This document shows positions 1 to 64,000 of a stretch of 64,000 nt of DNA, in pieces (within the stretch, counting starts at the first letter, position 1; each line of letters opens with the position of its first letter). The notes beneath the pieces are model-generated. The model was not told where the DNA came from, searched no databases, and was given only the letters and a program-made list of their open reading frames with translations. This DNA is from Planctomycetota bacterium (GTDB taxonomy: Bacteria > Planctomycetota > UBA1135 > UBA2386): contig OZ245838.1 in the NCBI GenBank assembly GCA_965228735.1, positions 5,984,001 to 6,048,000 of the forward strand. Direction: 5' to 3'. The position numbers were made by a program, and so were the translations under genes.

Positions 1-1566
1 GTTCGCGGCGACACCCTGGCGGCGAACGTCCCAGACATCCCAGTCCGGCGGGTTCGCGCCGCCGTAGGCCGACAGGCAGAGGCTGATTCCGTGCTCGGGG
101 AGGGCCTGCCGGACGGCCTCGGTCATGTCCTTCTCCCACCCGAACGGATAGGCGAACCAGCGGTCCCCGGGGTTGTTCGGCAGCTCACGGCGAAGGTCGG
201 CGGACGCCGACTCGATGGCGCTCAGCGCGTCGGCGAGCGGCGCCTCTGCCACGTTCGTGTGCAGCTGCGTGTGGTTGCCGAACGTGAAGCCGCGGCGGCT
301 CATCTCGCGCACTTCCTCCCAGGTCAGCGACGGCGGTGGGTCATCGACCTCGGCGTCGTAGGGGAACTTCGCGTCGCTGTCGACGATGCGCGTGGACAGG
401 AAGAAGGTGGCCGGGATGCCGTGGCGCCGGAGCAGGCGCGACGCGTTGAAGTTGTCCCGGTAGCCGTCGTCGAACGTGACGACGACGACCGGACGCTGCC
501 GCGGCTTGCCTCGTTCCTCGACGAACGTTTGCAGGTCGAGAAGGTCGTACCGATGGCGCAGGATCGCGAGCTGGCGCTCGAACTGTTCGACGCCGGTCGA
601 GATCGAGTCGTGGAACGCGTCGTCGATCCGGTGCCAGAGCAGCACGATTGCGTGGCATTGTCCCTTCCGCCCGCGGGACCAGTTGCGAAGTGGCACCCAC
701 AGGTGGACGAAGCTCCACAGGGCGGCGCCCTTGATCAGGTTGCGCGGCAGGCCGGCCAGCCCGCGAGAGCCCGGTCGGCGGTTCAGGGCGCGGCGACGGA
801 TCCGCCGGTTCAGCAGCAGCGGTGGGCGCGAACGGGTCGGGGTCCTCGCTTCGCCCTGTGGCGTCCGCGTGGCGGTGCCGGCGTCGATGTGTCGCACGGC
901 GTCGACGAGGGCGTCGAGGCCGAGCTGATCGAGCACGATTCGCAGGCCGTCGGGCGTCGCGAACCTCGCGATCGGCAGCTCGCGCTGCAGGACGACGTCG
1001 CCCGTGTCGAGACCGCGCTCCATCCAGTGCACGCTGACTCCGGCCGTGTCGGCCCCGTCGTGCATCTCCCAGAATCCCGCCGGCATGCCCCGGTACTCGG
1101 GGAGCACGCTCTTGTGGAGGTTGATCGTCCCGAGCTCCGGGATCCCGAAGAGCTCCTCCTTCAGGATGGGGGCGCCGACGGACACGCCGAGCCACGGCCG
1201 GAATGCGGCGACCCTGGCCAGGCACTTCGGATCATGGATCCAGCCGAAGTGCTCGGCCTCGACGCCGTCGAGGTCTTCGCATCGCGGCAGGCCAACGTCC
1301 CCGCTTTCCGACCTCTCTCGTCGGCGCGAGATGACGAGACCGATCTTCTCCAGCACCTGCCCCGCCAGCTCGAGCGGGTAGGACAGCGGCTGTCGGCCGA
1401 GGCGCCGGAGCTTGTTCCGGAGCCAGCGCGATCGTGCGATCTTCGGGTCGCCCGCGACGACGAGGAACTGCGCGTCGGGAAACGCGAGATGGAGCGCCTC
1501 GACGGCCTCGACCGTTCCCGGATCGGACACTCGGGTCGTGAAGATGGCGATGCGGCGGGATTCCAT
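1..1566 (-). CDS. Formyltransferase (Fmt-like N domain) fused to polysaccharide deacetylase (NodB/CE4); 3' end runs off window
   Basis: Not in the ORF track because there is no stop in the window. Manual translation from ATG at 1566 (MESRRIAIF) gives INLHKSVLPEYRG and GVSVHWMERGLDTGD (formyltransferase), then LLWHRI, VTFDDGYRDN, PATFF, FGNHTQLH and FAYPFG (CE4). Confidence 0.85.
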   Translation of the reverse strand, partial: MESRRIAIFTTRVSDPGTVEAVEALHLAFPDAQFLVVAGDPKIARSRWLRNKLRRLGRQPLSYPLELAGQVLEKIGLVISRRRERSESGDVGLPRCEDLDGVEAEHFGWIHDPKCLARVAAFRPWLGVSVGAPILKEELFGIPELGTINLHKSVLPEYRGMPAGFWEMHDGADTAGVSVHWMERGLDTGDVVLQRELPIARFATPDGLRIVLDQLGLDALVDAVRHIDAGTATRTPQGEARTPTRSRPPLLLNRRIRRRALNRRPGSRGLAGLPRNLIKGAALWSFVHLWVPLRNWSRGRKGQCHAIVLLWHRIDDAFHDSISTGVEQFERQLAILRHRYDLLDLQTFVEERGKPRQRPVVVVTFDDGYRDNFNASRLLRRHGIPATFFLSTRIVDSDAKFPYDAEVDDPPPSLTWEEVREMSRRGFTFGNHTQLHTNVAEAPLADALSAIESASADLRRELPNNPGDRWFAYPFGWEKDMTEAVRQALPEHGISLCLSAYGGANPPDWDVWDVRRQGVAAN

Positions 1567-1668
1567 GAGGGCCGCGCGGAGGATAGCGAATCGAGCCGCT
1601 CACGGTCGCGCTCGAATCGAGTCGAATCGCGAGCTGGCAGGCGAACGGCCCGTGCGCCGGCGAGCGCG

Positions 1669-2277
1669 CTATTGCCGCGGCGCGATCGGCGTGCGCAGGT
1701 GGCCAACGATCACGTAGTTCTGTGGATCGAATCGCGACCCTTCGCCAGACCAGCGCACCTGGCCGTGGTGCACGTGCTGCGCGCCGGCCGCGTGATCGTC
1801 GAGCAGCAGTCGGATCGCGAAGTGCACGGACGGAAACGCGAGCTCGTCCCACGGCAGTTCGTCGAACGGAAAGAACCGGGCCTCGAGCGTTTCGTCGCCA
1901 GCACCGAACTCGGGCCGCAGCAGCTGCGCGCGGAAGATCGCGTAATGCTGTCCGATGTGCGTGAGGTCGAGAAAGCTGTGCGGCGCGGTGATCTCGACGT
2001 CGGCGAGCGCCTCCTCGCGGGTCTCGCGCTTCGCGCCCTCGGCGATGGTCTCGCCCAGCTCGAGGAACCCCGCCGGCGTCGTCCACTTGCCGTGCGCGGG
2101 CTCGATCGCGCGGCGGCACAGGAGCAGTTCGTCCTCGCGCTCGACGAGGCAACCGACGACGACAACGGGGTTCTGGTAGTGCACGAAGTCACACTTCGTG
2201 CAGATCGACCGGTCGCGGTCGTCGCCGGGCGGCATGCGTTGGGCGATGTCGCCGCCGCACTGGCTGCAGAACTTCAT
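1669..2277 (-). CDS. Zinc-ribbon NUDIX hydrolase (ADP-ribose/FAD pyrophosphatase-like)
   Basis: MKFCSQCG...CTKCDFVHYQNP zinc ribbon; Nudix box GFLELGETIAEGAKRETREE. Start moved from 2784 to 2277. Confidence 0.9.
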   Translation of the reverse strand: MKFCSQCGGDIAQRMPPGDDRDRSICTKCDFVHYQNPVVVVGCLVEREDELLLCRRAIEPAHGKWTTPAGFLELGETIAEGAKRETREEALADVEITAPHSFLDLTHIGQHYAIFRAQLLRPEFGAGDETLEARFFPFDELPWDELAFPSVHFAIRLLLDDHAAGAQHVHHGQVRWSGEGSRFDPQNYVIVGHLRTPIAPRQ

Positions 2278-2358
2278 TCCGAGCAGCGTAGCGGCCGCGC
2301 TCGCCGGCATCGCCGATTGTCCGGCAGACCGACGACGGAGATGGCATGATGACGCGCC

Positions 2359-3678
2359 ATGCCCGCCTCGCCCCGGTCCGTCCTCCGCGCACTTGCCGCC
2401 CTGACCTTGGCCTCGCCGTTCGCGGCGGCGCAGGAATGGCCGGGCTGGCGTGGCCCGACGGCGAACGGTCACGCGGCTGCGGCCGATCCGCCGGTGAGCT
2501 GGAGCGAGGACGAGAACGTGCTCTGGCGCGTCGATCTCCCGGGCGTCGGTACGTCGACGCCGGTCGTCGTTGGCGATCGCCTCTACCTGACGACGGCCGT
2601 CCCCAACGACCGCGAGGTGCAGATCCCGGCCCGCAAGGCGCAGGCGCCTGGGGGCGAGGAGATGTCGTTCCCGGCGGCGACCGTGGCGGGCCAGGACCTG
2701 ATCCTGATGGCGTTCGATCGTCACACCGGCGAAGAGCTGCTGCGCGTCGTCCTGGGTGACGGCACGCCCGTCGAGAAGGGGCACGAGACGTCGAGCTCCG
2801 CATCGCCGTCACCGGTAACCGACGGGGAGCGGATCTACGCGCCGTTCGGTTCCATGGGGCTATTCTGCACCGACCTCGCGGGTGAGGTGCTGTGGCAGCG
2901 CGATCTCGGCGACAAGCTCATGGCCAACTTCGGCGAAGGCAGCTCGCCGGCGTTGGCGAACGGCGTGCTCGTCGTGTCGTGGGACCACGAGGGGCCGTCG
3001 TTCGTCGTCGGGCTCGACAGCAAGACCGGGAAGGAGCTGTGGCGGCAGGAGCGCGCGAGCTTTCCGTCGTGGGCGTCACCCGTGATCGTCGAGGTCGACG
3101 GCCGTCACCAGGTCATCGCGGCAGCCAGCGGTGTCACGCACGGGTACGACCTGCAGACGGGTGCGCCGATCTGGCAGGCGAAGAACCCGACGATCGTTCC
3201 CATAGCCGGCCCGCTCGTCGCCGACGGCGTGGCCTACGTGATGAACAACTACCAGAAGCCGTTCGTCCACGCGCTGCAGTTGAGTGGCGCCAAGGGCGAG
3301 CTCACCGGCACGGAGCACGAGCTTTGGACCTATCGCCGCAGTGCGACGTCCGTGCCCATGCCGTGGGTCGCGAACGGTCTGCTCTTCTTCCTGCGTGGCA
3401 ACACCGGCACGTTGCAGTGCCTCGACGCGGCGACGGGTGAGGTCGTCTACGACGGACAGCGCCTGCGTCAGAAGCAGATCTTCGCGTCGCCGGTCGTTGT
3501 CGGAGATCGCATCTACCTGCCGGCCCGCAGCGGCGAGACGATCGTGTTCCGCGCCGGTCGCGAGTACGAGGAGCTCGCCCGCAACGAGCTCGACGCCGTC
3601 TTCGACGCGAGCCCGGTCGTCATCGGCGACCGGCTCTATCTGCGCGGTCGGACGAAGCTCTACTGCATCGGCGAATAG
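2359..3678 (+). CDS. Secreted PQQ-like (BamB-type) beta-propeller protein
   Basis: Signal peptide ending AAA|QEWPGWRGP; repeated SxPVV...G..LW blade motifs. Confidence 0.85.
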   Translation: MPASPRSVLRALAALTLASPFAAAQEWPGWRGPTANGHAAAADPPVSWSEDENVLWRVDLPGVGTSTPVVVGDRLYLTTAVPNDREVQIPARKAQAPGGEEMSFPAATVAGQDLILMAFDRHTGEELLRVVLGDGTPVEKGHETSSSASPSPVTDGERIYAPFGSMGLFCTDLAGEVLWQRDLGDKLMANFGEGSSPALANGVLVVSWDHEGPSFVVGLDSKTGKELWRQERASFPSWASPVIVEVDGRHQVIAAASGVTHGYDLQTGAPIWQAKNPTIVPIAGPLVADGVAYVMNNYQKPFVHALQLSGAKGELTGTEHELWTYRRSATSVPMPWVANGLLFFLRGNTGTLQCLDAATGEVVYDGQRLRQKQIFASPVVVGDRIYLPARSGETIVFRAGREYEELARNELDAVFDASPVVIGDRLYLRGRTKLYCIGE

Positions 3679-3688
3679 CGGGCGGGCC

Positions 3689-3730
3689 CAGTAAGGGCAG
3701 AGTCAGTAAGGGCAGAGTCAGTAAGGGCAG
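3689..3730. repeat. 15-bp tandem repeat CAGTAAGGGCAGAGT x2.8 between convergent genes
   Basis: Read directly at 3689-3703, 3704-3718 and 3719-3730 (partial). Confidence 0.95.
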
Positions 3731-3748
3731 GCCGAGTGCTGGCAGGGC

Positions 3749-5998
3749 TCAGTCGTCGAGCCGCAGCAGCGGCGTCTTGCCGCGTGGATCCTGCAGAACG
3801 AGCGCGTTGGCGACACCGTTCTCGCCGAGTTCGATCGTCAGCGTCACGGGGATGCCCTCGATCGGGTAGGCCCCGTCCTTGGCCCGCTCGACGGCGAGTC
3901 GCAGTTCGTTGTCCGGCATGACGAACCAGGCCTCGCCGTCGTGCACACGCAACTCGACGATCGCGTCGCGCAGCGGCGTGTCCGTCTTCTCCGCCTGGTA
4001 GCGGGCGCCCAACGCGCTCGCGAACCGGGTCTTCAACTCGGCTTCGTCGCGCGCGATCTCGGCCGGCGTTCGCGTGAGCCGTTGCACGCCGATGGGCATG
4101 GTGAACAGGTCCTCGGCTGGCGTGATCCACTCCGCCGCCATGATCGTCATCACGTGTTCCTGCCCGTCCTCGGCGCGGAAGCGCGTGATGCGCTCGGGCA
4201 GCGTCAGCCCCTCGATGTCCTGGCTGCCCTGCAGGATCAGCGTCGAGAGCCCCGTGCCCTCGCTGCCGACCAGGCGGCCGCCGTCGACGTCGAAGTAGAA
4301 CGTGCGCGTCAGAAGAGCGCCGTCCTCGGCTTCGCCGATCACGTTTCGCACGCGCCAGCAGTCCGTCTCGGCGAAGCGCGCGGGTTCGGGCGGCATCGCG
4401 TTCTCGGGGCATGCTGGCGCGAACAGATCGCGCAGCGGGAACAGCATCTGGTGTTCGCGCAGCTCCTCGCCCCTGATGATCCGCGGCCCCTGCGGCTCGA
4501 TGGCCCACGCCATGTCGCCGTCGAACGTGTAGGACAGCCCGCCCTCGTCGAGGTCGAGATGCCAACGGTTCGGCGCGACGAGCGTCCAGGTCATGGGCTC
4601 GGGCTCGAGGCCGCGCAGCGGGATCGCCCACGTGCCGCGCAGCTGCAGCGCCTCGCCGGGGCGGTCGAGCCGGTCCGGAGCGACCGCTTCGTTGTGGGCG
4701 TCGAACAGCGCCGTGGCTGCGGGCACGTCTTTCGGGGCCCTCACGTCCGCGTCCGGCTGCACCTCGGCGACCGCATCCGATCGCCGGCGATGGTCGAGAC
4801 AACGCATGTCACCGAGGCTGTTGCGCACGTAGACGAGTCCGTCGACGAGCACGGGCGTGGTCCAGTAGACGCCGCCGTCGAGCACCTTCTGGCGCGAGAG
4901 TTCCTTGAACTCGCCGGGCGTCGCCGCCGCGACGATCAGCTCGCCGTCCGAGGTCAGGATCAGCAGCCGGTCGCCCGCCAGGGTCAGCGCGCCGAGCCCG
5001 AGCCCGCGCTTGCGCCACTTGGAACGGCCGTTCGTGTCGATGCAGCGCAGCATCGACTCGTCGAAGCCGTAGAGGTGGCCGTCATGCAGAACGCACGCGG
5101 TGACCTTGTTGCGCATGAAGCGGTTGGCCCACGTCTTGAGCGCCGCCTTGTCGTCGCCGAGCTGCAGCATCGCGCAGCCCTTGTCGTAGGCCGTGGACAG
5201 GAACACCCGGTTCTCGTCGATCACGAGCGGGGCCGCGCAGTGCACGGCGTTGCCCTTGAGCGGCCACGGGTAGTCGTGGAGCACTGCGCCCGTCGTGCGT
5301 TCGAACACGTAGAACATCGGGCCGAGCACGGCAGCGATCGCCGGCTTGCCACGGGCAGTCAGCAGCGTCGGATCGGAGTAGGCCATGTCGCCCTCGTCCT
5401 TGCTCTGCCACACGAGGTCGCCCGATTTGCGATCGAAGGCGGCGAGCACGCCGCCGAACTGCAGGTAGATGTGATCGCCTTCCACGATCGGCGACGCGCA
5501 GAAGCCGTGGAACGTCTTCTCGAGCTTCAGCTCGGCGTCGTAGTCGCGAGCCCACGCGACCTTGCCCGTCGCGAGCTCGAGCACGTGGAACTTGCCGTGC
5601 CGGCTGAGGCAGTAGACGAGACCGCCGGCGATCGCAGGCGTGGTCAGCGTGCCGCCGCCGTGATACTGCGGCTTGTCCGTGGCCGCGAACTCGAAGCGCC
5701 AGAGCTCCGCGCCCGTCTTGCTGTCGAGGCAGAGGACACGGTCGACGCCCGCGCCTTCGTCGAACCCCATCGTCACGAGCCGGCCAGCGACGATGGACGG
5801 GCACGAGTAGCCGCGGCCGACGTTCTTGCTCCAGAGCGGGTCGGGGCGTCCGGCGGCGGCCCAGTTGCTCGCCGCGACCGCGCCCGTGCGGTCCGGACCG
5901 CGATAGTGCGGCCAGGCGTCGTTTCCCACCTCTGCTTGTGGCAGCGGGACGGACAGGATGGCGGACAGGGCGGCGGCGACACCGGCGGACATCGTCAT
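3749..5998 (-). CDS. Secreted PQQ-like beta-propeller with ~280-aa C-terminal extension of unknown function
   Basis: WPHYRGP start motif, propeller blades ending WTTPVLVDGLVYVR, then extra beta-rich domain(s). Start moved to MTMSAG at 5998. Confidence 0.8.
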   Translation of the reverse strand: MTMSAGVAAALSAILSVPLPQAEVGNDAWPHYRGPDRTGAVAASNWAAAGRPDPLWSKNVGRGYSCPSIVAGRLVTMGFDEGAGVDRVLCLDSKTGAELWRFEFAATDKPQYHGGGTLTTPAIAGGLVYCLSRHGKFHVLELATGKVAWARDYDAELKLEKTFHGFCASPIVEGDHIYLQFGGVLAAFDRKSGDLVWQSKDEGDMAYSDPTLLTARGKPAIAAVLGPMFYVFERTTGAVLHDYPWPLKGNAVHCAAPLVIDENRVFLSTAYDKGCAMLQLGDDKAALKTWANRFMRNKVTACVLHDGHLYGFDESMLRCIDTNGRSKWRKRGLGLGALTLAGDRLLILTSDGELIVAAATPGEFKELSRQKVLDGGVYWTTPVLVDGLVYVRNSLGDMRCLDHRRRSDAVAEVQPDADVRAPKDVPAATALFDAHNEAVAPDRLDRPGEALQLRGTWAIPLRGLEPEPMTWTLVAPNRWHLDLDEGGLSYTFDGDMAWAIEPQGPRIIRGEELREHQMLFPLRDLFAPACPENAMPPEPARFAETDCWRVRNVIGEAEDGALLTRTFYFDVDGGRLVGSEGTGLSTLILQGSQDIEGLTLPERITRFRAEDGQEHVMTIMAAEWITPAEDLFTMPIGVQRLTRTPAEIARDEAELKTRFASALGARYQAEKTDTPLRDAIVELRVHDGEAWFVMPDNELRLAVERAKDGAYPIEGIPVTLTIELGENGVANALVLQDPRGKTPLLRLDD

Positions 5999-6032
5999 GC
6001 CGCGAAGTGTAGCGGCACCCACGACCAAACGA

Positions 6033-6098
6033 GCCCGTACGGTACCCGGTTCGAGGTGCAAGGCATGCCTTGCACCTCGAACCGGGTACCGTACGGGC
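6033..6098. repeat. Perfect 66-bp palindrome with no loop
   Basis: GCCCGTACGGTACCCGGTTCGAGGTGCAAGGCA|TGCCTTGCACCTCGAACCGGGTACCGTACGGGC; the 33-bp arms are exact reverse complements. Confidence 0.95.
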
Positions 6099-6101
6099 CC
6101 G

Positions 6102-8195
6102 TCAGTAGTCTTGCCACTCGCCGCGGACCCAGATGCGGATCGAGTGGTCCGCGGGGTCGCGGCTGGCGGGGATGCCGGCGAGGGTGAGGAGGTCGATGCG
6201 GTCGAACCGCTGGTCGGGGCCGATCGCGTCCGGATTGTCGAACTCGCCCAGCGCGTCATAGATCATGCGGATGCGGGGAGAGCGCCCGTTCTTCAGCACC
6301 TTGCGCCACGGCGCCGCGAGCCAGCGGCGGGCGAGGTGACGCTGCACGTTGATCGGCATCGCGCGGATCGTGTCGCGGTGCAGCTCGATCCAGCGTCTCG
6401 GAATCGACGGGTCGGCCACGCTTCCCGAATCCGCGGCGGCGGCGGCGACCGCGGCGGCGACGAGAACGGGGGTGTCGCAGTAGTGCTCGTTGAGCCGGAG
6501 CATCGCGCGAAACACGGCTCGGTTCCGGCGCACGAACGCGGCCAGTTCGGGCGCTTCGGCGTCGAGCTCGGTGACGAAGACCCGGAAGAGCAACTCGACC
6601 GGCTGGCCGTCGAGCATCGGCGGCGCGCTCGCATAGCTCGTGATCCGCTGCACCGTGACCTCGTAGTCCTCCGTGGCCTCGAGGTCGGACCAGGTGGCCT
6701 CGACCTCGGGCACGGGGCCGACGTCGCCGAGGGCCTTGTGCAGCGTGCGCGCCGCGCGCTGCGGCCGTTCTCCGAGCGCCAACCGCGGCGAATAGCCGGC
6801 GCTCAGCAACGCCCACATCATGTCGCCGCCGAGCGGGATCTCGACGTCCTTGCCGGCGTAGAACGCGGTGCGGACGTCGTCGTACCGGCGGGTGCCGATC
6901 GCCCTGAGCAAGGCGTCGCGGTCGAGGTGGCCGTGCTCGATGGCGTGGCCGACGAGCCACGGCGTGAGCCGTTCGATCGCGAGGCTCTGCAGCGGCCCGC
7001 TCGGATCCCGCAGGTCGAACAGGGCGTGCCAATCAGTCGGCGCCGGTCCCGGCCCGGGCGCCGGTGTTGCCCTTCGAGCCGAGTCGATCACCGTTCGGTT
7101 CGCCGCGGCGCGGCGCTCGAGCCACGCGACCCACGGGAGCATCGCGCCGGGCGCGATGTCACTCGTCACCGCGGCGAGCGCGAGGTCCGGCCGGCAGTCG
7201 ACGTTCGTCAGCAGCAGGTCGAGGCGCGCGTTCACGCGCGCGCTCTCGGGGGTGGTCGCGTCGGGCAGTTCGCCCGTGGCGTCGATCGCGGCCCGTCGCG
7301 CGCGGGCCGGCGCCAGTTGCCCGAACGTGCGCCGCAGGACCCGGCGCTCGACCGGGCGCAGCCAGTGGCCCGCGCCCGCGCACTCGATGTGGTTGGCGTT
7401 GAGCACGTAGAGGCGGCCGTCGCCTGCGCGCACCGCTCGGCGGAATCGCGCGTTCTCGGCTTCCGACACGAAGTAGTCGGCGTTCTGCGGCAGGAAGCAC
7501 AGCAGCGGGCACGGCGCGTTCGCAAGCGCGCCGAAGACGTCGATGTCCGCGACCTCGCCGACGAACAGGTCGACGAACCGGGCCAGCGGGGTCCACAGCA
7601 CGTCGTCGATCACGTTGAACGCAACGGTGCGCGGGTCGATCGGCGCGATGACGGTCCAGAGTGCCGGACGGATGCCGGCGTGGACGAGGGCGCTGCCGCC
7701 GACCGTGCCGAGCGACGTCGTGCGCAGCACGATGCGTTCTTCGTCGCCGCCGACGCGGTCGAGCGCGGCCTGCCACATGGCGGTCGTGTCGGCGACGAGG
7801 TTCTGCACGTCGCGTTCGCCGGACGAGGCGCCGACGCCGCGATAGTCGAGCATCAACGACGCGTAGCCGAGATCGCGCAGCTCCCACAGGACGGGGTAGC
7901 CGCAGACGCCGAGCGCGCTGACCTCGGGCTGGCAGCCGGCCGTGGCCGAGCTGCGGGCCTCGAGCACGTGCAGGACGAGCGGGCCGCTGGCTCGGTCGGG
8001 CGCCGGCACGTAGACGCCGCGCAGCGTCTCGCCGTGGACCGGGACCTCGATGATCTCGGTCGCGGGCGGCAGCAGCGCGCGGTCGAAGCCGTCGTGCCCG
8101 CCGGCCATGACGGCGGGCGGGCTGATGCAGGCGGGCAGCAGCGCGAGCGCTGTCAGGGCGGCGATCCGGGCACGGGTCGTCATGGCGGGCGACAC
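6102..8195 (-). CDS. Lipoprotein with N-terminal alpha/beta-hydrolase-like domain and long unknown C-terminal region
   Basis: Lipobox LLPAC; LDYRGVGASSG and TTSLG nucleophile-elbow-like motif. Start may be 8183. Confidence 0.6.
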   Translation of the reverse strand: MSPAMTTRARIAALTALALLPACISPPAVMAGGHDGFDRALLPPATEIIEVPVHGETLRGVYVPAPDRASGPLVLHVLEARSSATAGCQPEVSALGVCGYPVLWELRDLGYASLMLDYRGVGASSGERDVQNLVADTTAMWQAALDRVGGDEERIVLRTTSLGTVGGSALVHAGIRPALWTVIAPIDPRTVAFNVIDDVLWTPLARFVDLFVGEVADIDVFGALANAPCPLLCFLPQNADYFVSEAENARFRRAVRAGDGRLYVLNANHIECAGAGHWLRPVERRVLRRTFGQLAPARARRAAIDATGELPDATTPESARVNARLDLLLTNVDCRPDLALAAVTSDIAPGAMLPWVAWLERRAAANRTVIDSARRATPAPGPGPAPTDWHALFDLRDPSGPLQSLAIERLTPWLVGHAIEHGHLDRDALLRAIGTRRYDDVRTAFYAGKDVEIPLGGDMMWALLSAGYSPRLALGERPQRAARTLHKALGDVGPVPEVEATWSDLEATEDYEVTVQRITSYASAPPMLDGQPVELLFRVFVTELDAEAPELAAFVRRNRAVFRAMLRLNEHYCDTPVLVAAAVAAAAADSGSVADPSIPRRWIELHRDTIRAMPINVQRHLARRWLAAPWRKVLKNGRSPRIRMIYDALGEFDNPDAIGPDQRFDRIDLLTLAGIPASRDPADHSIRIWVRGEWQDY

Positions 8196-8234
8196 ACGCT
8201 ACTCGTAGACCGCTCGATGGGGCAAACTCCCACG

Positions 8235-8708
8235 ATGCCCGACGACGACCAGCGCGCCGCACTCCGAGGTGAGTTCCACTTCAGCACCGAGGTGCGCGTG
8301 CGCCTGCCCGAAACCGACGCGATGGGCGTCGTCTTCCACGGCAACTACTTCACGTACCTCGAGGTCGGCCGCGTCGACTACCTGCTCAACCTCGGTCTCA
8401 CGGAGGGCAATCGCCCGATTCGCGACTTCGAGAACGTCGTCGTCTCGGCGCATCTCGATTTTCGGGCGCCGGCCCGGCTGCACGACCTCCTCAAGATCGA
8501 GGTGCGGGTGGCGGAGATCCGCACCGCGAGCATTCGCTTCGAGTTCCGGCTGCGCAATCGGCGGACGAACGAGCTCGTCGCCGAGGGGCACACCGTGCAC
8601 TGCGCCATCGCCGACGACTTTCGGCCGATGCCGGTGCCCGAATCGTTCCGCGTGACGATCCAGGAATTCGAGCAGCGTTCGTTCGAGTTGCCCCCGAAGC
8701 CCGAATAG
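8235..8708 (+). CDS. Acyl-CoA thioesterase, 4HBT/YbgC hot-dog family
   Basis: VRVRLPETDAMGVVFHGNYFTYLEVGR signature; only the 3' part of track ORF 5958..8708. Confidence 0.9.
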   Translation: MPDDDQRAALRGEFHFSTEVRVRLPETDAMGVVFHGNYFTYLEVGRVDYLLNLGLTEGNRPIRDFENVVVSAHLDFRAPARLHDLLKIEVRVAEIRTASIRFEFRLRNRRTNELVAEGHTVHCAIADDFRPMPVPESFRVTIQEFEQRSFELPPKPE

Positions 8709-8718
8709 TGCGTTGCCC

Positions 8719-8907
8719 TCAGATCGACTCGGGCTCGGCGTCGACGCGCCACGCGTCACTGCCCTCGGAGCGCACGTGCAGGACGACCGGGCTGCAGCAC
8801 ACCGGACAATCCTCGACGTAGGTCTGCTCGTCGCCCGCGGACGGGTCGATCGGGACGACGATCGTCTCGCCGCAGAACGGGCAGGTGTAGTCCGATTCCG
8901 GCAGCAT
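8719..8907 (-). CDS. Small CPxCG-motif cysteine-rich protein
   Basis: CPFCGE...YVEDCPVCCSP, 62 aa. Confidence 0.85.
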   Translation of the reverse strand: MLPESDYTCPFCGETIVVPIDPSAGDEQTYVEDCPVCCSPVVLHVRSEGSDAWRVDAEPESI

Positions 8908-8920
8908 CGCAGAACGGGAC

Positions 8921-11494
8921 TCAGCGCGCGGCGAGTTCGGCGGCCAGGGCCTTGGCCTGCTGCGCGAGCGGATGCTCGGCGGTCAGGTCGGCGGTGAGGA
9001 TCGCGATCGCGCGGTCCGCGGCCGTCCTCGCCTCCGGCGAGTCCGTCGCGGCCAGGGCGCGGGCGTGAAGGAGCCAGGTGATGCCGACGGTGCCGCGCGG
9101 CAGCTGCTCGGCCGTAGCCGTGTCGTCGAGGGCCGCGAGCATCTCGTTGCTCGCCTCCAGCGCGCGCGCCGGACGTTCGCCCGTCAGCAGTGCGTGCATC
9201 AGGTTGTGGGCCGTCGAGAACGTGCCGGGGTGGGCGCGGCCCTTGACGCGGCGGTTGGTCGCGTAGGCCCGCTCCATGTGGGCGATCGCCGCGTCGAAGT
9301 CGCCGGCCTGCAGGCGGGCGACCGCGAGCGCCTGCAGCACGTCCATCGTGCGCGGGTCGTCCGCGCCGAACGTGCGCTCGCAGCGCGGCAGCATCGTGCG
9401 CGCGACCTCCTCGAGCTCGTCGCGGTCGCCCTTGTGGTGCAACGCCTTGAGCAGGTGATAGGCCGCGCCGAGCGTGACCTGGTGGTCGGGACCCGCGAGC
9501 TCTTCGAACGCGGTGTAGGCCTCGCGATGCCGCGCGATCGCGCGGTCGATCTCGCCGACCGCGAGCCACGCCTCGCCGAGGCTGTCGGCGATCTGCCACC
9601 GCGATGCCGGTGGGTGGTCGGACCGATCGGCGCGATCGACGGCGGCCGTGAGCATGTCGCGCGCAGCCTCGTTGTCGTACTGCATCAGGAGGAGCAGTCC
9701 GAGGCTGTGCATCGCGACGATCGTGGCTTCGGCGTCGGGTCCGAGCAGGCGTTCGCGGGCGGCGACGACTTCGTGCAGGAGCGCGTTGGCTTCGTCAAGC
9801 CGGCCCTCGTGCCGCATGAGGTAGGCGTCGTGGAACTGCAGCTTCCACCAGCGCGGATCGTCGGCCAGCTCAGCGGCGTTCTGCGCCTCGGTCAGTGTGG
9901 CCTTGGAGTCGTCGAGCAGCCGGCGCGCGTCGGCGACCCGGTTCTGTTCGCGCAGGGCGACGACGAGGGCGATCGACGTGTCGACCGCGTTCGTCGAATG
10001 CGCGCCTTCGGCCTCGAGCCACAGCGTCCGCGCGCGCAGCAGGTGGCGCTCGGCGATCACGGGCGCCGACAGGCTGCGATACGTGTCGCCGACGAGCTGG
10101 CGCAGCTCGGCCTCGATCGCCGGTGACTCGAACCGTTCGCGCTCGAGGGCGGCGGCGGCCTCGTCGAGCGCCTCCCGCACGGTGTAGTCGACCCCCTTCG
10201 TGCGCATCAGCGCGGACTCCGCGAGGAAGTCGCGGGCGAACTGCGCCACGCGTTGGGCGACACGTTCGCGGCGCGCGAGTTCGCGGTTCTGCCAGAGCAC
10301 GACGGCCAGCGCGACCGTCGCGAACGCGGCGATCACGATCAGCGAGCCGACGAGGCCGCGCCGCCGCCGCGCGAACATCCGGAGCTGGTAGAGGGTGCTC
10401 GGCGCGCGGGCGCGCACCGGCCGATTGTCGAGGAACGCGCGCAGATCGTCGGCGAATTCAGCGACCGCGGAGTAGCGCTCGTTGGGGTCGCGCCGCAGCG
10501 CCTTCTGCAGCACGACCTCGAGGTCGCGGTCCGCGCCCTTGAGGACGGTCGACAGCCGCGGGGCCTGCTGGTTCTCGACGGTCTTCGCGACCGCGAGCGG
10601 TGTCGTCTCGTCGAACACGAACGGGCGGCGGCCGGCGAGCAGCTCGAACGCGACGACCGCGAGCGAATAGATGTCACTGCGGAGGTCGACGGCCTGGCCA
10701 CGGAGCTGCTCCGGGCTCATGTAGTGCAGGGTGCCGAGCACGACACCGCCGTCGGTCATCGAGACGGCGGGCGTGTCCTGTGCCATGCTGCGCGCGATGC
10801 CGAAGTCGATCACCTTCGCGCGGCCGCGCGAATCGACGAGCACGTTCTGTGGCTTGAGGTCGCGGTGCACGACGCCGTGCAGGTGGCCGTGGTGTACGGC
10901 GTCGCAGACCTGCAACAGGAGCTCGAGGCGCGCGCGCTGGTCGAGGCCGTGCTCGTCGGCGTAGGAGACGAGGTCCAACGCGTCGGGCACGAGCTCCATC
11001 GCGAACCACGGCAGCTCGATCCGGCCGGCCCCGTGGACGCCGACTGCGAAGACCTGCGCGATGCCCGGGTGCTGCAGCCGCGCGAGCACCTCGGCCTCCC
11101 AGCGGAATCGCCGCGCGGCCTGGTCGTTCGCGAGCGCGAGCGAGAGCACCTTGAGGGCGACGCGGCGCCGCGGCTCGGACTGCTGCGCGGCGTAGACCGT
11201 CCCCATGCCGCCGCTGCCGAGCACCTCTTGCAGTTCGTAGTCCCCGATGCGGCCGCCGAGGTCGAGGCCGGCCCGGTCCACGTAGCGTTCGGCGCCGCGA
11301 TCGAGCAGGTCGGAGACGCCGCTCTCGACCTCGTCGAGCGCGAGCAGCTCCTCGACCTCGGCCCGCACGGAGCCGTCGCCCTCGCCGCAGCGTTCGTCGA
11401 GGAACGCGGTCCGTTCCTCGGCCGGCAGGTCGAGGGCGTGCTCGAACAGCTCCCGGACGCGCCGGAACGCGGTTGTCGGTTCACCGCGTGGCAC
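8921..11494 (-). CDS. Hanks-type Ser/Thr protein kinase with TM helix and TPR repeats
   Basis: LGSGGMGTVY, VALK, HRDLKPQN, DFG and GTLHYMSPEQ motifs; one hydrophobic helix; TPR-like tail. Confidence 0.95.
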   Translation of the reverse strand: MPRGEPTTAFRRVRELFEHALDLPAEERTAFLDERCGEGDGSVRAEVEELLALDEVESGVSDLLDRGAERYVDRAGLDLGGRIGDYELQEVLGSGGMGTVYAAQQSEPRRRVALKVLSLALANDQAARRFRWEAEVLARLQHPGIAQVFAVGVHGAGRIELPWFAMELVPDALDLVSYADEHGLDQRARLELLLQVCDAVHHGHLHGVVHRDLKPQNVLVDSRGRAKVIDFGIARSMAQDTPAVSMTDGGVVLGTLHYMSPEQLRGQAVDLRSDIYSLAVVAFELLAGRRPFVFDETTPLAVAKTVENQQAPRLSTVLKGADRDLEVVLQKALRRDPNERYSAVAEFADDLRAFLDNRPVRARAPSTLYQLRMFARRRRGLVGSLIVIAAFATVALAVVLWQNRELARRERVAQRVAQFARDFLAESALMRTKGVDYTVREALDEAAAALERERFESPAIEAELRQLVGDTYRSLSAPVIAERHLLRARTLWLEAEGAHSTNAVDTSIALVVALREQNRVADARRLLDDSKATLTEAQNAAELADDPRWWKLQFHDAYLMRHEGRLDEANALLHEVVAARERLLGPDAEATIVAMHSLGLLLLMQYDNEAARDMLTAAVDRADRSDHPPASRWQIADSLGEAWLAVGEIDRAIARHREAYTAFEELAGPDHQVTLGAAYHLLKALHHKGDRDELEEVARTMLPRCERTFGADDPRTMDVLQALAVARLQAGDFDAAIAHMERAYATNRRVKGRAHPGTFSTAHNLMHALLTGERPARALEASNEMLAALDDTATAEQLPRGTVGITWLLHARALAATDSPEARTAADRAIAILTADLTAEHPLAQQAKALAAELAAR

Positions 11495-11612
11495 GGTCGA
11501 TCCGGGCAGGAGAATGCGGGGCGGAGCTCACCAGGGCAGAGAGCGTAATCGCTGGCCCGGCACCGCCAACTTTTGGCCGGTCCGGAAGCGACCGCCGTGC
11601 GAGAATCCGCGC

Positions 11613-12002
11613 ATGCGTAAGGCTCTGGCCGGGACCGTCTTCCTGCTCCTGATGCTGCTCCTGCTCCCGTGCGGGGGCTGCGCCGCGGTGCAGTTCGATC
11701 TGGGTGAGCTGCCGTTCGTCGTGAGCGCGAGTCCGCCGCCGGCGGGCGCCGCGGTCGAGCCGTTCGAGATCCGGGAGAAGGCGGCGCTCTACCTGCACGG
11801 GCTGTTCGGCGAGAGCGTGCCCGACATCGCCGGGCTGCTCGCGGAACGCTGCGGCGAGGACTGTGTGGGGGTGCACGACTTCCGCGTCGAGGTGTCGGCG
11901 TCGGGCCACGACTGGTTCCTCACCCATCTCACGTTGACGATCGTGCGGCTCAAGACGGTCACGATCCGGGGTTCGATCGCATCCGCCCGGGTGACGCCGT
12001 GA
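11613..12002 (+). CDS. Small putative lipoprotein, Bor/Iss-like
   Basis: MRKALAG...LLPCGGC signal/lipobox; C-terminal WFLTHLTLTIVRLKTVTIRG resembles the Bor-type hairpin; GTGA overlap with next gene. Confidence 0.5.
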   Translation: MRKALAGTVFLLLMLLLLPCGGCAAVQFDLGELPFVVSASPPPAGAAVEPFEIREKAALYLHGLFGESVPDIAGLLAERCGEDCVGVHDFRVEVSASGHDWFLTHLTLTIVRLKTVTIRGSIASARVTP

Positions 12003-13381
12003 GTCGCGGCGCGTCCGGTCTCGCGTTCGTGGCCGCGCTGCATCTGGCCGCGCTGCACCTGGCGGCGCACGGTGCGGCGCAGGATCGGCCCAACATCGTC
12101 TTCGTCCTGACCGACGATCAGCGTCACGATGCGCTCGGGTGCGCCGGTCACCCGTTCTTGCAGACCCCACACATGGACGCGATCGCGGCGCGCGGCGAAC
12201 GCTTCACGAACTGCTTCGTCACGACGGCGATCTGCGCGGCGAGTCGCGCGAGCATCCTGACGGGTGCGTGGGAGGGCACGCACGGATACACGTTCGGCAA
12301 GCCGCCGCTAGCGGAGTCCCTGATCGAGAACTCCTGGCCGCGGTTGCTGCGGGGTGCCGGCTATCACACCGGCTTCGTCGGGAAGTGGGGCGTCAAGGAG
12401 CCGCGCGGGAGCCGCCAGACGATGTGGGACTCGTTCCGGGCGATGAGCGCGCCCTACCTGCGGCGGAACGACGCGGGCGGTGTCGTGCATCAGACGGACG
12501 CCGCGGCGCAGCACGCGGTCGAGTTCCTGCGCGCGGCACCTTCGGATCGGCCGTTCTGCCTCATGCTGAGCTTCAACGCGCCGCACGCGCACGACAGCAA
12601 CGAACAGCAGTACGTCCCGCCGCCGGCCCTCGCCGGGGTCTACGACGACGCCGAGGTGCCGATGCCGCCGCTCTGCGAACCCGAGTTCTTCGCGTCGTTG
12701 CCCGCGTTCCAGCGCGAGTCGCTCAACCGCGTGCGCTGGTTCTGGCGCTTCGATACCGAGGAGAAGCGGGTGCGCATGACGCGCAACTACTGCGCGATGA
12801 TCACGGGTGTGGACCGCGCGCTCGGTCGTGTGCTCGACGAGCTGCACGCGCTCGGGCGCGCCGACGACACGGTCGTGGTGTTCACGAGCGACAACGGCTA
12901 TTTCCTCGGGGAGCGCGGCTTCGCGGGGAAGTGGACGATCCACGAAGTCTCGGTGCGGGTGCCGTTGCTCGTGCACGACCCGCGCCGGCCGCGGCTCGAG
13001 GCTGCCGAGCTCGACCCGATCGTGCTCAACGTGGACGTGCCGTCGACGCTGCTCGATCTGGCGTCGGTCGAGGTGCCCGCGAGCTATCAGGGCCGCAGTC
13101 TGCTGCCGTTCCTGCGCGGCGAGACCCCGAAGTGGCGGGACGACTTCTTCTACGAGCATCGGATGAACCACGCGAAGATCCCCAAGTCGGAGGGCGTGCG
13201 CGGGAGTCGCTGGGTGTACGTGCGCTACTACGAGCAGGAGCCGGTGTTCGAGGAGCTCTACGACCTCGCGGCGGATCCGCATCAGCGTACGAACCTCGCC
13301 GCCGACCCGGCGCACGCAGCAACTCTCCGGGCGATGCGTCAACGCTGCAACGAACTGCGCGCGCGCTACGTCTCGGAGTAG
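11999..13381 (+). CDS. Secreted sulfatase (S1 family)
   Basis: RPNIVFVLTDD, ICAASRASILTG (formylglycine motif variant), GKW, FTSDNG, ELYDL. Confidence 0.95.
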   Translation: MSRGASGLAFVAALHLAALHLAAHGAAQDRPNIVFVLTDDQRHDALGCAGHPFLQTPHMDAIAARGERFTNCFVTTAICAASRASILTGAWEGTHGYTFGKPPLAESLIENSWPRLLRGAGYHTGFVGKWGVKEPRGSRQTMWDSFRAMSAPYLRRNDAGGVVHQTDAAAQHAVEFLRAAPSDRPFCLMLSFNAPHAHDSNEQQYVPPPALAGVYDDAEVPMPPLCEPEFFASLPAFQRESLNRVRWFWRFDTEEKRVRMTRNYCAMITGVDRALGRVLDELHALGRADDTVVVFTSDNGYFLGERGFAGKWTIHEVSVRVPLLVHDPRRPRLEAAELDPIVLNVDVPSTLLDLASVEVPASYQGRSLLPFLRGETPKWRDDFFYEHRMNHAKIPKSEGVRGSRWVYVRYYEQEPVFEELYDLAADPHQRTNLAADPAHAATLRAMRQRCNELRARYVSE

Positions 13382-13404
13382 GCAGGCGCTCTAATGGCGG
13401 GCGC

Positions 13405-16224
13405 ATGCGGTTGCTCGCCCTCGTCGTCGTTCTCGTCGCCGGTGTTCTCGCGCCGGTAGGTTCTCTCGCCGCTCAGGTGCCCGATCCGGACAGCCGGGGC
13501 GAGGTGCGGCCGTTCGCCCCGGGCGTGCGCTACGACCCGCAGATCCCGACTCTCGCGCAGGTCACTGGGCACGCCTTCGGTGAGTCGATCTCGAATCACG
13601 CCGACGTCGAGAAGTACGTCTACGCGCTGGCCGAGGCGTCGCCACGGGTCAGGTGGTTCGCGATGGGGCAGAGCTGGCAGGGGCGCTCGCTCTACTACGT
13701 GGCCGTCGCGAACGAGGACCGGATCGATCGCCTCGACGAGATCCAGGCCGCGATGAAGCGACTCGCCGACCCGCGCGGGCTCGACGACGCTTCGGCCGAG
13801 CGACTGATCGAGGCGACCCCTGCGGTCGGTTGGCTCGCGAACTGCGTGCACGGCGACGAGCCGTCGGGCACGGACGCCGCTCTGCTCGTGCTCTACCACC
13901 TGGTCGCGGCCGAGAACGATCCGGTCGTCGACACGATCCTGCGCGAGTGCGTCGTGCTCGTCGATCCGCTGCAGAACCCCGACGGGCGCGACCGGTTCGT
14001 GCACTCGACGCGCGATGCGCGCGGGCGCTGGCCCGATGCGACGCCGGCCAGCGCCGAGCACAGTCAGCCGTGGCCCGGCGGCCGCGTCAATCACGCGCTG
14101 TTCGACATGAACCGCGACTGGTTCGCGCTCTCGCAGCCCGAGACGCGGTCGCGCGTGGCCGCATTCCTTGCGTGGTGGCCGCTCGTCTACGTCGACCTGC
14201 ACGAGATGGGCGGCAACTCGACCTACTACTTCGCGCCGCCGGCCAAGCCGGTGAACGAGGAGATCACCGAGTCTCAGCGCGGCTGGCTCGACCGCTACGG
14301 CCGGAACAACGCGCGCTGGTTCGATCGCTACGGCTTCGACTACTTCACGCGCGAGGCCTACGACGCGTTCTATCCGGGCTACGGCGAGGGCTGGCCGATG
14401 TTCCAGGGCAGCATCGGCATGACGTTCGAGATGGCGAGCGCGCGCGGCATCGTCTATCGCCGGCAGAACGAGACGTTGCTGTTCTATCGTGATGGCGTGC
14501 AGCGCCACTTCGTCGCGTCGATGGGGACGCTCGAGACGCTGGCGAACGGCCGCAAGGACGCGCTGCGGGCGTTTCTGGCGCATCGTCGCGCCGGCGTCGC
14601 TCGCGGGCGGACGGGCGACGTGCGGGAGTACGTGTTCCCCGCGACCGGTGACCGCACGCGCACGGCGCGGCTGATGAACCTGCTGATCGCGCAGGGCATC
14701 GAGGTGCATCGCGCCACGACCGAGCTGCGGACGACCGCGGCGCGGCCGCTCGGTGCGGACCCCGAAGCGGTGCCCGCGGCGGGGCGCACGTTCCCGGCTG
14801 GCAGCTTCGTGCTGTCGATGTCGCAGCCGTCGAGCACGCTGGCGCGCGTGCTCGTGCATCCGCACTTCACCCTCGATTCGGACTGGCTCGAGGAGCAGAA
14901 GACCCGGGCCGCGCGCCGCCAGCGCACCGAGTTCTACGATCTGACCGCGTGGTCGATGCCGCTCCTGTTCGGCGTCGAGACGTGGCAGACGAGCGCCGCC
15001 GTGTCCGGCGAGCGCGAGCTGCTGCACCACGGCATGGCCAACGCCGGTGCTCTGCCGCTGCGGGTCGACGTTCCGAAGGTCGCCTACGTGATGCCCTGGG
15101 GCACCAACGGCGCGGCCGCGATGCTCGCCGAGCTGCTGCGTCACGGCGTGCGTGCGCGTTGCATCGACCGGGCGTTCACGCTCGGCGACATCGACTTCCC
15201 GGCGGGTTCGATCGTCATCAAGGTCAACGACCTCTCGGGCGCCGAGCGGACGCGGCTGCACGGCCGGATGCGCGATCTCGCGACGGCGCACGGCGTATCG
15301 GTGCACTGCGCCGACAGCTCGTGGGTCGACGAGGGCCCCAACTTCGGCACGAACCGCGCGCTCGATCTGAAGACGCCACGCGTCGCGATGCTCTGGGACG
15401 AACCGGTGTCGCGCTACTCCGCGGGCTGGGCGCGCTACCTGCTCGAGCAACGCTACGGCGTGCCGGTGTCGCCGGTGCGGGTTCGCGACCTCGGGCGCGT
15501 CGATCTCGACCGTTTCACGGTGCTGATCGCGCCGGCCGGCCGCGGCTACAGCGGCGAGCTCGGCAAGCGCGGCGTCGATGCGATCCAGGGATTCGTTCGC
15601 CGCGGCGGCGTGCTGATCACGTTCTCGAGCGCGACGCGCTGGCTGACGCAGAAAGACGTCGGGCTGCTCGCGACCGAGGCCGAGTCGCGGCAGCACCCGG
15701 ACGCGGATGGCGACGACGAGGCGAAGGAGAACGATGACGAGAAGGCCGAGCCGGCGAAGGACGAGGCCGGCGAGAAGGCCGTTGCCGCTGCGGGTCCGGG
15801 TGCGCCGGCGAAGAAGCCGAAGAAGGAGTTCGACTACGACCGCGCGATCCGCCCCGACGAGGAATCACCGCAGTCGGTGCCCGGTGCGATCCTCACGGTC
15901 GCGGTCGACGGCGAGCACTGGCTCGGCTTCGGGTACCCGTCCGGTCGCGCGGCCGTCATCCACGACTCGTCGAACATCTTCACGCCGGTCAAACTCGACC
16001 GCGGGACCAACGTCGCGACCTACGCGCCCGCGGACGAGCTCGTGCAAGCGGGCTTCGTCTGGGAGGACACCAGGCGGCAACTGCCGCAGAAAGCGTTCCT
16101 CGTGCACCAGCCCCACGGCCGTGGCCACGTGGTCGCTTTCGCGGAGGATCCCAACGTGCGCGCCTTCGCGGATGGTCTCAACCTCATGCTCATGAACGCC
16201 GTCCTGCTGACGGCAGGGCGCTGA
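13405..16224 (+). CDS. Secreted M14 zinc carboxypeptidase with C-terminal GATase-like domain
   Basis: VHGDE, NPDG, DMNRDW and DLHEM motifs; signal peptide MRLLALVV...LAA|Q. Start moved from 12139. Confidence 0.9.
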   Translation: MRLLALVVVLVAGVLAPVGSLAAQVPDPDSRGEVRPFAPGVRYDPQIPTLAQVTGHAFGESISNHADVEKYVYALAEASPRVRWFAMGQSWQGRSLYYVAVANEDRIDRLDEIQAAMKRLADPRGLDDASAERLIEATPAVGWLANCVHGDEPSGTDAALLVLYHLVAAENDPVVDTILRECVVLVDPLQNPDGRDRFVHSTRDARGRWPDATPASAEHSQPWPGGRVNHALFDMNRDWFALSQPETRSRVAAFLAWWPLVYVDLHEMGGNSTYYFAPPAKPVNEEITESQRGWLDRYGRNNARWFDRYGFDYFTREAYDAFYPGYGEGWPMFQGSIGMTFEMASARGIVYRRQNETLLFYRDGVQRHFVASMGTLETLANGRKDALRAFLAHRRAGVARGRTGDVREYVFPATGDRTRTARLMNLLIAQGIEVHRATTELRTTAARPLGADPEAVPAAGRTFPAGSFVLSMSQPSSTLARVLVHPHFTLDSDWLEEQKTRAARRQRTEFYDLTAWSMPLLFGVETWQTSAAVSGERELLHHGMANAGALPLRVDVPKVAYVMPWGTNGAAAMLAELLRHGVRARCIDRAFTLGDIDFPAGSIVIKVNDLSGAERTRLHGRMRDLATAHGVSVHCADSSWVDEGPNFGTNRALDLKTPRVAMLWDEPVSRYSAGWARYLLEQRYGVPVSPVRVRDLGRVDLDRFTVLIAPAGRGYSGELGKRGVDAIQGFVRRGGVLITFSSATRWLTQKDVGLLATEAESRQHPDADGDDEAKENDDEKAEPAKDEAGEKAVAAAGPGAPAKKPKKEFDYDRAIRPDEESPQSVPGAILTVAVDGEHWLGFGYPSGRAAVIHDSSNIFTPVKLDRGTNVATYAPADELVQAGFVWEDTRRQLPQKAFLVHQPHGRGHVVAFAEDPNVRAFADGLNLMLMNAVLLTAGR

Positions 16225-16227
16225 TCC

Positions 16228-17283
16228 ATGACCGACCTTCTCGCTTCGACCGCTGCTTTGCTGCTCGGTGGTCTCTTCGCCGCGGCGCCGCTTCCCGCTC
16301 AGGATGCTGCCGGACGCGCGCATCCGATGCCCGAGAGTCCGCGGTGGCTGACGTACGTCGGCGAGGATGGACCGGGTGGGGGCAAGCACGTCGTGCTCGT
16401 CGCGGCCGAGCAGGAGTATCGCGCCGAACAGGCGATGCCGATGCTCGCCAAGGTCCTCGCGAAGCATCACGGCTTTCACACGACGGTGCTGTTCGCGCAG
16501 AACCCGGACGGCCTCGTCAACCCGACGCAGCCGACGCGGCCGCAGGACAAGGAGATCGTCCACGACATCCCCGGGCTCGAGCATCTCGGCAAGGCCGATG
16601 TCCTGATCCTGTTCAACCGCTTCATCACGTTGCCGGACGAGCAAGTCCGCCACGTGATCGAGTACCTCGACTCGGGCAAGCCGCTGATCGGCATCCGCAC
16701 GGCCAACCACGGCTTTCGCGGCAACTTCCCGTACGAGGTCGGGGGCAAGCGGGTGCGGTTCGGCGACGACGTCCTCGGCGGCGCGTTCCGGGGCCATCAC
16801 GGCGGCTGGCACCGCGAGGCGACGCGCGGCATCCCGGTCGAGGAGAACGCAGACCATCCGATCCTGCGCGGCGTCGACGACGTGTTCGGTCCGTCCGACG
16901 TCTACCGCACGTATCCGAAGGGCAAGGGGCTGCCGGCCGGCTGCACGCCGCTGCTCATGGGGCAGCCGCTCACCGGGCTCGACCCGAAGGACCCGCCGAA
17001 CGAGAAGAAGGTCGCACTCCCGATCGCGTGGACCAAGCCGTGGACCGGCAGCGCGGGCAGGACCAGCCGCGTGTTCCATGTCACGATGGGCAGCGCGCGC
17101 GACTTCCAGAGCGCCGGCCTGCGGCGCCTGCTCGTGAACGCGGTCTACTGGGGCCTCGAGCTCGAGGACCGGATCGACGGCGAGCGCAGCGTCGACATCG
17201 TCGGCGGGTACGCCCCGCGCAAGAGCGGCTTCAACTACGAGAAGCTCGGCGTGAAGCCGATGCCGGTGTCATCGTTCCGGTAG
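16228..17283 (+). CDS. Secreted ThuA-like (class I GATase-like fold) protein
   Basis: EQEYRAE, GLEHLGKAD, GIRTANHGF, RVFHVTMG, LLVNAVYW. Confidence 0.75.
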   Translation: MTDLLASTAALLLGGLFAAAPLPAQDAAGRAHPMPESPRWLTYVGEDGPGGGKHVVLVAAEQEYRAEQAMPMLAKVLAKHHGFHTTVLFAQNPDGLVNPTQPTRPQDKEIVHDIPGLEHLGKADVLILFNRFITLPDEQVRHVIEYLDSGKPLIGIRTANHGFRGNFPYEVGGKRVRFGDDVLGGAFRGHHGGWHREATRGIPVEENADHPILRGVDDVFGPSDVYRTYPKGKGLPAGCTPLLMGQPLTGLDPKDPPNEKKVALPIAWTKPWTGSAGRTSRVFHVTMGSARDFQSAGLRRLLVNAVYWGLELEDRIDGERSVDIVGGYAPRKSGFNYEKLGVKPMPVSSFR

Positions 17284-17294
17284 GAGGGCGGTGG

Positions 17295-18026
17295 TCAGCG
17301 CCGGCGGTGGCCCCAGATCTTCGTCAGGAGGGCGTGGCCGCGCGCGTCGCAGTGCTGCAGCTCACTGCGCACGAACGGGTAGAAGTCGTTCGTGCCGAAG
17401 TAGGCCTCGGTCGCCTCGGCGAAGTACTCCTGCTCGTTCGTGAGCGCGTAGTGCTTCTGCTTCCTGCCGTTCACGTGTAGCACCTCGTCGTAGACGCCCG
17501 CCTTCTTCGCGGCCCCGAACGCCGCGCGCACGCCCGCGTGCCCGTAGCCGAGCACCTGGTGGTGGTAGCCGTGCGCGAGCTCGTGCAGCACCATCCACGG
17601 CTGCTGCAACGTCCACGACAGGAAGTTCTTCGCGTTGGCGATCTCGACGCCGCGGGCGAGCTCCACCGGGTACTCGTGCTGCTCGAGCCAGCGCGGTGAC
17701 GGGTGGTAGAACATGCAGTTCTGCCGGTGGCGTTCGTCCTCGAAGCCGACCCAGATCGGGATCGCGCGGAGCTTGCCGAGTGCGGGATCGGGCACGACGC
17801 GGCGGATCTGATGCAGCTGCGCGCCGAGCTCTTCGAACACGCGATCGTGCAACGGGTGCTTGCCGAAGTCGTGCACGAGCCGCACGTCGAAGCCGTGGAC
17901 CTCGAGGTGTTCGACTTCGGGCGCGGCGGGTTGCGGTTCGCCACCGCGGCCTTGTGCCGATGCTGCCCGAGAGAGCGGGAGGAGCAGCGCGGCGGCAGCG
18001 GCGGCGAGCAGAGCGCGGGTCGTCAT
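17295..18026 (-). CDS. Secreted zincin metallopeptidase-like protein
   Basis: VLHELAH plus downstream EYFAE third-ligand motif; signal peptide ASA|Q. Confidence 0.8.
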   Translation of the reverse strand: MTTRALLAAAAAALLLPLSRAASAQGRGGEPQPAAPEVEHLEVHGFDVRLVHDFGKHPLHDRVFEELGAQLHQIRRVVPDPALGKLRAIPIWVGFEDERHRQNCMFYHPSPRWLEQHEYPVELARGVEIANAKNFLSWTLQQPWMVLHELAHGYHHQVLGYGHAGVRAAFGAAKKAGVYDEVLHVNGRKQKHYALTNEQEYFAEATEAYFGTNDFYPFVRSELQHCDARGHALLTKIWGHRRR

Positions 18027-18060
18027 GCCGGCACTCTATCCGCCAGCCGGCACCGACGGC

Positions 18061-19239
18061 TCAGTGCTTGTCGACGCCGACCTGGATCTTGGCGGAGCGG
18101 TGCTTGCCGCCGCGGATGAAGCTGACCTCGACGAGGCCCTCGTAGCCGGCGTTCTCCTTGGCCTTCGTGAGGTTGCCGTCGGTGGCGGCCATGCCATCGA
18201 TCTTCGTCAGGATGTCGTAGCGCTGCAGACCGCCGCGCTCGGCGCCACTACGGCGCGTGACGCCGGTGACGAGCAGCGTCTTGCTGCGCTCGAGGCGCAG
18301 CTGCGACGCGAGCGCGGCCGACGGCTTCTCGATGTTGACGCCGATGACGAGGCGGCCCTTCGGTCGCGCCGGCTGCGGCGGCAGCAAGACGCTGTCGATC
18401 ACGTGAACGACGCCGTTCTTGGCTTCGATGTCGGTGCCGACGATGTTCGTGCCCTGGACCTGCAGTCGGCCGCCGGCGATCGAGAAGCGCACCGGCGCGC
18501 CGTTGACCGTCTTGGCCGAGGCCGCGGCGATCGCCTGATCGGCGTAGATGCGTCCCGGGATCACGTGGTAGGTCAGGATGCTCTTCAGCTTGCCGCGGTT
18601 CTCCTTCTTCAGGAGTTCCTTGACCGTGCCGCCGAGCTTGGCGAACGCCTCGTCCGTCGGGGCGAGCACCGTCAGCGGGCCGTCACCCGAGAGCGTGCCG
18701 ACGAGGCCGGCCGCCTTCGCTGCGGCGAGCAGTGTCTTGAACGAACCGGCGGAGTTGGCGACGGCCGGGATCGTCTCGGTGGCCGGCATCATGACCGAAT
18801 CGATGACGTGGATGATGCCGTTGCTGCAGCGGATGTCAGTCTTGACGAGGCCGGCGCCGCCGACCGTGACCGTGTCGCCGTCCATCATCACGGGGAGGCG
18901 CTGGCCGTTGGCCGTGTCGAGCGAGGTGCGACCGAGCACGTCGCTGGCGGTCAGCGCGCCGGGCACGACGTGGAATGTCAGGATGCCCGCCAGCTGCTTC
19001 CGGTTCTGCTTCTTCAGCAGGTCGCCGAGCACGTGCTGGTCGAGCTTGCCGAACGCGGCATCGGTCGGGGCGAAGACCGTGAACGGGCCCTTGCCCTGCA
19101 GCGTCTCGACGAGCTTCGCGGCCTTGACGGCGGTGACGAGCGTGCCGAAATCGCCGGCCTTCACGGCGGTCGTGACGATGTCGTTCTGGGCGGAGATGCT
19201 CGCCGTCAGGGCGAGCGCGGTGATCATGAGTCGTTGCAT
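18061..19239 (-). CDS. Secreted protein with two fasciclin (FAS1) domains and a C-terminal PDZ-like domain
   Basis: Two copies of TV[F/L]APTDxAF...IL.[F/Y]HV..G...NG.[I/V]HVIDSV; C-terminal GAERGGLQRYDILTKIDG. Confidence 0.9.
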   Translation of the reverse strand: MQRLMITALALTASISAQNDIVTTAVKAGDFGTLVTAVKAAKLVETLQGKGPFTVFAPTDAAFGKLDQHVLGDLLKKQNRKQLAGILTFHVVPGALTASDVLGRTSLDTANGQRLPVMMDGDTVTVGGAGLVKTDIRCSNGIIHVIDSVMMPATETIPAVANSAGSFKTLLAAAKAAGLVGTLSGDGPLTVLAPTDEAFAKLGGTVKELLKKENRGKLKSILTYHVIPGRIYADQAIAAASAKTVNGAPVRFSIAGGRLQVQGTNIVGTDIEAKNGVVHVIDSVLLPPQPARPKGRLVIGVNIEKPSAALASQLRLERSKTLLVTGVTRRSGAERGGLQRYDILTKIDGMAATDGNLTKAKENAGYEGLVEVSFIRGGKHRSAKIQVGVDKH

Positions 19240-19304
19240 CTGGTTCTCTCGTGGTTCCTCTGTGGCGCGCGAGTCGGTCGCGCCGCCCTCGGTTCAGGTG
19301 AAAT

Positions 19305-19330
19305 TTCGAGCCCGGCCGCAGATCGGATGC
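19305..19330 (-). promoter_or_regulatory. Putative ECF-sigma promoter GCATCC-N16-CGAA upstream of fasciclin gene
   Basis: Motif read on the minus strand; resembles the SigK-type CCATCC...CGAA promoter known to drive the fasciclin genes mpt70/mpt83. Confidence 0.45.
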
Positions 19331-19376
19331 AGAGGCCTCGCTTCCCGGCCCGATCCGGGCAATCTTTCCGCCGCCG

Positions 19377-20741
19377 ATGACCGACCCTGCCAGCCCGATC
19401 CGCCTGCCGACCCGTACGCACGTCGGCTACGCGTTCGCCGACGTCGGGCTCAATGCGGTCGAGGTGGCGCTGCGGCTCTACCTGCTGATCTTCTACACCG
19501 ACGCGGTCGGCCTCCGGGCCGACCTGGCGGGGCTCGCGCTCGCGCTCGGCCTGCTCTGGGACGCGGTCACCGATCCGCTCATGGGTGCCATCTCCGACCG
19601 CACCGCGCACGGTCGGTTCGGGCGCCGGATCTACATCTGGATCGGCGGCGCGCTCCTGGCCGCGGCCGTGCTGCTCCTGTTCACCCCGCCGGCGATCGAG
19701 TCGCAGTGGGGGCGCTTCGCCTATCTGCTCGTCGTCGCGTGCTTCCTGAACACCGCGCTGACGATCATCAACGTGCCCCACATGGCGATGGCCGGGGAGA
19801 TGACGCGGGATCCGGGTGAACGCGCCGCGATCTTCGGCTGGCGGTTCGCGTGCATGAACGTCGGCGCGGTCTTCGCGGCAGCGCTCCCGGCCGTGTTGCT
19901 CCAGCTCCGTGGTCAGCAGGACACCAACCAGGTCCTGGGGGAGTTCAGCCTCGTCGTCGCGTTCGTGGTGCTCGGTTCGGCGCTCGTGACGTTCTTCGCG
20001 ACGCGCCGTATTCGGTTCCTCGTGGTTCCGCCGCGGTCCCGTTCGTTCCTGCGCGAGATCCAGGAGGCGTTCGGCAACCCGACGTTCCGACCGCTGGTCG
20101 CCGTCTACGTCGTCGCGATGATCGGCATCGGGGTGAACGGGACCACGGCGCTCTACTACTACGGCTATGCCCTGGACCTGACCGACAAGCAGATCCAGAT
20201 CATGCTCGCGGTGTTCCTGCTGGTGTTCACGCTGTCGATCCTCGGTTGGGTCAAGCTGAGTCAGCGATTCGGCAAGGTCCGACCGATCATCGTCGGCGCC
20301 GGCACGCTCGGGGTCGTCACGAGCGTGCTGTACCTCGTCCTGCCCGCCGGCAACTTCGTCCTGCCGCTGCTGCTCGGCGCGGTCGGCCTCGGGTCGCTCG
20401 TTGGCTGCATCGTGCTCATCGATGCGCTGCTCACGGACGTCATCGACCACGACGCCGTGCGGACCGGGGTCCGGCGTTCGGGCGTGTTCTTCGGCGTCTG
20501 GCGCTTCACGTCGAAGCTCGCACGGGCTGCCGCGATGTGGGGGGTTGGCATGCTGCTCGACACGGTGGGGTTCGTGCCGAACGCCGAGCAGACCGAAGAC
20601 GTGCGCTTCGCGCTCTCCGTCATGTTCGGCCCGGGCGTCGGTCTGTGCTTCCTCGGTGCCGCGGTGTTGCTCGGGTACTACCGCTTCACGACGGGCAAGC
20701 AGGAGCAGGTGCGCCGTATCCTGGCCCGTCGTCGCATCTGA
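19377..20741 (+). CDS. MFS transporter, glycoside-pentoside-hexuronide (MelB-like) family
   Basis: WDAVTDPLMGAISDRT...GRFGRR; about 12 hydrophobic helices; DVIDHD...G.RRSG.FFG. Confidence 0.9.
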   Translation: MTDPASPIRLPTRTHVGYAFADVGLNAVEVALRLYLLIFYTDAVGLRADLAGLALALGLLWDAVTDPLMGAISDRTAHGRFGRRIYIWIGGALLAAAVLLLFTPPAIESQWGRFAYLLVVACFLNTALTIINVPHMAMAGEMTRDPGERAAIFGWRFACMNVGAVFAAALPAVLLQLRGQQDTNQVLGEFSLVVAFVVLGSALVTFFATRRIRFLVVPPRSRSFLREIQEAFGNPTFRPLVAVYVVAMIGIGVNGTTALYYYGYALDLTDKQIQIMLAVFLLVFTLSILGWVKLSQRFGKVRPIIVGAGTLGVVTSVLYLVLPAGNFVLPLLLGAVGLGSLVGCIVLIDALLTDVIDHDAVRTGVRRSGVFFGVWRFTSKLARAAAMWGVGMLLDTVGFVPNAEQTEDVRFALSVMFGPGVGLCFLGAAVLLGYYRFTTGKQEQVRRILARRRI

Positions 20742-20745
20742 GCGA

Positions 20746-22233
20746 TCACTTGCCGTCGAGCTGACGGAGCGCCGCCTTGGCGAGCGCTGCGACGGCGGGA
20801 TCGGTGTGTGACGCGAGCTCGTTCAGGCGCCCGCGAACCGGGCCGGCATCGATCTCGAAGATGCCGATCGCCGGGATCGCCTCGCGCAGGATCGCGATGT
20901 CGTCGCTGCGGATCGCGGCGGCTACGGCGGCTTGCACGACCGGGCGATCGCCGGCCGGAACGGGCGTGCGACCGATCGCGCGAGCGGCGCGCAGACGGTC
21001 GCGGCGGCTGCCGTCATCGAGCATCTTCGCGAGCGCGGCGGCGGCTTCCGGCCGACCCTCGGCGACATGCGCGAGGGAGCGCGCGGCGGCGAGTCGGATC
21101 GCGGAGTCGTGATCGAGGTGGAACCCGAAGGTCCCGCTCATTCCTTCCGGCAGCGACCACGCGACGTTCACTCGGCGTGGGTGCTTTTCGGTGAGCGCCG
21201 TTCGCAGCGCTTCGATCGCTTTCGCTCTGTCCGCGTTCCGGACTTCACGGAGCAGCCGGGCGGCGAGTTCCCGTTCGTACGGGCTCTCGCTCGTCAGGCG
21301 GCTGAGCCACTCGCGCCCGCCGTCTGCCGGGCCGAACTCGAGTCGGTGCAGCAATCGCGCCACCTCGCGCCGCGAGTACGCGATCGCTCGCCTCGGTCCG
21401 CCAACTGCGGGGCCGGCTCCGACGCCGCCGCCTCCGGCCGGGCCGCCGGCCGCCGGGCCGCCGCCGGCCTTGGGTCCTGCGGCGGGTCCTGCCGCTGGGC
21501 CGGCGGCGGGGCCGGCGCTCGCGAACGCCTTCAGCAGCACGGCGCGTTTGAGCGCTCGCTGACCGTCGACCGTGCCGAACGGCGCGAGCTCGGCGGCTGT
21601 CAGGACGGCGGGGCCGATCTCGGCGCTGTCGGACTCGACCGCGAGGATCAGTTCTGCGATCGCCGGCAACGCGGCGCCGGCTCGGGCCTCGAGCGCACGC
21701 AACGCGTCGAGCGCTGCGACCCGCGGGGCGCCCTCGTCCGCGAGGATCGCCGCGAGTGCGGGGACCAGCGCGGTGTTCCGTTGCTCGAGAACGGCCCGTC
21801 CCATGGCGCGCGTGCCGGGTGTCGAGCTCGTGAGCATCTCGAGGACCTTGCGCGCCTGATCGGTGTCGGGCAACGGATCCTGGACCGGATCCTGGATCGG
21901 GTCCTGATCCGGGACCCCGGCAGGCGCGCGCGGATCGTTCGGTTCGAAGGGTCCCTCGCTCGCGCCGCCGGCTGCGAGAACCGCGAGCACGCCGACGACC
22001 GTGACGCCGAGCAGCGCCGCAACGGCAACGAGCCACCGGCTCGAGCTCGGCTGTGGTGCCGCGCCGTGGACCAGCGCTTCGCGGCTCGACGCGTCGCTCG
22101 CGGCGAGCGTGCGCTCCAGCAGATCGGGCGCGGGTCCGACGCCCTCGGCTTCGGCGAGCAGCGTGTCGAACAGGCGGTCGTCGAGCTCGCGCTCGAGGCC
22201 CGTCACATCTTGCGGTTCGTCATCGTGGTTCAT
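20746..22233 (-). CDS. Putative anti-sigma factor: short N domain, TM helix, HEAT-like repeats
   Basis: ATGA overlap with upstream ECF sigma; single TM (WLVAVAALLGV...); HEAT-like IRLAAARSLA and DRLRAARAIG. Confidence 0.6.
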   Translation of the reverse strand: MNHDDEPQDVTGLERELDDRLFDTLLAEAEGVGPAPDLLERTLAASDASSREALVHGAAPQPSSSRWLVAVAALLGVTVVGVLAVLAAGGASEGPFEPNDPRAPAGVPDQDPIQDPVQDPLPDTDQARKVLEMLTSSTPGTRAMGRAVLEQRNTALVPALAAILADEGAPRVAALDALRALEARAGAALPAIAELILAVESDSAEIGPAVLTAAELAPFGTVDGQRALKRAVLLKAFASAGPAAGPAAGPAAGPKAGGGPAAGGPAGGGGVGAGPAVGGPRRAIAYSRREVARLLHRLEFGPADGGREWLSRLTSESPYERELAARLLREVRNADRAKAIEALRTALTEKHPRRVNVAWSLPEGMSGTFGFHLDHDSAIRLAAARSLAHVAEGRPEAAAALAKMLDDGSRRDRLRAARAIGRTPVPAGDRPVVQAAVAAAIRSDDIAILREAIPAIGIFEIDAGPVRGRLNELASHTDPAVAALAKAALRQLDGK

Positions 22234-22808
22234 GACAGCTTCCTCCCGACACAATCACGCAGCGCCGCGCGCGCACGTTGCAGCGCGGTCTTCACGCCGT
22301 TCTCCTGCAGACCGAGCCGTTGGGCGACGTCCTGCCGCGAACGACCTTCACCGTAGAACAGGCGCACGATCTGCCGCGGGCGGCCTTCGAGACCGTCGAC
22401 GCATTCGCGCAGGGCCTCGACGCGGCGGTCGCCGTTGTCGTTCGGGCCGGCGCCGCACACCCGTTCGAACACCGTCTCCGCGGCAGTGGCGAGGAGCCGC
22501 GCCCGGCGGTTCCGGCGTTCGTTGCCGCGCAGCCAGAGGTGGCGGACGGTGTGCCGCAGGAACGCCGCCGTCTCGCGCTCGTCGCGATCGCCGACGCCCT
22601 TCTGCAGCGCCACGACGAAGGTCTCCTGGGTGAGATCATCCGCCTCGTCGGGCCGGCAGCCGAGCAGTCGGGCGAAGCGCCAGACCGCGCGCAGGTGGGT
22701 CTGCACGAGGTGCTCGGACCCGCACGACATGGGCGTGTCCGATGGCGTGTCGGGGGGCGGGGAGGCCGGGTCGGGCGCCGGGTTCATGGCAAGGGTCGCG
22801 CTGGACAT
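22230..22808 (-). CDS. ECF RNA polymerase sigma factor
   Basis: EADDLTQETF region 2 and region 4 HTH (SRQDVAQRLG...VKTALQRARAALRDC). Start uncertain (22808, 22787 or 22730). Confidence 0.9.
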   Translation of the reverse strand: MSSATLAMNPAPDPASPPPDTPSDTPMSCGSEHLVQTHLRAVWRFARLLGCRPDEADDLTQETFVVALQKGVGDRDERETAAFLRHTVRHLWLRGNERRNRRARLLATAAETVFERVCGAGPNDNGDRRVEALRECVDGLEGRPRQIVRLFYGEGRSRQDVAQRLGLQENGVKTALQRARAALRDCVGRKLS

Positions 22809-22892
22809 CGCTAACAGCTCCCGTGAGAGGGGGGCAGGGTATTCCGCTGATTCCGGTTTCTGTCGCTGGGGGAGGTTGACGATGGAGCGCGT

Positions 22893-23642
22893 ATGACGGA
22901 GCGTCGGACCGTGCTGTCGTTCGTGATTCCGGCTCACAACGAGGAGCCCAACGTCGGTGCCACGGTCGCGAGCGTGCAGCGCGCCGGGCGGGCGCTCGGC
23001 GTGCCGTTCGAAGTCGTCGTCGTCGACGACGCGTCGACCGACGAGACGGCGGCCGTCGCGCGTGCGGCGGGTGCGCGGGTCGTCCCGGCCTCCGTGCGGC
23101 AGATCGCGCGCTCCCGCAATGCCGGCGCCGCGGCAGCCGAAGGTGAGCACCTGATCTTCGTCGACGCGGATACCGTCGTGACCGACGAGGTCGTGCGGGC
23201 CGCACATGCTACCCTCCTGGCGGGCGCCGTCGGCGGTGGTTCGGCCGTGCGATTCGACGACCCGATCCCGCGCTACGGTCGTCTGTTCCTGTGGCTCGGC
23301 ATGCCGGCATCGCGGCTCGCGAAGGTCGCGTTCGGCTGTTTCGTCTACTGCCGGCGCGACGCGTTCGAGGCGATCGGCGGCTTCGATACCGAGCTGTTCG
23401 CGGGGGAGGAGATCGAGTTCTCGCGGGCGCTCAAGCGACTGCGTCGCGGCCCCTTCGTCTGTCTGCGCGAAGCCGTCATCACGTCCGGACGCAAGCTGCG
23501 CACGTACTCCGCATGGCAGCTTCTCACGGCGCTCTTCCGGCTCTTCGTGCTCGGGCGCCGCGGCGTGCGGCGGCGCGAGGGGCTGGAGCTCTGGTACGGG
23601 CCCCGCAAACCCGACCCCGGGCAGTCGCAGCAGCCATCTTGA
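22893..23642 (+). CDS. GT2 family glycosyltransferase
   Basis: SFVIPAHNEE, VVDDASTD, SRNAGA, IFVDADT, IGGFD. Confidence 0.9.
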   Translation: MTERRTVLSFVIPAHNEEPNVGATVASVQRAGRALGVPFEVVVVDDASTDETAAVARAAGARVVPASVRQIARSRNAGAAAAEGEHLIFVDADTVVTDEVVRAAHATLLAGAVGGGSAVRFDDPIPRYGRLFLWLGMPASRLAKVAFGCFVYCRRDAFEAIGGFDTELFAGEEIEFSRALKRLRRGPFVCLREAVITSGRKLRTYSAWQLLTALFRLFVLGRRGVRRREGLELWYGPRKPDPGQSQQPS

Positions 23643-23699
23643 CCAGGAGTTCACGGAGTCCGCGTCACGGTCGCGGGCTGGTCCTCCTACTCTCGCGGC

Positions 23700-24563
23700 A
23701 TGGCTCGCTCGTCCGCGGTTCTGATCGTCCTCGCTTCGTCGTTCTCGAGTGTCTCTCTGTCAGCGCAGGGTGATGCCGTGCTCGCGCGGCTACAGCGGGA
23801 GTCGCAGCGCGCGCCCCTCGTCGTGGCCCACCGCGGCAGCAGCTCGACTCATCCGGAGAACACCCTCGCCGCGTTGCGCGCGGCGGTCGCGGACGGAGCG
23901 CACGTGGTCGAGTTCGACGTCCAGCTGACGAAGGACGGCCGTTGGATCTGCATGCACGACACGACGCTCGATCGTACGACGGACGCCGTCGCGCAGCTCG
24001 GTCGCCCGAAGGTCCGCGTCGCGGATGTCACGTTCGAACAGATCCGCGCGCTCGACGCGGGCAGCTGGTTCGATGCGAAGTTCGAGGGCGAGAGAGTGCC
24101 GACGCTGGCGGCGGCGCTCGCCGTGATCCTGCCGGGAGCCGTGCCGATGATCGAGCGCAAGGGCGGCGCGGCCGAGGCGCTCGTCGACGAGCTGCGCCGC
24201 CTCGACGTCGTCGACCGGGTGCTCGTCCAGGCGTTCGACTGGGACTTCCTCGCGGTCGTGCATCGGGCCGAGCCGCGGCTTCTCGTCGGGGCGCTCGGTA
24301 GCGGCGAGTTGACCTCGGAACGGCGGACGGAGCTTCTTCGGACGGGCGCACGGATCGTTCATTGGGCGCGGACGGGCGTGACCGTCGAAGCTGCGAAGGC
24401 CGTGCGATCGACGGATCAGCTGCTCTGCGTCTACACGGCCAACCCGGACATCGAGCTGCTCGGCGCTGCGGCCCTGGGTTGCCATCTCGTCACCACGGAC
24501 CGCCCGGCGCGGATGGCCTGGCTGCGCCGCGAAGGGCTGTTGGGCGGCCCGAAGGCGCGCTGA
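23700..24563 (+). CDS. Secreted glycerophosphodiester phosphodiesterase
   Basis: VAHRG, PENTL, EFDVQLTKDG, HDTTLDRTT, TTDRP; signal peptide LSA|Q. Confidence 0.9.
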   Translation: MARSSAVLIVLASSFSSVSLSAQGDAVLARLQRESQRAPLVVAHRGSSSTHPENTLAALRAAVADGAHVVEFDVQLTKDGRWICMHDTTLDRTTDAVAQLGRPKVRVADVTFEQIRALDAGSWFDAKFEGERVPTLAAALAVILPGAVPMIERKGGAAEALVDELRRLDVVDRVLVQAFDWDFLAVVHRAEPRLLVGALGSGELTSERRTELLRTGARIVHWARTGVTVEAAKAVRSTDQLLCVYTANPDIELLGAAALGCHLVTTDRPARMAWLRREGLLGGPKAR

Positions 24564-24625
24564 TCCGAATCTGGCGCTGCCGCGGCACGCTCGGGGCCCC
24601 GATGTGGCATGATCTCCGTCTCGCC

Positions 24626-25348
24626 ATGGTGCACGACCCGTCCAAACCCGATCCGAAGCGCGACGCCGAGTCGAAAACCGACCCGGTTGTCGGTTCGGAG
24701 ACCGACCCTGTCGTCGGTTCGGAGACGACCAATCTCGTCCGCAAGGCGCAGAGCGGGGAAGGCACCGGCGCGTGGACCCCGCTGTCGGACAAGATCGCGT
24801 ACTACCTGCGGACCCGGTTCGGCAACGCCGGCTTCCCGCCGGGCATCGAGTTCGACGATTTCGTGAGCGACATGATGGCGCGCGTGATGACGTCGATCGA
24901 CTCGTTCGAGGACCGCGGCAACCAGTCGTTCTGGCGCTGGGTCCAGACAATCGGCGGCAACCTCTGGCGTGACATGTGGCGGCGGTTCGAGCGCGATCGC
25001 AAGCTCGGCATCGCGGGCCGCGGCGAGACCCCGTCCGGCGGCGACGAGTCCGGGATCCATCGCGTCGACTCGGCGCCGATGATCGGCGAGACGCCGACCG
25101 GCATCGTGCGGTTCCGCGAGCTCGAGCAGGCCGAGAAGGAGTGCGTCGACCGGTTGCCGGCGGTGCTCAAGAAGGTCTACGTCGCGCGCCGCGTGCACGA
25201 GCAGTCGTTCGCCGAGATCTCCGCTGCCGAGGGCGGCACCAATCACGCGACGCTGCGCAGCCACTACATGCGCGCGCGCGACACGGTGCGCGACTGCCTC
25301 GCGCGCCGGATCGACGAGCTCGGCAAGACGTTCACCGGCTGGCGGTGA
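24626..25348 (+). CDS. ECF sigma factor (divergent)
   Basis: DDFVSD...FEDRG..SFWRWV region 2; SFAEIS...TLRSHYMRARD region 4. Confidence 0.75.
   Translation: MVHDPSKPDPKRDAESKTDPVVGSETDPVVGSETTNLVRKAQSGEGTGAWTPLSDKIAYYLRTRFGNAGFPPGIEFDDFVSDMMARVMTSIDSFEDRGNQSFWRWVQTIGGNLWRDMWRRFERDRKLGIAGRGETPSGGDESGIHRVDSAPMIGETPTGIVRFRELEQAEKECVDRLPAVLKKVYVARRVHEQSFAEISAAEGGTNHATLRSHYMRARDTVRDCLARRIDELGKTFTGWR
24677..24724. repeat. In-frame 24-bp tandem duplication (TDPVVGSE x2)
   Basis: accgacccggttgtcggttcggag / accgaccctgtcgtcggttcggag. Confidence 0.9.
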
Positions 25349-27173
25349 TCCGTGCTGCGTCGGCGCGCCGTGAGGAGGCGTCGCCGGTCGGTCGTATCGC
25401 GAGAGCGGTGAAGAACCCGGGGAAGTAACGCCCCGCCGCGATCGCATCGCGCGAGCGCTGTTCGAACTCGTTCTCGGCCTCGAACAGCGGCTCGACGTCG
25501 CCGAGCTTCGCGAAGCGGTTGATGCTCGTGCTGCGCAGCTCGAGGCCGCAGTCCTCGAGCCAGCCGTGGACCTCGCGCAACGTGTGCTGCGTCTCGTGCG
25601 GGTGCAGCACCTGATCGCGGAACCACGATCGGATCATCGAGGCGTCCCCGGCGTGCGCGCCGTCGAGCTCGCGGTAGCGCTCGAACGCGATCTCTTCGCC
25701 CTGGTCGCGGACCAGGTCACGAAAGTGCTGTAGGAACGGCCGCCGTCCCGGCTCGTGGTAGAGGCCGATGTAGACGTGACCGCCCCGGCGCGCGAAACGC
25801 TGGACATGTCGGAACGCGCGCGCGCAGTCCTTGGTGTGATGTAGCACCCCGAGACTGATGACGAGGTCTACCGGTGCGTCGGCCTCGAACTCGAACAGAT
25901 CGTTCTGGACGAACTGCGTGCGCCCCGCGACACCGAGCCGCTTGGCGACCTCGCGCGCGCGTTCCAGAGCTGCCGGCGTGAAGTCGACAGCCGTGACCTC
26001 GACGTCATAGTGGTGTGCGAGCGTCGATGTGAGCCATCCGCCGCCGCAGCCGATCTCGATCGCGCTGCGAACTTGACCGCTCTGCAGGAGCTCGTGCAGG
26101 TCCGGGTATGGTTCCGCCAGAGAGTGGGCGCGGATCGAGCTGGCAGCGGTCTTCGCATCGCCGTGGTGGTTGAACGGCAGTGCGTCGTAGAAGCGACGCA
26201 CCTCGTGGCCGATTCCGCTCGCCCCCGGTCGCTCGGGCCGGGGCGCGCCGTCCGCCGCCAAGGATGCGGCGCGCGGTTCGCGGACCGATTCCGCGACGTC
26301 GCGTAGCCGGCCGCTCGCGACGAGCCGCGCGAAGACGCTCGCCGCGATCCGAGCGTGGGTCTCGGCACCGAAGTGGGTGCCGTCGTGAGCGCGATCGACG
26401 TCGGGCGCTTGCTCATCGTGCGGTTGGTAGAACGTCGGGTCGATCGCGTCGATGAGGGGCGCCAGCACGGGATGCGTGGCTGCGTTCTCGGCGGTGGGCT
26501 GGACGCAGCGGCGGCTCGTGGCGATTGCCGGGATGCCGCGCGCGGCGAGGAAGCTCTGCACGAGCAGCAGCTCGCGAAGCATCACGAGCTGCGGTTGTCG
26601 GATGTCCGGGAAGTTCAGGTAGCGGTGCCCGTACTTGCTGGCCATACCCCACGGGTCGTCGCTCGGTAGTTCACTGAGCGTGCGCGCGTTCTCCGGTTCG
26701 TTGAGCCATGGGCCCGTGTGCACCGTCGCATCGCGTACCGCGATTTCCGTCCGATGGGGCGAAGCGAAGTTCACGACGGCAAGTCCCGGCGACAGGGCCC
26801 CGCACTGGCTGATGACGCTGCGGGCCACGGCGGCGTTGGACCCGCCAGGGTCGGCGAAGTTCACGAGATTGACCTCGTCTTTGCCGAGGCCGAGCTCGCG
26901 CCGGACGAGTTCCGTCAGCGCGGCTGGCCAGGTGTCCTCGAGCGGCAGCGCAACGCCGAAGGCGTCGCTCTCGCCGAATGCGAACACGTGCAGCCGGGCT
27001 GCGGGGTCGTAGCCCGCGCCGCGGTATCCGCAGGCGTCGAACTCGTAGAGCACAGCGCCTGACGAGTCGCCGCCGTGCTCTCGGCACGACCAAGGCGCGC
27101 CGATGTTGTTTCGGCGATCGTTGCTTGGTCCCGCGTAGGGTACGGGTCCGGGAGCCATGCTGGCGTCGGTCAT
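25332..27173 (-). CDS. Fusion of SGNH-like domain and class I SAM-dependent methyltransferase
   Basis: N half: FGESDAFG, NFADPGGSN, DGTHFG. C half: EIGCGGG, VDFT, VISLGVLHHT, IGLY, WFRDQVLHPHE. Start moved to MTDAS. Confidence 0.75.
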   Translation of the reverse strand: MTDASMAPGPVPYAGPSNDRRNNIGAPWSCREHGGDSSGAVLYEFDACGYRGAGYDPAARLHVFAFGESDAFGVALPLEDTWPAALTELVRRELGLGKDEVNLVNFADPGGSNAAVARSVISQCGALSPGLAVVNFASPHRTEIAVRDATVHTGPWLNEPENARTLSELPSDDPWGMASKYGHRYLNFPDIRQPQLVMLRELLLVQSFLAARGIPAIATSRRCVQPTAENAATHPVLAPLIDAIDPTFYQPHDEQAPDVDRAHDGTHFGAETHARIAASVFARLVASGRLRDVAESVREPRAASLAADGAPRPERPGASGIGHEVRRFYDALPFNHHGDAKTAASSIRAHSLAEPYPDLHELLQSGQVRSAIEIGCGGGWLTSTLAHHYDVEVTAVDFTPAALERAREVAKRLGVAGRTQFVQNDLFEFEADAPVDLVISLGVLHHTKDCARAFRHVQRFARRGGHVYIGLYHEPGRRPFLQHFRDLVRDQGEEIAFERYRELDGAHAGDASMIRSWFRDQVLHPHETQHTLREVHGWLEDCGLELRSTSINRFAKLGDVEPLFEAENEFEQRSRDAIAAGRYFPGFFTALAIRPTGDASSRRADAARITASR

Positions 27174-27181
27174 CGCCGCGA

Positions 27182-27283
27182 TCAGAACAGCGGGTAGATG
27201 TTCGGGTTCTTGTTCTTGCGGCGGAACGGTCGGAGCAGGAACTGGAACGGGGCTCGAGCCAGCCACTTCAGCATGCGGAGCAT
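27182..27283 (-). CDS. 33-aa basic microprotein ending NPNIYPLF (SxtK/DUF5989-like C-terminus)
   Basis: MLRMLKWLARAPFQFLLRPFRRKNKNPNIYPLF fits the gap between two co-oriented genes; it is the C-terminus of track ORF 27182..27865. Confidence 0.6.
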   Translation of the reverse strand: MLRMLKWLARAPFQFLLRPFRRKNKNPNIYPLF

Positions 27284-27321
27284 CTTGGTCGGAGCAGTTG
27301 GGTTGGATGGGAGGGGGTCGG

Positions 27322-28692
27322 TCAACTCGTGGCGCCGGCACCGACGAGTCGGCGATGCAGCGCGCGGGCGCCGAGGCCGGTGGCGGCGAGCACGACCGCA
27401 GTGCCGGCGAGGACGCAGTCGGTCGGCATCGGGGTGCAGACCGCAGCCGCGAGCCCGAGGAACGCGGCGCGGAACGACCAGCGTTCGGCGAACTCGACGC
27501 GGCGCACAGCGAGCGCGCAGTCCGCACACTGATGGACGTGCGCCGACCGCCGATCGATCGGACGCGCGGCCGGCGGTTCGTGGGACTGCTGGCCGCGCGT
27601 GCGCAGGCCGATGAACTCGGGGCGGTCGCTTCCGTATTGGTCGAGCCACTCGCGATACGCGATCACGAGGCGGTCGCTCGAACGCAGCGGCAGCCAGTGT
27701 CGCGCGAGCGGCCCGCGCGTGCGGGCTAGGTTGTCGGCCTGCCCCATGACGACGGCCATGTCTTCCTCGAGCAGGTGGCACTGGTAGCCGTGCTCGAAGA
27801 ACCGCGGCCGCACGCGGTCGCGGAACGAGGCGAAGTTGGTGTAGGCGCGATACAGCAGCCGGCACCGGTCGCGGGCGAGCGGCGTCGAATAGAGCGCGAG
27901 GCCGGCGATGCGGTCGTCGCCGTAGTCGGTCCAGTAGTGAACGAGGCCGGGCGCACGGAACGCGGCGTGCGCGGTCGCGCCGCCCGTGTCGCGAGGGTCA
28001 TCGCCGTCGGCGCGCGTCAGCGTCGTCTCGAAGCCGTCGGCCCGGATCTCGGACAGCTCGAACTCGAGTGGCCCGGCGAGCTCGCGAAGCCCGCCGCCGC
28101 GCGACCGGTCGTGCGCGATGTGGATGTGGGCGTAGTCGAGCACGTTCTCGATCAGGAAGTCCTGGCCGTATGGCAGATCGATCGCGAAGTCGATGCAGTG
28201 CACGTTCTCGGCGTCGACGTCGGCGACCGTGAGCGGCGGTGCGTCGGCGGCGGGCTCGGCGTCACTGCCGGCGACGTCGTCGTTCCGCGTCTCGCGCAAC
28301 CAGACGAGGCCCTGGGCTTCCTGCACCTCTGCCGTCACCGCGCACGCGCCCGCCGGGATGCCCTGCGACGACAGCCGTTGCGGGATCGACGTGCAGCGGC
28401 CGGCGCCATCGAAACGCCAGCCGTGGTAGCCGCACTCGATCTCGCGCCTGCCGGTGCCGTCGGCGCGCAACCTGCCATCCGACAGCCGCGCGCCGCGATG
28501 TGGGCAGTGATCGCGGAGCGCCTTGACCGACCCGTCACCATCCCGGAAGAACACGCAGCCATGGCCCGCGATGTCCACGCGGTGCATTCGCCCTTCCGCC
28601 ACGTCCCTTGCGAACGCCACCGGATGCCACGGCCGCGCGCCGGGGCGCGTCGGTCGCTGCTCGAGGGGCGCGATTGGGGTCGAATGGGACAT
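27322..28692 (-). CDS. Rieske non-heme iron oxygenase, pheophorbide a oxygenase (PAO/Tic55/PTC52)-like
   Basis: CPHRG...CGYHGW Rieske site; ENVLDYAHIHIAH mononuclear Fe site; HVHQCADC CxxC followed by hydrophobic C-terminus. Confidence 0.85.
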   Translation of the reverse strand: MSHSTPIAPLEQRPTRPGARPWHPVAFARDVAEGRMHRVDIAGHGCVFFRDGDGSVKALRDHCPHRGARLSDGRLRADGTGRREIECGYHGWRFDGAGRCTSIPQRLSSQGIPAGACAVTAEVQEAQGLVWLRETRNDDVAGSDAEPAADAPPLTVADVDAENVHCIDFAIDLPYGQDFLIENVLDYAHIHIAHDRSRGGGLRELAGPLEFELSEIRADGFETTLTRADGDDPRDTGGATAHAAFRAPGLVHYWTDYGDDRIAGLALYSTPLARDRCRLLYRAYTNFASFRDRVRPRFFEHGYQCHLLEEDMAVVMGQADNLARTRGPLARHWLPLRSSDRLVIAYREWLDQYGSDRPEFIGLRTRGQQSHEPPAARPIDRRSAHVHQCADCALAVRRVEFAERWSFRAAFLGLAAAVCTPMPTDCVLAGTAVVLAATGLGARALHRRLVGAGATS

Positions 28693-28983
28693 GCCGGCAG
28701 ACGGGGTCACTGAAATTGAAGCGCGTTGACGGTGCCGCAGGGGCAGATTTCCGTTCACGGGTCTGGCAGGCGTTGGTACCCCTTGGCGAACGTCGATGGC
28801 GGTCCGATTGGACCGCGTTGACGCCAGACATGCCGGCGTGTCACACGATTGGACGGCAATATCGGGCCGCGTGTTCCCTCGCCCGCATCCGGATGACGAC
28901 AGACCCAGTGGTCGGTCGCGGAAGTTCAGATGTTGCCGTAGACCGGAATTCGGCGGCTCACCGGCGGCCGCGCACCGCCTCGC

Positions 28984-31900
28984 TCACATGTTGCGCCGGT
29001 ATTGTCCGCCGACGTCGTACAGCGCCGCCGACATCTGCCCGAGCGAGCAGGTCTTCGCCGCTTCCATGAGGCTCGCGAACACGTTGCCGCCGGCGAGCGC
29101 CTGCTGCTGCAGTTCCTGCAGCGCCGTTGCTGCGGCGCCCTTGTTCTGCTGCTGGAACGCCGCGAGCCCGTCGATCTGCGCCTGCTTCTCGGCATCCGTG
29201 CTGCGCATCACCTCGCCGACGACCTGGATCGGCGAGCCGTCCTTACCGAGGAACGTGTTCACGCCGATGATCGGCATCTCGCCGCTCGCCTTCAGCGACT
29301 CGTAGTGCAGCGACTCGTCCTGGATCTTGCCGCGCTGGTACATCGTCTCCATCGCGCCGAGGACGCCGCCGCGTTCGGACAGCCGTTCGAACTCCGCGTA
29401 GACGGCCTCTTCGACGAGGTCCGTGAGTTCCTCGATGATGAAGCTGCCCTGCAGCGGGTTCTCGTTCTTCGCGAGGCCGAGCTCGCGATTGATGATGAGC
29501 TGGATCGCCATCGCGCGCCGGACCGACTCTTCGGTCGGCGTCGTGATCGCCTCGTCGTAGGCGTTGGTGTGCAGCGAGTTGCAGTTGTCGTAGATCGCGT
29601 AGAGCGCCTGCAGCGTCGTCCGGATGTCGTTGAAGTCGATCTCCTGCGCGTGCAGCGAGCGGCCCGACGTCTGGATGTGGTACTTCAGCATCTGGCTGCG
29701 CTCGTTGCCGCCGTAGAGCCGGTCGATCGCCTTGCTCCAGATGCGCCGCGCGACGCGGCCGATGACCGCATACTCGGGGTCGATGCCGTTGCTGAAGAAG
29801 AAGCTCAGGTTCGGCGCGAACTCGTCGATCGCAAGACCGCGAGACAGGTAGTACTCGACGTAGGTGAAGCCGTTGCTCAGCGTCAGCGCGAGCTGCGTGA
29901 TCGGATTCGCCCCGGCCTCCGCGATGTGGTAGCCGGAGATCGACACCGAGTAGAAGTTGCGCACGCCGTTCTTGCTGAAGAACTCCTGCACGTCGCCCAT
30001 CATCCGCAGCGCGAACTCGGTGCTGAAGATGCAGGTGTTCTGCGCCTGGTCCTCCTTGAGGATGTCGGCCTGCACCGTGCCGCGCACGGTCGCGAGCGTC
30101 TCCTGCCGGATCCGGTCGTAGACGTCGGCCGGCATGACCTGGTCGCCGGTCACGCCGATGAGGCGCGTGCCGAGACCGTCGTGGCCGTCCGGCAGATCGC
30201 CGCGGTAGCGCGGTCGCTGCGAGCCGCCAGCGGCGAACAGCGCGTCGATCTTCTGCTCGGCCTCGTCGGTCTTGCCGTTCTCCTGCAGCCACTTCTCGCA
30301 CTGCTGGTCGATCGCCGCGTTGAGGAAGAACGCGAGCAGCATCGGTGCCGGACCGTTGATCGTCATCGACACGGACGTGACCGGGTCGCAGAGATCGAAG
30401 CCCGAGTAGAGGCGCTTGCAGTCGTCGAGCGTGCAGATCGACACGCCGGCGTTGCCGACCTTGCCGTGGATGTCGGGCCGCACGGCCGGATCCTCGCCGT
30501 AGAGCGTCACGCTGTCGAACGCGGTCGACAGCCGCTTGTAGGGCTGCCCGTGCGAGAGGTAGTGGAAGCGCTTGTTGGTGCGTTCCGGGCCGCCCTCGCC
30601 CGCGAACATGCGCGTCGGGTCCTCGGCCGTGCGCTTGAACGGGTAGACGCCGGCCGCGAACGGGAAGCGCCCCGGCACGTTCTCGGTCAGGAGCCACCGC
30701 AGCCGGTCGCCGTAGTTCTGGTAGCGCGGCAGCGCGATCTTCGGGATGTCGAGCCCCGACAGCGACCGCGTGTGGTTGCTGACCTTGATCTCCTTCTTGC
30801 GGACGTGGAAGACCGAGTGCTCGGCGGCGAGGCCGGCGACGAGGTCGTCCCAGCCACGCAGCGCCGTGAGGCACTCGGGCGCGAGCTCGCTCGCCACGGT
30901 CTTCGCCGCGGTCGTCGCCGCGTCGCGCGCCGGCCCCTCGGGCAGCTCCTCGGCCGCGCGTTCGAGCACGTAGAGCCGTTCGGCGAGCGCGCTCTGCTCC
31001 CTGGCCCACGCATCGTAGGCGCGGTTGTTGTTCACGATCTCCGCGAGGTAGCGGGTGCGTTCGGCCGGGATCACGTGCGCCGTGCCGGGGTCGCCCGTCG
31101 GCATCTCGACCGTGCTCTCGAACTGACCGGGTCGGCGCTCGGCGAGCGCTCGCGCGATCGCCTTGTAGAGCGTGTTGGTCCCCGGGTCGGCGAACTGCGC
31201 GGCCATCGTGCCGAAGACCGGCATGCCCTCGACGGGCCGTTCGAACGCCTGCTTGTTGCGCTGGACCTGCTTCTTGACGTCGCGCAGCGCGTCGCGCGCG
31301 CCTCGGCGATCGAACTTGTTGATCGCGACGAGGTCCGCGTAGTCGAGCATGTCGATCTTCTCGAGCTGGCTCTGCGCGCCGAACTCGGGCGTCATGACGT
31401 AGAGCGACAGGTCGGCGTGCTCGACGATCTCGGTGTCGCTCTGGCCGATGCCGCTGCTCTCGAGCACGATCAGGTCGAAGCCGCTCGTGCGCAGCACGGC
31501 GAGCGCGTCCTGCACGGAGTCGCTGAGCGCGACGTTCGCGCGCCGCGTCGCCATCGAACGGACGAACACCCGGTCCGAGACCGCGGCGTTCATTCGGATG
31601 CGGTCGCCGAGCAGCGCGCCGCCGGTCTTGCGCCGCGTCGGGTCGACGCAGAGCACCGCGATGCGGAGGTCCTGGAAGTCGAGCAGGAAGCGTCGCAGCA
31701 GCTCGTCGATGAGCGAGCTCTTGCCAGCACCTCCCGTGCCCGTGATGCCGAGCACCGGGGCCGGCGTCGCGATGTCGGCCGCCGCGCCGCGCACCTGGTC
31801 GCGGTGCCGTTCCGGGAAGTTCTCGACGAGCGTGATCGCCTGCGCGACCGTGCGCGCGTCCGTCGCCGCGGCCCCCGGCATCGCCGTGTCCTGCGTCACG

Positions 31901-32391
31901 GTCGCGAAGTCGCACCGCCGCAGCATGTCGTTGATCATGCCCTGCAGGCCGAGCTCGCGGCCGTCGTCGGGCGAGTAGATCCGCGCGATGCCGTAGTCGT
32001 GCAGCGCTTGGATCTCGTCGGGCAGGATGACCCCGCCACCGCCGCCGAAGATCTGCACGTGGCCGGCACCGCGCTCCGCCAGCATGTCGAACATGTAGCG
32101 GAAGAACTCGTTGTGGCCGCCCTGATAGGACGTCACGGCGATGCCCTGGGCGTCCTCGGCGATCGCCGCGTCGACGATCTCCTGGACCGAGCGGTTGTGG
32201 CCGAGGTGGATGACCTCGGCGCCGGACGCCTGGGCGATGCGGCGGAAGATGTGGATCGAGGCGTCGTGACCGTCGAACAGGCTCGTGGCCGTGACGAGTC
32301 GAACTTTGTGCCTCAGGGTAAGCGGGCCGTCCGCGGGGCCGTCGGATTCGGCCTGGTCCGCGGGGCGTTGCGGCGAAGCTGCAGAAGTCAC
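28984..32391 (-). CDS. icmF: Fused isobutyryl-CoA mutase / MeaB-like GTPase
   Basis: N-terminal B12 domain [16 protein letters not shown]-loop; [11 protein letters not shown] mutase motif with Phe; GQYRRNM C-terminus; 1135 aa. Confidence 0.95.
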
Positions 32392-32415
32392 GCCTCCCAG
32401 CTTACGCTGAATGGC

Positions 32416-32832
32416 CTACTCGGTCGCTGCTTCCTCGGGCGCGAGCGGCGAGAAGTGCTGCGCGACGATCTTCCAGTCATCGCTCATCCGGCAGAGCGAG
32501 AACGTGCACATGCCGCTCTGCTCGTGGGCCCGCCCCTCGGGGTCGATCTGAGCCATCTTCCAGCCGCCCACGGCCGTCGCGAACTGGTCGTCGAAGACCT
32601 GGTAGTCCATGTCCTTGAGCTCGAGCTTGACCGAGTCGAGGTAGCGGAACTCCTGGTCGAGCACCTCCTCGAACGCGCCCCAGCCGCGGTCCTGCCGCCC
32701 GCTGGCATCGAGGTTACGGAAGCGCTTGTCGGTCCAGTAATGCGAGCGGAACGTCTTCAGGTCGCGGCTGTTGAACGACTGCCGCATGCTGCGGAAGAAT
32801 TCGTCCATCTCCTTCATGCTCTCGACGCTCAT
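32416..32832 (-). CDS. NTF2/SnoaL-like (DUF4440-type) protein
   Basis: 138 aa; helix then beta sheet ending WKIVAQHFS; no signal peptide. Confidence 0.7.
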   Translation of the reverse strand: MSVESMKEMDEFFRSMRQSFNSRDLKTFRSHYWTDKRFRNLDASGRQDRGWGAFEEVLDQEFRYLDSVKLELKDMDYQVFDDQFATAVGGWKMAQIDPEGRAHEQSGMCTFSLCRMSDDWKIVAQHFSPLAPEEAATE

Positions 32833-32935
32833 GCAGGTGGCTCTCGGCGAGTTCTCTCGGTTGCCTCGGCGGAACGCAACTCGTTTCCAGTGACGGAGAA
32901 ACGGTTGCTCGAGGGCATGGTATGCGAGTGCTGGC

Positions 32936-34309
32936 TCAGCGCTCGATGTGACGGAAAAGCGGGTCCTTCGACTTCTCGTAGACGACCTTGCCGTTCACAA
33001 GGGCCGTTTCCACGAAGGTCGCATAGTGCAGCGGGTCGCCGTCGAGAATCAAGACGTCCGCGTCCTTGCCGGCCTCGAGCGACCCGACCCGGGCCTCGGC
33101 GCCGATTGCTCGCGCCGCATCCAAAGTGATCGTTCGCAAGGCCTTACGGTTATCGAGGCCGCCGCGCACGGCGTAGGCCGCATCGACGTGCGGGGTGTTG
33201 AGGTCCTGCCCGAGGATGCCGCCCGTGCCGACCGACGCGCCGCCGAAGCGCCCGCTCGGGGCCGTGACGGCGACGGGCACACCGGCCTGGCTGAGGATCG
33301 CGGCGCTCGCGAGGTTGGTGCCCGTGGTGTCCGGCTTCTTCGGGTCCGGCGCGGTCCGGTTGCGCGGGTTGAGCACGACCATCGACCCGGTCGCCGCGAT
33401 CTCGTCGGGCACGAGCCACGCGCTCATCGGGTTGTTGAGCACGACGCCCTTGCCGAACAGCTCGCTGACCCTGAGCGCCTGGCGGATCGCGTCGACGTCG
33501 CTGCCGTCACCGCCGCCGCCGCCCATCATCCGGCGGAAGCGCGCCATCCGGTCGCCGAGCTCGATCCACAGGCGCTTCTTGCCCTGCAGCACGGCGACGA
33601 TGTTCTCCGTGCCCCGCGGCACGCGCGGCTCCTTGGCCTTGGGATCCTTCGTCTTCTTGGCCGGGTACTCCGCCAGCTCGGTCAGGTACTCCTTCGCCTG
33701 TTCGACCTGCTGCGTGAGCTTGCCCCAGTCCGCGAGGCTCAGCGGCACGTTCATCGCGACCACGCTGTTCTCCTCGAGCACCATGCCGTCGACGTCGCCC
33801 CACGCGAGTTTGGCGATCGCGTTCGTGCCGCTCGGGGTCGAGCCGCCGCCCGCGCCGCCGACGAGGAACGACGTGATGCCCGCCGCGAGGCCCTGCTTCA
33901 TCTGCGGGTCGTAGGGGTTGCTGCCGTCCTTGAACGGCGCGCGGCGCGCGGCCCCCATACCCGAGCCGGCGACCGCGACGAAGCCCGGCGCGACCGTCTT
34001 GCCCTTGGCGTCGATCGTCGTGCACTTCTCGGGCAGTTCGAGGTCGTGGCCGACGGCTTCGATCTTGTCGTCCGCGATCAGCACGGTCGCGCCCGTGAGC
34101 CGCTGGCCCGTGCCGAGGTAGACGTCGCCGCCGACGATGGCGGTGTATTCCTTGGGCTTCTTCGCCTCGTCCTTCTTCTCGGGCTCGGCAGCCGGCGGTG
34201 CTGCGGGTGCCGGCGCGCGCATGCGGCCGCGGCGGCCGCGGCCCTGGCCCGGAAGGTCGGCGATGGTCGCGAGCGTGATCGTCGCGGCGAGGAGGAGCTG
34301 GATGCGCAT
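32936..34309 (-). CDS. Secreted amidohydrolase-superfamily protein 9, metal ligands degenerate
   Basis: IDAKGKTVAPGFVAVAGS (no HxH); GSLEAGKDADVLILDGDPL; start MRIQLL. Confidence 0.85.
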   Translation of the reverse strand: MRIQLLLAATITLATIADLPGQGRGRRGRMRAPAPAAPPAAEPEKKDEAKKPKEYTAIVGGDVYLGTGQRLTGATVLIADDKIEAVGHDLELPEKCTTIDAKGKTVAPGFVAVAGSGMGAARRAPFKDGSNPYDPQMKQGLAAGITSFLVGGAGGGSTPSGTNAIAKLAWGDVDGMVLEENSVVAMNVPLSLADWGKLTQQVEQAKEYLTELAEYPAKKTKDPKAKEPRVPRGTENIVAVLQGKKRLWIELGDRMARFRRMMGGGGGDGSDVDAIRQALRVSELFGKGVVLNNPMSAWLVPDEIAATGSMVVLNPRNRTAPDPKKPDTTGTNLASAAILSQAGVPVAVTAPSGRFGGASVGTGGILGQDLNTPHVDAAYAVRGGLDNRKALRTITLDAARAIGAEARVGSLEAGKDADVLILDGDPLHYATFVETALVNGKVVYEKSKDPLFRHIER

Positions 34310-34353
34310 TGGTGGGTCCTGCGGATGAACGTTTCTGGGCGGCTGGTGGCGGG

Positions 34354-35808
34354 CTACGGCTGCTTGCGTTCGACGGCGTGGCCGCGGAACCACACGGAGT
34401 CGATCTCGCTCGCGGGCGACAGCGGGTCTCCGGTGAACACGATGAGGTTGGCGTCCTTGCCGACCTCGAGCGTGCCGACGGACTCGTCGATGCCGAGCGC
34501 CTTCGCGGGCACGCGCGTGACGCCGGCGTAGGCGACGTCCTGCGGCAGGCCGCTGCGCACGAGCTCCATGAGGCGGAAGAACACGGACCGCGCGCTGCTG
34601 CTGTTGTCGCCGATCACGAAGCCGACCTCGACGCCCGCGTCGTGCAGCGTCCTGGCCGGGTGGGTGAGGTGACGCGACCGGCCCTTCGTCGAGAGAGCGG
34701 CCGGCAGCAGCACCGGGCAGTCGAGCTTCTTCACCTCGTCGAGCACGATGTCGAGCGTGCCCGAGTAGGGGTCGTGGCGCGTCGAGACGAGCGTGCGCGG
34801 GAACTCGAGCTCGGCGTCGATCGCGTTCTGCCAGTGCGCGAGGTCGGCGGCGGAGCCGATCTCGACGATCGCGCGCTTCTTGCCCTCGAGCAGGTCGGCG
34901 AGCACCTCGATGTTCGGGTCCTTCTTCTGCTGGCGCGTCGTCGGGCGCCGCGTCGGCTGCTTCGGCGGCTCCTTGCCCTCCGGCTTGGGAGTCGGCGTCG
35001 GCTTCGGCGTCGGCTTCGGACCGGGCTTCGGCGGCTCCTTCGTGTCGCCCTTCTTCTCGCCTGCCTTCTCGGCGGGCTTGTCGCCGTTCTTCTCGGCCGG
35101 CTTCTTCGCCTCCGGCTCTTGCGCGGGCTTGGGCTCCTCCTTGGGCTTGTTGCGTTCCTCGACGACCTTCTTGGCCTTGTCGAAGCTGTCCTTCAGCAGC
35201 TTCTTCGTGGCCGCGTCGCGCGCCATGCCGATCTGCAAGAACGCTTCACCGTCGGCAGTGAGCTCGCGGACGGTGGTGCCGTTCGGCGCGAGCACGGCGC
35301 CCGTGCCCGGGAACGCGTTGCCCGTCGGCGTGAGCGCGAGCGACGTCACGCCGGCTTCGAGCAGCTCGTGGAAGACCTTCTGCTTCGGGTAGAGCCCGTC
35401 GACGACGCGCGTCGCAGCTTTGTTGGCGGCGCGACTGCCGGACGAACGCATCGTAACGCCGCGGGGGAAGCCACGGCCGCGCCGGCTCGACCGTTGGACG
35501 AGATCCGGCTGCCCGCCGGACAGCCCCGCGCGCGAGTAGGCGCTCACGAGGCCCGGCATGATCGTCTTGCCCTCGGCGTCGACGATCTTCGCGCCTGCGG
35601 GCACCGTGGCGTCCGCGCCGACCGCCTCGATCTTGCCCTTGCGGATCACGAGCGTGCCCTGCTCGATCACCGGGCCGGCGACCGTGACGATGCGGGCGTT
35701 GGTGAACGCGACCGGGCGCCGGTCCTGGGCGCGCAGGGAATGCGGCAGCGCCGCGCAGAGTGCGGCGAACGCGAGAACGGGAAGGTGACAGTTGCGAACT
35801 CGGCTCAT
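34354..35808 (-). CDS. Secreted amidohydrolase-superfamily protein 8, degenerate, with Lys/Pro-rich insertion
   Basis: IMPGLVSAYSR (no HxH); GTLEVGKDANLIVFTGDPL; start MSRVRN with ATGA overlap. Confidence 0.85.
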   Translation of the reverse strand: MSRVRNCHLPVLAFAALCAALPHSLRAQDRRPVAFTNARIVTVAGPVIEQGTLVIRKGKIEAVGADATVPAGAKIVDAEGKTIMPGLVSAYSRAGLSGGQPDLVQRSSRRGRGFPRGVTMRSSGSRAANKAATRVVDGLYPKQKVFHELLEAGVTSLALTPTGNAFPGTGAVLAPNGTTVRELTADGEAFLQIGMARDAATKKLLKDSFDKAKKVVEERNKPKEEPKPAQEPEAKKPAEKNGDKPAEKAGEKKGDTKEPPKPGPKPTPKPTPTPKPEGKEPPKQPTRRPTTRQQKKDPNIEVLADLLEGKKRAIVEIGSAADLAHWQNAIDAELEFPRTLVSTRHDPYSGTLDIVLDEVKKLDCPVLLPAALSTKGRSRHLTHPARTLHDAGVEVGFVIGDNSSSARSVFFRLMELVRSGLPQDVAYAGVTRVPAKALGIDESVGTLEVGKDANLIVFTGDPLSPASEIDSVWFRGHAVERKQP

Positions 35809-37067
35809 CGGCAATCTCCGCTGCGGTAGATCAGACTTCCTTCGATGTAGACCTTGCTCGGTCCGATGCGCGGATCGAGCGGGTCGCCGGCCGTGACCTG
35901 GAAGTCGGCGTCCTTGCCGACGGTCAACGAACCGACGCGGTCGTCGAGGCCGATCTGTTGCGCCGGCACGAGCGTGACGGCACGAAGGGCGGCCTCGTAA
36001 GGCAGACCGAGGCGCGCGGCCATCGCCGCCTGCAGCTGCAGCTGCTCGGGCGGGATCACCGGCGCGTCGGTGTTGATGGACAGGTTGTGGCAGCCGGCTT
36101 CCCAGAACGCCTGGCACATGCCCTGCATGCGGCCGTAGCGGTCGAACTGGTACATGCGCGGGCCGAGGTTGATCGGCGTCTGCCATTCGGCGAGCGGGCC
36201 CGCCGCGATCCAGCCGTCGAACGAACCGTGCGACAGGATCATGCGGACGTCGAACACGCCCTGGAACATGCGGGCCGTCGCGACGCAGTCGCGCGCGCCG
36301 GCCGTGTGGATGAGCACGGGGACCTCGCCGTCGAACACCTTGCGCAGCTGCTCGAGCGTCGGGTCGAACTGCGGCGCCTCGCCCTTGCCGGCCCTGGCGT
36401 CGCGCCACGCGGTTGCGTAGTCGCGGCCCTTCTCGAGCGCCTGCGTGAGGAGCTCGCTGCTGCCCATGCGCGTCTGGCCGAGATCGCCGCTGTAGCGCTC
36501 CGGGTTGTAGCCCTGCGCGACCTTCATCGCGCCGAGCTCGCGGATGACCATGTCGTCGAGTCTGCTGCCCCAGCGCATCTTCATCAGCACGCCGAAGCCG
36601 CTGATGTTGGTGCCCGACCCCGGGATGAACAGCGTCGTCGTGACGCCGCCAGCGACGGTGCGCTGGATCATCTCGGTGTTGGGCTTGACCGTGTCGAGCG
36701 TGCGCAGCTCGGCGTTGATCGGCTGCACCATGTCGTTGATGTCGCCGCCGCCGCTGCTGACGTGGTGGTGCAGGTCGACGAAGCCAGGGCTGAGCCACTG
36801 ATCGCCGTGGTCGACGACCGTCGCGCCGGCCGGCAGCTTCGTCGTCGCCGCCGCGCCGACCGCGAGGATCTTGCCGTCCTGCTCGACGAGCACGCCGTCG
36901 TCGATCGGGGCGCGGTCGATCGGCAGGATGCGCGCCGCGCGATGGATCGTGACGGGGCCCGAGCCGAGGCCCTCGCGTCCCGATTCCGCTGCCCGATCCT
37001 GCGTGCCCACGCCGGCCGCGAGAGCGGCGGCGACGGCGAGGGTGCGGATCGTGGTGGTGGCGGTCAC
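35805..37067 (-). CDS. Secreted amidohydrolase 7, full metal-ligand set
   Basis: PGFVDLHHH, MKVAQG, LIHT, LSHG, INTDAP. Confidence 0.9.
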   Translation of the reverse strand: MTATTTIRTLAVAAALAAGVGTQDRAAESGREGLGSGPVTIHRAARILPIDRAPIDDGVLVEQDGKILAVGAAATTKLPAGATVVDHGDQWLSPGFVDLHHHVSSGGGDINDMVQPINAELRTLDTVKPNTEMIQRTVAGGVTTTLFIPGSGTNISGFGVLMKMRWGSRLDDMVIRELGAMKVAQGYNPERYSGDLGQTRMGSSELLTQALEKGRDYATAWRDARAGKGEAPQFDPTLEQLRKVFDGEVPVLIHTAGARDCVATARMFQGVFDVRMILSHGSFDGWIAAGPLAEWQTPINLGPRMYQFDRYGRMQGMCQAFWEAGCHNLSINTDAPVIPPEQLQLQAAMAARLGLPYEAALRAVTLVPAQQIGLDDRVGSLTVGKDADFQVTAGDPLDPRIGPSKVYIEGSLIYRSGDCR

Positions 37068-37103
37068 GTGCCTTGGTGCTGAGGGGTGGGGGCTCGGGAG
37101 CGG

Positions 37104-38528
37104 TTACCAGACGGGGCGCTTGCTGTCGCGGCGGTAGCAGATCGTCCCACTTACGACCATGAGCTCGACGTGCGAGCGCGGATCGAGCGGGTCGCCGCTC
37201 CAGACGCCGATGTCGGCGTCCTTGCCGACGGTGAGCGAGCCGACGCGGTGGTCGATGCCGCCCATCTTCGCGGCGTTGATCGTCAGACCGCGCAGGGCCC
37301 ATTCGTGCGGCAGGCCGAGGCGCACGGCCATCGCGGCCTGCAGCGTGAGCTGTTCCTGCGCGACCACGGGAGAGTCGGTGTTGATCGAGATGCCGTCGCG
37401 GCCCACGCCGGGGACCGGGTCGCGCCAGCCGTGCTGACCGCCCATCGCCCAGTTGGCCGCGAGCCCCTCGATCTTGCCCGTGGCGCGATCGAAGTGGTAC
37501 TGGCGCGGTCCGTTCGCGATCGGCACACCGTGCTGGCGCATGTTGCCGCTGAGGCGGAACCCGTCGAACGTGCCGTGCACGACGACGGTCCAGAGGTCGA
37601 GCTCGAGGCGCAGCTCCTGCAGCGTCTGGAGGACGACCTGGTAGATCTGCGTGTGCACCGACACCGGGTACTCGTGGCGGAAGAGGCCGGATACGAGCTC
37701 GAGCGTCGGGTCGAACTTGGGCTTGTCGCCCTCGCCGCGTTCCGCCGCGAGCGTCTGCAGCCAGTAGTCCCGGCCGCGCACGAGCGTCTGACGGATGCCG
37801 TCGCTCATGCCCATCATGCCGTAGCCGAGGTCGCCGCTGCGCCGCTCGGGGTTGCCGGCCTGCGCGATCTTGAGGCTGCCGGGGAAGCGCACGAGCGCCT
37901 CGTCCGGGCTCTTGCCCCAGGTCTTGGTGATGGTGCCGAAGCCACCCATGTTGGAGCCCGACCCCGGGATGTAGAGCGCGCAGCTCACCCCGCCCGCGCG
38001 CGCGGCGCGGAACTGGTCGTGTTCCATGCTGATGAGATCGAGGGTGCGGAACTCGGGGTTCGTCGCGTGCACCGTGTCGTTGAGGTCGAAGCTCTCGCTC
38101 GCGACGTGACAGTGCATCTCGACGAGACCCGGGACGATCATCGCGTCATCGCAGTCGATGAGCTGGTAGCCCGCGGGCACCGGCGTCTCGTCGTAGGTGC
38201 CGATCGCCTCGATGATGCCGTTCTTCGTGACGACGACGCCGTCGAGGATCGGCGGCGCCGTGACGGGGATCACCTTGGCCGCGCGAAAGACGTAGCCGGG
38301 GCTCGGCAGCCCGCGCGGACCCCACTTCGCGACCTTGTAGTCGGCCTCCGTCTTCGGGCGGCGGGGGTAGTAGATCTCGAACGGCTTCGGTTCGGCCTGC
38401 TGCTCGACCGTCCGTTCGGTCGGCGCAGCGGGAGGCGCGGTCGCCCTCTCGTCCTGCGCGAACAGGCCGGGGGTGAGCAGCGCAGCGCAGGGCAGGACGG
38501 CGGCAGCGAGAGAACGGATACGCATCAT
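37104..38528 (-). CDS. Secreted amidohydrolase 6, full metal-ligand set
   Basis: PGLVEMHCH, LKIAQAGNP, SVHT, VVHG, INTDSP; start MMRIRS with ATGA overlap. Confidence 0.9.
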   Translation of the reverse strand: MMRIRSLAAAVLPCAALLTPGLFAQDERATAPPAAPTERTVEQQAEPKPFEIYYPRRPKTEADYKVAKWGPRGLPSPGYVFRAAKVIPVTAPPILDGVVVTKNGIIEAIGTYDETPVPAGYQLIDCDDAMIVPGLVEMHCHVASESFDLNDTVHATNPEFRTLDLISMEHDQFRAARAGGVSCALYIPGSGSNMGGFGTITKTWGKSPDEALVRFPGSLKIAQAGNPERRSGDLGYGMMGMSDGIRQTLVRGRDYWLQTLAAERGEGDKPKFDPTLELVSGLFRHEYPVSVHTQIYQVVLQTLQELRLELDLWTVVVHGTFDGFRLSGNMRQHGVPIANGPRQYHFDRATGKIEGLAANWAMGGQHGWRDPVPGVGRDGISINTDSPVVAQEQLTLQAAMAVRLGLPHEWALRGLTINAAKMGGIDHRVGSLTVGKDADIGVWSGDPLDPRSHVELMVVSGTICYRRDSKRPVW

Positions 38529-41407
38529 TGCTTGCTCCGGTGATCGACGACCACGCGGCCGTTGCAGACGACGAGCAGCACGCGGCTCTGCGGCTCGAAG
38601 GGGTTGCCCGAGAACACGACGAAGTCCGCGTCCTTGCCCTTCTCGAGCGAGCCGACGCGATCCGCGATGCGGAACGCCTCGGCCGGCCAGAGTGTCAGCG
38701 CCTTGAGCGCGTCCGCGGGGCTCAGGCCGTAGCGCACGGCGTAGGCCGCGTGCATCGGCAGGTGGCGCGCGCCCTTGCACTCGCCGCTGCCGAACAGCAC
38801 GGGCTGACCGCGGTCGGCGAGAACCGCCGGCTTGTTCTGCAGCTGGCCCTTCTCGTCCTCGGTCACGACGACCGGGCCGACGATGACGGGCGGGTTCTTG
38901 CCGTTGCCGATCGCCTGATCGTCGACGAGGTCGCGCACGCCCTGCAGCACGTAGGAGATCTCCTCCTTCTCGAGCAGGTCGATCACGTCGCGCGTCGCCG
39001 CGCCGCGGTTCGTCACGACGACGAGAGCCGCGCGCTTCTCGAGCACGGCGCGGATCGGTTCGAGGTTGTGGTCGACCTTGGGCGCCTCGGGCTTGTCCGA
39101 CTTCGCTTCCTCGGCCTCCTTCGCGATGGCCTCGACCTTGCTCGGCTTGCCCTGGCTCGTGCGCTTGGCGGCGAAGTCCTGCTCGCCGAGACGGCCGAGC
39201 GAGATCTTGCCGCTCATCGACTCGCCGTTGATCGTGGCTTCGATCTTGGCGTCGCCGCCGCGGCCCATGCCGGCGAACTCGAGCACGAGCTTGCCGCCCT
39301 GGAACGAGCCGGAGTTGATCGGGCGCGGCTGCATGCGGCGGCCGCCGAAGCCGACGCTGATGTTGCCCGTGACCTTCGTGCCCTGACGCTCGAGCTCGAG
39401 GATCAGCTTGAGCTGGATCTGGCCGCGGATGTCGATGTCGGCCTCCCAGGTGCCGGTGACGGCGTCGGCGGTCTCGCCGGCGTCCTTCTCACCTTCGCCG
39501 GTCTTGTCGCCCTGCTTCGCGGCGGCCTGCTCGGCGGCCGGCTTCTCGGCGCTCGCTGTCGCGGTGCCGTCCTGCTTCTGCTGCCACTCGGCGAGCGCCT
39601 TCTCGTAGTCCTGCCACTTCTTGACGTAGGCCTTGCCGCGGTCGAGCTGCGACTTGACCGCGTTGATCGCGCCCGGGCCGATCGCGTCGTGCTGCATGCG
39701 CACGCCGGCGATCTCCCGCACGACGAGGCCGGCGCGGTCCTTGGCGCCGGTCTTGACCGCGGTCACGCGGTGCGGCGTCGCGCCGCGATCCTTGCCGGAC
39801 GCGAGCACGGTCGTCAGACCCTCCGCGAGCGCGCCCTCGAACATCGGGTCGTCGTACTCGATCGCTTCGTCGAGCCTGGCTGCGGCGGTGCCGCTCGGCA
39901 CGCCCTGGCCGTCGCCGGCGAGGCCGAGGTGCGAGAACGCGTCGACGAAGCCGGGCGTCATGACCGCCTCGCCGAGATCGATGACCTCGGCGCCGTAGGG
40001 CACCGCGAGCTCTTCGCCGACGGCCTTGATGCGACCGTCCTGCACGATGATCGTGCCGTCGCGGTAGACGCGGCCCGTCGCATCGAGGATCCGGCCGCAG
40101 CGCACGGCGAGCACCGCGCGCGTCGGCGACGGTTCGCGCTCGAACATCCGTTCGCCGCCGATCCAGGTCGACTCGACCATCGTGCCGACGGCGAGCGGGT
40201 CGCCGCTGAGGATCACGAAGTCGGCGTCCTTGCCGGCCGCGAGCGTGCCGACGCGATCGTCGACGCCGAGGATCGCGGCCGCGTCCGCGCCGATGGCGCG
40301 CAGCGCGTGTTCGCGCGACAGCCCGTGGCGCACCGCGATCGCGACCGCCATGAGGTAGTCGCGCGCCGAAACGCCGGGGGCGGGGCACAGGCCGATCTTC
40401 ATCCCGGCCGCCGCGGCCTTGGCCGGCGCGTCTGGCCGCGCTTCGAGCGTCTCCTGCTGGCGGTCCTCACCGCCCGGGTTGCGCTGGCCGAAGCGCACCG
40501 GCACGCGGAACGTCGCCGCGACCTGCTGGCCGGCGGCGCGCTCGGCGATCGGGCCGATGTGCTGCGGGTCCTCGAGCACCATCGTCAGCCCGAGCTCCTT
40601 CTGCAGCTCGAGCGCGCGGTGGATGTCGTAGGTCTTGACCGCGGCCGCGCGCACGCGCAGCTTGCCGGTCGCGGCATCGCGGATCGCGGACTCGTCGTAG
40701 AGATGCTCGGCCGGGCCCTCACCGCCGAGGCCGACGTCCTCGGCCTTGCTCGCCGCGGCTTCCGCGAACAGCGCGCGCAGCTCCGGCAGCACGGCGATGC
40801 GCGCCGTTGGCGTCTGGATGCGCGAGGGCTGCAGCGGCTCGTCGCTCGTCGGGAACGGGTTCGGCTCGAACACGCGGGGCGCGCGCACCGAGCTGTCGCC
40901 GAAGTCGACGCGCAGGCAGTTGGCGTCGTCGAGCACGCGCTCGACGATGTCGTCACCGGCCGTCTTCACGACCGCGCCCTGACCCGAGATCAGGCGCTGC
41001 CGCCCGGGTGACAGGTAGAGCGTCGTGACGCCGCCGGCGAGCTCGGCGCGGCGCCTGCGCTCGAAGTCGAACGCGTCGAGCGCGAGCGCGTCGGGCGTGA
41101 CCTGGTACTCGGAGTCGGCGGCGCCGCTGAGGTCGCTGTCGACCGCGACGATGCCGGGCATCACGACCTTGTCGCGCGCGTCCGTGACGGGCACGTTCGC
41201 GGGCGGCGCGGTCTTGCCGATGCTCTTGATCTTGCCGTTCTCGACGACGAGCCAGACGTCCTGCATGGCCGTCTTGCCGTCGCCGGTCAGCAACGTGCCG
41301 CAGCGGATCGCGCGCGCGCCGGTCTCGCCCTGCGCCGGCAGGAAGCCGGCGAGGGTGAGCAGCGCGGCCGTCGCCGCCGCCTGGAAGCGGAAGGAATGGA
41401 ATCGCAT
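38525..41407 (-). CDS. Secreted tandem two-domain amidohydrolase-superfamily protein 5, both domains degenerate, with inserted beta domain
   Basis: PGIVAVDSD and PGFVDAFSH; two GKDADF..SG[D/N]P C-terminal motifs; 960 aa. Confidence 0.85.
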   Translation of the reverse strand: MRFHSFRFQAAATAALLTLAGFLPAQGETGARAIRCGTLLTGDGKTAMQDVWLVVENGKIKSIGKTAPPANVPVTDARDKVVMPGIVAVDSDLSGAADSEYQVTPDALALDAFDFERRRRAELAGGVTTLYLSPGRQRLISGQGAVVKTAGDDIVERVLDDANCLRVDFGDSSVRAPRVFEPNPFPTSDEPLQPSRIQTPTARIAVLPELRALFAEAAASKAEDVGLGGEGPAEHLYDESAIRDAATGKLRVRAAAVKTYDIHRALELQKELGLTMVLEDPQHIGPIAERAAGQQVAATFRVPVRFGQRNPGGEDRQQETLEARPDAPAKAAAAGMKIGLCPAPGVSARDYLMAVAIAVRHGLSREHALRAIGADAAAILGVDDRVGTLAAGKDADFVILSGDPLAVGTMVESTWIGGERMFEREPSPTRAVLAVRCGRILDATGRVYRDGTIIVQDGRIKAVGEELAVPYGAEVIDLGEAVMTPGFVDAFSHLGLAGDGQGVPSGTAAARLDEAIEYDDPMFEGALAEGLTTVLASGKDRGATPHRVTAVKTGAKDRAGLVVREIAGVRMQHDAIGPGAINAVKSQLDRGKAYVKKWQDYEKALAEWQQKQDGTATASAEKPAAEQAAAKQGDKTGEGEKDAGETADAVTGTWEADIDIRGQIQLKLILELERQGTKVTGNISVGFGGRRMQPRPINSGSFQGGKLVLEFAGMGRGGDAKIEATINGESMSGKISLGRLGEQDFAAKRTSQGKPSKVEAIAKEAEEAKSDKPEAPKVDHNLEPIRAVLEKRAALVVVTNRGAATRDVIDLLEKEEISYVLQGVRDLVDDQAIGNGKNPPVIVGPVVVTEDEKGQLQNKPAVLADRGQPVLFGSGECKGARHLPMHAAYAVRYGLSPADALKALTLWPAEAFRIADRVGSLEKGKDADFVVFSGNPFEPQSRVLLVVCNGRVVVDHRSKQ

Positions 41408-41411
41408 CGGA

Positions 41412-42725
41412 CTACTTGTTGTCCTCGCCGCTCTTGTTGTCGCCGTCCGGGCCGCCGCCCTTCTTCTCCTTGTCCTGCTCGTCGCCGAACAGGTACTGGA
41501 GGCGCGGGTCCTTGTCGCGTTCGTAGACGACGCTGCCGTCGAGCAGCACCGTGTCGACCCACGTCGTGGCCTCGAACGGATCGCCCGTGAGCACCTGCAG
41601 GTTGGCGACCTTGCCGACCTCGATCGTGCCGACCTGGTCCTCCAGACCGAGGATCTTCGCGGGCACGACCGTCAGCGCCTCGAGGGCCTGGCGGCGCGAC
41701 AGACCGTTGCGCACGCACGTGCCGAGCTGCCACCACGGGTAGCTCGTCGGGCCGCTCGAGCCGAGCGTCAGCGCGAACGGCACGCCGGCGTCCGCGAGCA
41801 GCTTCGCGACGCAGATCTTCTTCTGCTCGCGCGTCTCCTCGTCGGTCTCGCGGTACTCGATGTTGTCGTCGAGGATCATCGGCATCTCGAAGCGCGCGAG
41901 CTTGCTCGCGGCCTCGTCCACGTCGCGACCGAGCACGATCTGCAGGTCGAGTTCCTGCGACAGGCGCAGCGCTTCACCGACCTCGGCGTAGGACGGCACG
42001 TAGAGCCAGCCCTTGGCCTTTTTTTCGACGAGCTTCGCGGCGGCCTTCTTCGTCCGGTCGTACTCCTCGTCCCACTCCTTGTCCGCGGGCTCGGCGCCGG
42101 CCTTCTTGGCGTCCTCGAACTCCTGCTTGCGGCGTTCGAAGTCGGCGATGTACTCGCGCACGTCGGCCAGCGCGCGGCGCAGCTCCCGGATCTGCTGCAG
42201 GCGCCGGCCGCGCTGGTTCATCAGCGACACCTTGATGCCGGTGTTGGCCGCGACCGTCATGTCCTCGATCGTCTTGCCGAACGGCTTCAGGACCATGCCC
42301 GAGCCGCCGAGCAACGTGCTGTTGCCGGGCTGCACGTGGACCGTGCCGACGCCGTTGCGCAGCGCGTCCTCGAAGTAGGTCGACGCCGGGTCGACCGCGT
42401 CGGCGACCGATAGCCACGGCACGTTCTGCATGCTCTCGTTGCTGCCGCGCATGCCGCCCGTGCCGTGCGCGATGACCCACGTCGGCATGACGACCTTGTC
42501 CGAGGCGTCGACGACCGTCGCCGTCCACGGGATCTCGACCTCGGTCGCCTTGCTGATCTGCTTGATGCGGCCGTTCTCGATCAGGATGACGCTGTTCTCG
42601 AGCGCCGGCCCGCTGACCGTGAGGATCTTGCCGGCCTTGACGGCGACCATGTCCTGCGCCGCGGCGGGTGCGGCGCACAGGGAGACCACCGCGCTGATCG
42701 CGGTGAGGGTGAGGAGCTTGTTCAT
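41412..42725 (-). CDS. Secreted amidohydrolase-superfamily protein 4, degenerate
   Basis: VMPTWVIAHGT (one His only); GTIEVGKVANLQVLTGDPF. Confidence 0.85.
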   Translation of the reverse strand: MNKLLTLTAISAVVSLCAAPAAAQDMVAVKAGKILTVSGPALENSVILIENGRIKQISKATEVEIPWTATVVDASDKVVMPTWVIAHGTGGMRGSNESMQNVPWLSVADAVDPASTYFEDALRNGVGTVHVQPGNSTLLGGSGMVLKPFGKTIEDMTVAANTGIKVSLMNQRGRRLQQIRELRRALADVREYIADFERRKQEFEDAKKAGAEPADKEWDEEYDRTKKAAAKLVEKKAKGWLYVPSYAEVGEALRLSQELDLQIVLGRDVDEAASKLARFEMPMILDDNIEYRETDEETREQKKICVAKLLADAGVPFALTLGSSGPTSYPWWQLGTCVRNGLSRRQALEALTVVPAKILGLEDQVGTIEVGKVANLQVLTGDPFEATTWVDTVLLDGSVVYERDKDPRLQYLFGDEQDKEKKGGGPDGDNKSGEDNK

Positions 42726-43948
42726 CGGGAGGTGTGGACCGGTTGACCGTCGACGTGGACCGAGACGGGGGTGGCCGTGGGGTGAAGGGGATCGTGGGAC
42801 CAGACGACGAAGTCGGCGTCCTTGCCCGTGGCGAGGCTGCCGACGCGATCGTCGATGCCGAGGAGGCGGGCGGGGAGGATCGTCACCGCGTCGAGCGCGA
42901 GCTCGGGCGCGATGCCGTTGCGCGCGGCGAACATCGCCTCACGCACGAGGTCGAGCGCTTCGGGGTTGGTACCCGTCGTGATGACGAACGGGATCTTGCG
43001 GTCGGCGAGCTTGGACACGGTCGCGCCGCGCGGGTCGGCACCGTCGCGCCCGGCCGTGCCGGCGACACGCTCCGCGCTCGGGGCGCCGAGCAGCACAGTG
43101 ACCTCGGCCTTCTGCAGCTCGTCGAGGACGTAGTAGGCGTCCTGCGCGTCGTCGATGACGGTCTTGTAGCCGAACTCTTCGGCGAGACGCAGCGCGGTGC
43201 GGATGTCCTGCTCGCTGCGCGCGGTCGTGAACGCCGTGAGGTTGCCGGCGAGGACGCGTTTCAGCACCTCCATGCCGGGGCTCGGCGTCGGGTCGCCGCC
43301 GTCGAGCGTGTTCTCCTCCTTGGCCTGGAAGAACGCCTGCCGCGCGGCCCACACGACGCCCATGCGGGTCGTCGGCCGGCGGTAGTAGATCGAGTCGATG
43401 CGGCCGCCGCGGATCGCGCGGTTGCCGAGCGACGGTTCGCTGCCCATGACGAGACGCATGCTGGCCTCGCGATCGAGGATCATCTTGCTCGGGCTGCTGC
43501 CGAACGTCTTGATCGCGCAGCCGAGACCGGAGATCACGTTGCGCGTCCCGGGCATCACGTGCACGGTCGTCACGCCGGCCTCGCGGGCCCGGACGAACGC
43601 CGGATCCTCGGGGTCGATCGCGTCGAGCGCGCGCATGTGCGGCGTGACCTCCTCGCTCTGCTCGTTGAGGTCGGTGTAGTCGACGCTGATCTGAAACGAC
43701 GCGTCGACGAGGCCCGGCGTGATCACCTGACCCGCGCAATCGACCGTGACGGCGCCGTCGGGGATCGGCGTCGAAGCACCGCCGACGGCCTGGATCTTGC
43801 CGCCGGCGACGATGAGCACGCCGTCAGCGATCGGCGCGCCGCCGCCCGGCATGATCGTCGCACCCTTGTAGACCGTCACACGGTCCTGCGCGGCGAGCGG
43901 ACTCGCGACGACAGCGGCGAGGAGAACGGACAGAACGGGCGAACGCAT
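42722..43948 (-). CDS. Secreted amidohydrolase-superfamily protein 3, degenerate
   Basis: PGLVDASFQ; PTTRMG; GSLATGKDADFVVWSHDPL; start MRSPVL with TGATG overlap. Confidence 0.85.
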   Translation of the reverse strand: MRSPVLSVLLAAVVASPLAAQDRVTVYKGATIMPGGGAPIADGVLIVAGGKIQAVGGASTPIPDGAVTVDCAGQVITPGLVDASFQISVDYTDLNEQSEEVTPHMRALDAIDPEDPAFVRAREAGVTTVHVMPGTRNVISGLGCAIKTFGSSPSKMILDREASMRLVMGSEPSLGNRAIRGGRIDSIYYRRPTTRMGVVWAARQAFFQAKEENTLDGGDPTPSPGMEVLKRVLAGNLTAFTTARSEQDIRTALRLAEEFGYKTVIDDAQDAYYVLDELQKAEVTVLLGAPSAERVAGTAGRDGADPRGATVSKLADRKIPFVITTGTNPEALDLVREAMFAARNGIAPELALDAVTILPARLLGIDDRVGSLATGKDADFVVWSHDPLHPTATPVSVHVDGQPVHTSR

Positions 43949-45120
43949 CAGCGGGTTTCCTCGGAGGTCTTGGTCTGGTTGGCGCGCTTCGACTCGGAGC
44001 CGCGCAGCAGCGTGCCGTCCACCCAGCACGCGACGTGCGCGCTGTGCAGGTCGAGCGGGTGACCGCTCCACACGTTGAAGTCGGCGGCGCAACCGCGGCG
44101 CAGCGCGCCGACCGTCGCGGTCTGACCGAGCAGGTCGGCCGGCGTGCGGGTCAGCGCCTGCAGCGCGACGGCGCGATCGAGGCCGTGCCGCACGGCGAGT
44201 ACCGCGGACAGCCGCAGCTTGCTCGGGTCGCCCGCGAACGCGAACGGCACGCCGGCCGCGGCGAGCTCGGCGGGCAGGCGGAGCTGCTCGAGACGCATCT
44301 CGGGGCGCAGCGTCGACAGCACGATCGCGGCCTTCTGCGCCGCGATCCGGTCCATCACCTTCTTCGCCTCGGCGCCGCCGACGATGACGGGGCTGAAGCC
44401 GAACTCCTCGGCGAGGTCGAGCAGGCCCGACAGCTCGGTGTAGGTGTCGGCGTGCGCGAACACGCGGCGCGAGCCGTCGAGCACCTCGCGAACGATCGCG
44501 ACGGCGGGGCCGCCCTGCGTGCCCTTCTGCGCGTCGCCGAACACCGTGCGGAGCATCTCGAGCGCGCCGATCAGCGATGTCGGCGCGCGCTGCTGATCGC
44601 GCGCGACCTTGGCGATCGACAGCTGCAGGTGCAGCTCGCGTTCGGCGATGCGGCCCTGGGCGTCGTCGCCGCTCTTGCCCGGCTTGGCGAGCGCCGCGAG
44701 GCCGCCCGCGACGTTGCGCGGCGACGGCGACAGCGCGACCGACGTGATGCCGGCGTCCGGCAGCTCGTCGAGCTCGTCGTTCCACGGATCGAACGCTTCG
44801 GCGGCGAGCAGGTCGGGCGTGAAAGCGAACGCGGCCTCGGCGAGGTCGCCGTCCTGGCTCAGCGTCGACTGCGCGAGCACGAAGCCCGGCGTGATCGTCG
44901 CGTCGCCGTAGTCGAGGCGGCGGGCCGTGCGGCGCGCTTCCGCGGGGATCTCGTCGCCGAGGTAGAGGACCTTGCCGTCGCGCACGAGCAGCTGGCCCGG
45001 CGAGAGGACGGTGCCCGGCGCGACGACGATGCGCTGCGCCTGGATCAACAGGTCCTGCGCGTTCGCCGCGGCGGTCAGAACGCCGAGGGCGAGACAGAAG
45101 GAGGGAAGGGAGCGATGCAT
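43948..45120 (-). CDS. Secreted amidohydrolase-superfamily protein 2, degenerate
   Basis: PGFVLAQST; GALRRGCAADFNVWSGHPL; start 45120 or 45129. Confidence 0.85.
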   Translation of the reverse strand: MHRSLPSFCLALGVLTAAANAQDLLIQAQRIVVAPGTVLSPGQLLVRDGKVLYLGDEIPAEARRTARRLDYGDATITPGFVLAQSTLSQDGDLAEAAFAFTPDLLAAEAFDPWNDELDELPDAGITSVALSPSPRNVAGGLAALAKPGKSGDDAQGRIAERELHLQLSIAKVARDQQRAPTSLIGALEMLRTVFGDAQKGTQGGPAVAIVREVLDGSRRVFAHADTYTELSGLLDLAEEFGFSPVIVGGAEAKKVMDRIAAQKAAIVLSTLRPEMRLEQLRLPAELAAAGVPFAFAGDPSKLRLSAVLAVRHGLDRAVALQALTRTPADLLGQTATVGALRRGCAADFNVWSGHPLDLHSAHVACWVDGTLLRGSESKRANQTKTSEETR

Positions 45121-45131
45121 GACGAGCACGA

Positions 45132-46883
45132 TCAGTTGGCCTCGTATTCGGTGCGGCCCTTGCCGAGCACGAGCAGCACGCGGCTGTCGCTCTCGAACAA
45201 CGGTCGGTCGAAGATCACCACGTCGGCGAACTTGCCGCGGGTCAGCGACCCGGTGTCGCGGTTGATGCCGAGGATCTCGGCGGGGGTGAGCGTGATGGCG
45301 CGCAGCGCGGCGGCCGGGGCGAGGCCGCGGCCGACGGCCGTCGCGGCCATGAGCGGCAGCAGCGACGCGTGCCGCGCCTTGCCGGTCGCGATCGCGAACG
45401 GCACACCGGCCTTGTCGAGGTGCTGCGGTGCCGCGGCCGGATCGAACGCCTCGTAGAGCTTCGGCATGCTGCTCGGCAGCACGTCCGTCAGCACGACCGT
45501 CGCGCCGGCTTCGCTGATGGTCTCGGCGAGCTGGGCGACGCCGTAGGCCTGCTCGAGCACGAGCAGCGGCACTTCGGCCGCGCGCTGCAGCGCGAGCGCG
45601 GCGCGCAGTTCGTCCGGGCGGTGGGCTTCGACGCGCAGCGGCATCTCGCCTTCGAGGACCGCGAGCAGGGCTTCCTTCGTCGGGTCTTCCTTGACCGGCT
45701 TGGGGTAGGTCGGGCGCTTCGGCGCCTCGTCCTTCTTCGCGGCCGGCTTCTGGTCGTCGCCCTTCTTGTCGCCGGCTCCCTGCGCGGGCTTCTCGCCCTC
45801 ACCCTGCGGCGGCTTGCCCTGCGGGTCCTGCGCCGTCGCGGCGGGCTCGGCTGCGAGCAGCTCGAGCATCTCGAAGAACGCGGCCTCGAACTCGGGCGAC
45901 GCCAGCAGCTCTTCGCCGTTCATCGCGTTGCCGCCACCGGGTGGGCCGCCGCGCCGGCGCCGGCCATCGGCGCCGCCGGCGTTGCCCGGCCGGTTGCCGC
46001 CGCCGCGGCGTGCGTTACCGGACTCGCTGCCGCCGTCCTTGCCGTCCTCGGCCTTCTTCTTGGCCTTGTTCTTCTCGTGCCACTCGAGCCACTTCTTGAA
46101 GTCCTCGGCGTACTTGTCGAGGTCCTTGTTGTACTTCTGCTTGGCCTCTTCGTACTTGTCGAGACCGTCGAACGTCTTGAGCAGCGCGTCGAGTTGCTGC
46201 TGCCGCGCGAGCGCATGGGTCGGCACCGGACCGCGCGTCATGCGCAGCTGCACCGCGGCCTTGCTCTTGTCCTCCCACACCTCGAAGCCGTCCTTCCGCG
46301 GCCGCACGATCGCGCCCTGCCCTGCCGGCGCGCTCACGTAGGCGACCGTGATCCCCGCCGCCGCGAGCGCGTCGTCACGCGTGTGCCGCAGCTGCAGGTC
46401 GTCGGCGAGCGCCATGCCCGCGTCGAGCTGTCCGGTCTGCGTCGCGGGATCGGTGAACGCGTCGGTCTCGGCGTCGATCAGGCCCGGGTAGACGTGCCCC
46501 GCGGGGAACGCCCGCACGGTCGCGCTCTCCGGGATCTCGACCTCGCCCTGCTTGCCGACCGCGAGGATGCGCTCGCCGCGAATCAGCACGACGCCGTTCT
46601 CGATCGCCGGACCGCTGACCGGGTGCACGTGGCCAGCGGTGATCGCGATGACGGGCTGGCGGCGGCTGCCCCGACCTTGGCGACCGGGACCCTGGCGACC
46701 AGCTCGGTTCCCGCGGCGGTTGCCGCCCTGGCGACCCGGGTCCTGGGCCCCGGCCCGCTCGGTGCCGGCCCGTTCGGATTTCGGCGCGGGTTCGGGTTCC
46801 TGCGGTCGCACCACTGATCTGGCCGGCAGACCCAGGGTCGAAAGGAGGAACAGGACAGGGAAGTGCCAGGGAATCCTGCGCAT
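45132..46883 (-). CDS. Secreted amidohydrolase-superfamily protein 1, degenerate, with long low-complexity insertion
   Basis: PGLIDAETD (ExD replaces HxH); GSLTRGKFADVVIFD; start MRRIPW. Confidence 0.85.
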   Translation of the reverse strand: MRRIPWHFPVLFLLSTLGLPARSVVRPQEPEPAPKSERAGTERAGAQDPGRQGGNRRGNRAGRQGPGRQGRGSRRQPVIAITAGHVHPVSGPAIENGVVLIRGERILAVGKQGEVEIPESATVRAFPAGHVYPGLIDAETDAFTDPATQTGQLDAGMALADDLQLRHTRDDALAAAGITVAYVSAPAGQGAIVRPRKDGFEVWEDKSKAAVQLRMTRGPVPTHALARQQQLDALLKTFDGLDKYEEAKQKYNKDLDKYAEDFKKWLEWHEKNKAKKKAEDGKDGGSESGNARRGGGNRPGNAGGADGRRRRGGPPGGGNAMNGEELLASPEFEAAFFEMLELLAAEPAATAQDPQGKPPQGEGEKPAQGAGDKKGDDQKPAAKKDEAPKRPTYPKPVKEDPTKEALLAVLEGEMPLRVEAHRPDELRAALALQRAAEVPLLVLEQAYGVAQLAETISEAGATVVLTDVLPSSMPKLYEAFDPAAAPQHLDKAGVPFAIATGKARHASLLPLMAATAVGRGLAPAAALRAITLTPAEILGINRDTGSLTRGKFADVVIFDRPLFESDSRVLLVLGKGRTEYEAN

Positions 46884-47220
46884 GTGGCCGGGCGATCGGG
46901 GTCTAGCGGGGGGCCGCTGGTGCGGCGCGGGGGGCCCCGCATTTACGGCGACGGGACGATGGTCTGCCAACCCTTTTTGCAGGCCCCGGTGCAACTTGGG
47001 TGTCGCGGGGCCGCCGGGCGGCAATTGTGCGGTGCGACGGAAGGTCGGACCGTCACAGTCAACCGTTGCCCATCGGCGGCACCCTGAGGCACGACAACCA
47101 CTTCGAAGTCATCGTCATCGGGCCCAGGATGGGCGGTAAACCGCTGATAAGGGTAAGATCGCCGGCGTTCTGGTGACGACCGGAGCCGGACCCGCGGACG
47201 CAGCGGGAAGAGAGTCGCCC

Positions 47221-49647
47221 ATGCGTAACACCGTCTCGATGTCCACCTGCCTCTTTGCGCTTCTGGCCTCGGCCCAGGCGCAATCGACGCTGCAGTGGCA
47301 GCCAGGATCCGCCATTCCAGGACCGATCGATGGCTACGGTCTCGCCCTCGTCGGCTGGGACCCTGACGGGTCGGGACCGCTCCCCGAGCGCATGGTGGTG
47401 GGTGGATCGTTCTTCGATGCCAGTGGTCAGGATCTGGGGACCGTCCTCGCCTTCGATCCGGCGGGGGTCAGCTGGACGTCGGTGTCGTTGGACAACTCGA
47501 CCGTTCGACAACTTGTGGTCCTGCCGAGCGGCGATCTCGTCGCTGCAGGCACGCTGTTCCTGCCCGGCACTACCACCAACATCGGTATTGCGTTCTGGGA
47601 CGGGCAAGGGTGGCAGGCTCTCGGTGGCGGCCGCAGCCGAACCGTCAGCGTCGTCACGCTCATGGCGAATGGTGACCTCGTTGCTGGTGGCGAAGCGCTC
47701 GAAGTCTGGGACGGTTCGGCGTGGAGCGTGATCCCGACGCCGATCGCCAACGCCAGCTCGTACTTGCCGCTCGCGCTGTCGAACGGCGATCTGGCCGTCG
47801 CCTTCGCCACCCCGACCGGTGCGTTCCTCGGCGTGCGGTCGGCCGCCGGTTGGCAAACCTGGGGCGCGTTCTCGACGCCGCCGATCGGCAGCTTCGTGTA
47901 CTCCATGGCCGCGTTGCCGAACGGCGACTTCGTCGTGGGCGGGGTCTTCGAAGCCGTTGGCGGCGTCGCCTCGCCCGATCTGATTCGGTTCCATCAGGGC
48001 GCTTGGGTGCCGTTGCCGCGGCCGGGTACGCACCGCGTGCCTGTACGCTTGTTCGCCCGCCCGGACGGCAGCGTGCTGATGGCGAACTACGCGGCAAGCG
48101 TGCTGCGGTGGGACGGCACCGATTGGATCTCGTTCGGCTCGCCGCTGTCGCAGATCGGCGCGTTCGGAGAGACCTCGACCGGTGAGCTGTTCGTCGCGGG
48201 TGGGTATTCGCACGATTTGGACGGCGTCGTGCGGCGCTACGACAGCGGCGCGTGGCGGCCGCTCGGGCACGGGTTCACGAGCCCGATCCTCGATCTCGAG
48301 GTCGACGCGCGCGGCGACCTGTTCGTTGCCGGAGAATTCGATCAGGCGGGTGACACGGCGGCGTTCGCGGTCGCGCGTCGTGACGCCGCCGGCTGGCACG
48401 CGCTGGGTGCAGGGCCGCGGAGTCCCGCGCAGACCGTTCTGCCGCTGACGAACGGGAACGTGGTGACGGGTACTTCGCACGGTGACGTCGAACTCTGGGA
48501 TGGCGCCCAATGGCGGACCATCGGGGATCTCGGCTACTACGCCGTCAAAGCCCTGATCGAACTCCCCAACGGCGACGTCGTCGCCGGCGGCAGGTTCAGC
48601 GCCACGGCGCGCCGCGTCGCGCGCTGGGACGGCTCCGCGTGGCACGCGCTCGGCACGGGGCTCGGTCCACCATTCAACGGTGGCGAGTACGATTCGGTCG
48701 AATGCCTGCTCGCGATGCCGAACGGTGATGTGATCGCGGGCGGCTACTTCAAGGACCCCAACAACAACAACCAACTCTGGAATATCGCGCGCTGGGACGG
48801 CAACAGTTGGGCGGCAGTCGGGCCGGGCATCGGCTCCGGGAACAGGGTCGTCGACCTCGCGTTGGCGCCGGATGGGAGCCTGCTCGCCGCGGTGAGGGGG
48901 GGATACAACCCGGGCATCCGGCGGTGGGACGGCACCGCCTGGTCGGCATTCGCAGTCGTCAACGACAACATCTTCGCGATCGACGTCCTGCCCAACGGCG
49001 ATCTCCTCGCAGGTGGCTCGTTCACCCAGATTGCCGGAGTCGCGGTTGCGGGGCTCGCGCGGTGGGACGGTAGCGTGTGGGCCGCGGTCGACCCGAGCGT
49101 CGGCCCAGTCGTCGAGGCGCTGGCGCACACGCCCGACGGCACGGTCCACGCCGCGACCCATATCGGCGCCTTCTGCTGCCGGCTCGAGATCCAAGGCGTC
49201 ATCACCCGGCACTACGCCACTCTGACGACGCAACTCCAGGCGCGCGCGGATCGGATACCGACGCCGTGCGTCGGCCCCGCCGGCCCTCTCGAGTTGACCG
49301 CGGCCGCGCTGCCGTGGATCGGCACGACGTTCCGTTCGACGGCGGCGGGCTTCGCGCCGGGAGCCCTGGCGCTCGCGATCGCCGGCACGGCGCCGCGCAA
49401 TCTGCCGCTGTCGCTGGTCTTGCCGAGTGCGCTACCCGGTTGCCACCAACTCGCATCGAGCGAAGTCGCCGCGTTCGCGATCCCGAGCGCCGGTGCCGCG
49501 TCGTTCGAGTTCGCCATTCCGAATACGATCGTCCTCGCACAGCTGCAGGCCTGGCACCAGTTCCTCCAACTCGAACTGACCCCTCAGGGCGTCCCCCTGA
49601 CTCTCAGCAGCAGCAACGGCCTGCACCTCGTCATTGGTGCGTTCTAG
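47221..49647 (+). CDS. Secreted beta-propeller repeat protein (ARWDG..W..LG repeats) with C-terminal beta-sandwich-like domain
   Basis: Repeats of V.AL...PNGD...GG.F...ARWDG..W; signal peptide AQA|Q; tail PWIGTTF...SNGLHLVIG. Confidence 0.75.
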   Translation: MRNTVSMSTCLFALLASAQAQSTLQWQPGSAIPGPIDGYGLALVGWDPDGSGPLPERMVVGGSFFDASGQDLGTVLAFDPAGVSWTSVSLDNSTVRQLVVLPSGDLVAAGTLFLPGTTTNIGIAFWDGQGWQALGGGRSRTVSVVTLMANGDLVAGGEALEVWDGSAWSVIPTPIANASSYLPLALSNGDLAVAFATPTGAFLGVRSAAGWQTWGAFSTPPIGSFVYSMAALPNGDFVVGGVFEAVGGVASPDLIRFHQGAWVPLPRPGTHRVPVRLFARPDGSVLMANYAASVLRWDGTDWISFGSPLSQIGAFGETSTGELFVAGGYSHDLDGVVRRYDSGAWRPLGHGFTSPILDLEVDARGDLFVAGEFDQAGDTAAFAVARRDAAGWHALGAGPRSPAQTVLPLTNGNVVTGTSHGDVELWDGAQWRTIGDLGYYAVKALIELPNGDVVAGGRFSATARRVARWDGSAWHALGTGLGPPFNGGEYDSVECLLAMPNGDVIAGGYFKDPNNNNQLWNIARWDGNSWAAVGPGIGSGNRVVDLALAPDGSLLAAVRGGYNPGIRRWDGTAWSAFAVVNDNIFAIDVLPNGDLLAGGSFTQIAGVAVAGLARWDGSVWAAVDPSVGPVVEALAHTPDGTVHAATHIGAFCCRLEIQGVITRHYATLTTQLQARADRIPTPCVGPAGPLELTAAALPWIGTTFRSTAAGFAPGALALAIAGTAPRNLPLSLVLPSALPGCHQLASSEVAAFAIPSAGAASFEFAIPNTIVLAQLQAWHQFLQLELTPQGVPLTLSSSNGLHLVIGAF

Positions 49648-49834
49648 GATTCACGCGAGACCTCCCCCAGCCTGCGCAACGCGTCCCGCCCCCCAGGCGC
49701 CGCCGATGCGGTTGTGGTAGGCCTTCGGGCCGCGGATTCCGGAACGCGGGCGGCGTCGACCGGGGCCGGGGGCCGGTGACGCGGCCCCGCTTGGCGCCGC
49801 CCGCGGCGGCGGCGAGAATCTCCGGGGATTGCCC

Positions 49835-49860
49835 GTCACGCCATGCCACGCGGCGGCGTC
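49835..49860 (+). promoter_or_regulatory. Putative autoregulatory ECF promoter GTCACG-N16-CGTC
   Basis: Motif ends 7 nt before the ATG at 49868; resembles the TGTCACA-N16-CGTC ECF promoter type. Confidence 0.45.
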
Positions 49861-49867
49861 CGGGCCC

Positions 49868-52204
49868 ATGACGATGGCAGCGTTCTTCGACGACCCCGAC
49901 GATCTGGTCCGCGCGCACGAGAGCGTGCGGCGGCTCGCGGTCGCGATCGCCGGGCGGGCCGGCGACGGGGACGACCTCGCCCAGGAGGCCTGGCTCAAAG
50001 CCCTGCGAAACCGGGCTCCCGGCCCGCTGCGCGACCCCAAATCATGGTGGGGAAGTGTCTTACGAAACGCGAGGCGCGACCGACGGCGGGGTGACGCCCG
50101 CCGCGCGAAGCGCGAGCGGCTGGCGGCGGTGCCGGCCGGGACCGAAGCCGCGACCCCGTTCGACCTCGCGGTCTACGAAGAGCGCCGGCGGGGGCTCATC
50201 GCGGCGATCGAGGCCTTGAGCAGCCCGCAACGCGACGTGATCGTGGCGCGCTACTGGGAGGGGCTCGAGCCGCGCGAGATCGCGGCGCGGACCGGCGAGA
50301 GTGCGGCGGCCGTGCGGCAGCGCCTGCGGCGCGCGCTCGCGGCGCTGCGGGCCAGGGTCGAGCGGCGAGGGGACGCCGGCGCGTGGCTCGCGCCGCTCTG
50401 CGTCGGCGGGTTCGGTGGTCGCGAGTCGGCGGCCCTGGCCGGAACGACGTCATCGTCAGGCGCGACCGCGGTAGGGACCGCGGCGACCGCAGCGGCAGCG
50501 ACCGCTGGAGGAGTCCTGATGAACAAGGTTCTCGTGACGGCGGCCGCGGTCGTGATCGTCGTACTGGGATTCGGCGCGTTCGAGTTCCTCGGGTCGGAGC
50601 CCATCGATCCCGGAGCGCACGGTGCAGCGACCATCGCTGCCGCGGAACTCGATCCGGAGGCCGGGACGGAGCCTCGGCGCGACGTCGCCATCGCATCGGT
50701 CGATGTCGAACGGCAGCCGCGGGTCGTGTCCGAGGTGCCGGCAGTGACGCTCGTGGATCACCGCGGTGAGGGACTCGTCGGCGTGCCGTACTGGCTCGAC
50801 GAACGGCCGCACGACTCGCACCCGGGTACGGCACCCGCCGGCGCGCCGCGAACTCGCGCGGACGGTGCCGTGGACCCGGCGCCGCTCGTGCAGGAACTCG
50901 GCGCCGACGAAGGGTGGCGCGACTGGCTGTGGTTCGAGATCGACGGGCATCTAGCGATGGCCGTGTCGCTCGCGCGTCTCGCGGAGTTCCATCGCGACGA
51001 GACGAAGCTGCCACGGCCGTTCGAGATCGAGGTGCCGAAGCGTCGTCGAGTGCGAGTCTCTGTCGATCGCGTGCCACCGGGTACCCCGTGGCAGGTCAGC
51101 GTGATGATGTGGCGGCAAGGGCAACCACCCGCCAGCCGGCTCGCCACCGAGCTCTCGCGTTCCCAGGACGGCGTATGGCTGCTGCGCAAGGCACTCCGCC
51201 ACGACCACACGATGAGGGAGCCCGCCGTGTTCACGGTACTCGACTCGTGCACGTACTTCTTTCGTTGCGAATCGAGCGTCGTGTCGTTTCGGGATCCGGT
51301 CGTGGAGTCGCGTTCGGGCTCCCGGATCATCTTCTATGCCAAAAGGCCGCGCCCCGCGTTCCTGCTCGAGGTGCTCGAGCCGGGCGGCTGGCACCGCAGC
51401 ACGATCGGCGGCCATTGGCAGTTCGAGGTCGACAACGGCGCGCGCGGCGGCGACTTCGTGAACGGCGTCGCGGCGCCGACGAGCGCCGACTGGCGCCAGG
51501 AACGCTGGGACCGCATGGTCGTCGTCCTGCGCGACGGCGAGCTGTTCTCGATGAAGTGTTCCGAGCTGCCGATGTTCGATCGCGCGGTCACGGTCGTGCG
51601 CGCGTCGGGCCGGCCGGCCATTCGCGCCATCGAGGTCGCGACGTCGGTGATGGAGTGGCCGGGCGCGCGCACCTACTGGCAGGATGGTCTGCGGCTGCGG
51701 TCGACGTGCACGCCCGCGGCACTGCACACGCAGCAGACGAACGATCAGGTCGCGGTGTGGCTGCACGAGAACAACCTCATCGTGCAGACCAATCGACCGG
51801 ACGTGCTCGTCGGACCGTTGCTGCGCATCGCGGAGAACGGCTACGTCGCGCGCGAGACCGGCGGTCGCCTCGAGGTGCTCGACGGCGCCGAACTCGAACC
51901 GCTCGACCTGATGCGCATCGTTCGCCAGTACGCGCGGTCCCAACGTGACCGCGAACTCGTCGTGCGCCACGAACTCACGCTGTCCGGCGTCGTCGCGAGC
52001 AACGACAGCCCGTGGCTGCCCGTTCGCTCGTGGCGCCTGCAGCGAGTCACCGGCTTCGGCTGGCGCATCGTCGAGTCATCGGACGGCGACGTCCACCAAC
52101 GCATCCCGGACGCGATCCCGCTGTGGGCGCCGTTCGCGGCGGGGTCACGGTTGCTGGTGAAGTCTCCGAGCGCAGGCGAGGTCGCGTTGCCGCACTATCG
52201 GTAG
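49868..52204 (+). CDS. ECF sigma factor fused to TM helix and large extracytoplasmic domain
   Basis: GDDLAQEAW; region 4 EPREIAART...VRQRLRRAL; TM VLVTAAAVVIVVLGFGAF; ~500-aa C-terminal region. Confidence 0.85.
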   Translation: MTMAAFFDDPDDLVRAHESVRRLAVAIAGRAGDGDDLAQEAWLKALRNRAPGPLRDPKSWWGSVLRNARRDRRRGDARRAKRERLAAVPAGTEAATPFDLAVYEERRRGLIAAIEALSSPQRDVIVARYWEGLEPREIAARTGESAAAVRQRLRRALAALRARVERRGDAGAWLAPLCVGGFGGRESAALAGTTSSSGATAVGTAATAAAATAGGVLMNKVLVTAAAVVIVVLGFGAFEFLGSEPIDPGAHGAATIAAAELDPEAGTEPRRDVAIASVDVERQPRVVSEVPAVTLVDHRGEGLVGVPYWLDERPHDSHPGTAPAGAPRTRADGAVDPAPLVQELGADEGWRDWLWFEIDGHLAMAVSLARLAEFHRDETKLPRPFEIEVPKRRRVRVSVDRVPPGTPWQVSVMMWRQGQPPASRLATELSRSQDGVWLLRKALRHDHTMREPAVFTVLDSCTYFFRCESSVVSFRDPVVESRSGSRIIFYAKRPRPAFLLEVLEPGGWHRSTIGGHWQFEVDNGARGGDFVNGVAAPTSADWRQERWDRMVVVLRDGELFSMKCSELPMFDRAVTVVRASGRPAIRAIEVATSVMEWPGARTYWQDGLRLRSTCTPAALHTQQTNDQVAVWLHENNLIVQTNRPDVLVGPLLRIAENGYVARETGGRLEVLDGAELEPLDLMRIVRQYARSQRDRELVVRHELTLSGVVASNDSPWLPVRSWRLQRVTGFGWRIVESSDGDVHQRIPDAIPLWAPFAAGSRLLVKSPSAGEVALPHYR

Positions 52205-52288
52205 TGAACAAACGGAACCTGGCACACAATCCTCCCCCGCGGCTCGGCCGCGGGGGGAGGATTGTGTGCCAGGTTCCGTTTGCTCACT
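52203..52288. repeat. Long inverted repeat (41/42-bp arms, 3-nt loop) between convergent genes; REP-like element or bidirectional terminator
   Basis: AGTGAACAAACGGAACCTGGCACACAATCCTCCCCCGCGGC-TCG-GCCGCGGGGGGAGGATTGTGTGCCAGGTTCCGTTTGCTCACT; one mismatch, one indel. Confidence 0.9.
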
Positions 52289-52298
52289 TGGGCCTCGC

Positions 52299-55200
52299 TC
52301 AACTTCGCACGGCTTTCAACAGGAACTCGAGCACTTCGCGACTCTGATACTGCTTGCCGCGCCGGCGCCGCGGCAGCATGAGGTGGGTCTTGTTGGAGTC
52401 GACCGGTCGCACCTCGGCGAACGCGTCGAGCCAGCTGCCGCCGAGGGGCACGCCCGGTTCGTGGCCGACGACGAGGCGGTCGTTCTCGACCCACTGCACG
52501 GAGCGGACGTTGAGGGCCTGCAGGCCGTGCTTGAGGCGGAACACGCGCAGCAACGTGCTGACCGGCAGCGGCAGTTTGCCGTAGCGGTCGCGCATCTCGG
52601 CTTCGAGCGCTTCGAGGTGCTGGTCGTCGATCGCCTCGTCCATCTCGCGGAGCAGTTCGAGGCGCTGGCGCGGGTCGGTCAGGAAGTCGAGCGGCAGGTA
52701 GGCCTGCAAACGAAGGTCGACGTCGACCTCGACGACATTGGCAATGACGGGTTTGCGCTCCTTGGCGGAATCGACCGCGGAACGGAGCAACTGGCAATAC
52801 ATGTCATAGCCGACCGACGCGATATGACCCGATTGCTGCGGGCCGAGCAGGTTGCCGGCGCCGCGGATCTCGAGGTCCTTCATCGCGATCGCGAAGCCGG
52901 CGCCGAGGTGCGAGAACTCCTCGAGCGCTTTCAGCCGCTTCTTCGCCTCGCGGCCGGGCGGCTCATTGCGGTCGATCAGCAGGTAGCAGTAGGCCTTCTC
53001 GGAGCTGCGCCCGACGCGGCCGCGCAGCTGGTGCAGCTCGGCGAGGCCGAAGTGCTCCGCGCGGTCGATGAGGATCGTGTTGGCGCGCGCGATGTCGAGG
53101 CCGTTCTCGATGATCGTGGTGGAGACGAGGATGTCGAACTCGCCGCGGACGAACGCGCGCACGGTCTTCTCGACCTCGGTCTCCGTCATCTGGCCGTGGC
53201 CGATCGCGATGCGGGCGCCGGGCGCGAGCTTGCGCAGGCGTTGCGCCAGCGGCTCGAGTTCCTGGATGCGATTGTGCAGCACGAAGACCTGGCCCTCGCG
53301 CGACAGCTCGCGCAGCAGTGCCTCCTGCACGACGCGGTCGTCGCGGAACGCGACGCGCGTCTCGACCTCCTGACGACCGGGCGGCGGGTCGTCGAGCGTG
53401 CTGATGCCGCGGATCCCGAGCAGGGAGCTGTGCAGTGTGCGCGGGATCGGCGTTGCGCTGAGCGTGAGCACGTCGATCGCGCTGCGCAGTTGCTTGAAGC
53501 GCTCCTTCTGACGCACGCCGAACCGCTGCTCCTCGTCGATGACGACGAGCGCGAGGTCTTCGAACTCGACGTTCTTGCCGAACAGCTGGTGCGTGCCGAC
53601 GACGATGTCGATCTGGCCCTTACTGAGCTTGTCGATGACCTCGCGCCGTTCCTTCGGCTTGCGATAGCGCGACAGCAGCTCGACGGTAAGGCCGAACGGT
53701 TCGCAGCGGGACCGGAACGTCTGGTTGTGCTGTTCCGCGAGGATCGTCGTCGGCGCGAGCACGGCGACCTGGCGGCCCGTGATCGCGACGCGGAACGCGG
53801 TGCGCAGCGCGATCTCGGTCTTGCCGAAGCCGACGTCGCCGCAGAGCAGCCGGTCCATCGGCGAGTCCTTCTCGAGATCCGACGTGATCTCGGTCCAGGC
53901 GCGCGCCTGGTCCTCGGTGTCGTGGAACGGGAACGTGTCGAGGAAGTCGCGCTCGAGCTGGTCCGTCGGATACGGCGGGCGCTTGACGAGCTCGCGCTGG
54001 CTCTGCACCTCGAGCAGTTCGGCCGCGAGGTCGAACAGCGCCTCGCTGACCTGCTCCTTGCGCCGCTGGAACGACTTGCCGCCGAGCTTGTCGAGCGGCG
54101 CCCGACCCGGAGAACCGCCGCCGCTGCCGACGTACTTCTGGACGAGGTGGATCTTGCTCGCGGGCACGAGCAGCTTGACGTCGTCCCGGAAGACGAGGCG
54201 CAGGTGTTCCTCGGTGCCCTCGCCGCGATGCACGAGCTCGGTGCCCTCGAAGCGCGCGACGCCGTGCACCGCGTGCACCACGAGATCGTTCGGGCCGAGC
54301 TCGAAGAAGCTCTGGATCGCGCGGCTCGGCATCTTCGGCCGCTCGCGCACGCGGGCCTGTTGCGGCACGCCCGCGAACTCGACGTTGCTCAGCGCGGTCG
54401 TCTGCAGCTCGGGAATGCGAAACCCTCGGCTCAGGCCACCGACGAGCAGGTCGACCTTCTCGCGCCGCAGGTCGACGTCCTTGTGCGCGAAGATCTCGAG
54501 CAGTCGGTCACGTTCGTCCGCGGTGCGGCAGTAGAGCAGCACGCGCCCCTGCACGCCGCGCACCGAGCGCAGGCGGCCGCCGGGGTCGGCCTCACCCGAG
54601 CCCGGCGCCGAGCCCGCGGACAGCACCTTGTAGTCGTAGTCATGGCTCGGCAGCGCACCGACGTCGACGCGGCGGCACGGGCGCAGCGTGTCCTGCACCT
54701 CCTGCACGCGCGCTGCGAAGTCGCTCTCGAACGCGACGACGCGGGCCGTGCGTTCTTCGATGCGCAGCGGCTCGTAGGCCACGACGAGCAGTTGGGCGGG
54801 CGCCAGGTGCTTCAGCACCGAGGTCCCAGCGTCGGCGTCCGCGCCGCTCTTGCCGAGCGCGAGCGCGTAGGTCTCGTGCACGGCGGTCGTGCGCTGCGTG
54901 CTCGGGTCGAACGTGCGGATCGACTCGAGCACGTCGTCGAAGAACTCGAGGCGGACGGCCGCGTCCGCGCCCATCGGAAACAGGTCGACGACGTCGCCGC
55001 GGACGCTGCACTCACCCGGTGCGAGCACGAGCGGCACGGAGCGCAGGCCGGCGTTCTCGGCGCGCACGAGCACCTGCGCGCGGTCCGCGCGCTGTCCGGC
55101 CGTCAGTTCGAGGCGACTCTTCTTCAGACTCTTGGGCGAGGGTGCCGGCTGCAGCAGCGCCTCGATGCTCGCCACGAGCGGCGCCTTGTCCGCCGCGTGC

Positions 55201-55541
55201 TGCACGAGCGCGCGCTGCCGTTCGCTGCGCGATGCGGCGTCGGGCTCGCCGTCGTCCGAAGTCTCCTCGCGCGGCAGCACGTGACTGCGCGCGGCGAACG
55301 CGAGCATGTCGGTCTGCAGCTGCAGGCTGTCGACGTCGTCGGCCGTGAGCACGAGCACGGGGCCCTTGTGCTGCTCTACGAGCGTCGCGAGCAGCAGCCC
55401 CGCGCTCGCGCCCCAGAGCCCGCCGGCCTTGACGTGCGCGCCGCGCGCGAGCTGCTGGGTCAGGTTCTTGGTGACCGTCAGCCCCGCGAACTGCCGCAGC
55501 AGGCGCTCGGTCGCGGAGCTCTCTCGGTCAGTCGCGGGCAC
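52299..55541 (-). CDS. mfd: Transcription-repair coupling factor
   Basis: UvrB-like N part, CarD-like [56 protein letters not shown] tail. Confidence 0.97.
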
Positions 55542-55578
55542 GGAGGGATGGTCGAAGCGGCGCGGGGTTTGGTGCGGG

Positions 55579-56418
55579 CTACTGCGTGAACGCGATGAAG
55601 TCCCGCTGGCCGGCGCCGCTCTCGATCGCGCGGTCCATCGCCGCGGCGATCGCCGGCAGACTGATCGTCTTGTGGTTGCCCGCGGCTTCGAGCATGAGTC
55701 GAGCGTCCTTGCGCGCCATCAGAAGTTCGAACGACGGCGCGCCGCGTTCGCCGGCGCTCACGTTCTTGCCGATCATCGGCATCGCGTGCGCGACCTTGAA
55801 GATGTCGAACAGCTGCAGCATGTCGGCGTCTTCGATGTCGTTGCCGCGGCCGATCGCGAGCACGTCACTGAGCGCCGCGGTCATCGCGAAGTAGACGGAG
55901 TTGCCGGCGAGCTTCCACGCGGCCGCGAGCGCCGGGTGATCACCGACGCAGTGCAGTCGCCCGGTCATCGCTCCGAGGTGGCCGTCGAGCGCCGCCTGGT
56001 CCGCGTCGTTCGCCGCAAACACCATCATCCCGCTCGCCTCCCGCGCGTTCTGCGGCGACATGAAGACGGGGGCCGGGACATAGCGCACGCCCTCATTGCG
56101 CAGGCGCTCGTGGCGCTCCGCGACCTTGGGCGGGGCGTTGGTGCTGTGGTCGATGAGCCACGCGTCGGGTGAAAGGCCCGGGCGGAGGGCGGTGATCACC
56201 TCGTCGACGGCGGCGTCCTCGGCGAGCACGAGATGCACGTGCGAGCGGCCCGCGACGGTCGCGGCGGGGTCGCCGGGCGCCGTCGCGCCGCGGCCGACGA
56301 GGGGCTCGGTCTTGCTGGTCGTGCGGTTCCAAACGGCGACGGAATGGCCCTTGTCGAGGAGGCTTTCGACGAATCCGGCGCCGAGCAGGCCGGTTCCCAG
56401 GAGTGCGGTGTCGGTCAT
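55579..56418 (-). CDS. NAD(P)-dependent beta-hydroxyacid dehydrogenase family protein
   Basis: LLGTGLLG Rossmann motif, WNRT, IDHST, KLAGN catalytic Lys, KDARL; start moved to MTDTAL. Confidence 0.85.
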   Translation of the reverse strand: MTDTALLGTGLLGAGFVESLLDKGHSVAVWNRTTSKTEPLVGRGATAPGDPAATVAGRSHVHLVLAEDAAVDEVITALRPGLSPDAWLIDHSTNAPPKVAERHERLRNEGVRYVPAPVFMSPQNAREASGMMVFAANDADQAALDGHLGAMTGRLHCVGDHPALAAAWKLAGNSVYFAMTAALSDVLAIGRGNDIEDADMLQLFDIFKVAHAMPMIGKNVSAGERGAPSFELLMARKDARLMLEAAGNHKTISLPAIAAAMDRAIESGAGQRDFIAFTQ

Positions 56419-56566
56419 CAGGTTCTCGATGGAATGCGGGCGGCGCATCGTCGAGCCCCGGGGCGGTCGGCGCAACGCTCGCGATCCGGGATCGCCGGGA
56501 ACAAACGGAGCAGTCGTTCGTCGACGCGTTGGCGCGACTATGGTCCCGTCGCCGATAGGTGCCCTG

Positions 56567-57169
56567 ATGACCGACGATCGATCCCGTTCTCCTCGTTCGG
56601 CCACGCTCGGACTGACCGTGCTTCGCGGTCTGGCCGTGCTCTTCGCCGTCTCCGTCATGGGCTGCTACGTCTGGGACGCCCAGCGCCGGGCCGACGAGCG
56701 CGCGGCCGAGCAGGCCCGCCAGAGCGAGTCGGCGGTCCCGGCCGGAGCGGCTGCCGACGGAACCGTGGCCAACGGCACCGTGGCCAACGGCACTGGGCTC
56801 CAGGGCAACGCGGTGTCCGGCAACGGGACCGCGGAGCTCGAACTCCCGCTCGGCTCGCCGCACACCCCGCCGGAGTTCCTGTCGAGCTCCAAGTTCGCCG
56901 TGATCGTCGACCAGAACGATCAGCCGTTGCCGTCGAGCAAGGGCATGGTGCTTCCGACCGACGTGTTCCTGATGGGTTCGAAGTCGGGCGTTTCGCCGCC
57001 CGCAGTGCTGCCGTCGTCCAAGGTGCTCGTGATCGACGAGTCGCAGTTCCTGTTCTCGTCGAAGTCGGCGGCGCCGCTGCCGGTGCCGTCGCCGCCGGCC
57101 GGCGTCGAGCCCCCTGCACCCGAGAGAAAGCAGGACGAGTCCGGCACCGAGCGCAAGCCCGAGCGATGA
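56567..57169 (+). CDS. Hypothetical membrane-anchored protein with five [S/G]SK repeats
   Basis: N-terminal hydrophobic helix; repeats LSSSK, LPSSK, LMGSK, LPSSK, LFSSK; ATGA overlap with desaturase. Confidence 0.7.
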   Translation: MTDDRSRSPRSATLGLTVLRGLAVLFAVSVMGCYVWDAQRRADERAAEQARQSESAVPAGAAADGTVANGTVANGTGLQGNAVSGNGTAELELPLGSPHTPPEFLSSSKFAVIVDQNDQPLPSSKGMVLPTDVFLMGSKSGVSPPAVLPSSKVLVIDESQFLFSSKSAAPLPVPSPPAGVEPPAPERKQDESGTERKPER

Positions 57170-58086
57170 TCACGACCGAACTGCTGCTGCACACGGCGAA
57201 GACGTTCGGGATCCTGTTCGTCGTGTTCCTGCCGCTCGAACGGCTGGCGCGCGGCCACGAGCAGCCCGTCTTCCGTCGCGGGTACGGCACCGATCTGCTG
57301 TTCTTCCTCGGGCAGTACCTGCTCTGGACCGCACCGGTGCTGCTCGCGCTGGCGTGGATCTTCAACAATTCCCAGCACCTGCCGCTCGAGCCCGTCCGCG
57401 CCACCGTCGCGGCCTGGCCATGGCCGGTGCAGTTCGTCGCGGTGATGTTCCTCAGCGACCTCGCGATCTACTGGGGGCATCGGCTGTCGCACAAGTACGA
57501 GTTCCTGTGGCGCTTCCACCGCGTGCACCACACGGCCGAACGGCTCGACTGGCTCGCGGCGCATCGCGAGCATCCGTTCGACAACCTCTACACGCGGACG
57601 ATCGAGAACGTGCCGTTGATCCTGCTCGGCTTCCCGCTGCACACGATCGCGGGCTTTGCGATGTTTCGCGGGCTCTGGGCGATCTACATCCACAGCAACT
57701 GCGCGCTGACGCCCGGGCCGCTGCGGTACCTGATCGGCGCGCCGCGACTGCACCACTGGCACCACGCGATCGAGGCGCGCGGGCAGGTCAACTTCGCCAA
57801 CCTGAGCCCGCTCATGGATCTGATGTTCGGCACGTATCACGACCCGGGGCACATGCCAGCCCGGGTCGGCATCACCGAGCCCGCGCCGAAGGGCTACGTG
57901 ACGCAGCTCATCGACCCGCTGCTTCCCGCCCGCGTGCGTCGGCGGCTCGCGGCGAGGGACGGCGGCGGGGCCGTTCCCGAGCCGGTTGCGCCGGTCGCGC
58001 CGGTCGCGCCGGTCGAGCCGATCGCGGCGCCCGAGCCCGCGCTGAGCGGATCAGGCGTCCGCGTCGGCCTGGAGCTCGTCGAGTAG
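57166..58086 (+). CDS. Sterol desaturase / fatty acid hydroxylase family di-iron membrane enzyme
   Basis: His boxes HRLSH, HRVHH, HSN, HHWHH; D.MFGT; start MITTELL. Confidence 0.92.
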   Translation: MITTELLLHTAKTFGILFVVFLPLERLARGHEQPVFRRGYGTDLLFFLGQYLLWTAPVLLALAWIFNNSQHLPLEPVRATVAAWPWPVQFVAVMFLSDLAIYWGHRLSHKYEFLWRFHRVHHTAERLDWLAAHREHPFDNLYTRTIENVPLILLGFPLHTIAGFAMFRGLWAIYIHSNCALTPGPLRYLIGAPRLHHWHHAIEARGQVNFANLSPLMDLMFGTYHDPGHMPARVGITEPAPKGYVTQLIDPLLPARVRRRLAARDGGGAVPEPVAPVAPVAPVEPIAAPEPALSGSGVRVGLELVE

Positions 58087-58779
58087 CGCCGCCGCGGCGA
58101 CCTTCTCCGCGGCGCGCTTCGTGCGCCCGAGCCCGTCCGCGTGCCGTCCGTCCTCGATGCGGGCGCGCGCGCGAAACTGCTGCTCGTGCTGCAGTCCCGT
58201 CGTCTCGACGAGCTCGTAGCGTGGCTGCCCGAGGCCGACGTGCTGGCAGTAGTGCAGCAGCGCCGTCTTGGCGTCCTTGCTGGGTTCTTTCTGGCGCTTC
58301 GGCGGTTCGTCCGCGGGCAGGCAATGGCGGCGCACGAACGCGCGAGCCGGCCGGATGCCGCCGTCGACGAGGATCGCACCGAGCACCGCTTCGACGAGAT
58401 CCGCGCGGATGCGCGCGCTGCGGGTCTCCTCCTCGCGCAGTCCCTTGCCGGACAGCAGATGCTGCGCGAGGCCGAGCTCGTCCGCGATGGTCGCGAGCGG
58501 CGTGCGGCTCACGATGTTGGACCGCGTCTCCGTGAGCTGACCCTCGGCGACCTCGGGAATGGCAGCGAAGACGACCTCCGCGACGGCGAAGTTGAGGAAC
58601 GCGTCGCCGAGGAACTCGAGGCGCTCGTAGCTCTTCTTGCCCTCGTTGCCGAGTGAGCTGTGCGTGAGTGCGCGGTCGAGCAGCGTGAGATCTTCGAACG
58701 CGTAGCCGAGCCGCTTGGAAAGCGCGAGCAGCTCGTCGCGGCGGCTGTCGTTCTCGAGTTGGTCGTCGGTCGCGGTCAT
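58051..58779 (-). CDS. rnc: Ribonuclease III
   Basis: ALTHSS, YERLEFLGDA, ADLVEAVLGA, C-terminal dsRBD. Confidence 0.96.
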   Translation of the reverse strand: MTATDDQLENDSRRDELLALSKRLGYAFEDLTLLDRALTHSSLGNEGKKSYERLEFLGDAFLNFAVAEVVFAAIPEVAEGQLTETRSNIVSRTPLATIADELGLAQHLLSGKGLREEETRSARIRADLVEAVLGAILVDGGIRPARAFVRRHCLPADEPPKRQKEPSKDAKTALLHYCQHVGLGQPRYELVETTGLQHEQQFRARARIEDGRHADGLGRTKRAAEKVAAAALLDELQADADA

Positions 58780-58832
58780 GGCGGTTCGTCAAGCTAGTCC
58801 ACCGAGGAAGCAGTCGCTACCCTTGCCGGCCG

Positions 58833-60380
58833 ATGGCGTTGCCACGCGCGACTACCGGCCCTGGCTCGTCATGGGGCGTGACGCTCGGTTTCGGCGTGGT
58901 CGCCGCCGTGCTCTACGCCGTGACGTGGCAGGACGCGCTGCACGGACTCGACTGGCGCTTCATGGTGCTGTGGTACGAGGACGGCTACGTGCATCCGCAG
59001 CACCCGGGGTATCTGCTCGCGGCTCACGTCCTCGGCTGGCTGCTCGTACCGTTCGGTCTCTCGACGTTCGACCTGCTCGCGGCGCTGTCGGTTCTCGGCG
59101 GCGCCACGGCCGTGGCCGGGCTGCATCGCATCGCCTCGGTGGCGTCGGCCGACGTCGGGATTGCCGATGCGTCCGAGACCGGCGTCGCGGCTCGTTGGTT
59201 GCCGTGCTGGTTCGCCGGGCTCGGGATGCTGACCCCGGCGGTGTGGCATCACTCGACGGTGGTGGAGCTGCACGCGCCGTTCCTGGCCGTCGTCGTCTGG
59301 GCAGCGTTGCCGCTCGTTCGCTGGGCGCGGAGTCCGGCATACGGCCAGGTCGTCCTGCTCGGCGTTCTCACTGCGATCGCGGCGCTCATGCACGCGACCG
59401 GGCAGCTGCTCGTGCCCGTCGCCCTGGTAGCGTTGGTGTTCTCGCGGGTTCGCGGCGGTGCTGCGGCGCCGAGCTGGCCGCGAGTCGGGGGCGCGTTCTG
59501 CGCGTTCTTGGTAGCGCACGGCGTGACGTTCGCGACCCTGTTCGCGCTGGTCCGTGGCCTGGGCCCGTTGCCGCCCGCGGCGTTGGCGGTGCCTGGTGCG
59601 CCCGGCCTGGAGTTCGCGGACAACCCGGCGGGTTACCTGCTGAACGCTCTCGGCGGTTCGGACGTCTTTGCGCAGTTCTGGCCGACCATGCGGCGCGAGT
59701 GGCTCGAGCCGTTCGCGCCCTGGTCGGTGCTCGTGTTGATCGCCCTGGCGCTCCGTGCGACGCGCCGCGCGGCTGCGAGCTTCGCGATCTTGTTGCTCGG
59801 CTACCTCCTCGTCGCGGTCGTGCTGTTGCGCGCACAGGTCGACGAACGCGGGGCGTATCTGTTGCCGCTGCTCGGCCCCGCGGTTTGGCTCGCACTGCGG
59901 TTCGCGACGACGATACCGCTGCGGTGCGCGTTGCTGCTCTTCACCCTGCTCGCCGGGGTTGCGTGGCGCGGAGAACCCGGTCGGCTGCCGCCGGATCACG
60001 CGTTCGGCCGCGCAGCCCTGACGCTCGACGAGGTGCGGCCGACGGCGTTCTTCGTCGCCGGCTATCCGGAGATGGACGGCGCGTTGCGCGCGGACCCGCG
60101 TCTCGATGTCGATGTCGCGCTGCGGGCGTGGGGCGAGTTGCGAGCGTTGGGCGGCGACGCCGCGTTCGAGCCGAACGAAGCGCAGATTGCGGCGTGGCTG
60201 CAGCTGCTGGCCACTTCGGCAGGGGAGCGGGGGCGGCGTTTTCTGATCACCGATCGCGCGGTGGAGTGGCTCGGCGAACGCGTGCCGACGTTCGCGAGCG
60301 GGTTCGAGGCCTTCGTCGTCGCCGCCGATGCGAAGCGCGTTTCGGCCGCGGCCGGGGTGGGGGGCTACCTCATCGAGTAG
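58833..60380 (+). CDS. Polytopic membrane protein, GT-C/DUF2723-like
   Basis: About 11-13 hydrophobic helices; HPQHPGY early loop. Confidence 0.5.
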   Translation: MALPRATTGPGSSWGVTLGFGVVAAVLYAVTWQDALHGLDWRFMVLWYEDGYVHPQHPGYLLAAHVLGWLLVPFGLSTFDLLAALSVLGGATAVAGLHRIASVASADVGIADASETGVAARWLPCWFAGLGMLTPAVWHHSTVVELHAPFLAVVVWAALPLVRWARSPAYGQVVLLGVLTAIAALMHATGQLLVPVALVALVFSRVRGGAAAPSWPRVGGAFCAFLVAHGVTFATLFALVRGLGPLPPAALAVPGAPGLEFADNPAGYLLNALGGSDVFAQFWPTMRREWLEPFAPWSVLVLIALALRATRRAAASFAILLLGYLLVAVVLLRAQVDERGAYLLPLLGPAVWLALRFATTIPLRCALLLFTLLAGVAWRGEPGRLPPDHAFGRAALTLDEVRPTAFFVAGYPEMDGALRADPRLDVDVALRAWGELRALGGDAAFEPNEAQIAAWLQLLATSAGERGRRFLITDRAVEWLGERVPTFASGFEAFVVAADAKRVSAAAGVGGYLIE

Positions 60381-60390
60381 CGGCGCGGCC

Positions 60391-62226
<1,836 letters not shown>

Positions 62227-62327
62227 TGAAGGCGAAGCATTGTGCCGCTGGCGGGGCCGCCGTCAACCAGGGCCGGGGCCAGACGTGAACATACGGCACC
62301 GTGCCCAACCGGATTCCGTGAGGCCGG

Positions 62328-62942
62328 CTACGGCACCCGGAGGCCGAGTTGGCGCAGTTCGGCCGCCAGGCGCAGCAGCGGCAGGCCGACGATCGCCGTC
62401 TGGTCCTCGCAGTTGATCCCGGCGAACAGGCTGATTCCGAGCCCCTCGATCTTGTAGCTGCCGGCGCAGTCGAGCGGTGAATCGGCCGTGACGTAGCGCT
62501 CGATCTCGGCGCGTTCCAGTGGGCGCATGCAGAGCCGGGTCACGTCGACGAACTCGATGGTTCGTTCGCCAGCCGTGATCGCGACGGCGGTGACGAGTTC
62601 ATGCTCGCGCCCCTGCAGGAGGAGGAGCTGCTCGATCGCGCGCTCGGTGTTGCCGGGCTTGTCGAGGACCCTGCCGTCGATCGTCGCGATCTGATCGCTG
62701 CCGATCACGAGGGTCTCGGACGCCGTCGCCACGGCCGCGCCGGCCTGGGCCTTGGCCGCGCCAGCTTGGGCCTTCGCCCGGGCGAGCCGCTGGGCGAGTT
62801 CGAGCGGCGTCGTGCCCGGCGCCGCGTCGGCCTTGATGGTGGCCTCGTCCACCGCCGGCGCGACGCAGTCGAACGGCAGCCCGAGCCGCTCGAGCAGGGC
62901 CTTGCGGTAGGGCGAGGTGCTGGCCAGCAGGAGCTTCTGCAT
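62328..62942 (-). CDS. yceF: Maf-family nucleotide pyrophosphatase, YceF (m7GTP) type
   Basis: LASTSPYR, IGSDQ, DKPG, PLDCAGSYKIEGLG; start moved to MQKLL. Confidence 0.8.
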   Translation of the reverse strand: MQKLLLASTSPYRKALLERLGLPFDCVAPAVDEATIKADAAPGTTPLELAQRLARAKAQAGAAKAQAGAAVATASETLVIGSDQIATIDGRVLDKPGNTERAIEQLLLLQGREHELVTAVAITAGERTIEFVDVTRLCMRPLERAEIERYVTADSPLDCAGSYKIEGLGISLFAGINCEDQTAIVGLPLLRLAAELRQLGLRVP

Positions 62943-63062
62943 GGCCGGATCACACGGGCGCCCCGGTTCTCGCCCAATCGAAATCTCGATTGTGGCGGCG
63001 CGTTGGACTACTTGGGTCGTCGGGCGACCGCTGTCCGTTCCGCCCCCGCCGAATCTCGAGCC

Positions 63063-64000
63063 ATGAACCCCAGCATGAAGCCGATCCTGACCGTCGGCAG
63101 CGCCCTGGCGCTGCTCATTCTCCCAGCCTGCGGTGGCGACGAGCCCGCCAAGCCCGCGCCCACGCCCGCGCAGAAGAAGCAGGCCCCGAAGCCGTCGCGG
63201 CCGAAGCGCGAACTCCCGGTGCGGCTCAACATGCCGATCATCAAGGCGACGTTCGGGATGGAGCCGTCGGGGAACAAGCTCGACGCCGCCCCGACCGAGG
63301 CGCAGGTCGCGCTCGGACGCACGTTGTTCCACAACGCCGCGATCTCGGCCAGCGGCGAGGTCAGCTGTGCGACGTGTCACGACCTCGCCAACTACGGCCA
63401 GGACGGGGCCGTGACGACGGCGTTGCAGGGCGACGCCGGCGACACGATCGCACGCAACGCGCCGACGGTCTGGAACGCCGCGCGGCAGATGTTCCTCGGC
63501 TGGGCGTACGAGTATTCATCCGTCGAGGAGCACGCAGTCGGCCACGCGACGAGTCCACGCGGCCTCGGACTCGCCTCGACCGAGGAGCTGGCCGCGAAGG
63601 TCAACGAGGATGCCGCGCTCGTCGCGGGGTTCGAGAAGGCGTTCCCCGGCGGCAACGCCGTCACGGCCGAGAACTTCGGGCGGGCGGTCGGCGCATTCGA
63701 ACGCACGCTCGTGACGCGCAGCAAGTGGGACGAGTTCCTCGACGGCAACGCGCGGGCGCTGTCCAACGCCGAGAAGAAGGGGCTCAAGCTGTTCTACGAC
63801 GCCCAGTGCTTCACGTGTCACATGGGCCGGACCGTCGGCGGCACGATCGTGCAGAAGCTCGGTGTCCACAAGCCGTACCACAACCAGAAGGACACCGGTC
63901 GGCACACGGTCACCGGCGACGACGGGGACAAGATGATGTTCAAGGCGCCCAACCTGCTCAACGTCGCCAAGACCGCGCCCTACAACCACGACGGCCTGAC
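63063..64000 (+). CDS. Di-heme cytochrome c peroxidase/MauG-family lipoprotein; 3' end runs off window
   Basis: Manual translation: lipobox ILPAC, CATCH, RNAPTVWN, CFTCH, FKAPNLLNVAKTAPYNHDG. Confidence 0.9.
   Translation, partial: MNPSMKPILTVGSALALLILPACGGDEPAKPAPTPAQKKQAPKPSRPKRELPVRLNMPIIKATFGMEPSGNKLDAAPTEAQVALGRTLFHNAAISASGEVSCATCHDLANYGQDGAVTTALQGDAGDTIARNAPTVWNAARQMFLGWAYEYSSVEEHAVGHATSPRGLGLASTEELAAKVNEDAALVAGFEKAFPGGNAVTAENFGRAVGAFERTLVTRSKWDEFLDGNARALSNAEKKGLKLFYDAQCFTCHMGRTVGGTIVQKLGVHKPYHNQKDTGRHTVTGDDGDKMMFKAPNLLNVAKTAPYNHDGL

Follow-up and report, generated by a model that had tools for sequence, protein, structure and literature searches.

A conserved Planctomycetota operon of eight putative pseudoenzyme amidohydrolase barrels and one variable catalytic slot

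CRMP proteins, which are pseudoenzymes of the amidohydrolase fold, form hetero-oligomers. Single dead amidohydrolase barrels that serve structurally are already known: a pseudo-dihydroorotase of Pseudomonas is a dead barrel needed for assembling an active complex (PMC7053772), and AibH1 is the dead or structural barrel needed for the active AibH1H2 complex (PMC12141560). Unlike the array described below, CRMP, pseudo-dihydroorotase and AibH1 are cytoplasmic, belong to other subfamilies and have one dead type per complex, and the pseudo-dihydroorotase scaffolds an unrelated enzyme. More elaborate are the eukaryotic 20S proteasome, the RNA exosome core, CCT and plastid ClpP/ClpR, in which a homomeric ancestor gave rise to numerous paralogous subunits; each has a fixed place, and several or most have lost activity. 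These machines have unrelated folds and scattered genes and are not exported, and their likeness to the array is one of design only; Pfam and PDB matches of the array are to amidohydrolases alone, and fold homology to proteasome, ClpP/ClpR or exosome is absent from them.

The nearest characterised relatives are COG1228/MEROPS M38 enzymes (Cc2672, Sgx9260b/c, PmAcy, isoaspartyl dipeptidase and ochratoxin hydrolases), which share the fold and the H-H-Kcx-H-H-D ligands with the array but are distant from it (profile E 1e-21 or weaker) and homo-oligomeric. Many are octamers or dodecamers (PMC11511702). By far the closest solved relative is PDB 3OOQ, an amidohydrolase of Thermotoga maritima MSB8, with a large gap to the next match. 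The entry has ten deposited chains and a title that names no function. In 3OOQ all chains have one sequence with a complete metal site, whereas the array has nine barrel types, eight of them dead, and signal peptides. Preprints of 2026 on metallo bile-salt hydrolases were considered and set aside, as these enzymes belong to another (3ICJ-like) subfamily. Full-text searches, largely outside the subscription literature, yielded no paper that describes the array or assigns 3OOQ a function, and no characterisation of the two- and three-barrel sister loci discussed below.

The array lies in the window, i.e. the whole 64,000-nucleotide stretch of Planctomycetota DNA that was analysed, where nine consecutive minus-strand open reading frames (32936-46883) encode ten amidohydrolase-superfamily barrels. 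The genes are numbered g1-g9 in transcription order, and dead and intact refer to the metal-ligand set:

g1, 45132-46883, minus strand: dead barrel, DAETD at the HxH site; first in the operon; carries long charged insertions
g2, 43948-45120, minus strand: dead in the window, LAQST at the HxH site; alternative GTG start at 45129
g3, 42722-43948, minus strand: dead barrel, DASFQ; conserved signature of its own, NEQ and RRPxTRMG
g4, 41412-42725, minus strand: dead barrel; first His and bridging Lys retained; conserved C-terminal tail
g5, 38525-41407, minus strand: two dead barrels head to tail; linker of ~8 residues
g5a, ~40130-41407, minus strand: first dead barrel of g5
g5b, ~38525-40129, minus strand: second dead barrel of g5
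g5b insert, 39140-39466, minus strand: all-beta, ~100 residues, preceded by a long helix; without Pfam match
g6, 37104-38528, minus strand: intact binuclear-metal amidohydrolase by ligand set; catalytic slot
g7, 35805-37067, minus strand: second intact enzyme by ligand set; catalytic slot; dispensable in relatives
g8, 34354-35808, minus strand: dead barrel, SAYSR; Lys/Pro-rich insertion
g9, 32936-34309, minus strand: dead barrel, AVAGS; conserved motifs and tail of its own; alternative GTG start at 34393; closes the array

A first reading of this DNA from the letters alone (the sequence-only reading) had proposed a nine-gene minus-strand array at this place, and the open reading frames and Pfam matches confirm it, all nine genes matching PF01979/PF07969. 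The overlapping junctions and gaps of at most 44 bp that it described are likewise found in the coordinates (successive gaps from g1 to g9: 11, -1, -4, 4, -4, 36, -4 and 44 bp), and the residues it quoted at the HxH sites are correct, with only g6 and g7 carrying all ligands. The genes are translationally coupled. Its count of seven pseudoenzyme genes stands for genes but is refined for barrels: g5 has two, which gives eight dead barrels. All nine genes have Sec signal peptide-like N-termini. In full-length alignments the paralogues are ~23-31% identical, and g6 and g7 43%. None of the nine reaches a curated NCBIfam cut-off; for the named equivalogs (HutI, Xaa-Pro dipeptidase, PhnM, NagA and dihydroorotase) the best score, 114 bits, falls short of a cut-off of 500. 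A scan for promoters and terminators gave results at chance level. A set of the nine barrel types totals ~4000 residues.

Matches to 3OOQ have E values of 3e-44 (g7), 4e-46 (g3) and 1e-83 (slot profile), a structure model of g5 gives a Foldseek TM of 0.86, and the motifs NE/ND, PGS, NPxR and TRMG are common to the array and 3OOQ. The Pfam matches and the g5 model agree with the barrel and beta-sandwich fold of the superfamily.

The six metal ligands are H139, H141, K220, H292, H318 and D385 in g6, and H100, H102, K182, H254, H280 and D334 in g7. When slot barrels of this and related arrays are aligned to the slot profile, the six-ligand site is complete in 180 of 181, and the single incomplete one is cut by a contig end. 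At the eight other positions the complete site occurs in 4 of 909 barrels, all four of them g2 and none in the window; a profile-profile check on the first locus set agrees with these ligand counts. Thus g1 has a complete site in 0 of 107 orthologues and g2 in 4 of 113. In g4 the first His and the Lys are each kept in 74 of 82 copies, and in every other dead class the ligand columns are variable. In another superfamily member, alanine at any single one of the six ligands abolished activity (PMC13081902), and the eight non-slot barrels are for this reason best read as pseudoenzymes. Since all complete sites outside the slot are at g2, that gene is, judged by its ligands, a second catalytic position, now decayed in most copies. 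Each dead class also has conserved motifs specific to it, and these are richest in g3, g4 and g9; the many conserved polar residues of these three are compatible also with binding of ligands of their own.

Loci were fetched from relatives that span the family, the order and the phylum. The first set consists of 83 loci, after removal of three duplicates and seven non-array loci; 66 are complete and 17 are cut by contig ends or split. All eight non-slot barrels are in order in 66 of 66 complete arrays, although in six of these the first barrel was assigned to g1 by place, its best or near-best score being against another position. In a second set 35 of 40 loci are complete, and the eight barrels occupy the same places in 35 of 35, with one divergent barrel in nine of these arrays scoring best against the profile of another position. 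In two arrays of the second set one barrel is in two pieces, and one array has a stray 46-residue match. The order g1-g2-g3-g4-g5a=g5b-[slot]-g8-g9 (= denotes fusion on one chain) therefore holds throughout the 101 complete arrays, which come from across Planctomycetota; their genomes are related by descent, and the counts are not independent trials. Conservation of gene order and one-to-one orthology by position, the check proposed in the sequence-only reading, are thus borne out, and the clades of the tree described below agree.

The slot behaves differently. A single gene occupies it in 56 of the 101 arrays, whereas 33 arrays have two slot genes, 9 have three and 3 have four, with one frameshifted and one remnant copy counted as genes. 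The earlier idea of two catalytic genes in a stoichiometric set is therefore not the rule, and g7 in particular is absent, frameshifted or a remnant in relatives. In one array (L018) the spare active gene is frameshifted and in another (L063) it is reduced to a 119-residue remnant; the dead genes are whole in both. Two genomes that belong to one genus (L076, L134) have g5b and the slot in separate places, and this break in the array indicates that co-transcription of all nine genes is not essential.

Purifying selection acts on the dead copies. Comparison of ten locus pairs gives dN/dS of 0.17-0.63 for dead barrels and 0.18-0.36 for active barrels, values that are probably too high, as a third-position GC of ~0.93 compresses dS. 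In a tree of 131 rows (LG+G4, quick search, without outgroup), seven dead positions each form one clade with SH-aLRT support of 96-100, g1 does not form one supported clade, and the eight dead positions group together (90). Slot genes cluster with three stray single genes of other loci (100). The proposal that the degenerate copies are old and maintained has thus held up, with dN/dS in this range and orthology across Planctomycetota. Neutral evolution or restriction to one lineage, named beforehand as contrary outcomes, was not found, nor was either of the two other outcomes that had been set against the proposal. An operon of eight pseudoenzyme barrels, as they are best read, and one variable catalytic slot is real, ancient and selected.

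Slot and dead genes also occur together. All 151 genomes of the class have a g6 match at E <= 1e-60. Of 251 genomes of the phylum, 77 have the slot clade, 71 have g9 and 70 have both; g4 is matched in 77 of 77 slot-clade genomes, one of these matches being a cross-hit, and in the sole g9 genome without a slot match, g4 lies at a contig end. Slot clade, g9 and g4 are all missing from 167 of the 251. Slot-type hydrolase genes are present in ~30% of sampled Planctomycetota. In metagenomes an array gene adjoins 15 of 18 slot-clade loci, and the remaining three are on contigs of less than 3 kb.

Fusions join particular neighbours. Whenever an array has both barrels of g5, they are on one chain. Fusion g1=g2 is found in L075, L118, L127, L136 and P0462, g1=g2=g3 in L120, L122, L126 and L130 (one genus), and g8=g9 in L073 and P0494. 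Neither in the arrays nor among the 120 long relatives listed is an intact slot barrel fused. An apparent g4=g5a fusion (L123) was rejected as an N-gap artefact, and slot=g8 joins (L018, P0383) were rejected because the slot barrel is truncated; they look like frameshift read-ins. An arrangement of five fixed pairs (g1-g2, g3-g4, g5a-g5b, slot-slot and g8-g9) was also dropped, its fusion support having been lost to the g2=g3 fusions. A decamer is possible.

Related loci of the 3OOQ-like family show simpler arrangements, with two barrels (active and dead) or three (a dead=active chain and a dead barrel), and the genome of the window carries one of each. As in the array, intact barrels lie beside or are fused to dead ones, but the sister loci have only two or three barrel types, which form separate tree clades. 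An HxH test of 240 long relatives identifies single chains of three types: active=dead (84), dead=active (105) and dead=active=dead (38). AlphaFold2 models were made of g5 (pLDDT 91, pTM 0.71, with ~45 disordered residues and the 100-residue insert included) and of P0266, a natural active=dead fusion of a sister system from a Blastopirellula species (pLDDT 91, pTM 0.90). Both models are read here as predicting a defined barrel-to-barrel packing, although their pTM may be driven by likeness to 3OOQ in the training set. The pTM of these covalently joined chains provides the sole structural signals for assembly, support for which is indirect throughout. A complex prediction for g6 with g8, made without control complexes, scored 0.14 (mark 0.32) and counts neither for nor against contact. 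Covariation between positions in 96 arrays did not favour a ring in gene order over random orders (p ~0.6), shared ancestry being dominant.

The reading that fits these data best, and that is considered probable here, is that the products form one periplasmic hetero-oligomer of eight scaffold barrels and an exchangeable binuclear-metal amide hydrolase. An invariant set, the fusions, the coupling and the decay of spare active copies are what is expected from a place-specific assembly. A more specific version, held with somewhat less than even confidence, is a periplasmic ring or cage of nine paralogous barrels, with pseudoenzymes at eight places and one plug-in catalytic place, into which interchangeable enzymes, including ones encoded elsewhere, would fit. 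A place-specific ring with a single catalytic place would account for the constancy of the eight, each of which is always kept as one copy although the slot gains and loses genes. The ancestor was most likely a 3OOQ-like homo-oligomer whose gene was duplicated in tandem, each copy coming to occupy one non-interchangeable place in the ring. Catalysis would then have been lost at all places but one, g2 last, and the eight metal-free places retained, each being needed for closing the particle; dead barrels perhaps also shape the entry or bind substrate. The predicted reaction of the slot subunit (g6 or g7 in the window) is hydrolysis of an amide or peptide bond by its binuclear metal centre, and additional slot genes and stray slot-type genes might supply different specificities on one scaffold. 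The stoichiometry is likely to be 8+1, its double, or 8+2 (i.e. 9, 18 or 10): triple fusions are compatible with 8+1 or its double, and the ten chains of 3OOQ as deposited are compatible with 8+2. A peptide or N-acyl amino acid is the likely substrate, to go only by the nearest characterised COG1228/M38 relatives (PMC11511702); flanking genes give no clue to it.

The same genes could encode several small heteromers, e.g. g1-g2-g3, g4-g5a-g5b and slot-g8-g9, similar to the two- and three-barrel sisters. The triple fusion g1=g2=g3 matches the dead-active-dead sister pattern, with g2 formerly active, the split in two genomes parts slot-g8-g9 from g1-g5, and no g3=g4 or g5b=slot fusion was seen. 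However, g1-g5 would then be without a catalytic member in 109 of 113 cases, these genes are never lost or found alone in the searched genomes, and the array does not appear in the tree as three copies of a trimer. Small heteromers are judged unlikely. The dead barrels might otherwise be independent periplasmic proteins that bind, sense or present substrates, each with a ligand of its own, which share the regulation of the enzyme and do not bind it. Export suits such a role, as do the conserved residues particular to each dead class and the His and Lys of the old site retained in g4. A panel of this kind should vary in number and order by lineage, yet both are constant in the 101 arrays, which disfavours independent proteins; short-linker fusions and one-to-one coupling suit subunits better, and the array is not accompanied over its range by any conserved transporter, receptor or pathway gene. 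This explanation is considered improbable.

Less probable still is that the eight barrels are mainly a structural filament, lattice or cage in the periplasm to which the enzyme is merely attached. The insertions that g1, g5b and g8 carry, long helical and low-complexity ones, and the beta insert of g5b could point this way, and head-to-tail fusions are compatible with a filament, but a polymer needs no eight non-interchangeable subunit types at a fixed ratio. In addition, a lipobox is rare (11 of 594 array genes), and no anchor domain was found in array genes. It is hardly credible that the degenerate genes represent duplicates in decay, or that they encode enzymes whose complete metal site is an alternative one. 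The four complete g2 copies of 113 and the two ligands left in g4 are what such a view could draw on. Neutral decay is refuted by dN/dS below 1 throughout, and an alternative site is at odds with ligand columns that vary within the dead classes, g4 excepted, and with the loss of activity after substitution of any ligand elsewhere in the superfamily (PMC13081902).

The 3OOQ-like family offers a living series in one bacterial family: a single intact barrel, a pair of active and dead barrels, a dead-active-dead triple and the nine-part operon. Many-paralogue rings with mostly dead subunits are textbook eukaryotic machines whose intermediate stages have been lost. If the one-particle reading is true, the nine-barrel particle would be the end point of the series, with subunit complexity at the level of the exosome or CCT and with loss of catalysis at g2 still under way, alongside ongoing duplication of the slot. 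The passage from a homomer to an entrenched heteromer, whether by adaptation or a neutral ratchet, would be directly testable by co-expression. The genes, currently annotated as nine ordinary amidohydrolases, also add a predicted exported hydrolase that is unstudied.

With respect to export, a simple test finds a signal-peptide-like start in 500 of 594 array genes, and 58 of 2385 internal windows, each judged at one start and hence more strictly, passed it; a Tat motif is present in 0 of the 594. Distant metagenome loci mostly have one intact barrel and a start without a signal peptide, as judged by eye. Named matches, going by record titles and cluster names, are from Planctomycetota except for single labels, which may be binning errors. 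The genes that flank the array are family-specific: 25 of 66 arrays have a SnoaL-like gene beside them, an IcmF-like mutase is found near the array in the window's own group, and other groups have other neighbours.

Three genes, or gene groups, lie downstream of the operon of exported amidohydrolase genes g1–g9:

32416–32832, minus strand: SnoaL-like gene without a signal peptide, 103 bp downstream of the array
28984–32391, minus strand: IcmF-like fusion gene, 24 bp past the SnoaL-like gene, with B12-binding, MeaB GTPase and mutase domains
25332–28758, minus strand: Rieske oxygenase of the PaO/VanA type, then a long gene with a methyltransferase domain

The SnoaL-like gene adjoins 25 of 66 arrays, and these belong only to the window's own family and one related family. 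On the other side, the gene for a beta-repeat protein is divergent from the array operon:

47173–49647, plus strand: exported protein of 824 residues with many short beta repeats and weak Rax2/DUF5122 matches
49829–52204, plus strand: ECF-type sigma factor extended at its C-terminus by ~600 residues

Two genomes of one genus have g1–g5 at one locus and the slot (the g6/g7 place of intact barrels), g8 and g9 at another (L076 and L134), and genome G197, with a listed contamination of 5%, has two complete arrays on different contigs (L127 and L128).

Intact slot-type genes are also found singly, remote from the array, in three array-bearing genomes, and are candidates for plug-in catalytic subunits:

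L029, 8019–9227: lone intact slot-clade gene
L031, 8579–9826: lone intact slot-clade gene
L032, 7091–8320: lone intact slot-clade gene

The window's own genome (G000) has two further loci of the 3OOQ-like family: three barrels at C1:3099393–3103654 (L027), where a barrel lacking a complete metal site is fused to an active one and a second incomplete one is separate, and two at C1:5726253–5728750 (L028), one active and one incomplete. Low-GC gut contigs (L168, L170 and L171) contain four family members in tandem, all intact and without signal peptides; these sets are an all-active family expansion, separate from the array.

Follow-up and report, generated by a model that had tools for sequence, protein, structure and literature searches.

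Two adjoining genes in a genome of the Planctomycetota raise the question of what a membrane di-iron oxygenase might do with a small, anchored protein built around repeated Ser-Ser-Lys (SSK) motifs. The genes lie in the 64,000-nt stretch of contig OZ245838.1 analysed here (the window, to which the coordinates of both genes and their neighbours refer). A first-pass annotation had suggested that the repeats may be the cores of a multi-core RiPP precursor, or some other substrate or docking motif for the neighbouring enzyme.

The gene pair and its repeated core

The upstream gene (56567-57169, + strand) encodes P0001, an SSK-repeat protein of 200 aa, as judged from its ORF translation, its homologues, and an AlphaFold2 model. 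It consists of a short basic N-region, one membrane helix (residues ~17-38, at 56615-56680 (+), placed by AlphaFold2 and the homologue alignment), and a disordered Pro/Ala/Ser-rich tail with five short cores. The cores, all on the + strand, lie at 56876-56902 (core 1, Lys109), 56927-56950 (core 2, Lys125), 56969-56992 (core 3, Lys139), 57008-57031 (core 4, Lys152), and 57050-57073 (core 5, Lys166); cores 1 to 4 are called from the translation and the core pattern, cores 3 and 4 from homologues as well, and core 5 from homologues, being invariant across the five closest proteins. The translation agrees with the initial description of a protein of ~200 aa with one transmembrane helix and the five cores as quoted there, and its supposed lack of structure also held up: the AlphaFold2 model (77-row alignment) contains one helix (13-55), is otherwise without structure (pTM 0.32), and shows no globular domain. 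The anchor helix is free of gaps in an alignment of 76 homologues and has one conserved face (conservation period 95 degrees; Val35 in 86%). Family searches with P0001 and 77 aligned relatives returned no fitting Pfam or NCBIfam family, and 78 repeat proteins gave no consistent family match (at most 3/78 in NCBIfam and 2/78 in Pfam); in the ESM Atlas, P0001 had no usable match and a Bacteroidota relative matched just unnamed clusters, below 0.9. The first spacer of P0001 (56761-56830, +) carries four Asn-Gly-Thr/Asn-Ala repeats that are absent from homologues, two of them a 15-nt tandem duplication.

The stop codon of P0001 (TGA) overlaps the start codon of P0002 (ATG) in an ATGA at 57166-57169 (+), just as had been read from the ORF coordinates, and is followed by a 306-aa PF04116 protein. 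The same 4-nt overlap between repeat gene and enzyme gene is present in 24 of 75 related loci, with the gap at 30 nt or less in 65 of the 75; the gene overlap suggests that P0001 and P0002 are translationally coupled. A promoter scan found no sigma-70-type site, a result that is uninformative at this GC content. Upstream of the pair in the window are a divergent 3-hydroxyisobutyrate-dehydrogenase-like gene and another gene that we take to resemble mfd; downstream, the 3' end of P0002 overlaps a convergent RNase III gene (58051-58779, - strand) by 36 nt (58051-58086). This neighbourhood is retained in close relatives only. A 515-aa multi-pass membrane protein (58833-60380, +) gives a weak PMT_2 glycosyltransferase-like match (E 0.006, below cut-off) and is not conserved next to the pair.

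Across 195 cores from 75 repeat proteins (median length 149 aa), the consensus reads hydrophobic-hydrophobic-x-[S/G/T]-[S/T]-K-[S mostly]-x-x-hydrophobic, or hydrophobic-hydrophobic-x-[S/G]-[S/T]-K-S in its short form. By the pattern there are one to five cores per protein (1-5 or more as a summary range), spaced 8-63 residues apart in a low-complexity tail whose spacers are not conserved. The six-frame ORFs of the 7.19-Mb genome (12.6 million residues) contain 123 matches to the pattern, and the P0001 ORF is the sole one with two or more of them (five); as the pattern was drawn from P0001, the independent proof is its conservation in homologues. DNA repeats between the P0001 cores are weak (70% over 27 nt, 87% over 15 nt) and the Ser codons differ among them, so that the peptide is the conserved thing and not the DNA, as originally proposed. 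Over the homologues, too, core Ser is encoded by both TCN and AGY codons (83/55 at -2, 150/30 at -1). The core Lys is almost never replaced: Lys and Ser/Thr at -1 are strict (187 and 195 of 195 by pattern), a fixed-pattern scan counted 165 Lys versions of the core vs 2 with Arg (Arg being half as common as Lys in the tails), and Lys occupied 150 of 150 best windows when the Lys column was dropped from a profile that had been trained on Lys-containing cores. Cys accounts for 0.3% of residues in the 75 proteins and is absent from the core profile. No flanking cleavage motif is conserved around the cores, and neither a cleavage site nor a lipobox is conserved after the anchor (a lipobox-like pattern occurs in 4/76). 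One single-core repeat protein from the Myxococcota-centred sample described below (L158, 1498-1857, -) has a Cys just after its anchor and is possibly a lipoprotein variant. SxxSSKS motifs also occur in diatom silica proteins (10.1101/2021.09.18.460806), which we treat as no more than a resemblance.

The downstream gene (57166-58086, +) encodes P0002, a 306-aa membrane di-iron oxygenase whose last ~50 residues form a variable tail. Its placement in the di-iron desaturase/hydroxylase family is borne out by intact His boxes and by a PF04116 (FA_hydroxylase) score of 97.9 bits, against a gathering cut-off of 31; the best NCBIfam match is the OlsE model NF052566, at 113 bits, far below the equivalog cut-off of 475. 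His105, 109, 118, 121, and 122 (His boxes 1 and 2, 57478-57531, +) are invariant in 77/77 enzymes, as are His136, 176, 196, 199, and 200. The alignment further marks a clade signature, Arg134-Glu135-His136-Pro137-x-Asp139, beside a conserved His (57565-57582, +), the clade-diagnostic Arg168 of the last membrane helix with the residues up to His176 (57667-57693, +), and the C-terminal His box (His196-His200) with the clade-diagnostic Asn212 (57751-57801, +). Glu135, Arg168, and Asn212 are present in 91/91 SSK-paired enzymes, and also in two enzymes with variant partners (L018 and L019, discussed below), and are rare in outgroups: in a small set of 16 outgroup representatives at 50% identity, Glu135 is not among the six commonest letters and Arg168 is not listed at all, and Arg168 occurred in 2/35 of a first outgroup set. 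Invariant polar residues (Gln50, Thr143, Asn148, Arg168) are found along the membrane helices, and most clade-specific residues fall in the putative cytoplasmic cap and the membrane helices, with few in outer loops. A structural model of P0002 built from 13 rows (pTM 0.73) gave no match with Foldseek; Scs7p is among its top structural rows (Z 3.2, rmsd 5.8-6.4 over 173-179 residues), where unrelated rows tie with it, and a PDB sequence search returned nothing under E 0.25. The variable tail contains a Pro-Val-Ala run encoded by five copies at 9-nt spacing (57978-58037, +), and its length differs in a close variant.

A conserved two-gene module

Among the best 80 of 526 relatives of the enzyme in GTDB genomes, the repeat gene lies directly upstream in 79 (two of these repeat genes being cut by contig ends), and two tandem repeat genes precede a single enzyme in 5/80. 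The named loci come from seven phyla (Planctomycetota, Bacteroidota, Verrucomicrobiota, Myxococcota, Spirochaetota, Pseudomonadota, and Ignavibacteriota), with the nearest named homologues of P0002 in Planctomycetota. Cultured carriers include Niabella ginsengisoli (L065), Aeoliella straminimaris (L089), and Saltatorellus ferox (L044). On the side of the repeat protein, a profile of five close sequences finds 88 representatives at 50% identity, and 85 of the 87 that were scored have cores.

Pairing follows the relatedness of the enzyme closely. Searching 300 genomes of the phylum, we found 21 non-self enzyme matches that reach E 1e-40; all 12 at E <=2.4e-77 have an anchor-plus-core gene upstream, and the nine weaker ones have none. 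Within the organism's own family, the clade enzyme occurs in 12/91 genomes, with the repeat gene in 12/12, and the repeat gene is beside 0/11 weaker enzyme homologues. A Bacteroidota-centred sample (251 genomes) contains three strong enzyme matches with the repeat gene and 27 weaker ones, as fetched, without it (nine further matches were left out of this count), and a Verrucomicrobiota-centred sample (201 genomes) has the repeat gene at 2/2 strong and 0/1 weaker matches. The reciprocal search of the same 300 phylum genomes returned 11 non-self repeat-gene matches at E 1.4e-4 or better, all of which adjoin the enzyme, and six weaker matches that are anchor-only; it missed one known case (G079). 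In a Myxococcota-centred sample (251 genomes), four of the 10 repeat-gene matches have anchor and cores, and all four adjoin the enzyme. No core-bearing gene was found away from the enzyme in these reciprocal searches, which score few candidates per genome, so that short single-core genes may escape them.

These counts include non-independent kin, and the profiles were built from paired loci. With that scope, the co-occurrence check that the first-pass annotation had called for came out in favour of the pairing: the repeat gene is tied almost one-to-one to one desaturase clade, and weaker homologues are without it. The enzyme tree agrees (FastTree, 128 enzymes, SH-like support, no bootstrap): one branch with support 99 comprises 95 rows, namely all 91 paired enzymes and four others, and 33 unpaired enzymes fall outside it. 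The repeat gene and the clade enzyme are a conserved two-gene module. A survey of neighbours at the 80 loci, with flanks of up to 6 kb and many contigs short, showed no conserved third gene, protease, transporter, or transferase near the pair, and no neighbour family in more than 6/80 loci except the pair itself and its shadow frames. Neither 7 viral loci nor 187 plasmid records contained the clade enzyme (best match in the plasmids, 39% identity). The locus L003 and the weak profile matches L118-L123 and L160-L165 were rejected as anchor-only or spurious. At the end of another contig (L174, 1124-2593, -), a fragment of a clade-enzyme gene abuts an RHS/Hint-like ORF on the opposite strand, possibly on a chimeric contig.

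Fusions, variant partners, and membrane topology

A search for long-form enzymes singled out seven proteins from 2573 candidates. Two of them, P0090 (635 aa) and P0091 (654 aa), combine anchor, cores, and a complete enzyme in a single chain, with five and three cores above the profile threshold, respectively; P0101 is a second copy of P0090 that differs by one residue. P0090/P0101 and P0091 are 44% identical and colinear, and because they are both divergent and colinear, a shared read-through error is unlikely. These natural fusions, which are known from protein sequences alone (they were not found at the DNA level in the 17 and 62 genomes searched), strengthen the apparent functional link between repeat protein and enzyme. 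When the repeat alignment was used to look for long forms, 7994 candidates yielded none; since the enzyme query recovered the fusions, this blank is a sensitivity miss. Four 303-aa members of the P0090 cluster are stand-alone enzymes rather than fusions. Three further clade enzymes (P0093, P0094, and P0095, one cluster each) have long C-terminal extensions (an unknown domain, a weak vWA match, and HEAT repeats) that could be assembly read-through.

Four clade enzymes have no upstream repeat gene (L017, L018, L019, and L097), and three of these adjoin a pilin-like gene with a Lys just after the membrane helix, one of them with a true core. That one is L097, the sole exception among the best 80 loci, where the gene directly downstream (1965-2285, +) begins like an SSK protein, with the anchor and a single core, and continues into a pilin-like body; the contig ends inside the gene. 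Its body presumably resembles Verrucomicrobia pilins and gave no family match. At L018 (1005-1487, +) and L019 (769-1272, +), pilin-like genes lie upstream of the clade enzymes, with Gly-Pro-Lys after the helix. The L018 protein matches pilins of its own genome at E 2e-9; both it and its L019 counterpart are without a prepilin cleavage signal, and 0/12 ordinary pilins of their own genome have a Lys at that place. The two enzymes form a long-branch pair (that of L019 is frameshifted); a metagenome scan with the L018 enzyme showed no close relative among the matches listed, and 81 genomes yielded no new member of its subclade. These pilin-like partner cases are few, from two lineages. The remaining exception, L017 (1474-2040, +), lacks a nearby repeat gene; its clade enzyme is truncated at the 5' end, has other residues in place of Arg168 and Gly222, and looks like a decaying remnant.

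For any direct chemistry, it matters on which side of the membrane the cores and the active site lie. Lys/Arg are abundant in loop 26-42 of the enzyme and in its His-box loops (4.2 and 4.6, mean of 77 enzymes) but not in its N-terminus or two short loops; given this bias, the first helix likely runs inwards from the outer side. Related AlkB has its catalytic site in the cytoplasm (PMC10110569). Each fusion chain has its cores after the anchor and ahead of the enzyme's first helix, with a membrane helix on either side, which places them outside. Charges around the anchor agree weakly with this orientation, the net charge of the N side being higher in 45/75 repeat proteins, equal in 15, and lower in 15; Lys/Arg counts alone fail to separate the two sides, and the bias is clear in both fusions. 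In the final state, the cores are thus probably outside and the di-iron site inside, on opposite faces of the membrane, an argument that would fail if the enzyme's first helix did not cross. With cores and His boxes on opposite sides, any modification of the cores by the enzyme must be assumed to precede export. Two things speak against such a step: membrane anchors are usually inserted co-translationally, and a fusion chain is synthesised with its cores ahead of its enzyme portion.

Candidate roles of the repeat protein

The reading that we favour, at slightly less than even chances, is that the enzyme oxidises the invariant core Lys of the anchored protein before export. The conserved face of the anchor helix would dock on the enzyme in the manner of a leader; each core Lys would be oxidised while the tail is still cytoplasmic, its amine perhaps held by Glu135 and Asp139, beside His136; and the modified tail would then be exported to stand, presumably periplasmic, on the outside of the inner membrane. 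Variable copy number, duplicated repeat genes, pilin-like carriers, and a strict Lys together make the core behave like a tag. A first guess at the chemistry comes from OlsE (NF052566), of the same superfamily as P0002, which hydroxylates a basic amino-acid side chain, that of the ornithine head group, at C4 (PMC12971839): by analogy, the change would be side-chain hydroxylation (+16 Da), with desaturation (-2 Da) and oxidative deamination (-1 Da) as alternatives. Against Lys oxidation, the substrate of OlsE is still a lipid and P0002 attains 113 of 475 bits on the OlsE model, and a strict core Lys also fits anion binding. No report of a partner gene for OlsE was found in the literature available to us.

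Systems with a comparable layout are known. In oxazolin (HvfA with HvfBC; PMC11252979) and the bufferins (BufA with BufBC; PMC11626156), as in our pair, an exported precursor with an N-terminal hydrophobic segment is encoded together with an iron-dependent oxidative enzyme, and no dedicated exporter is needed: bufferin precursors are modified by the iron enzyme and exported by Sec (PMC11626156), and oxazolin has a signal peptide and, like P0001, repeated short motifs, which are modified (PMC11252979). The modification has been shown for those systems and is predicted for ours. P0002 is a membrane His-box di-iron enzyme of PF04116, whereas theirs is a soluble MNIO; our pair has no DUF2063/RRE partner, its anchor is seemingly retained, and its Lys-centred cores are without the Cys that bufferin and oxazolin chemistry uses, which also counts against Lys oxidation. 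Judged by its PF04116 enzyme, the absence of Cys, and the absence of a partner protein, the pair is not a member of the bufferin/oxazolin class. Like SSK proteins, TIGR04222 proteins are membrane proteins with predicted periplasmic low-complexity tails that have been proposed as substrates of cytoplasmic iron enzymes, a link that is itself a prediction in that work (PMC12452194); unlike SSK proteins, they have Cys-rich tails, several membrane helices, and an MNIO enzyme, and none of the 78 SSK proteins matched TIGR04222 in NCBIfam. P0002 has the intact His boxes of FADS-like enzymes (Scs7p, SCD1, AlkB, and sterol desaturases) and passes PF04116, but the described ones act on lipids or alkanes, and the P0002 clade is set apart by invariant residues of its own and by its obligate protein partner. 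Lipoproteins and DAG-RiPPs (PMC13056109) have a lipobox Cys after the signal segment, of which a likeness is seen in the 4/76 given above, and P0001 and its relatives have neither the class III signal of type IV pilins (Gly-Phe-x-x-x-Glu) nor a pilin body; such a body appears only in the variant partners L018 and L019, without that signal.

The strongest rival, in our estimate rather unlikely, has the repeat protein remain unmodified and serve a lipid-oxidising enzyme as an accessory subunit. The P0001 helix would then be an additional transmembrane segment packed against the enzyme. The periplasmic cores, each a Ser/Gly-Ser-Lys-Ser nest between hydrophobic flanks, would bind either the head group of a lipid or some partner in the envelope and in this way supply, position, or regulate the enzyme; the core may resemble the end of a phosphate-binding P-loop. 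This would accommodate the predicted opposite-side topology without an extra step, and the conserved helix face, the fusions, and the overlaps in 24/75 loci would suit a stoichiometric complex. Published accounts have the superfamily act on fatty acyl or alkyl chains (PMC10110569), a further point against Lys oxidation, and every member described so far has a lipid or alkane substrate (PMC10110569, PMC12971839). The variable number of cores, the duplicated repeat genes (5/80), and the replacement by pilin-like proteins are easier to understand for a substrate, however, and the clade-specific residues lie mostly in the putative cytoplasmic cap and membrane helices rather than in the outer loops. 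An improbable compromise has a housekeeping enzyme encoded elsewhere attach an acyl chain or another group to Lys or Ser of the core; the di-iron enzyme would then hydroxylate or desaturate the attached chain. Such a chain could reach the active site through the membrane, bridging the topology gap and keeping the family's usual chemistry, and both the strict Lys with Ser/Thr at -1 (as an acceptor) and the polar invariant residues along the membrane helices would suit it; yet the surroundings of the pair show no conserved transferase in the 80 loci, and the cassette has a scattered distribution over seven phyla (12/91 genomes in its own family), so this route needs a widely shared unknown enzyme.

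The idea from which the locus was first approached, a classical multi-core RiPP whose modified cores are cut by a protease and released as small peptides, survives in part. Its repeated cores, its disordered precursor, and the pairing with one tailoring enzyme stand: as in RiPPs, the putative precursor gene is clustered with the putative tailoring enzyme, in 79/80 loci and in the fusions, and precursor-enzyme fusions are known in borosins, in which enzyme and putative substrate likewise come either as one chain or as two, although these are soluble methyltransferases to which no sequence link is expected. The part that concerns processing is not well borne out. With no conserved protease, transporter, or third gene at the 80 loci, a classical released RiPP is unlikely, even though bufferins also do without a co-conserved protease or exporter; no cleavage motif is conserved, cores may be as close as 8 residues or far apart, those of the fusions are held between two membrane helices, and a lipobox-like pattern is confined to the few cases noted. 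We consider release as small peptides very improbable. To chance neighbours with a functionless low-complexity motif we give practically no credence: the low-complexity tail and unconserved spacers would be expected of one, but not the pairing over seven phyla in unrelated neighbourhoods, the reciprocal absence, the fusions, or the retention of Ser through both TCN and AGY codons.

The boldest reading, which extends the favoured Lys oxidation and is put forward a shade more tentatively, is of a fatty-acid-hydroxylase-type di-iron enzyme repurposed as a protein lysine oxidase that would act before export on a portable Ser-Ser-Lys tag, a tag that may be multiplied, fused to the enzyme, or grafted onto pilin-like proteins, and that would serve surface-protein modification in Planctomycetota, Verrucomicrobiota, Bacteroidota, Myxococcota, and others. 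We found no description of the SSK pair or motif in the literature available to us, of which the supplementary tables of RiPP-mining studies could list them, and we rate the module as undescribed and as one that would work in the manner of oxazolin and the bufferins. Should the cores prove to be substrates, the membrane di-iron superfamily would extend from lipids and alkanes to a ribosomal protein, RiPP-like chemistry would gain a new class of enzyme, and lysines could be addressed site-specifically through a short, portable tag; if the repeat protein is instead an accessory subunit, it would still be a type of partner for which we found no description in this superfamily. On both views, an entire group of enzymes that annotation now calls "sterol desaturase family protein" becomes open to a specific and cheap test of two genes, which cultured strains carry.
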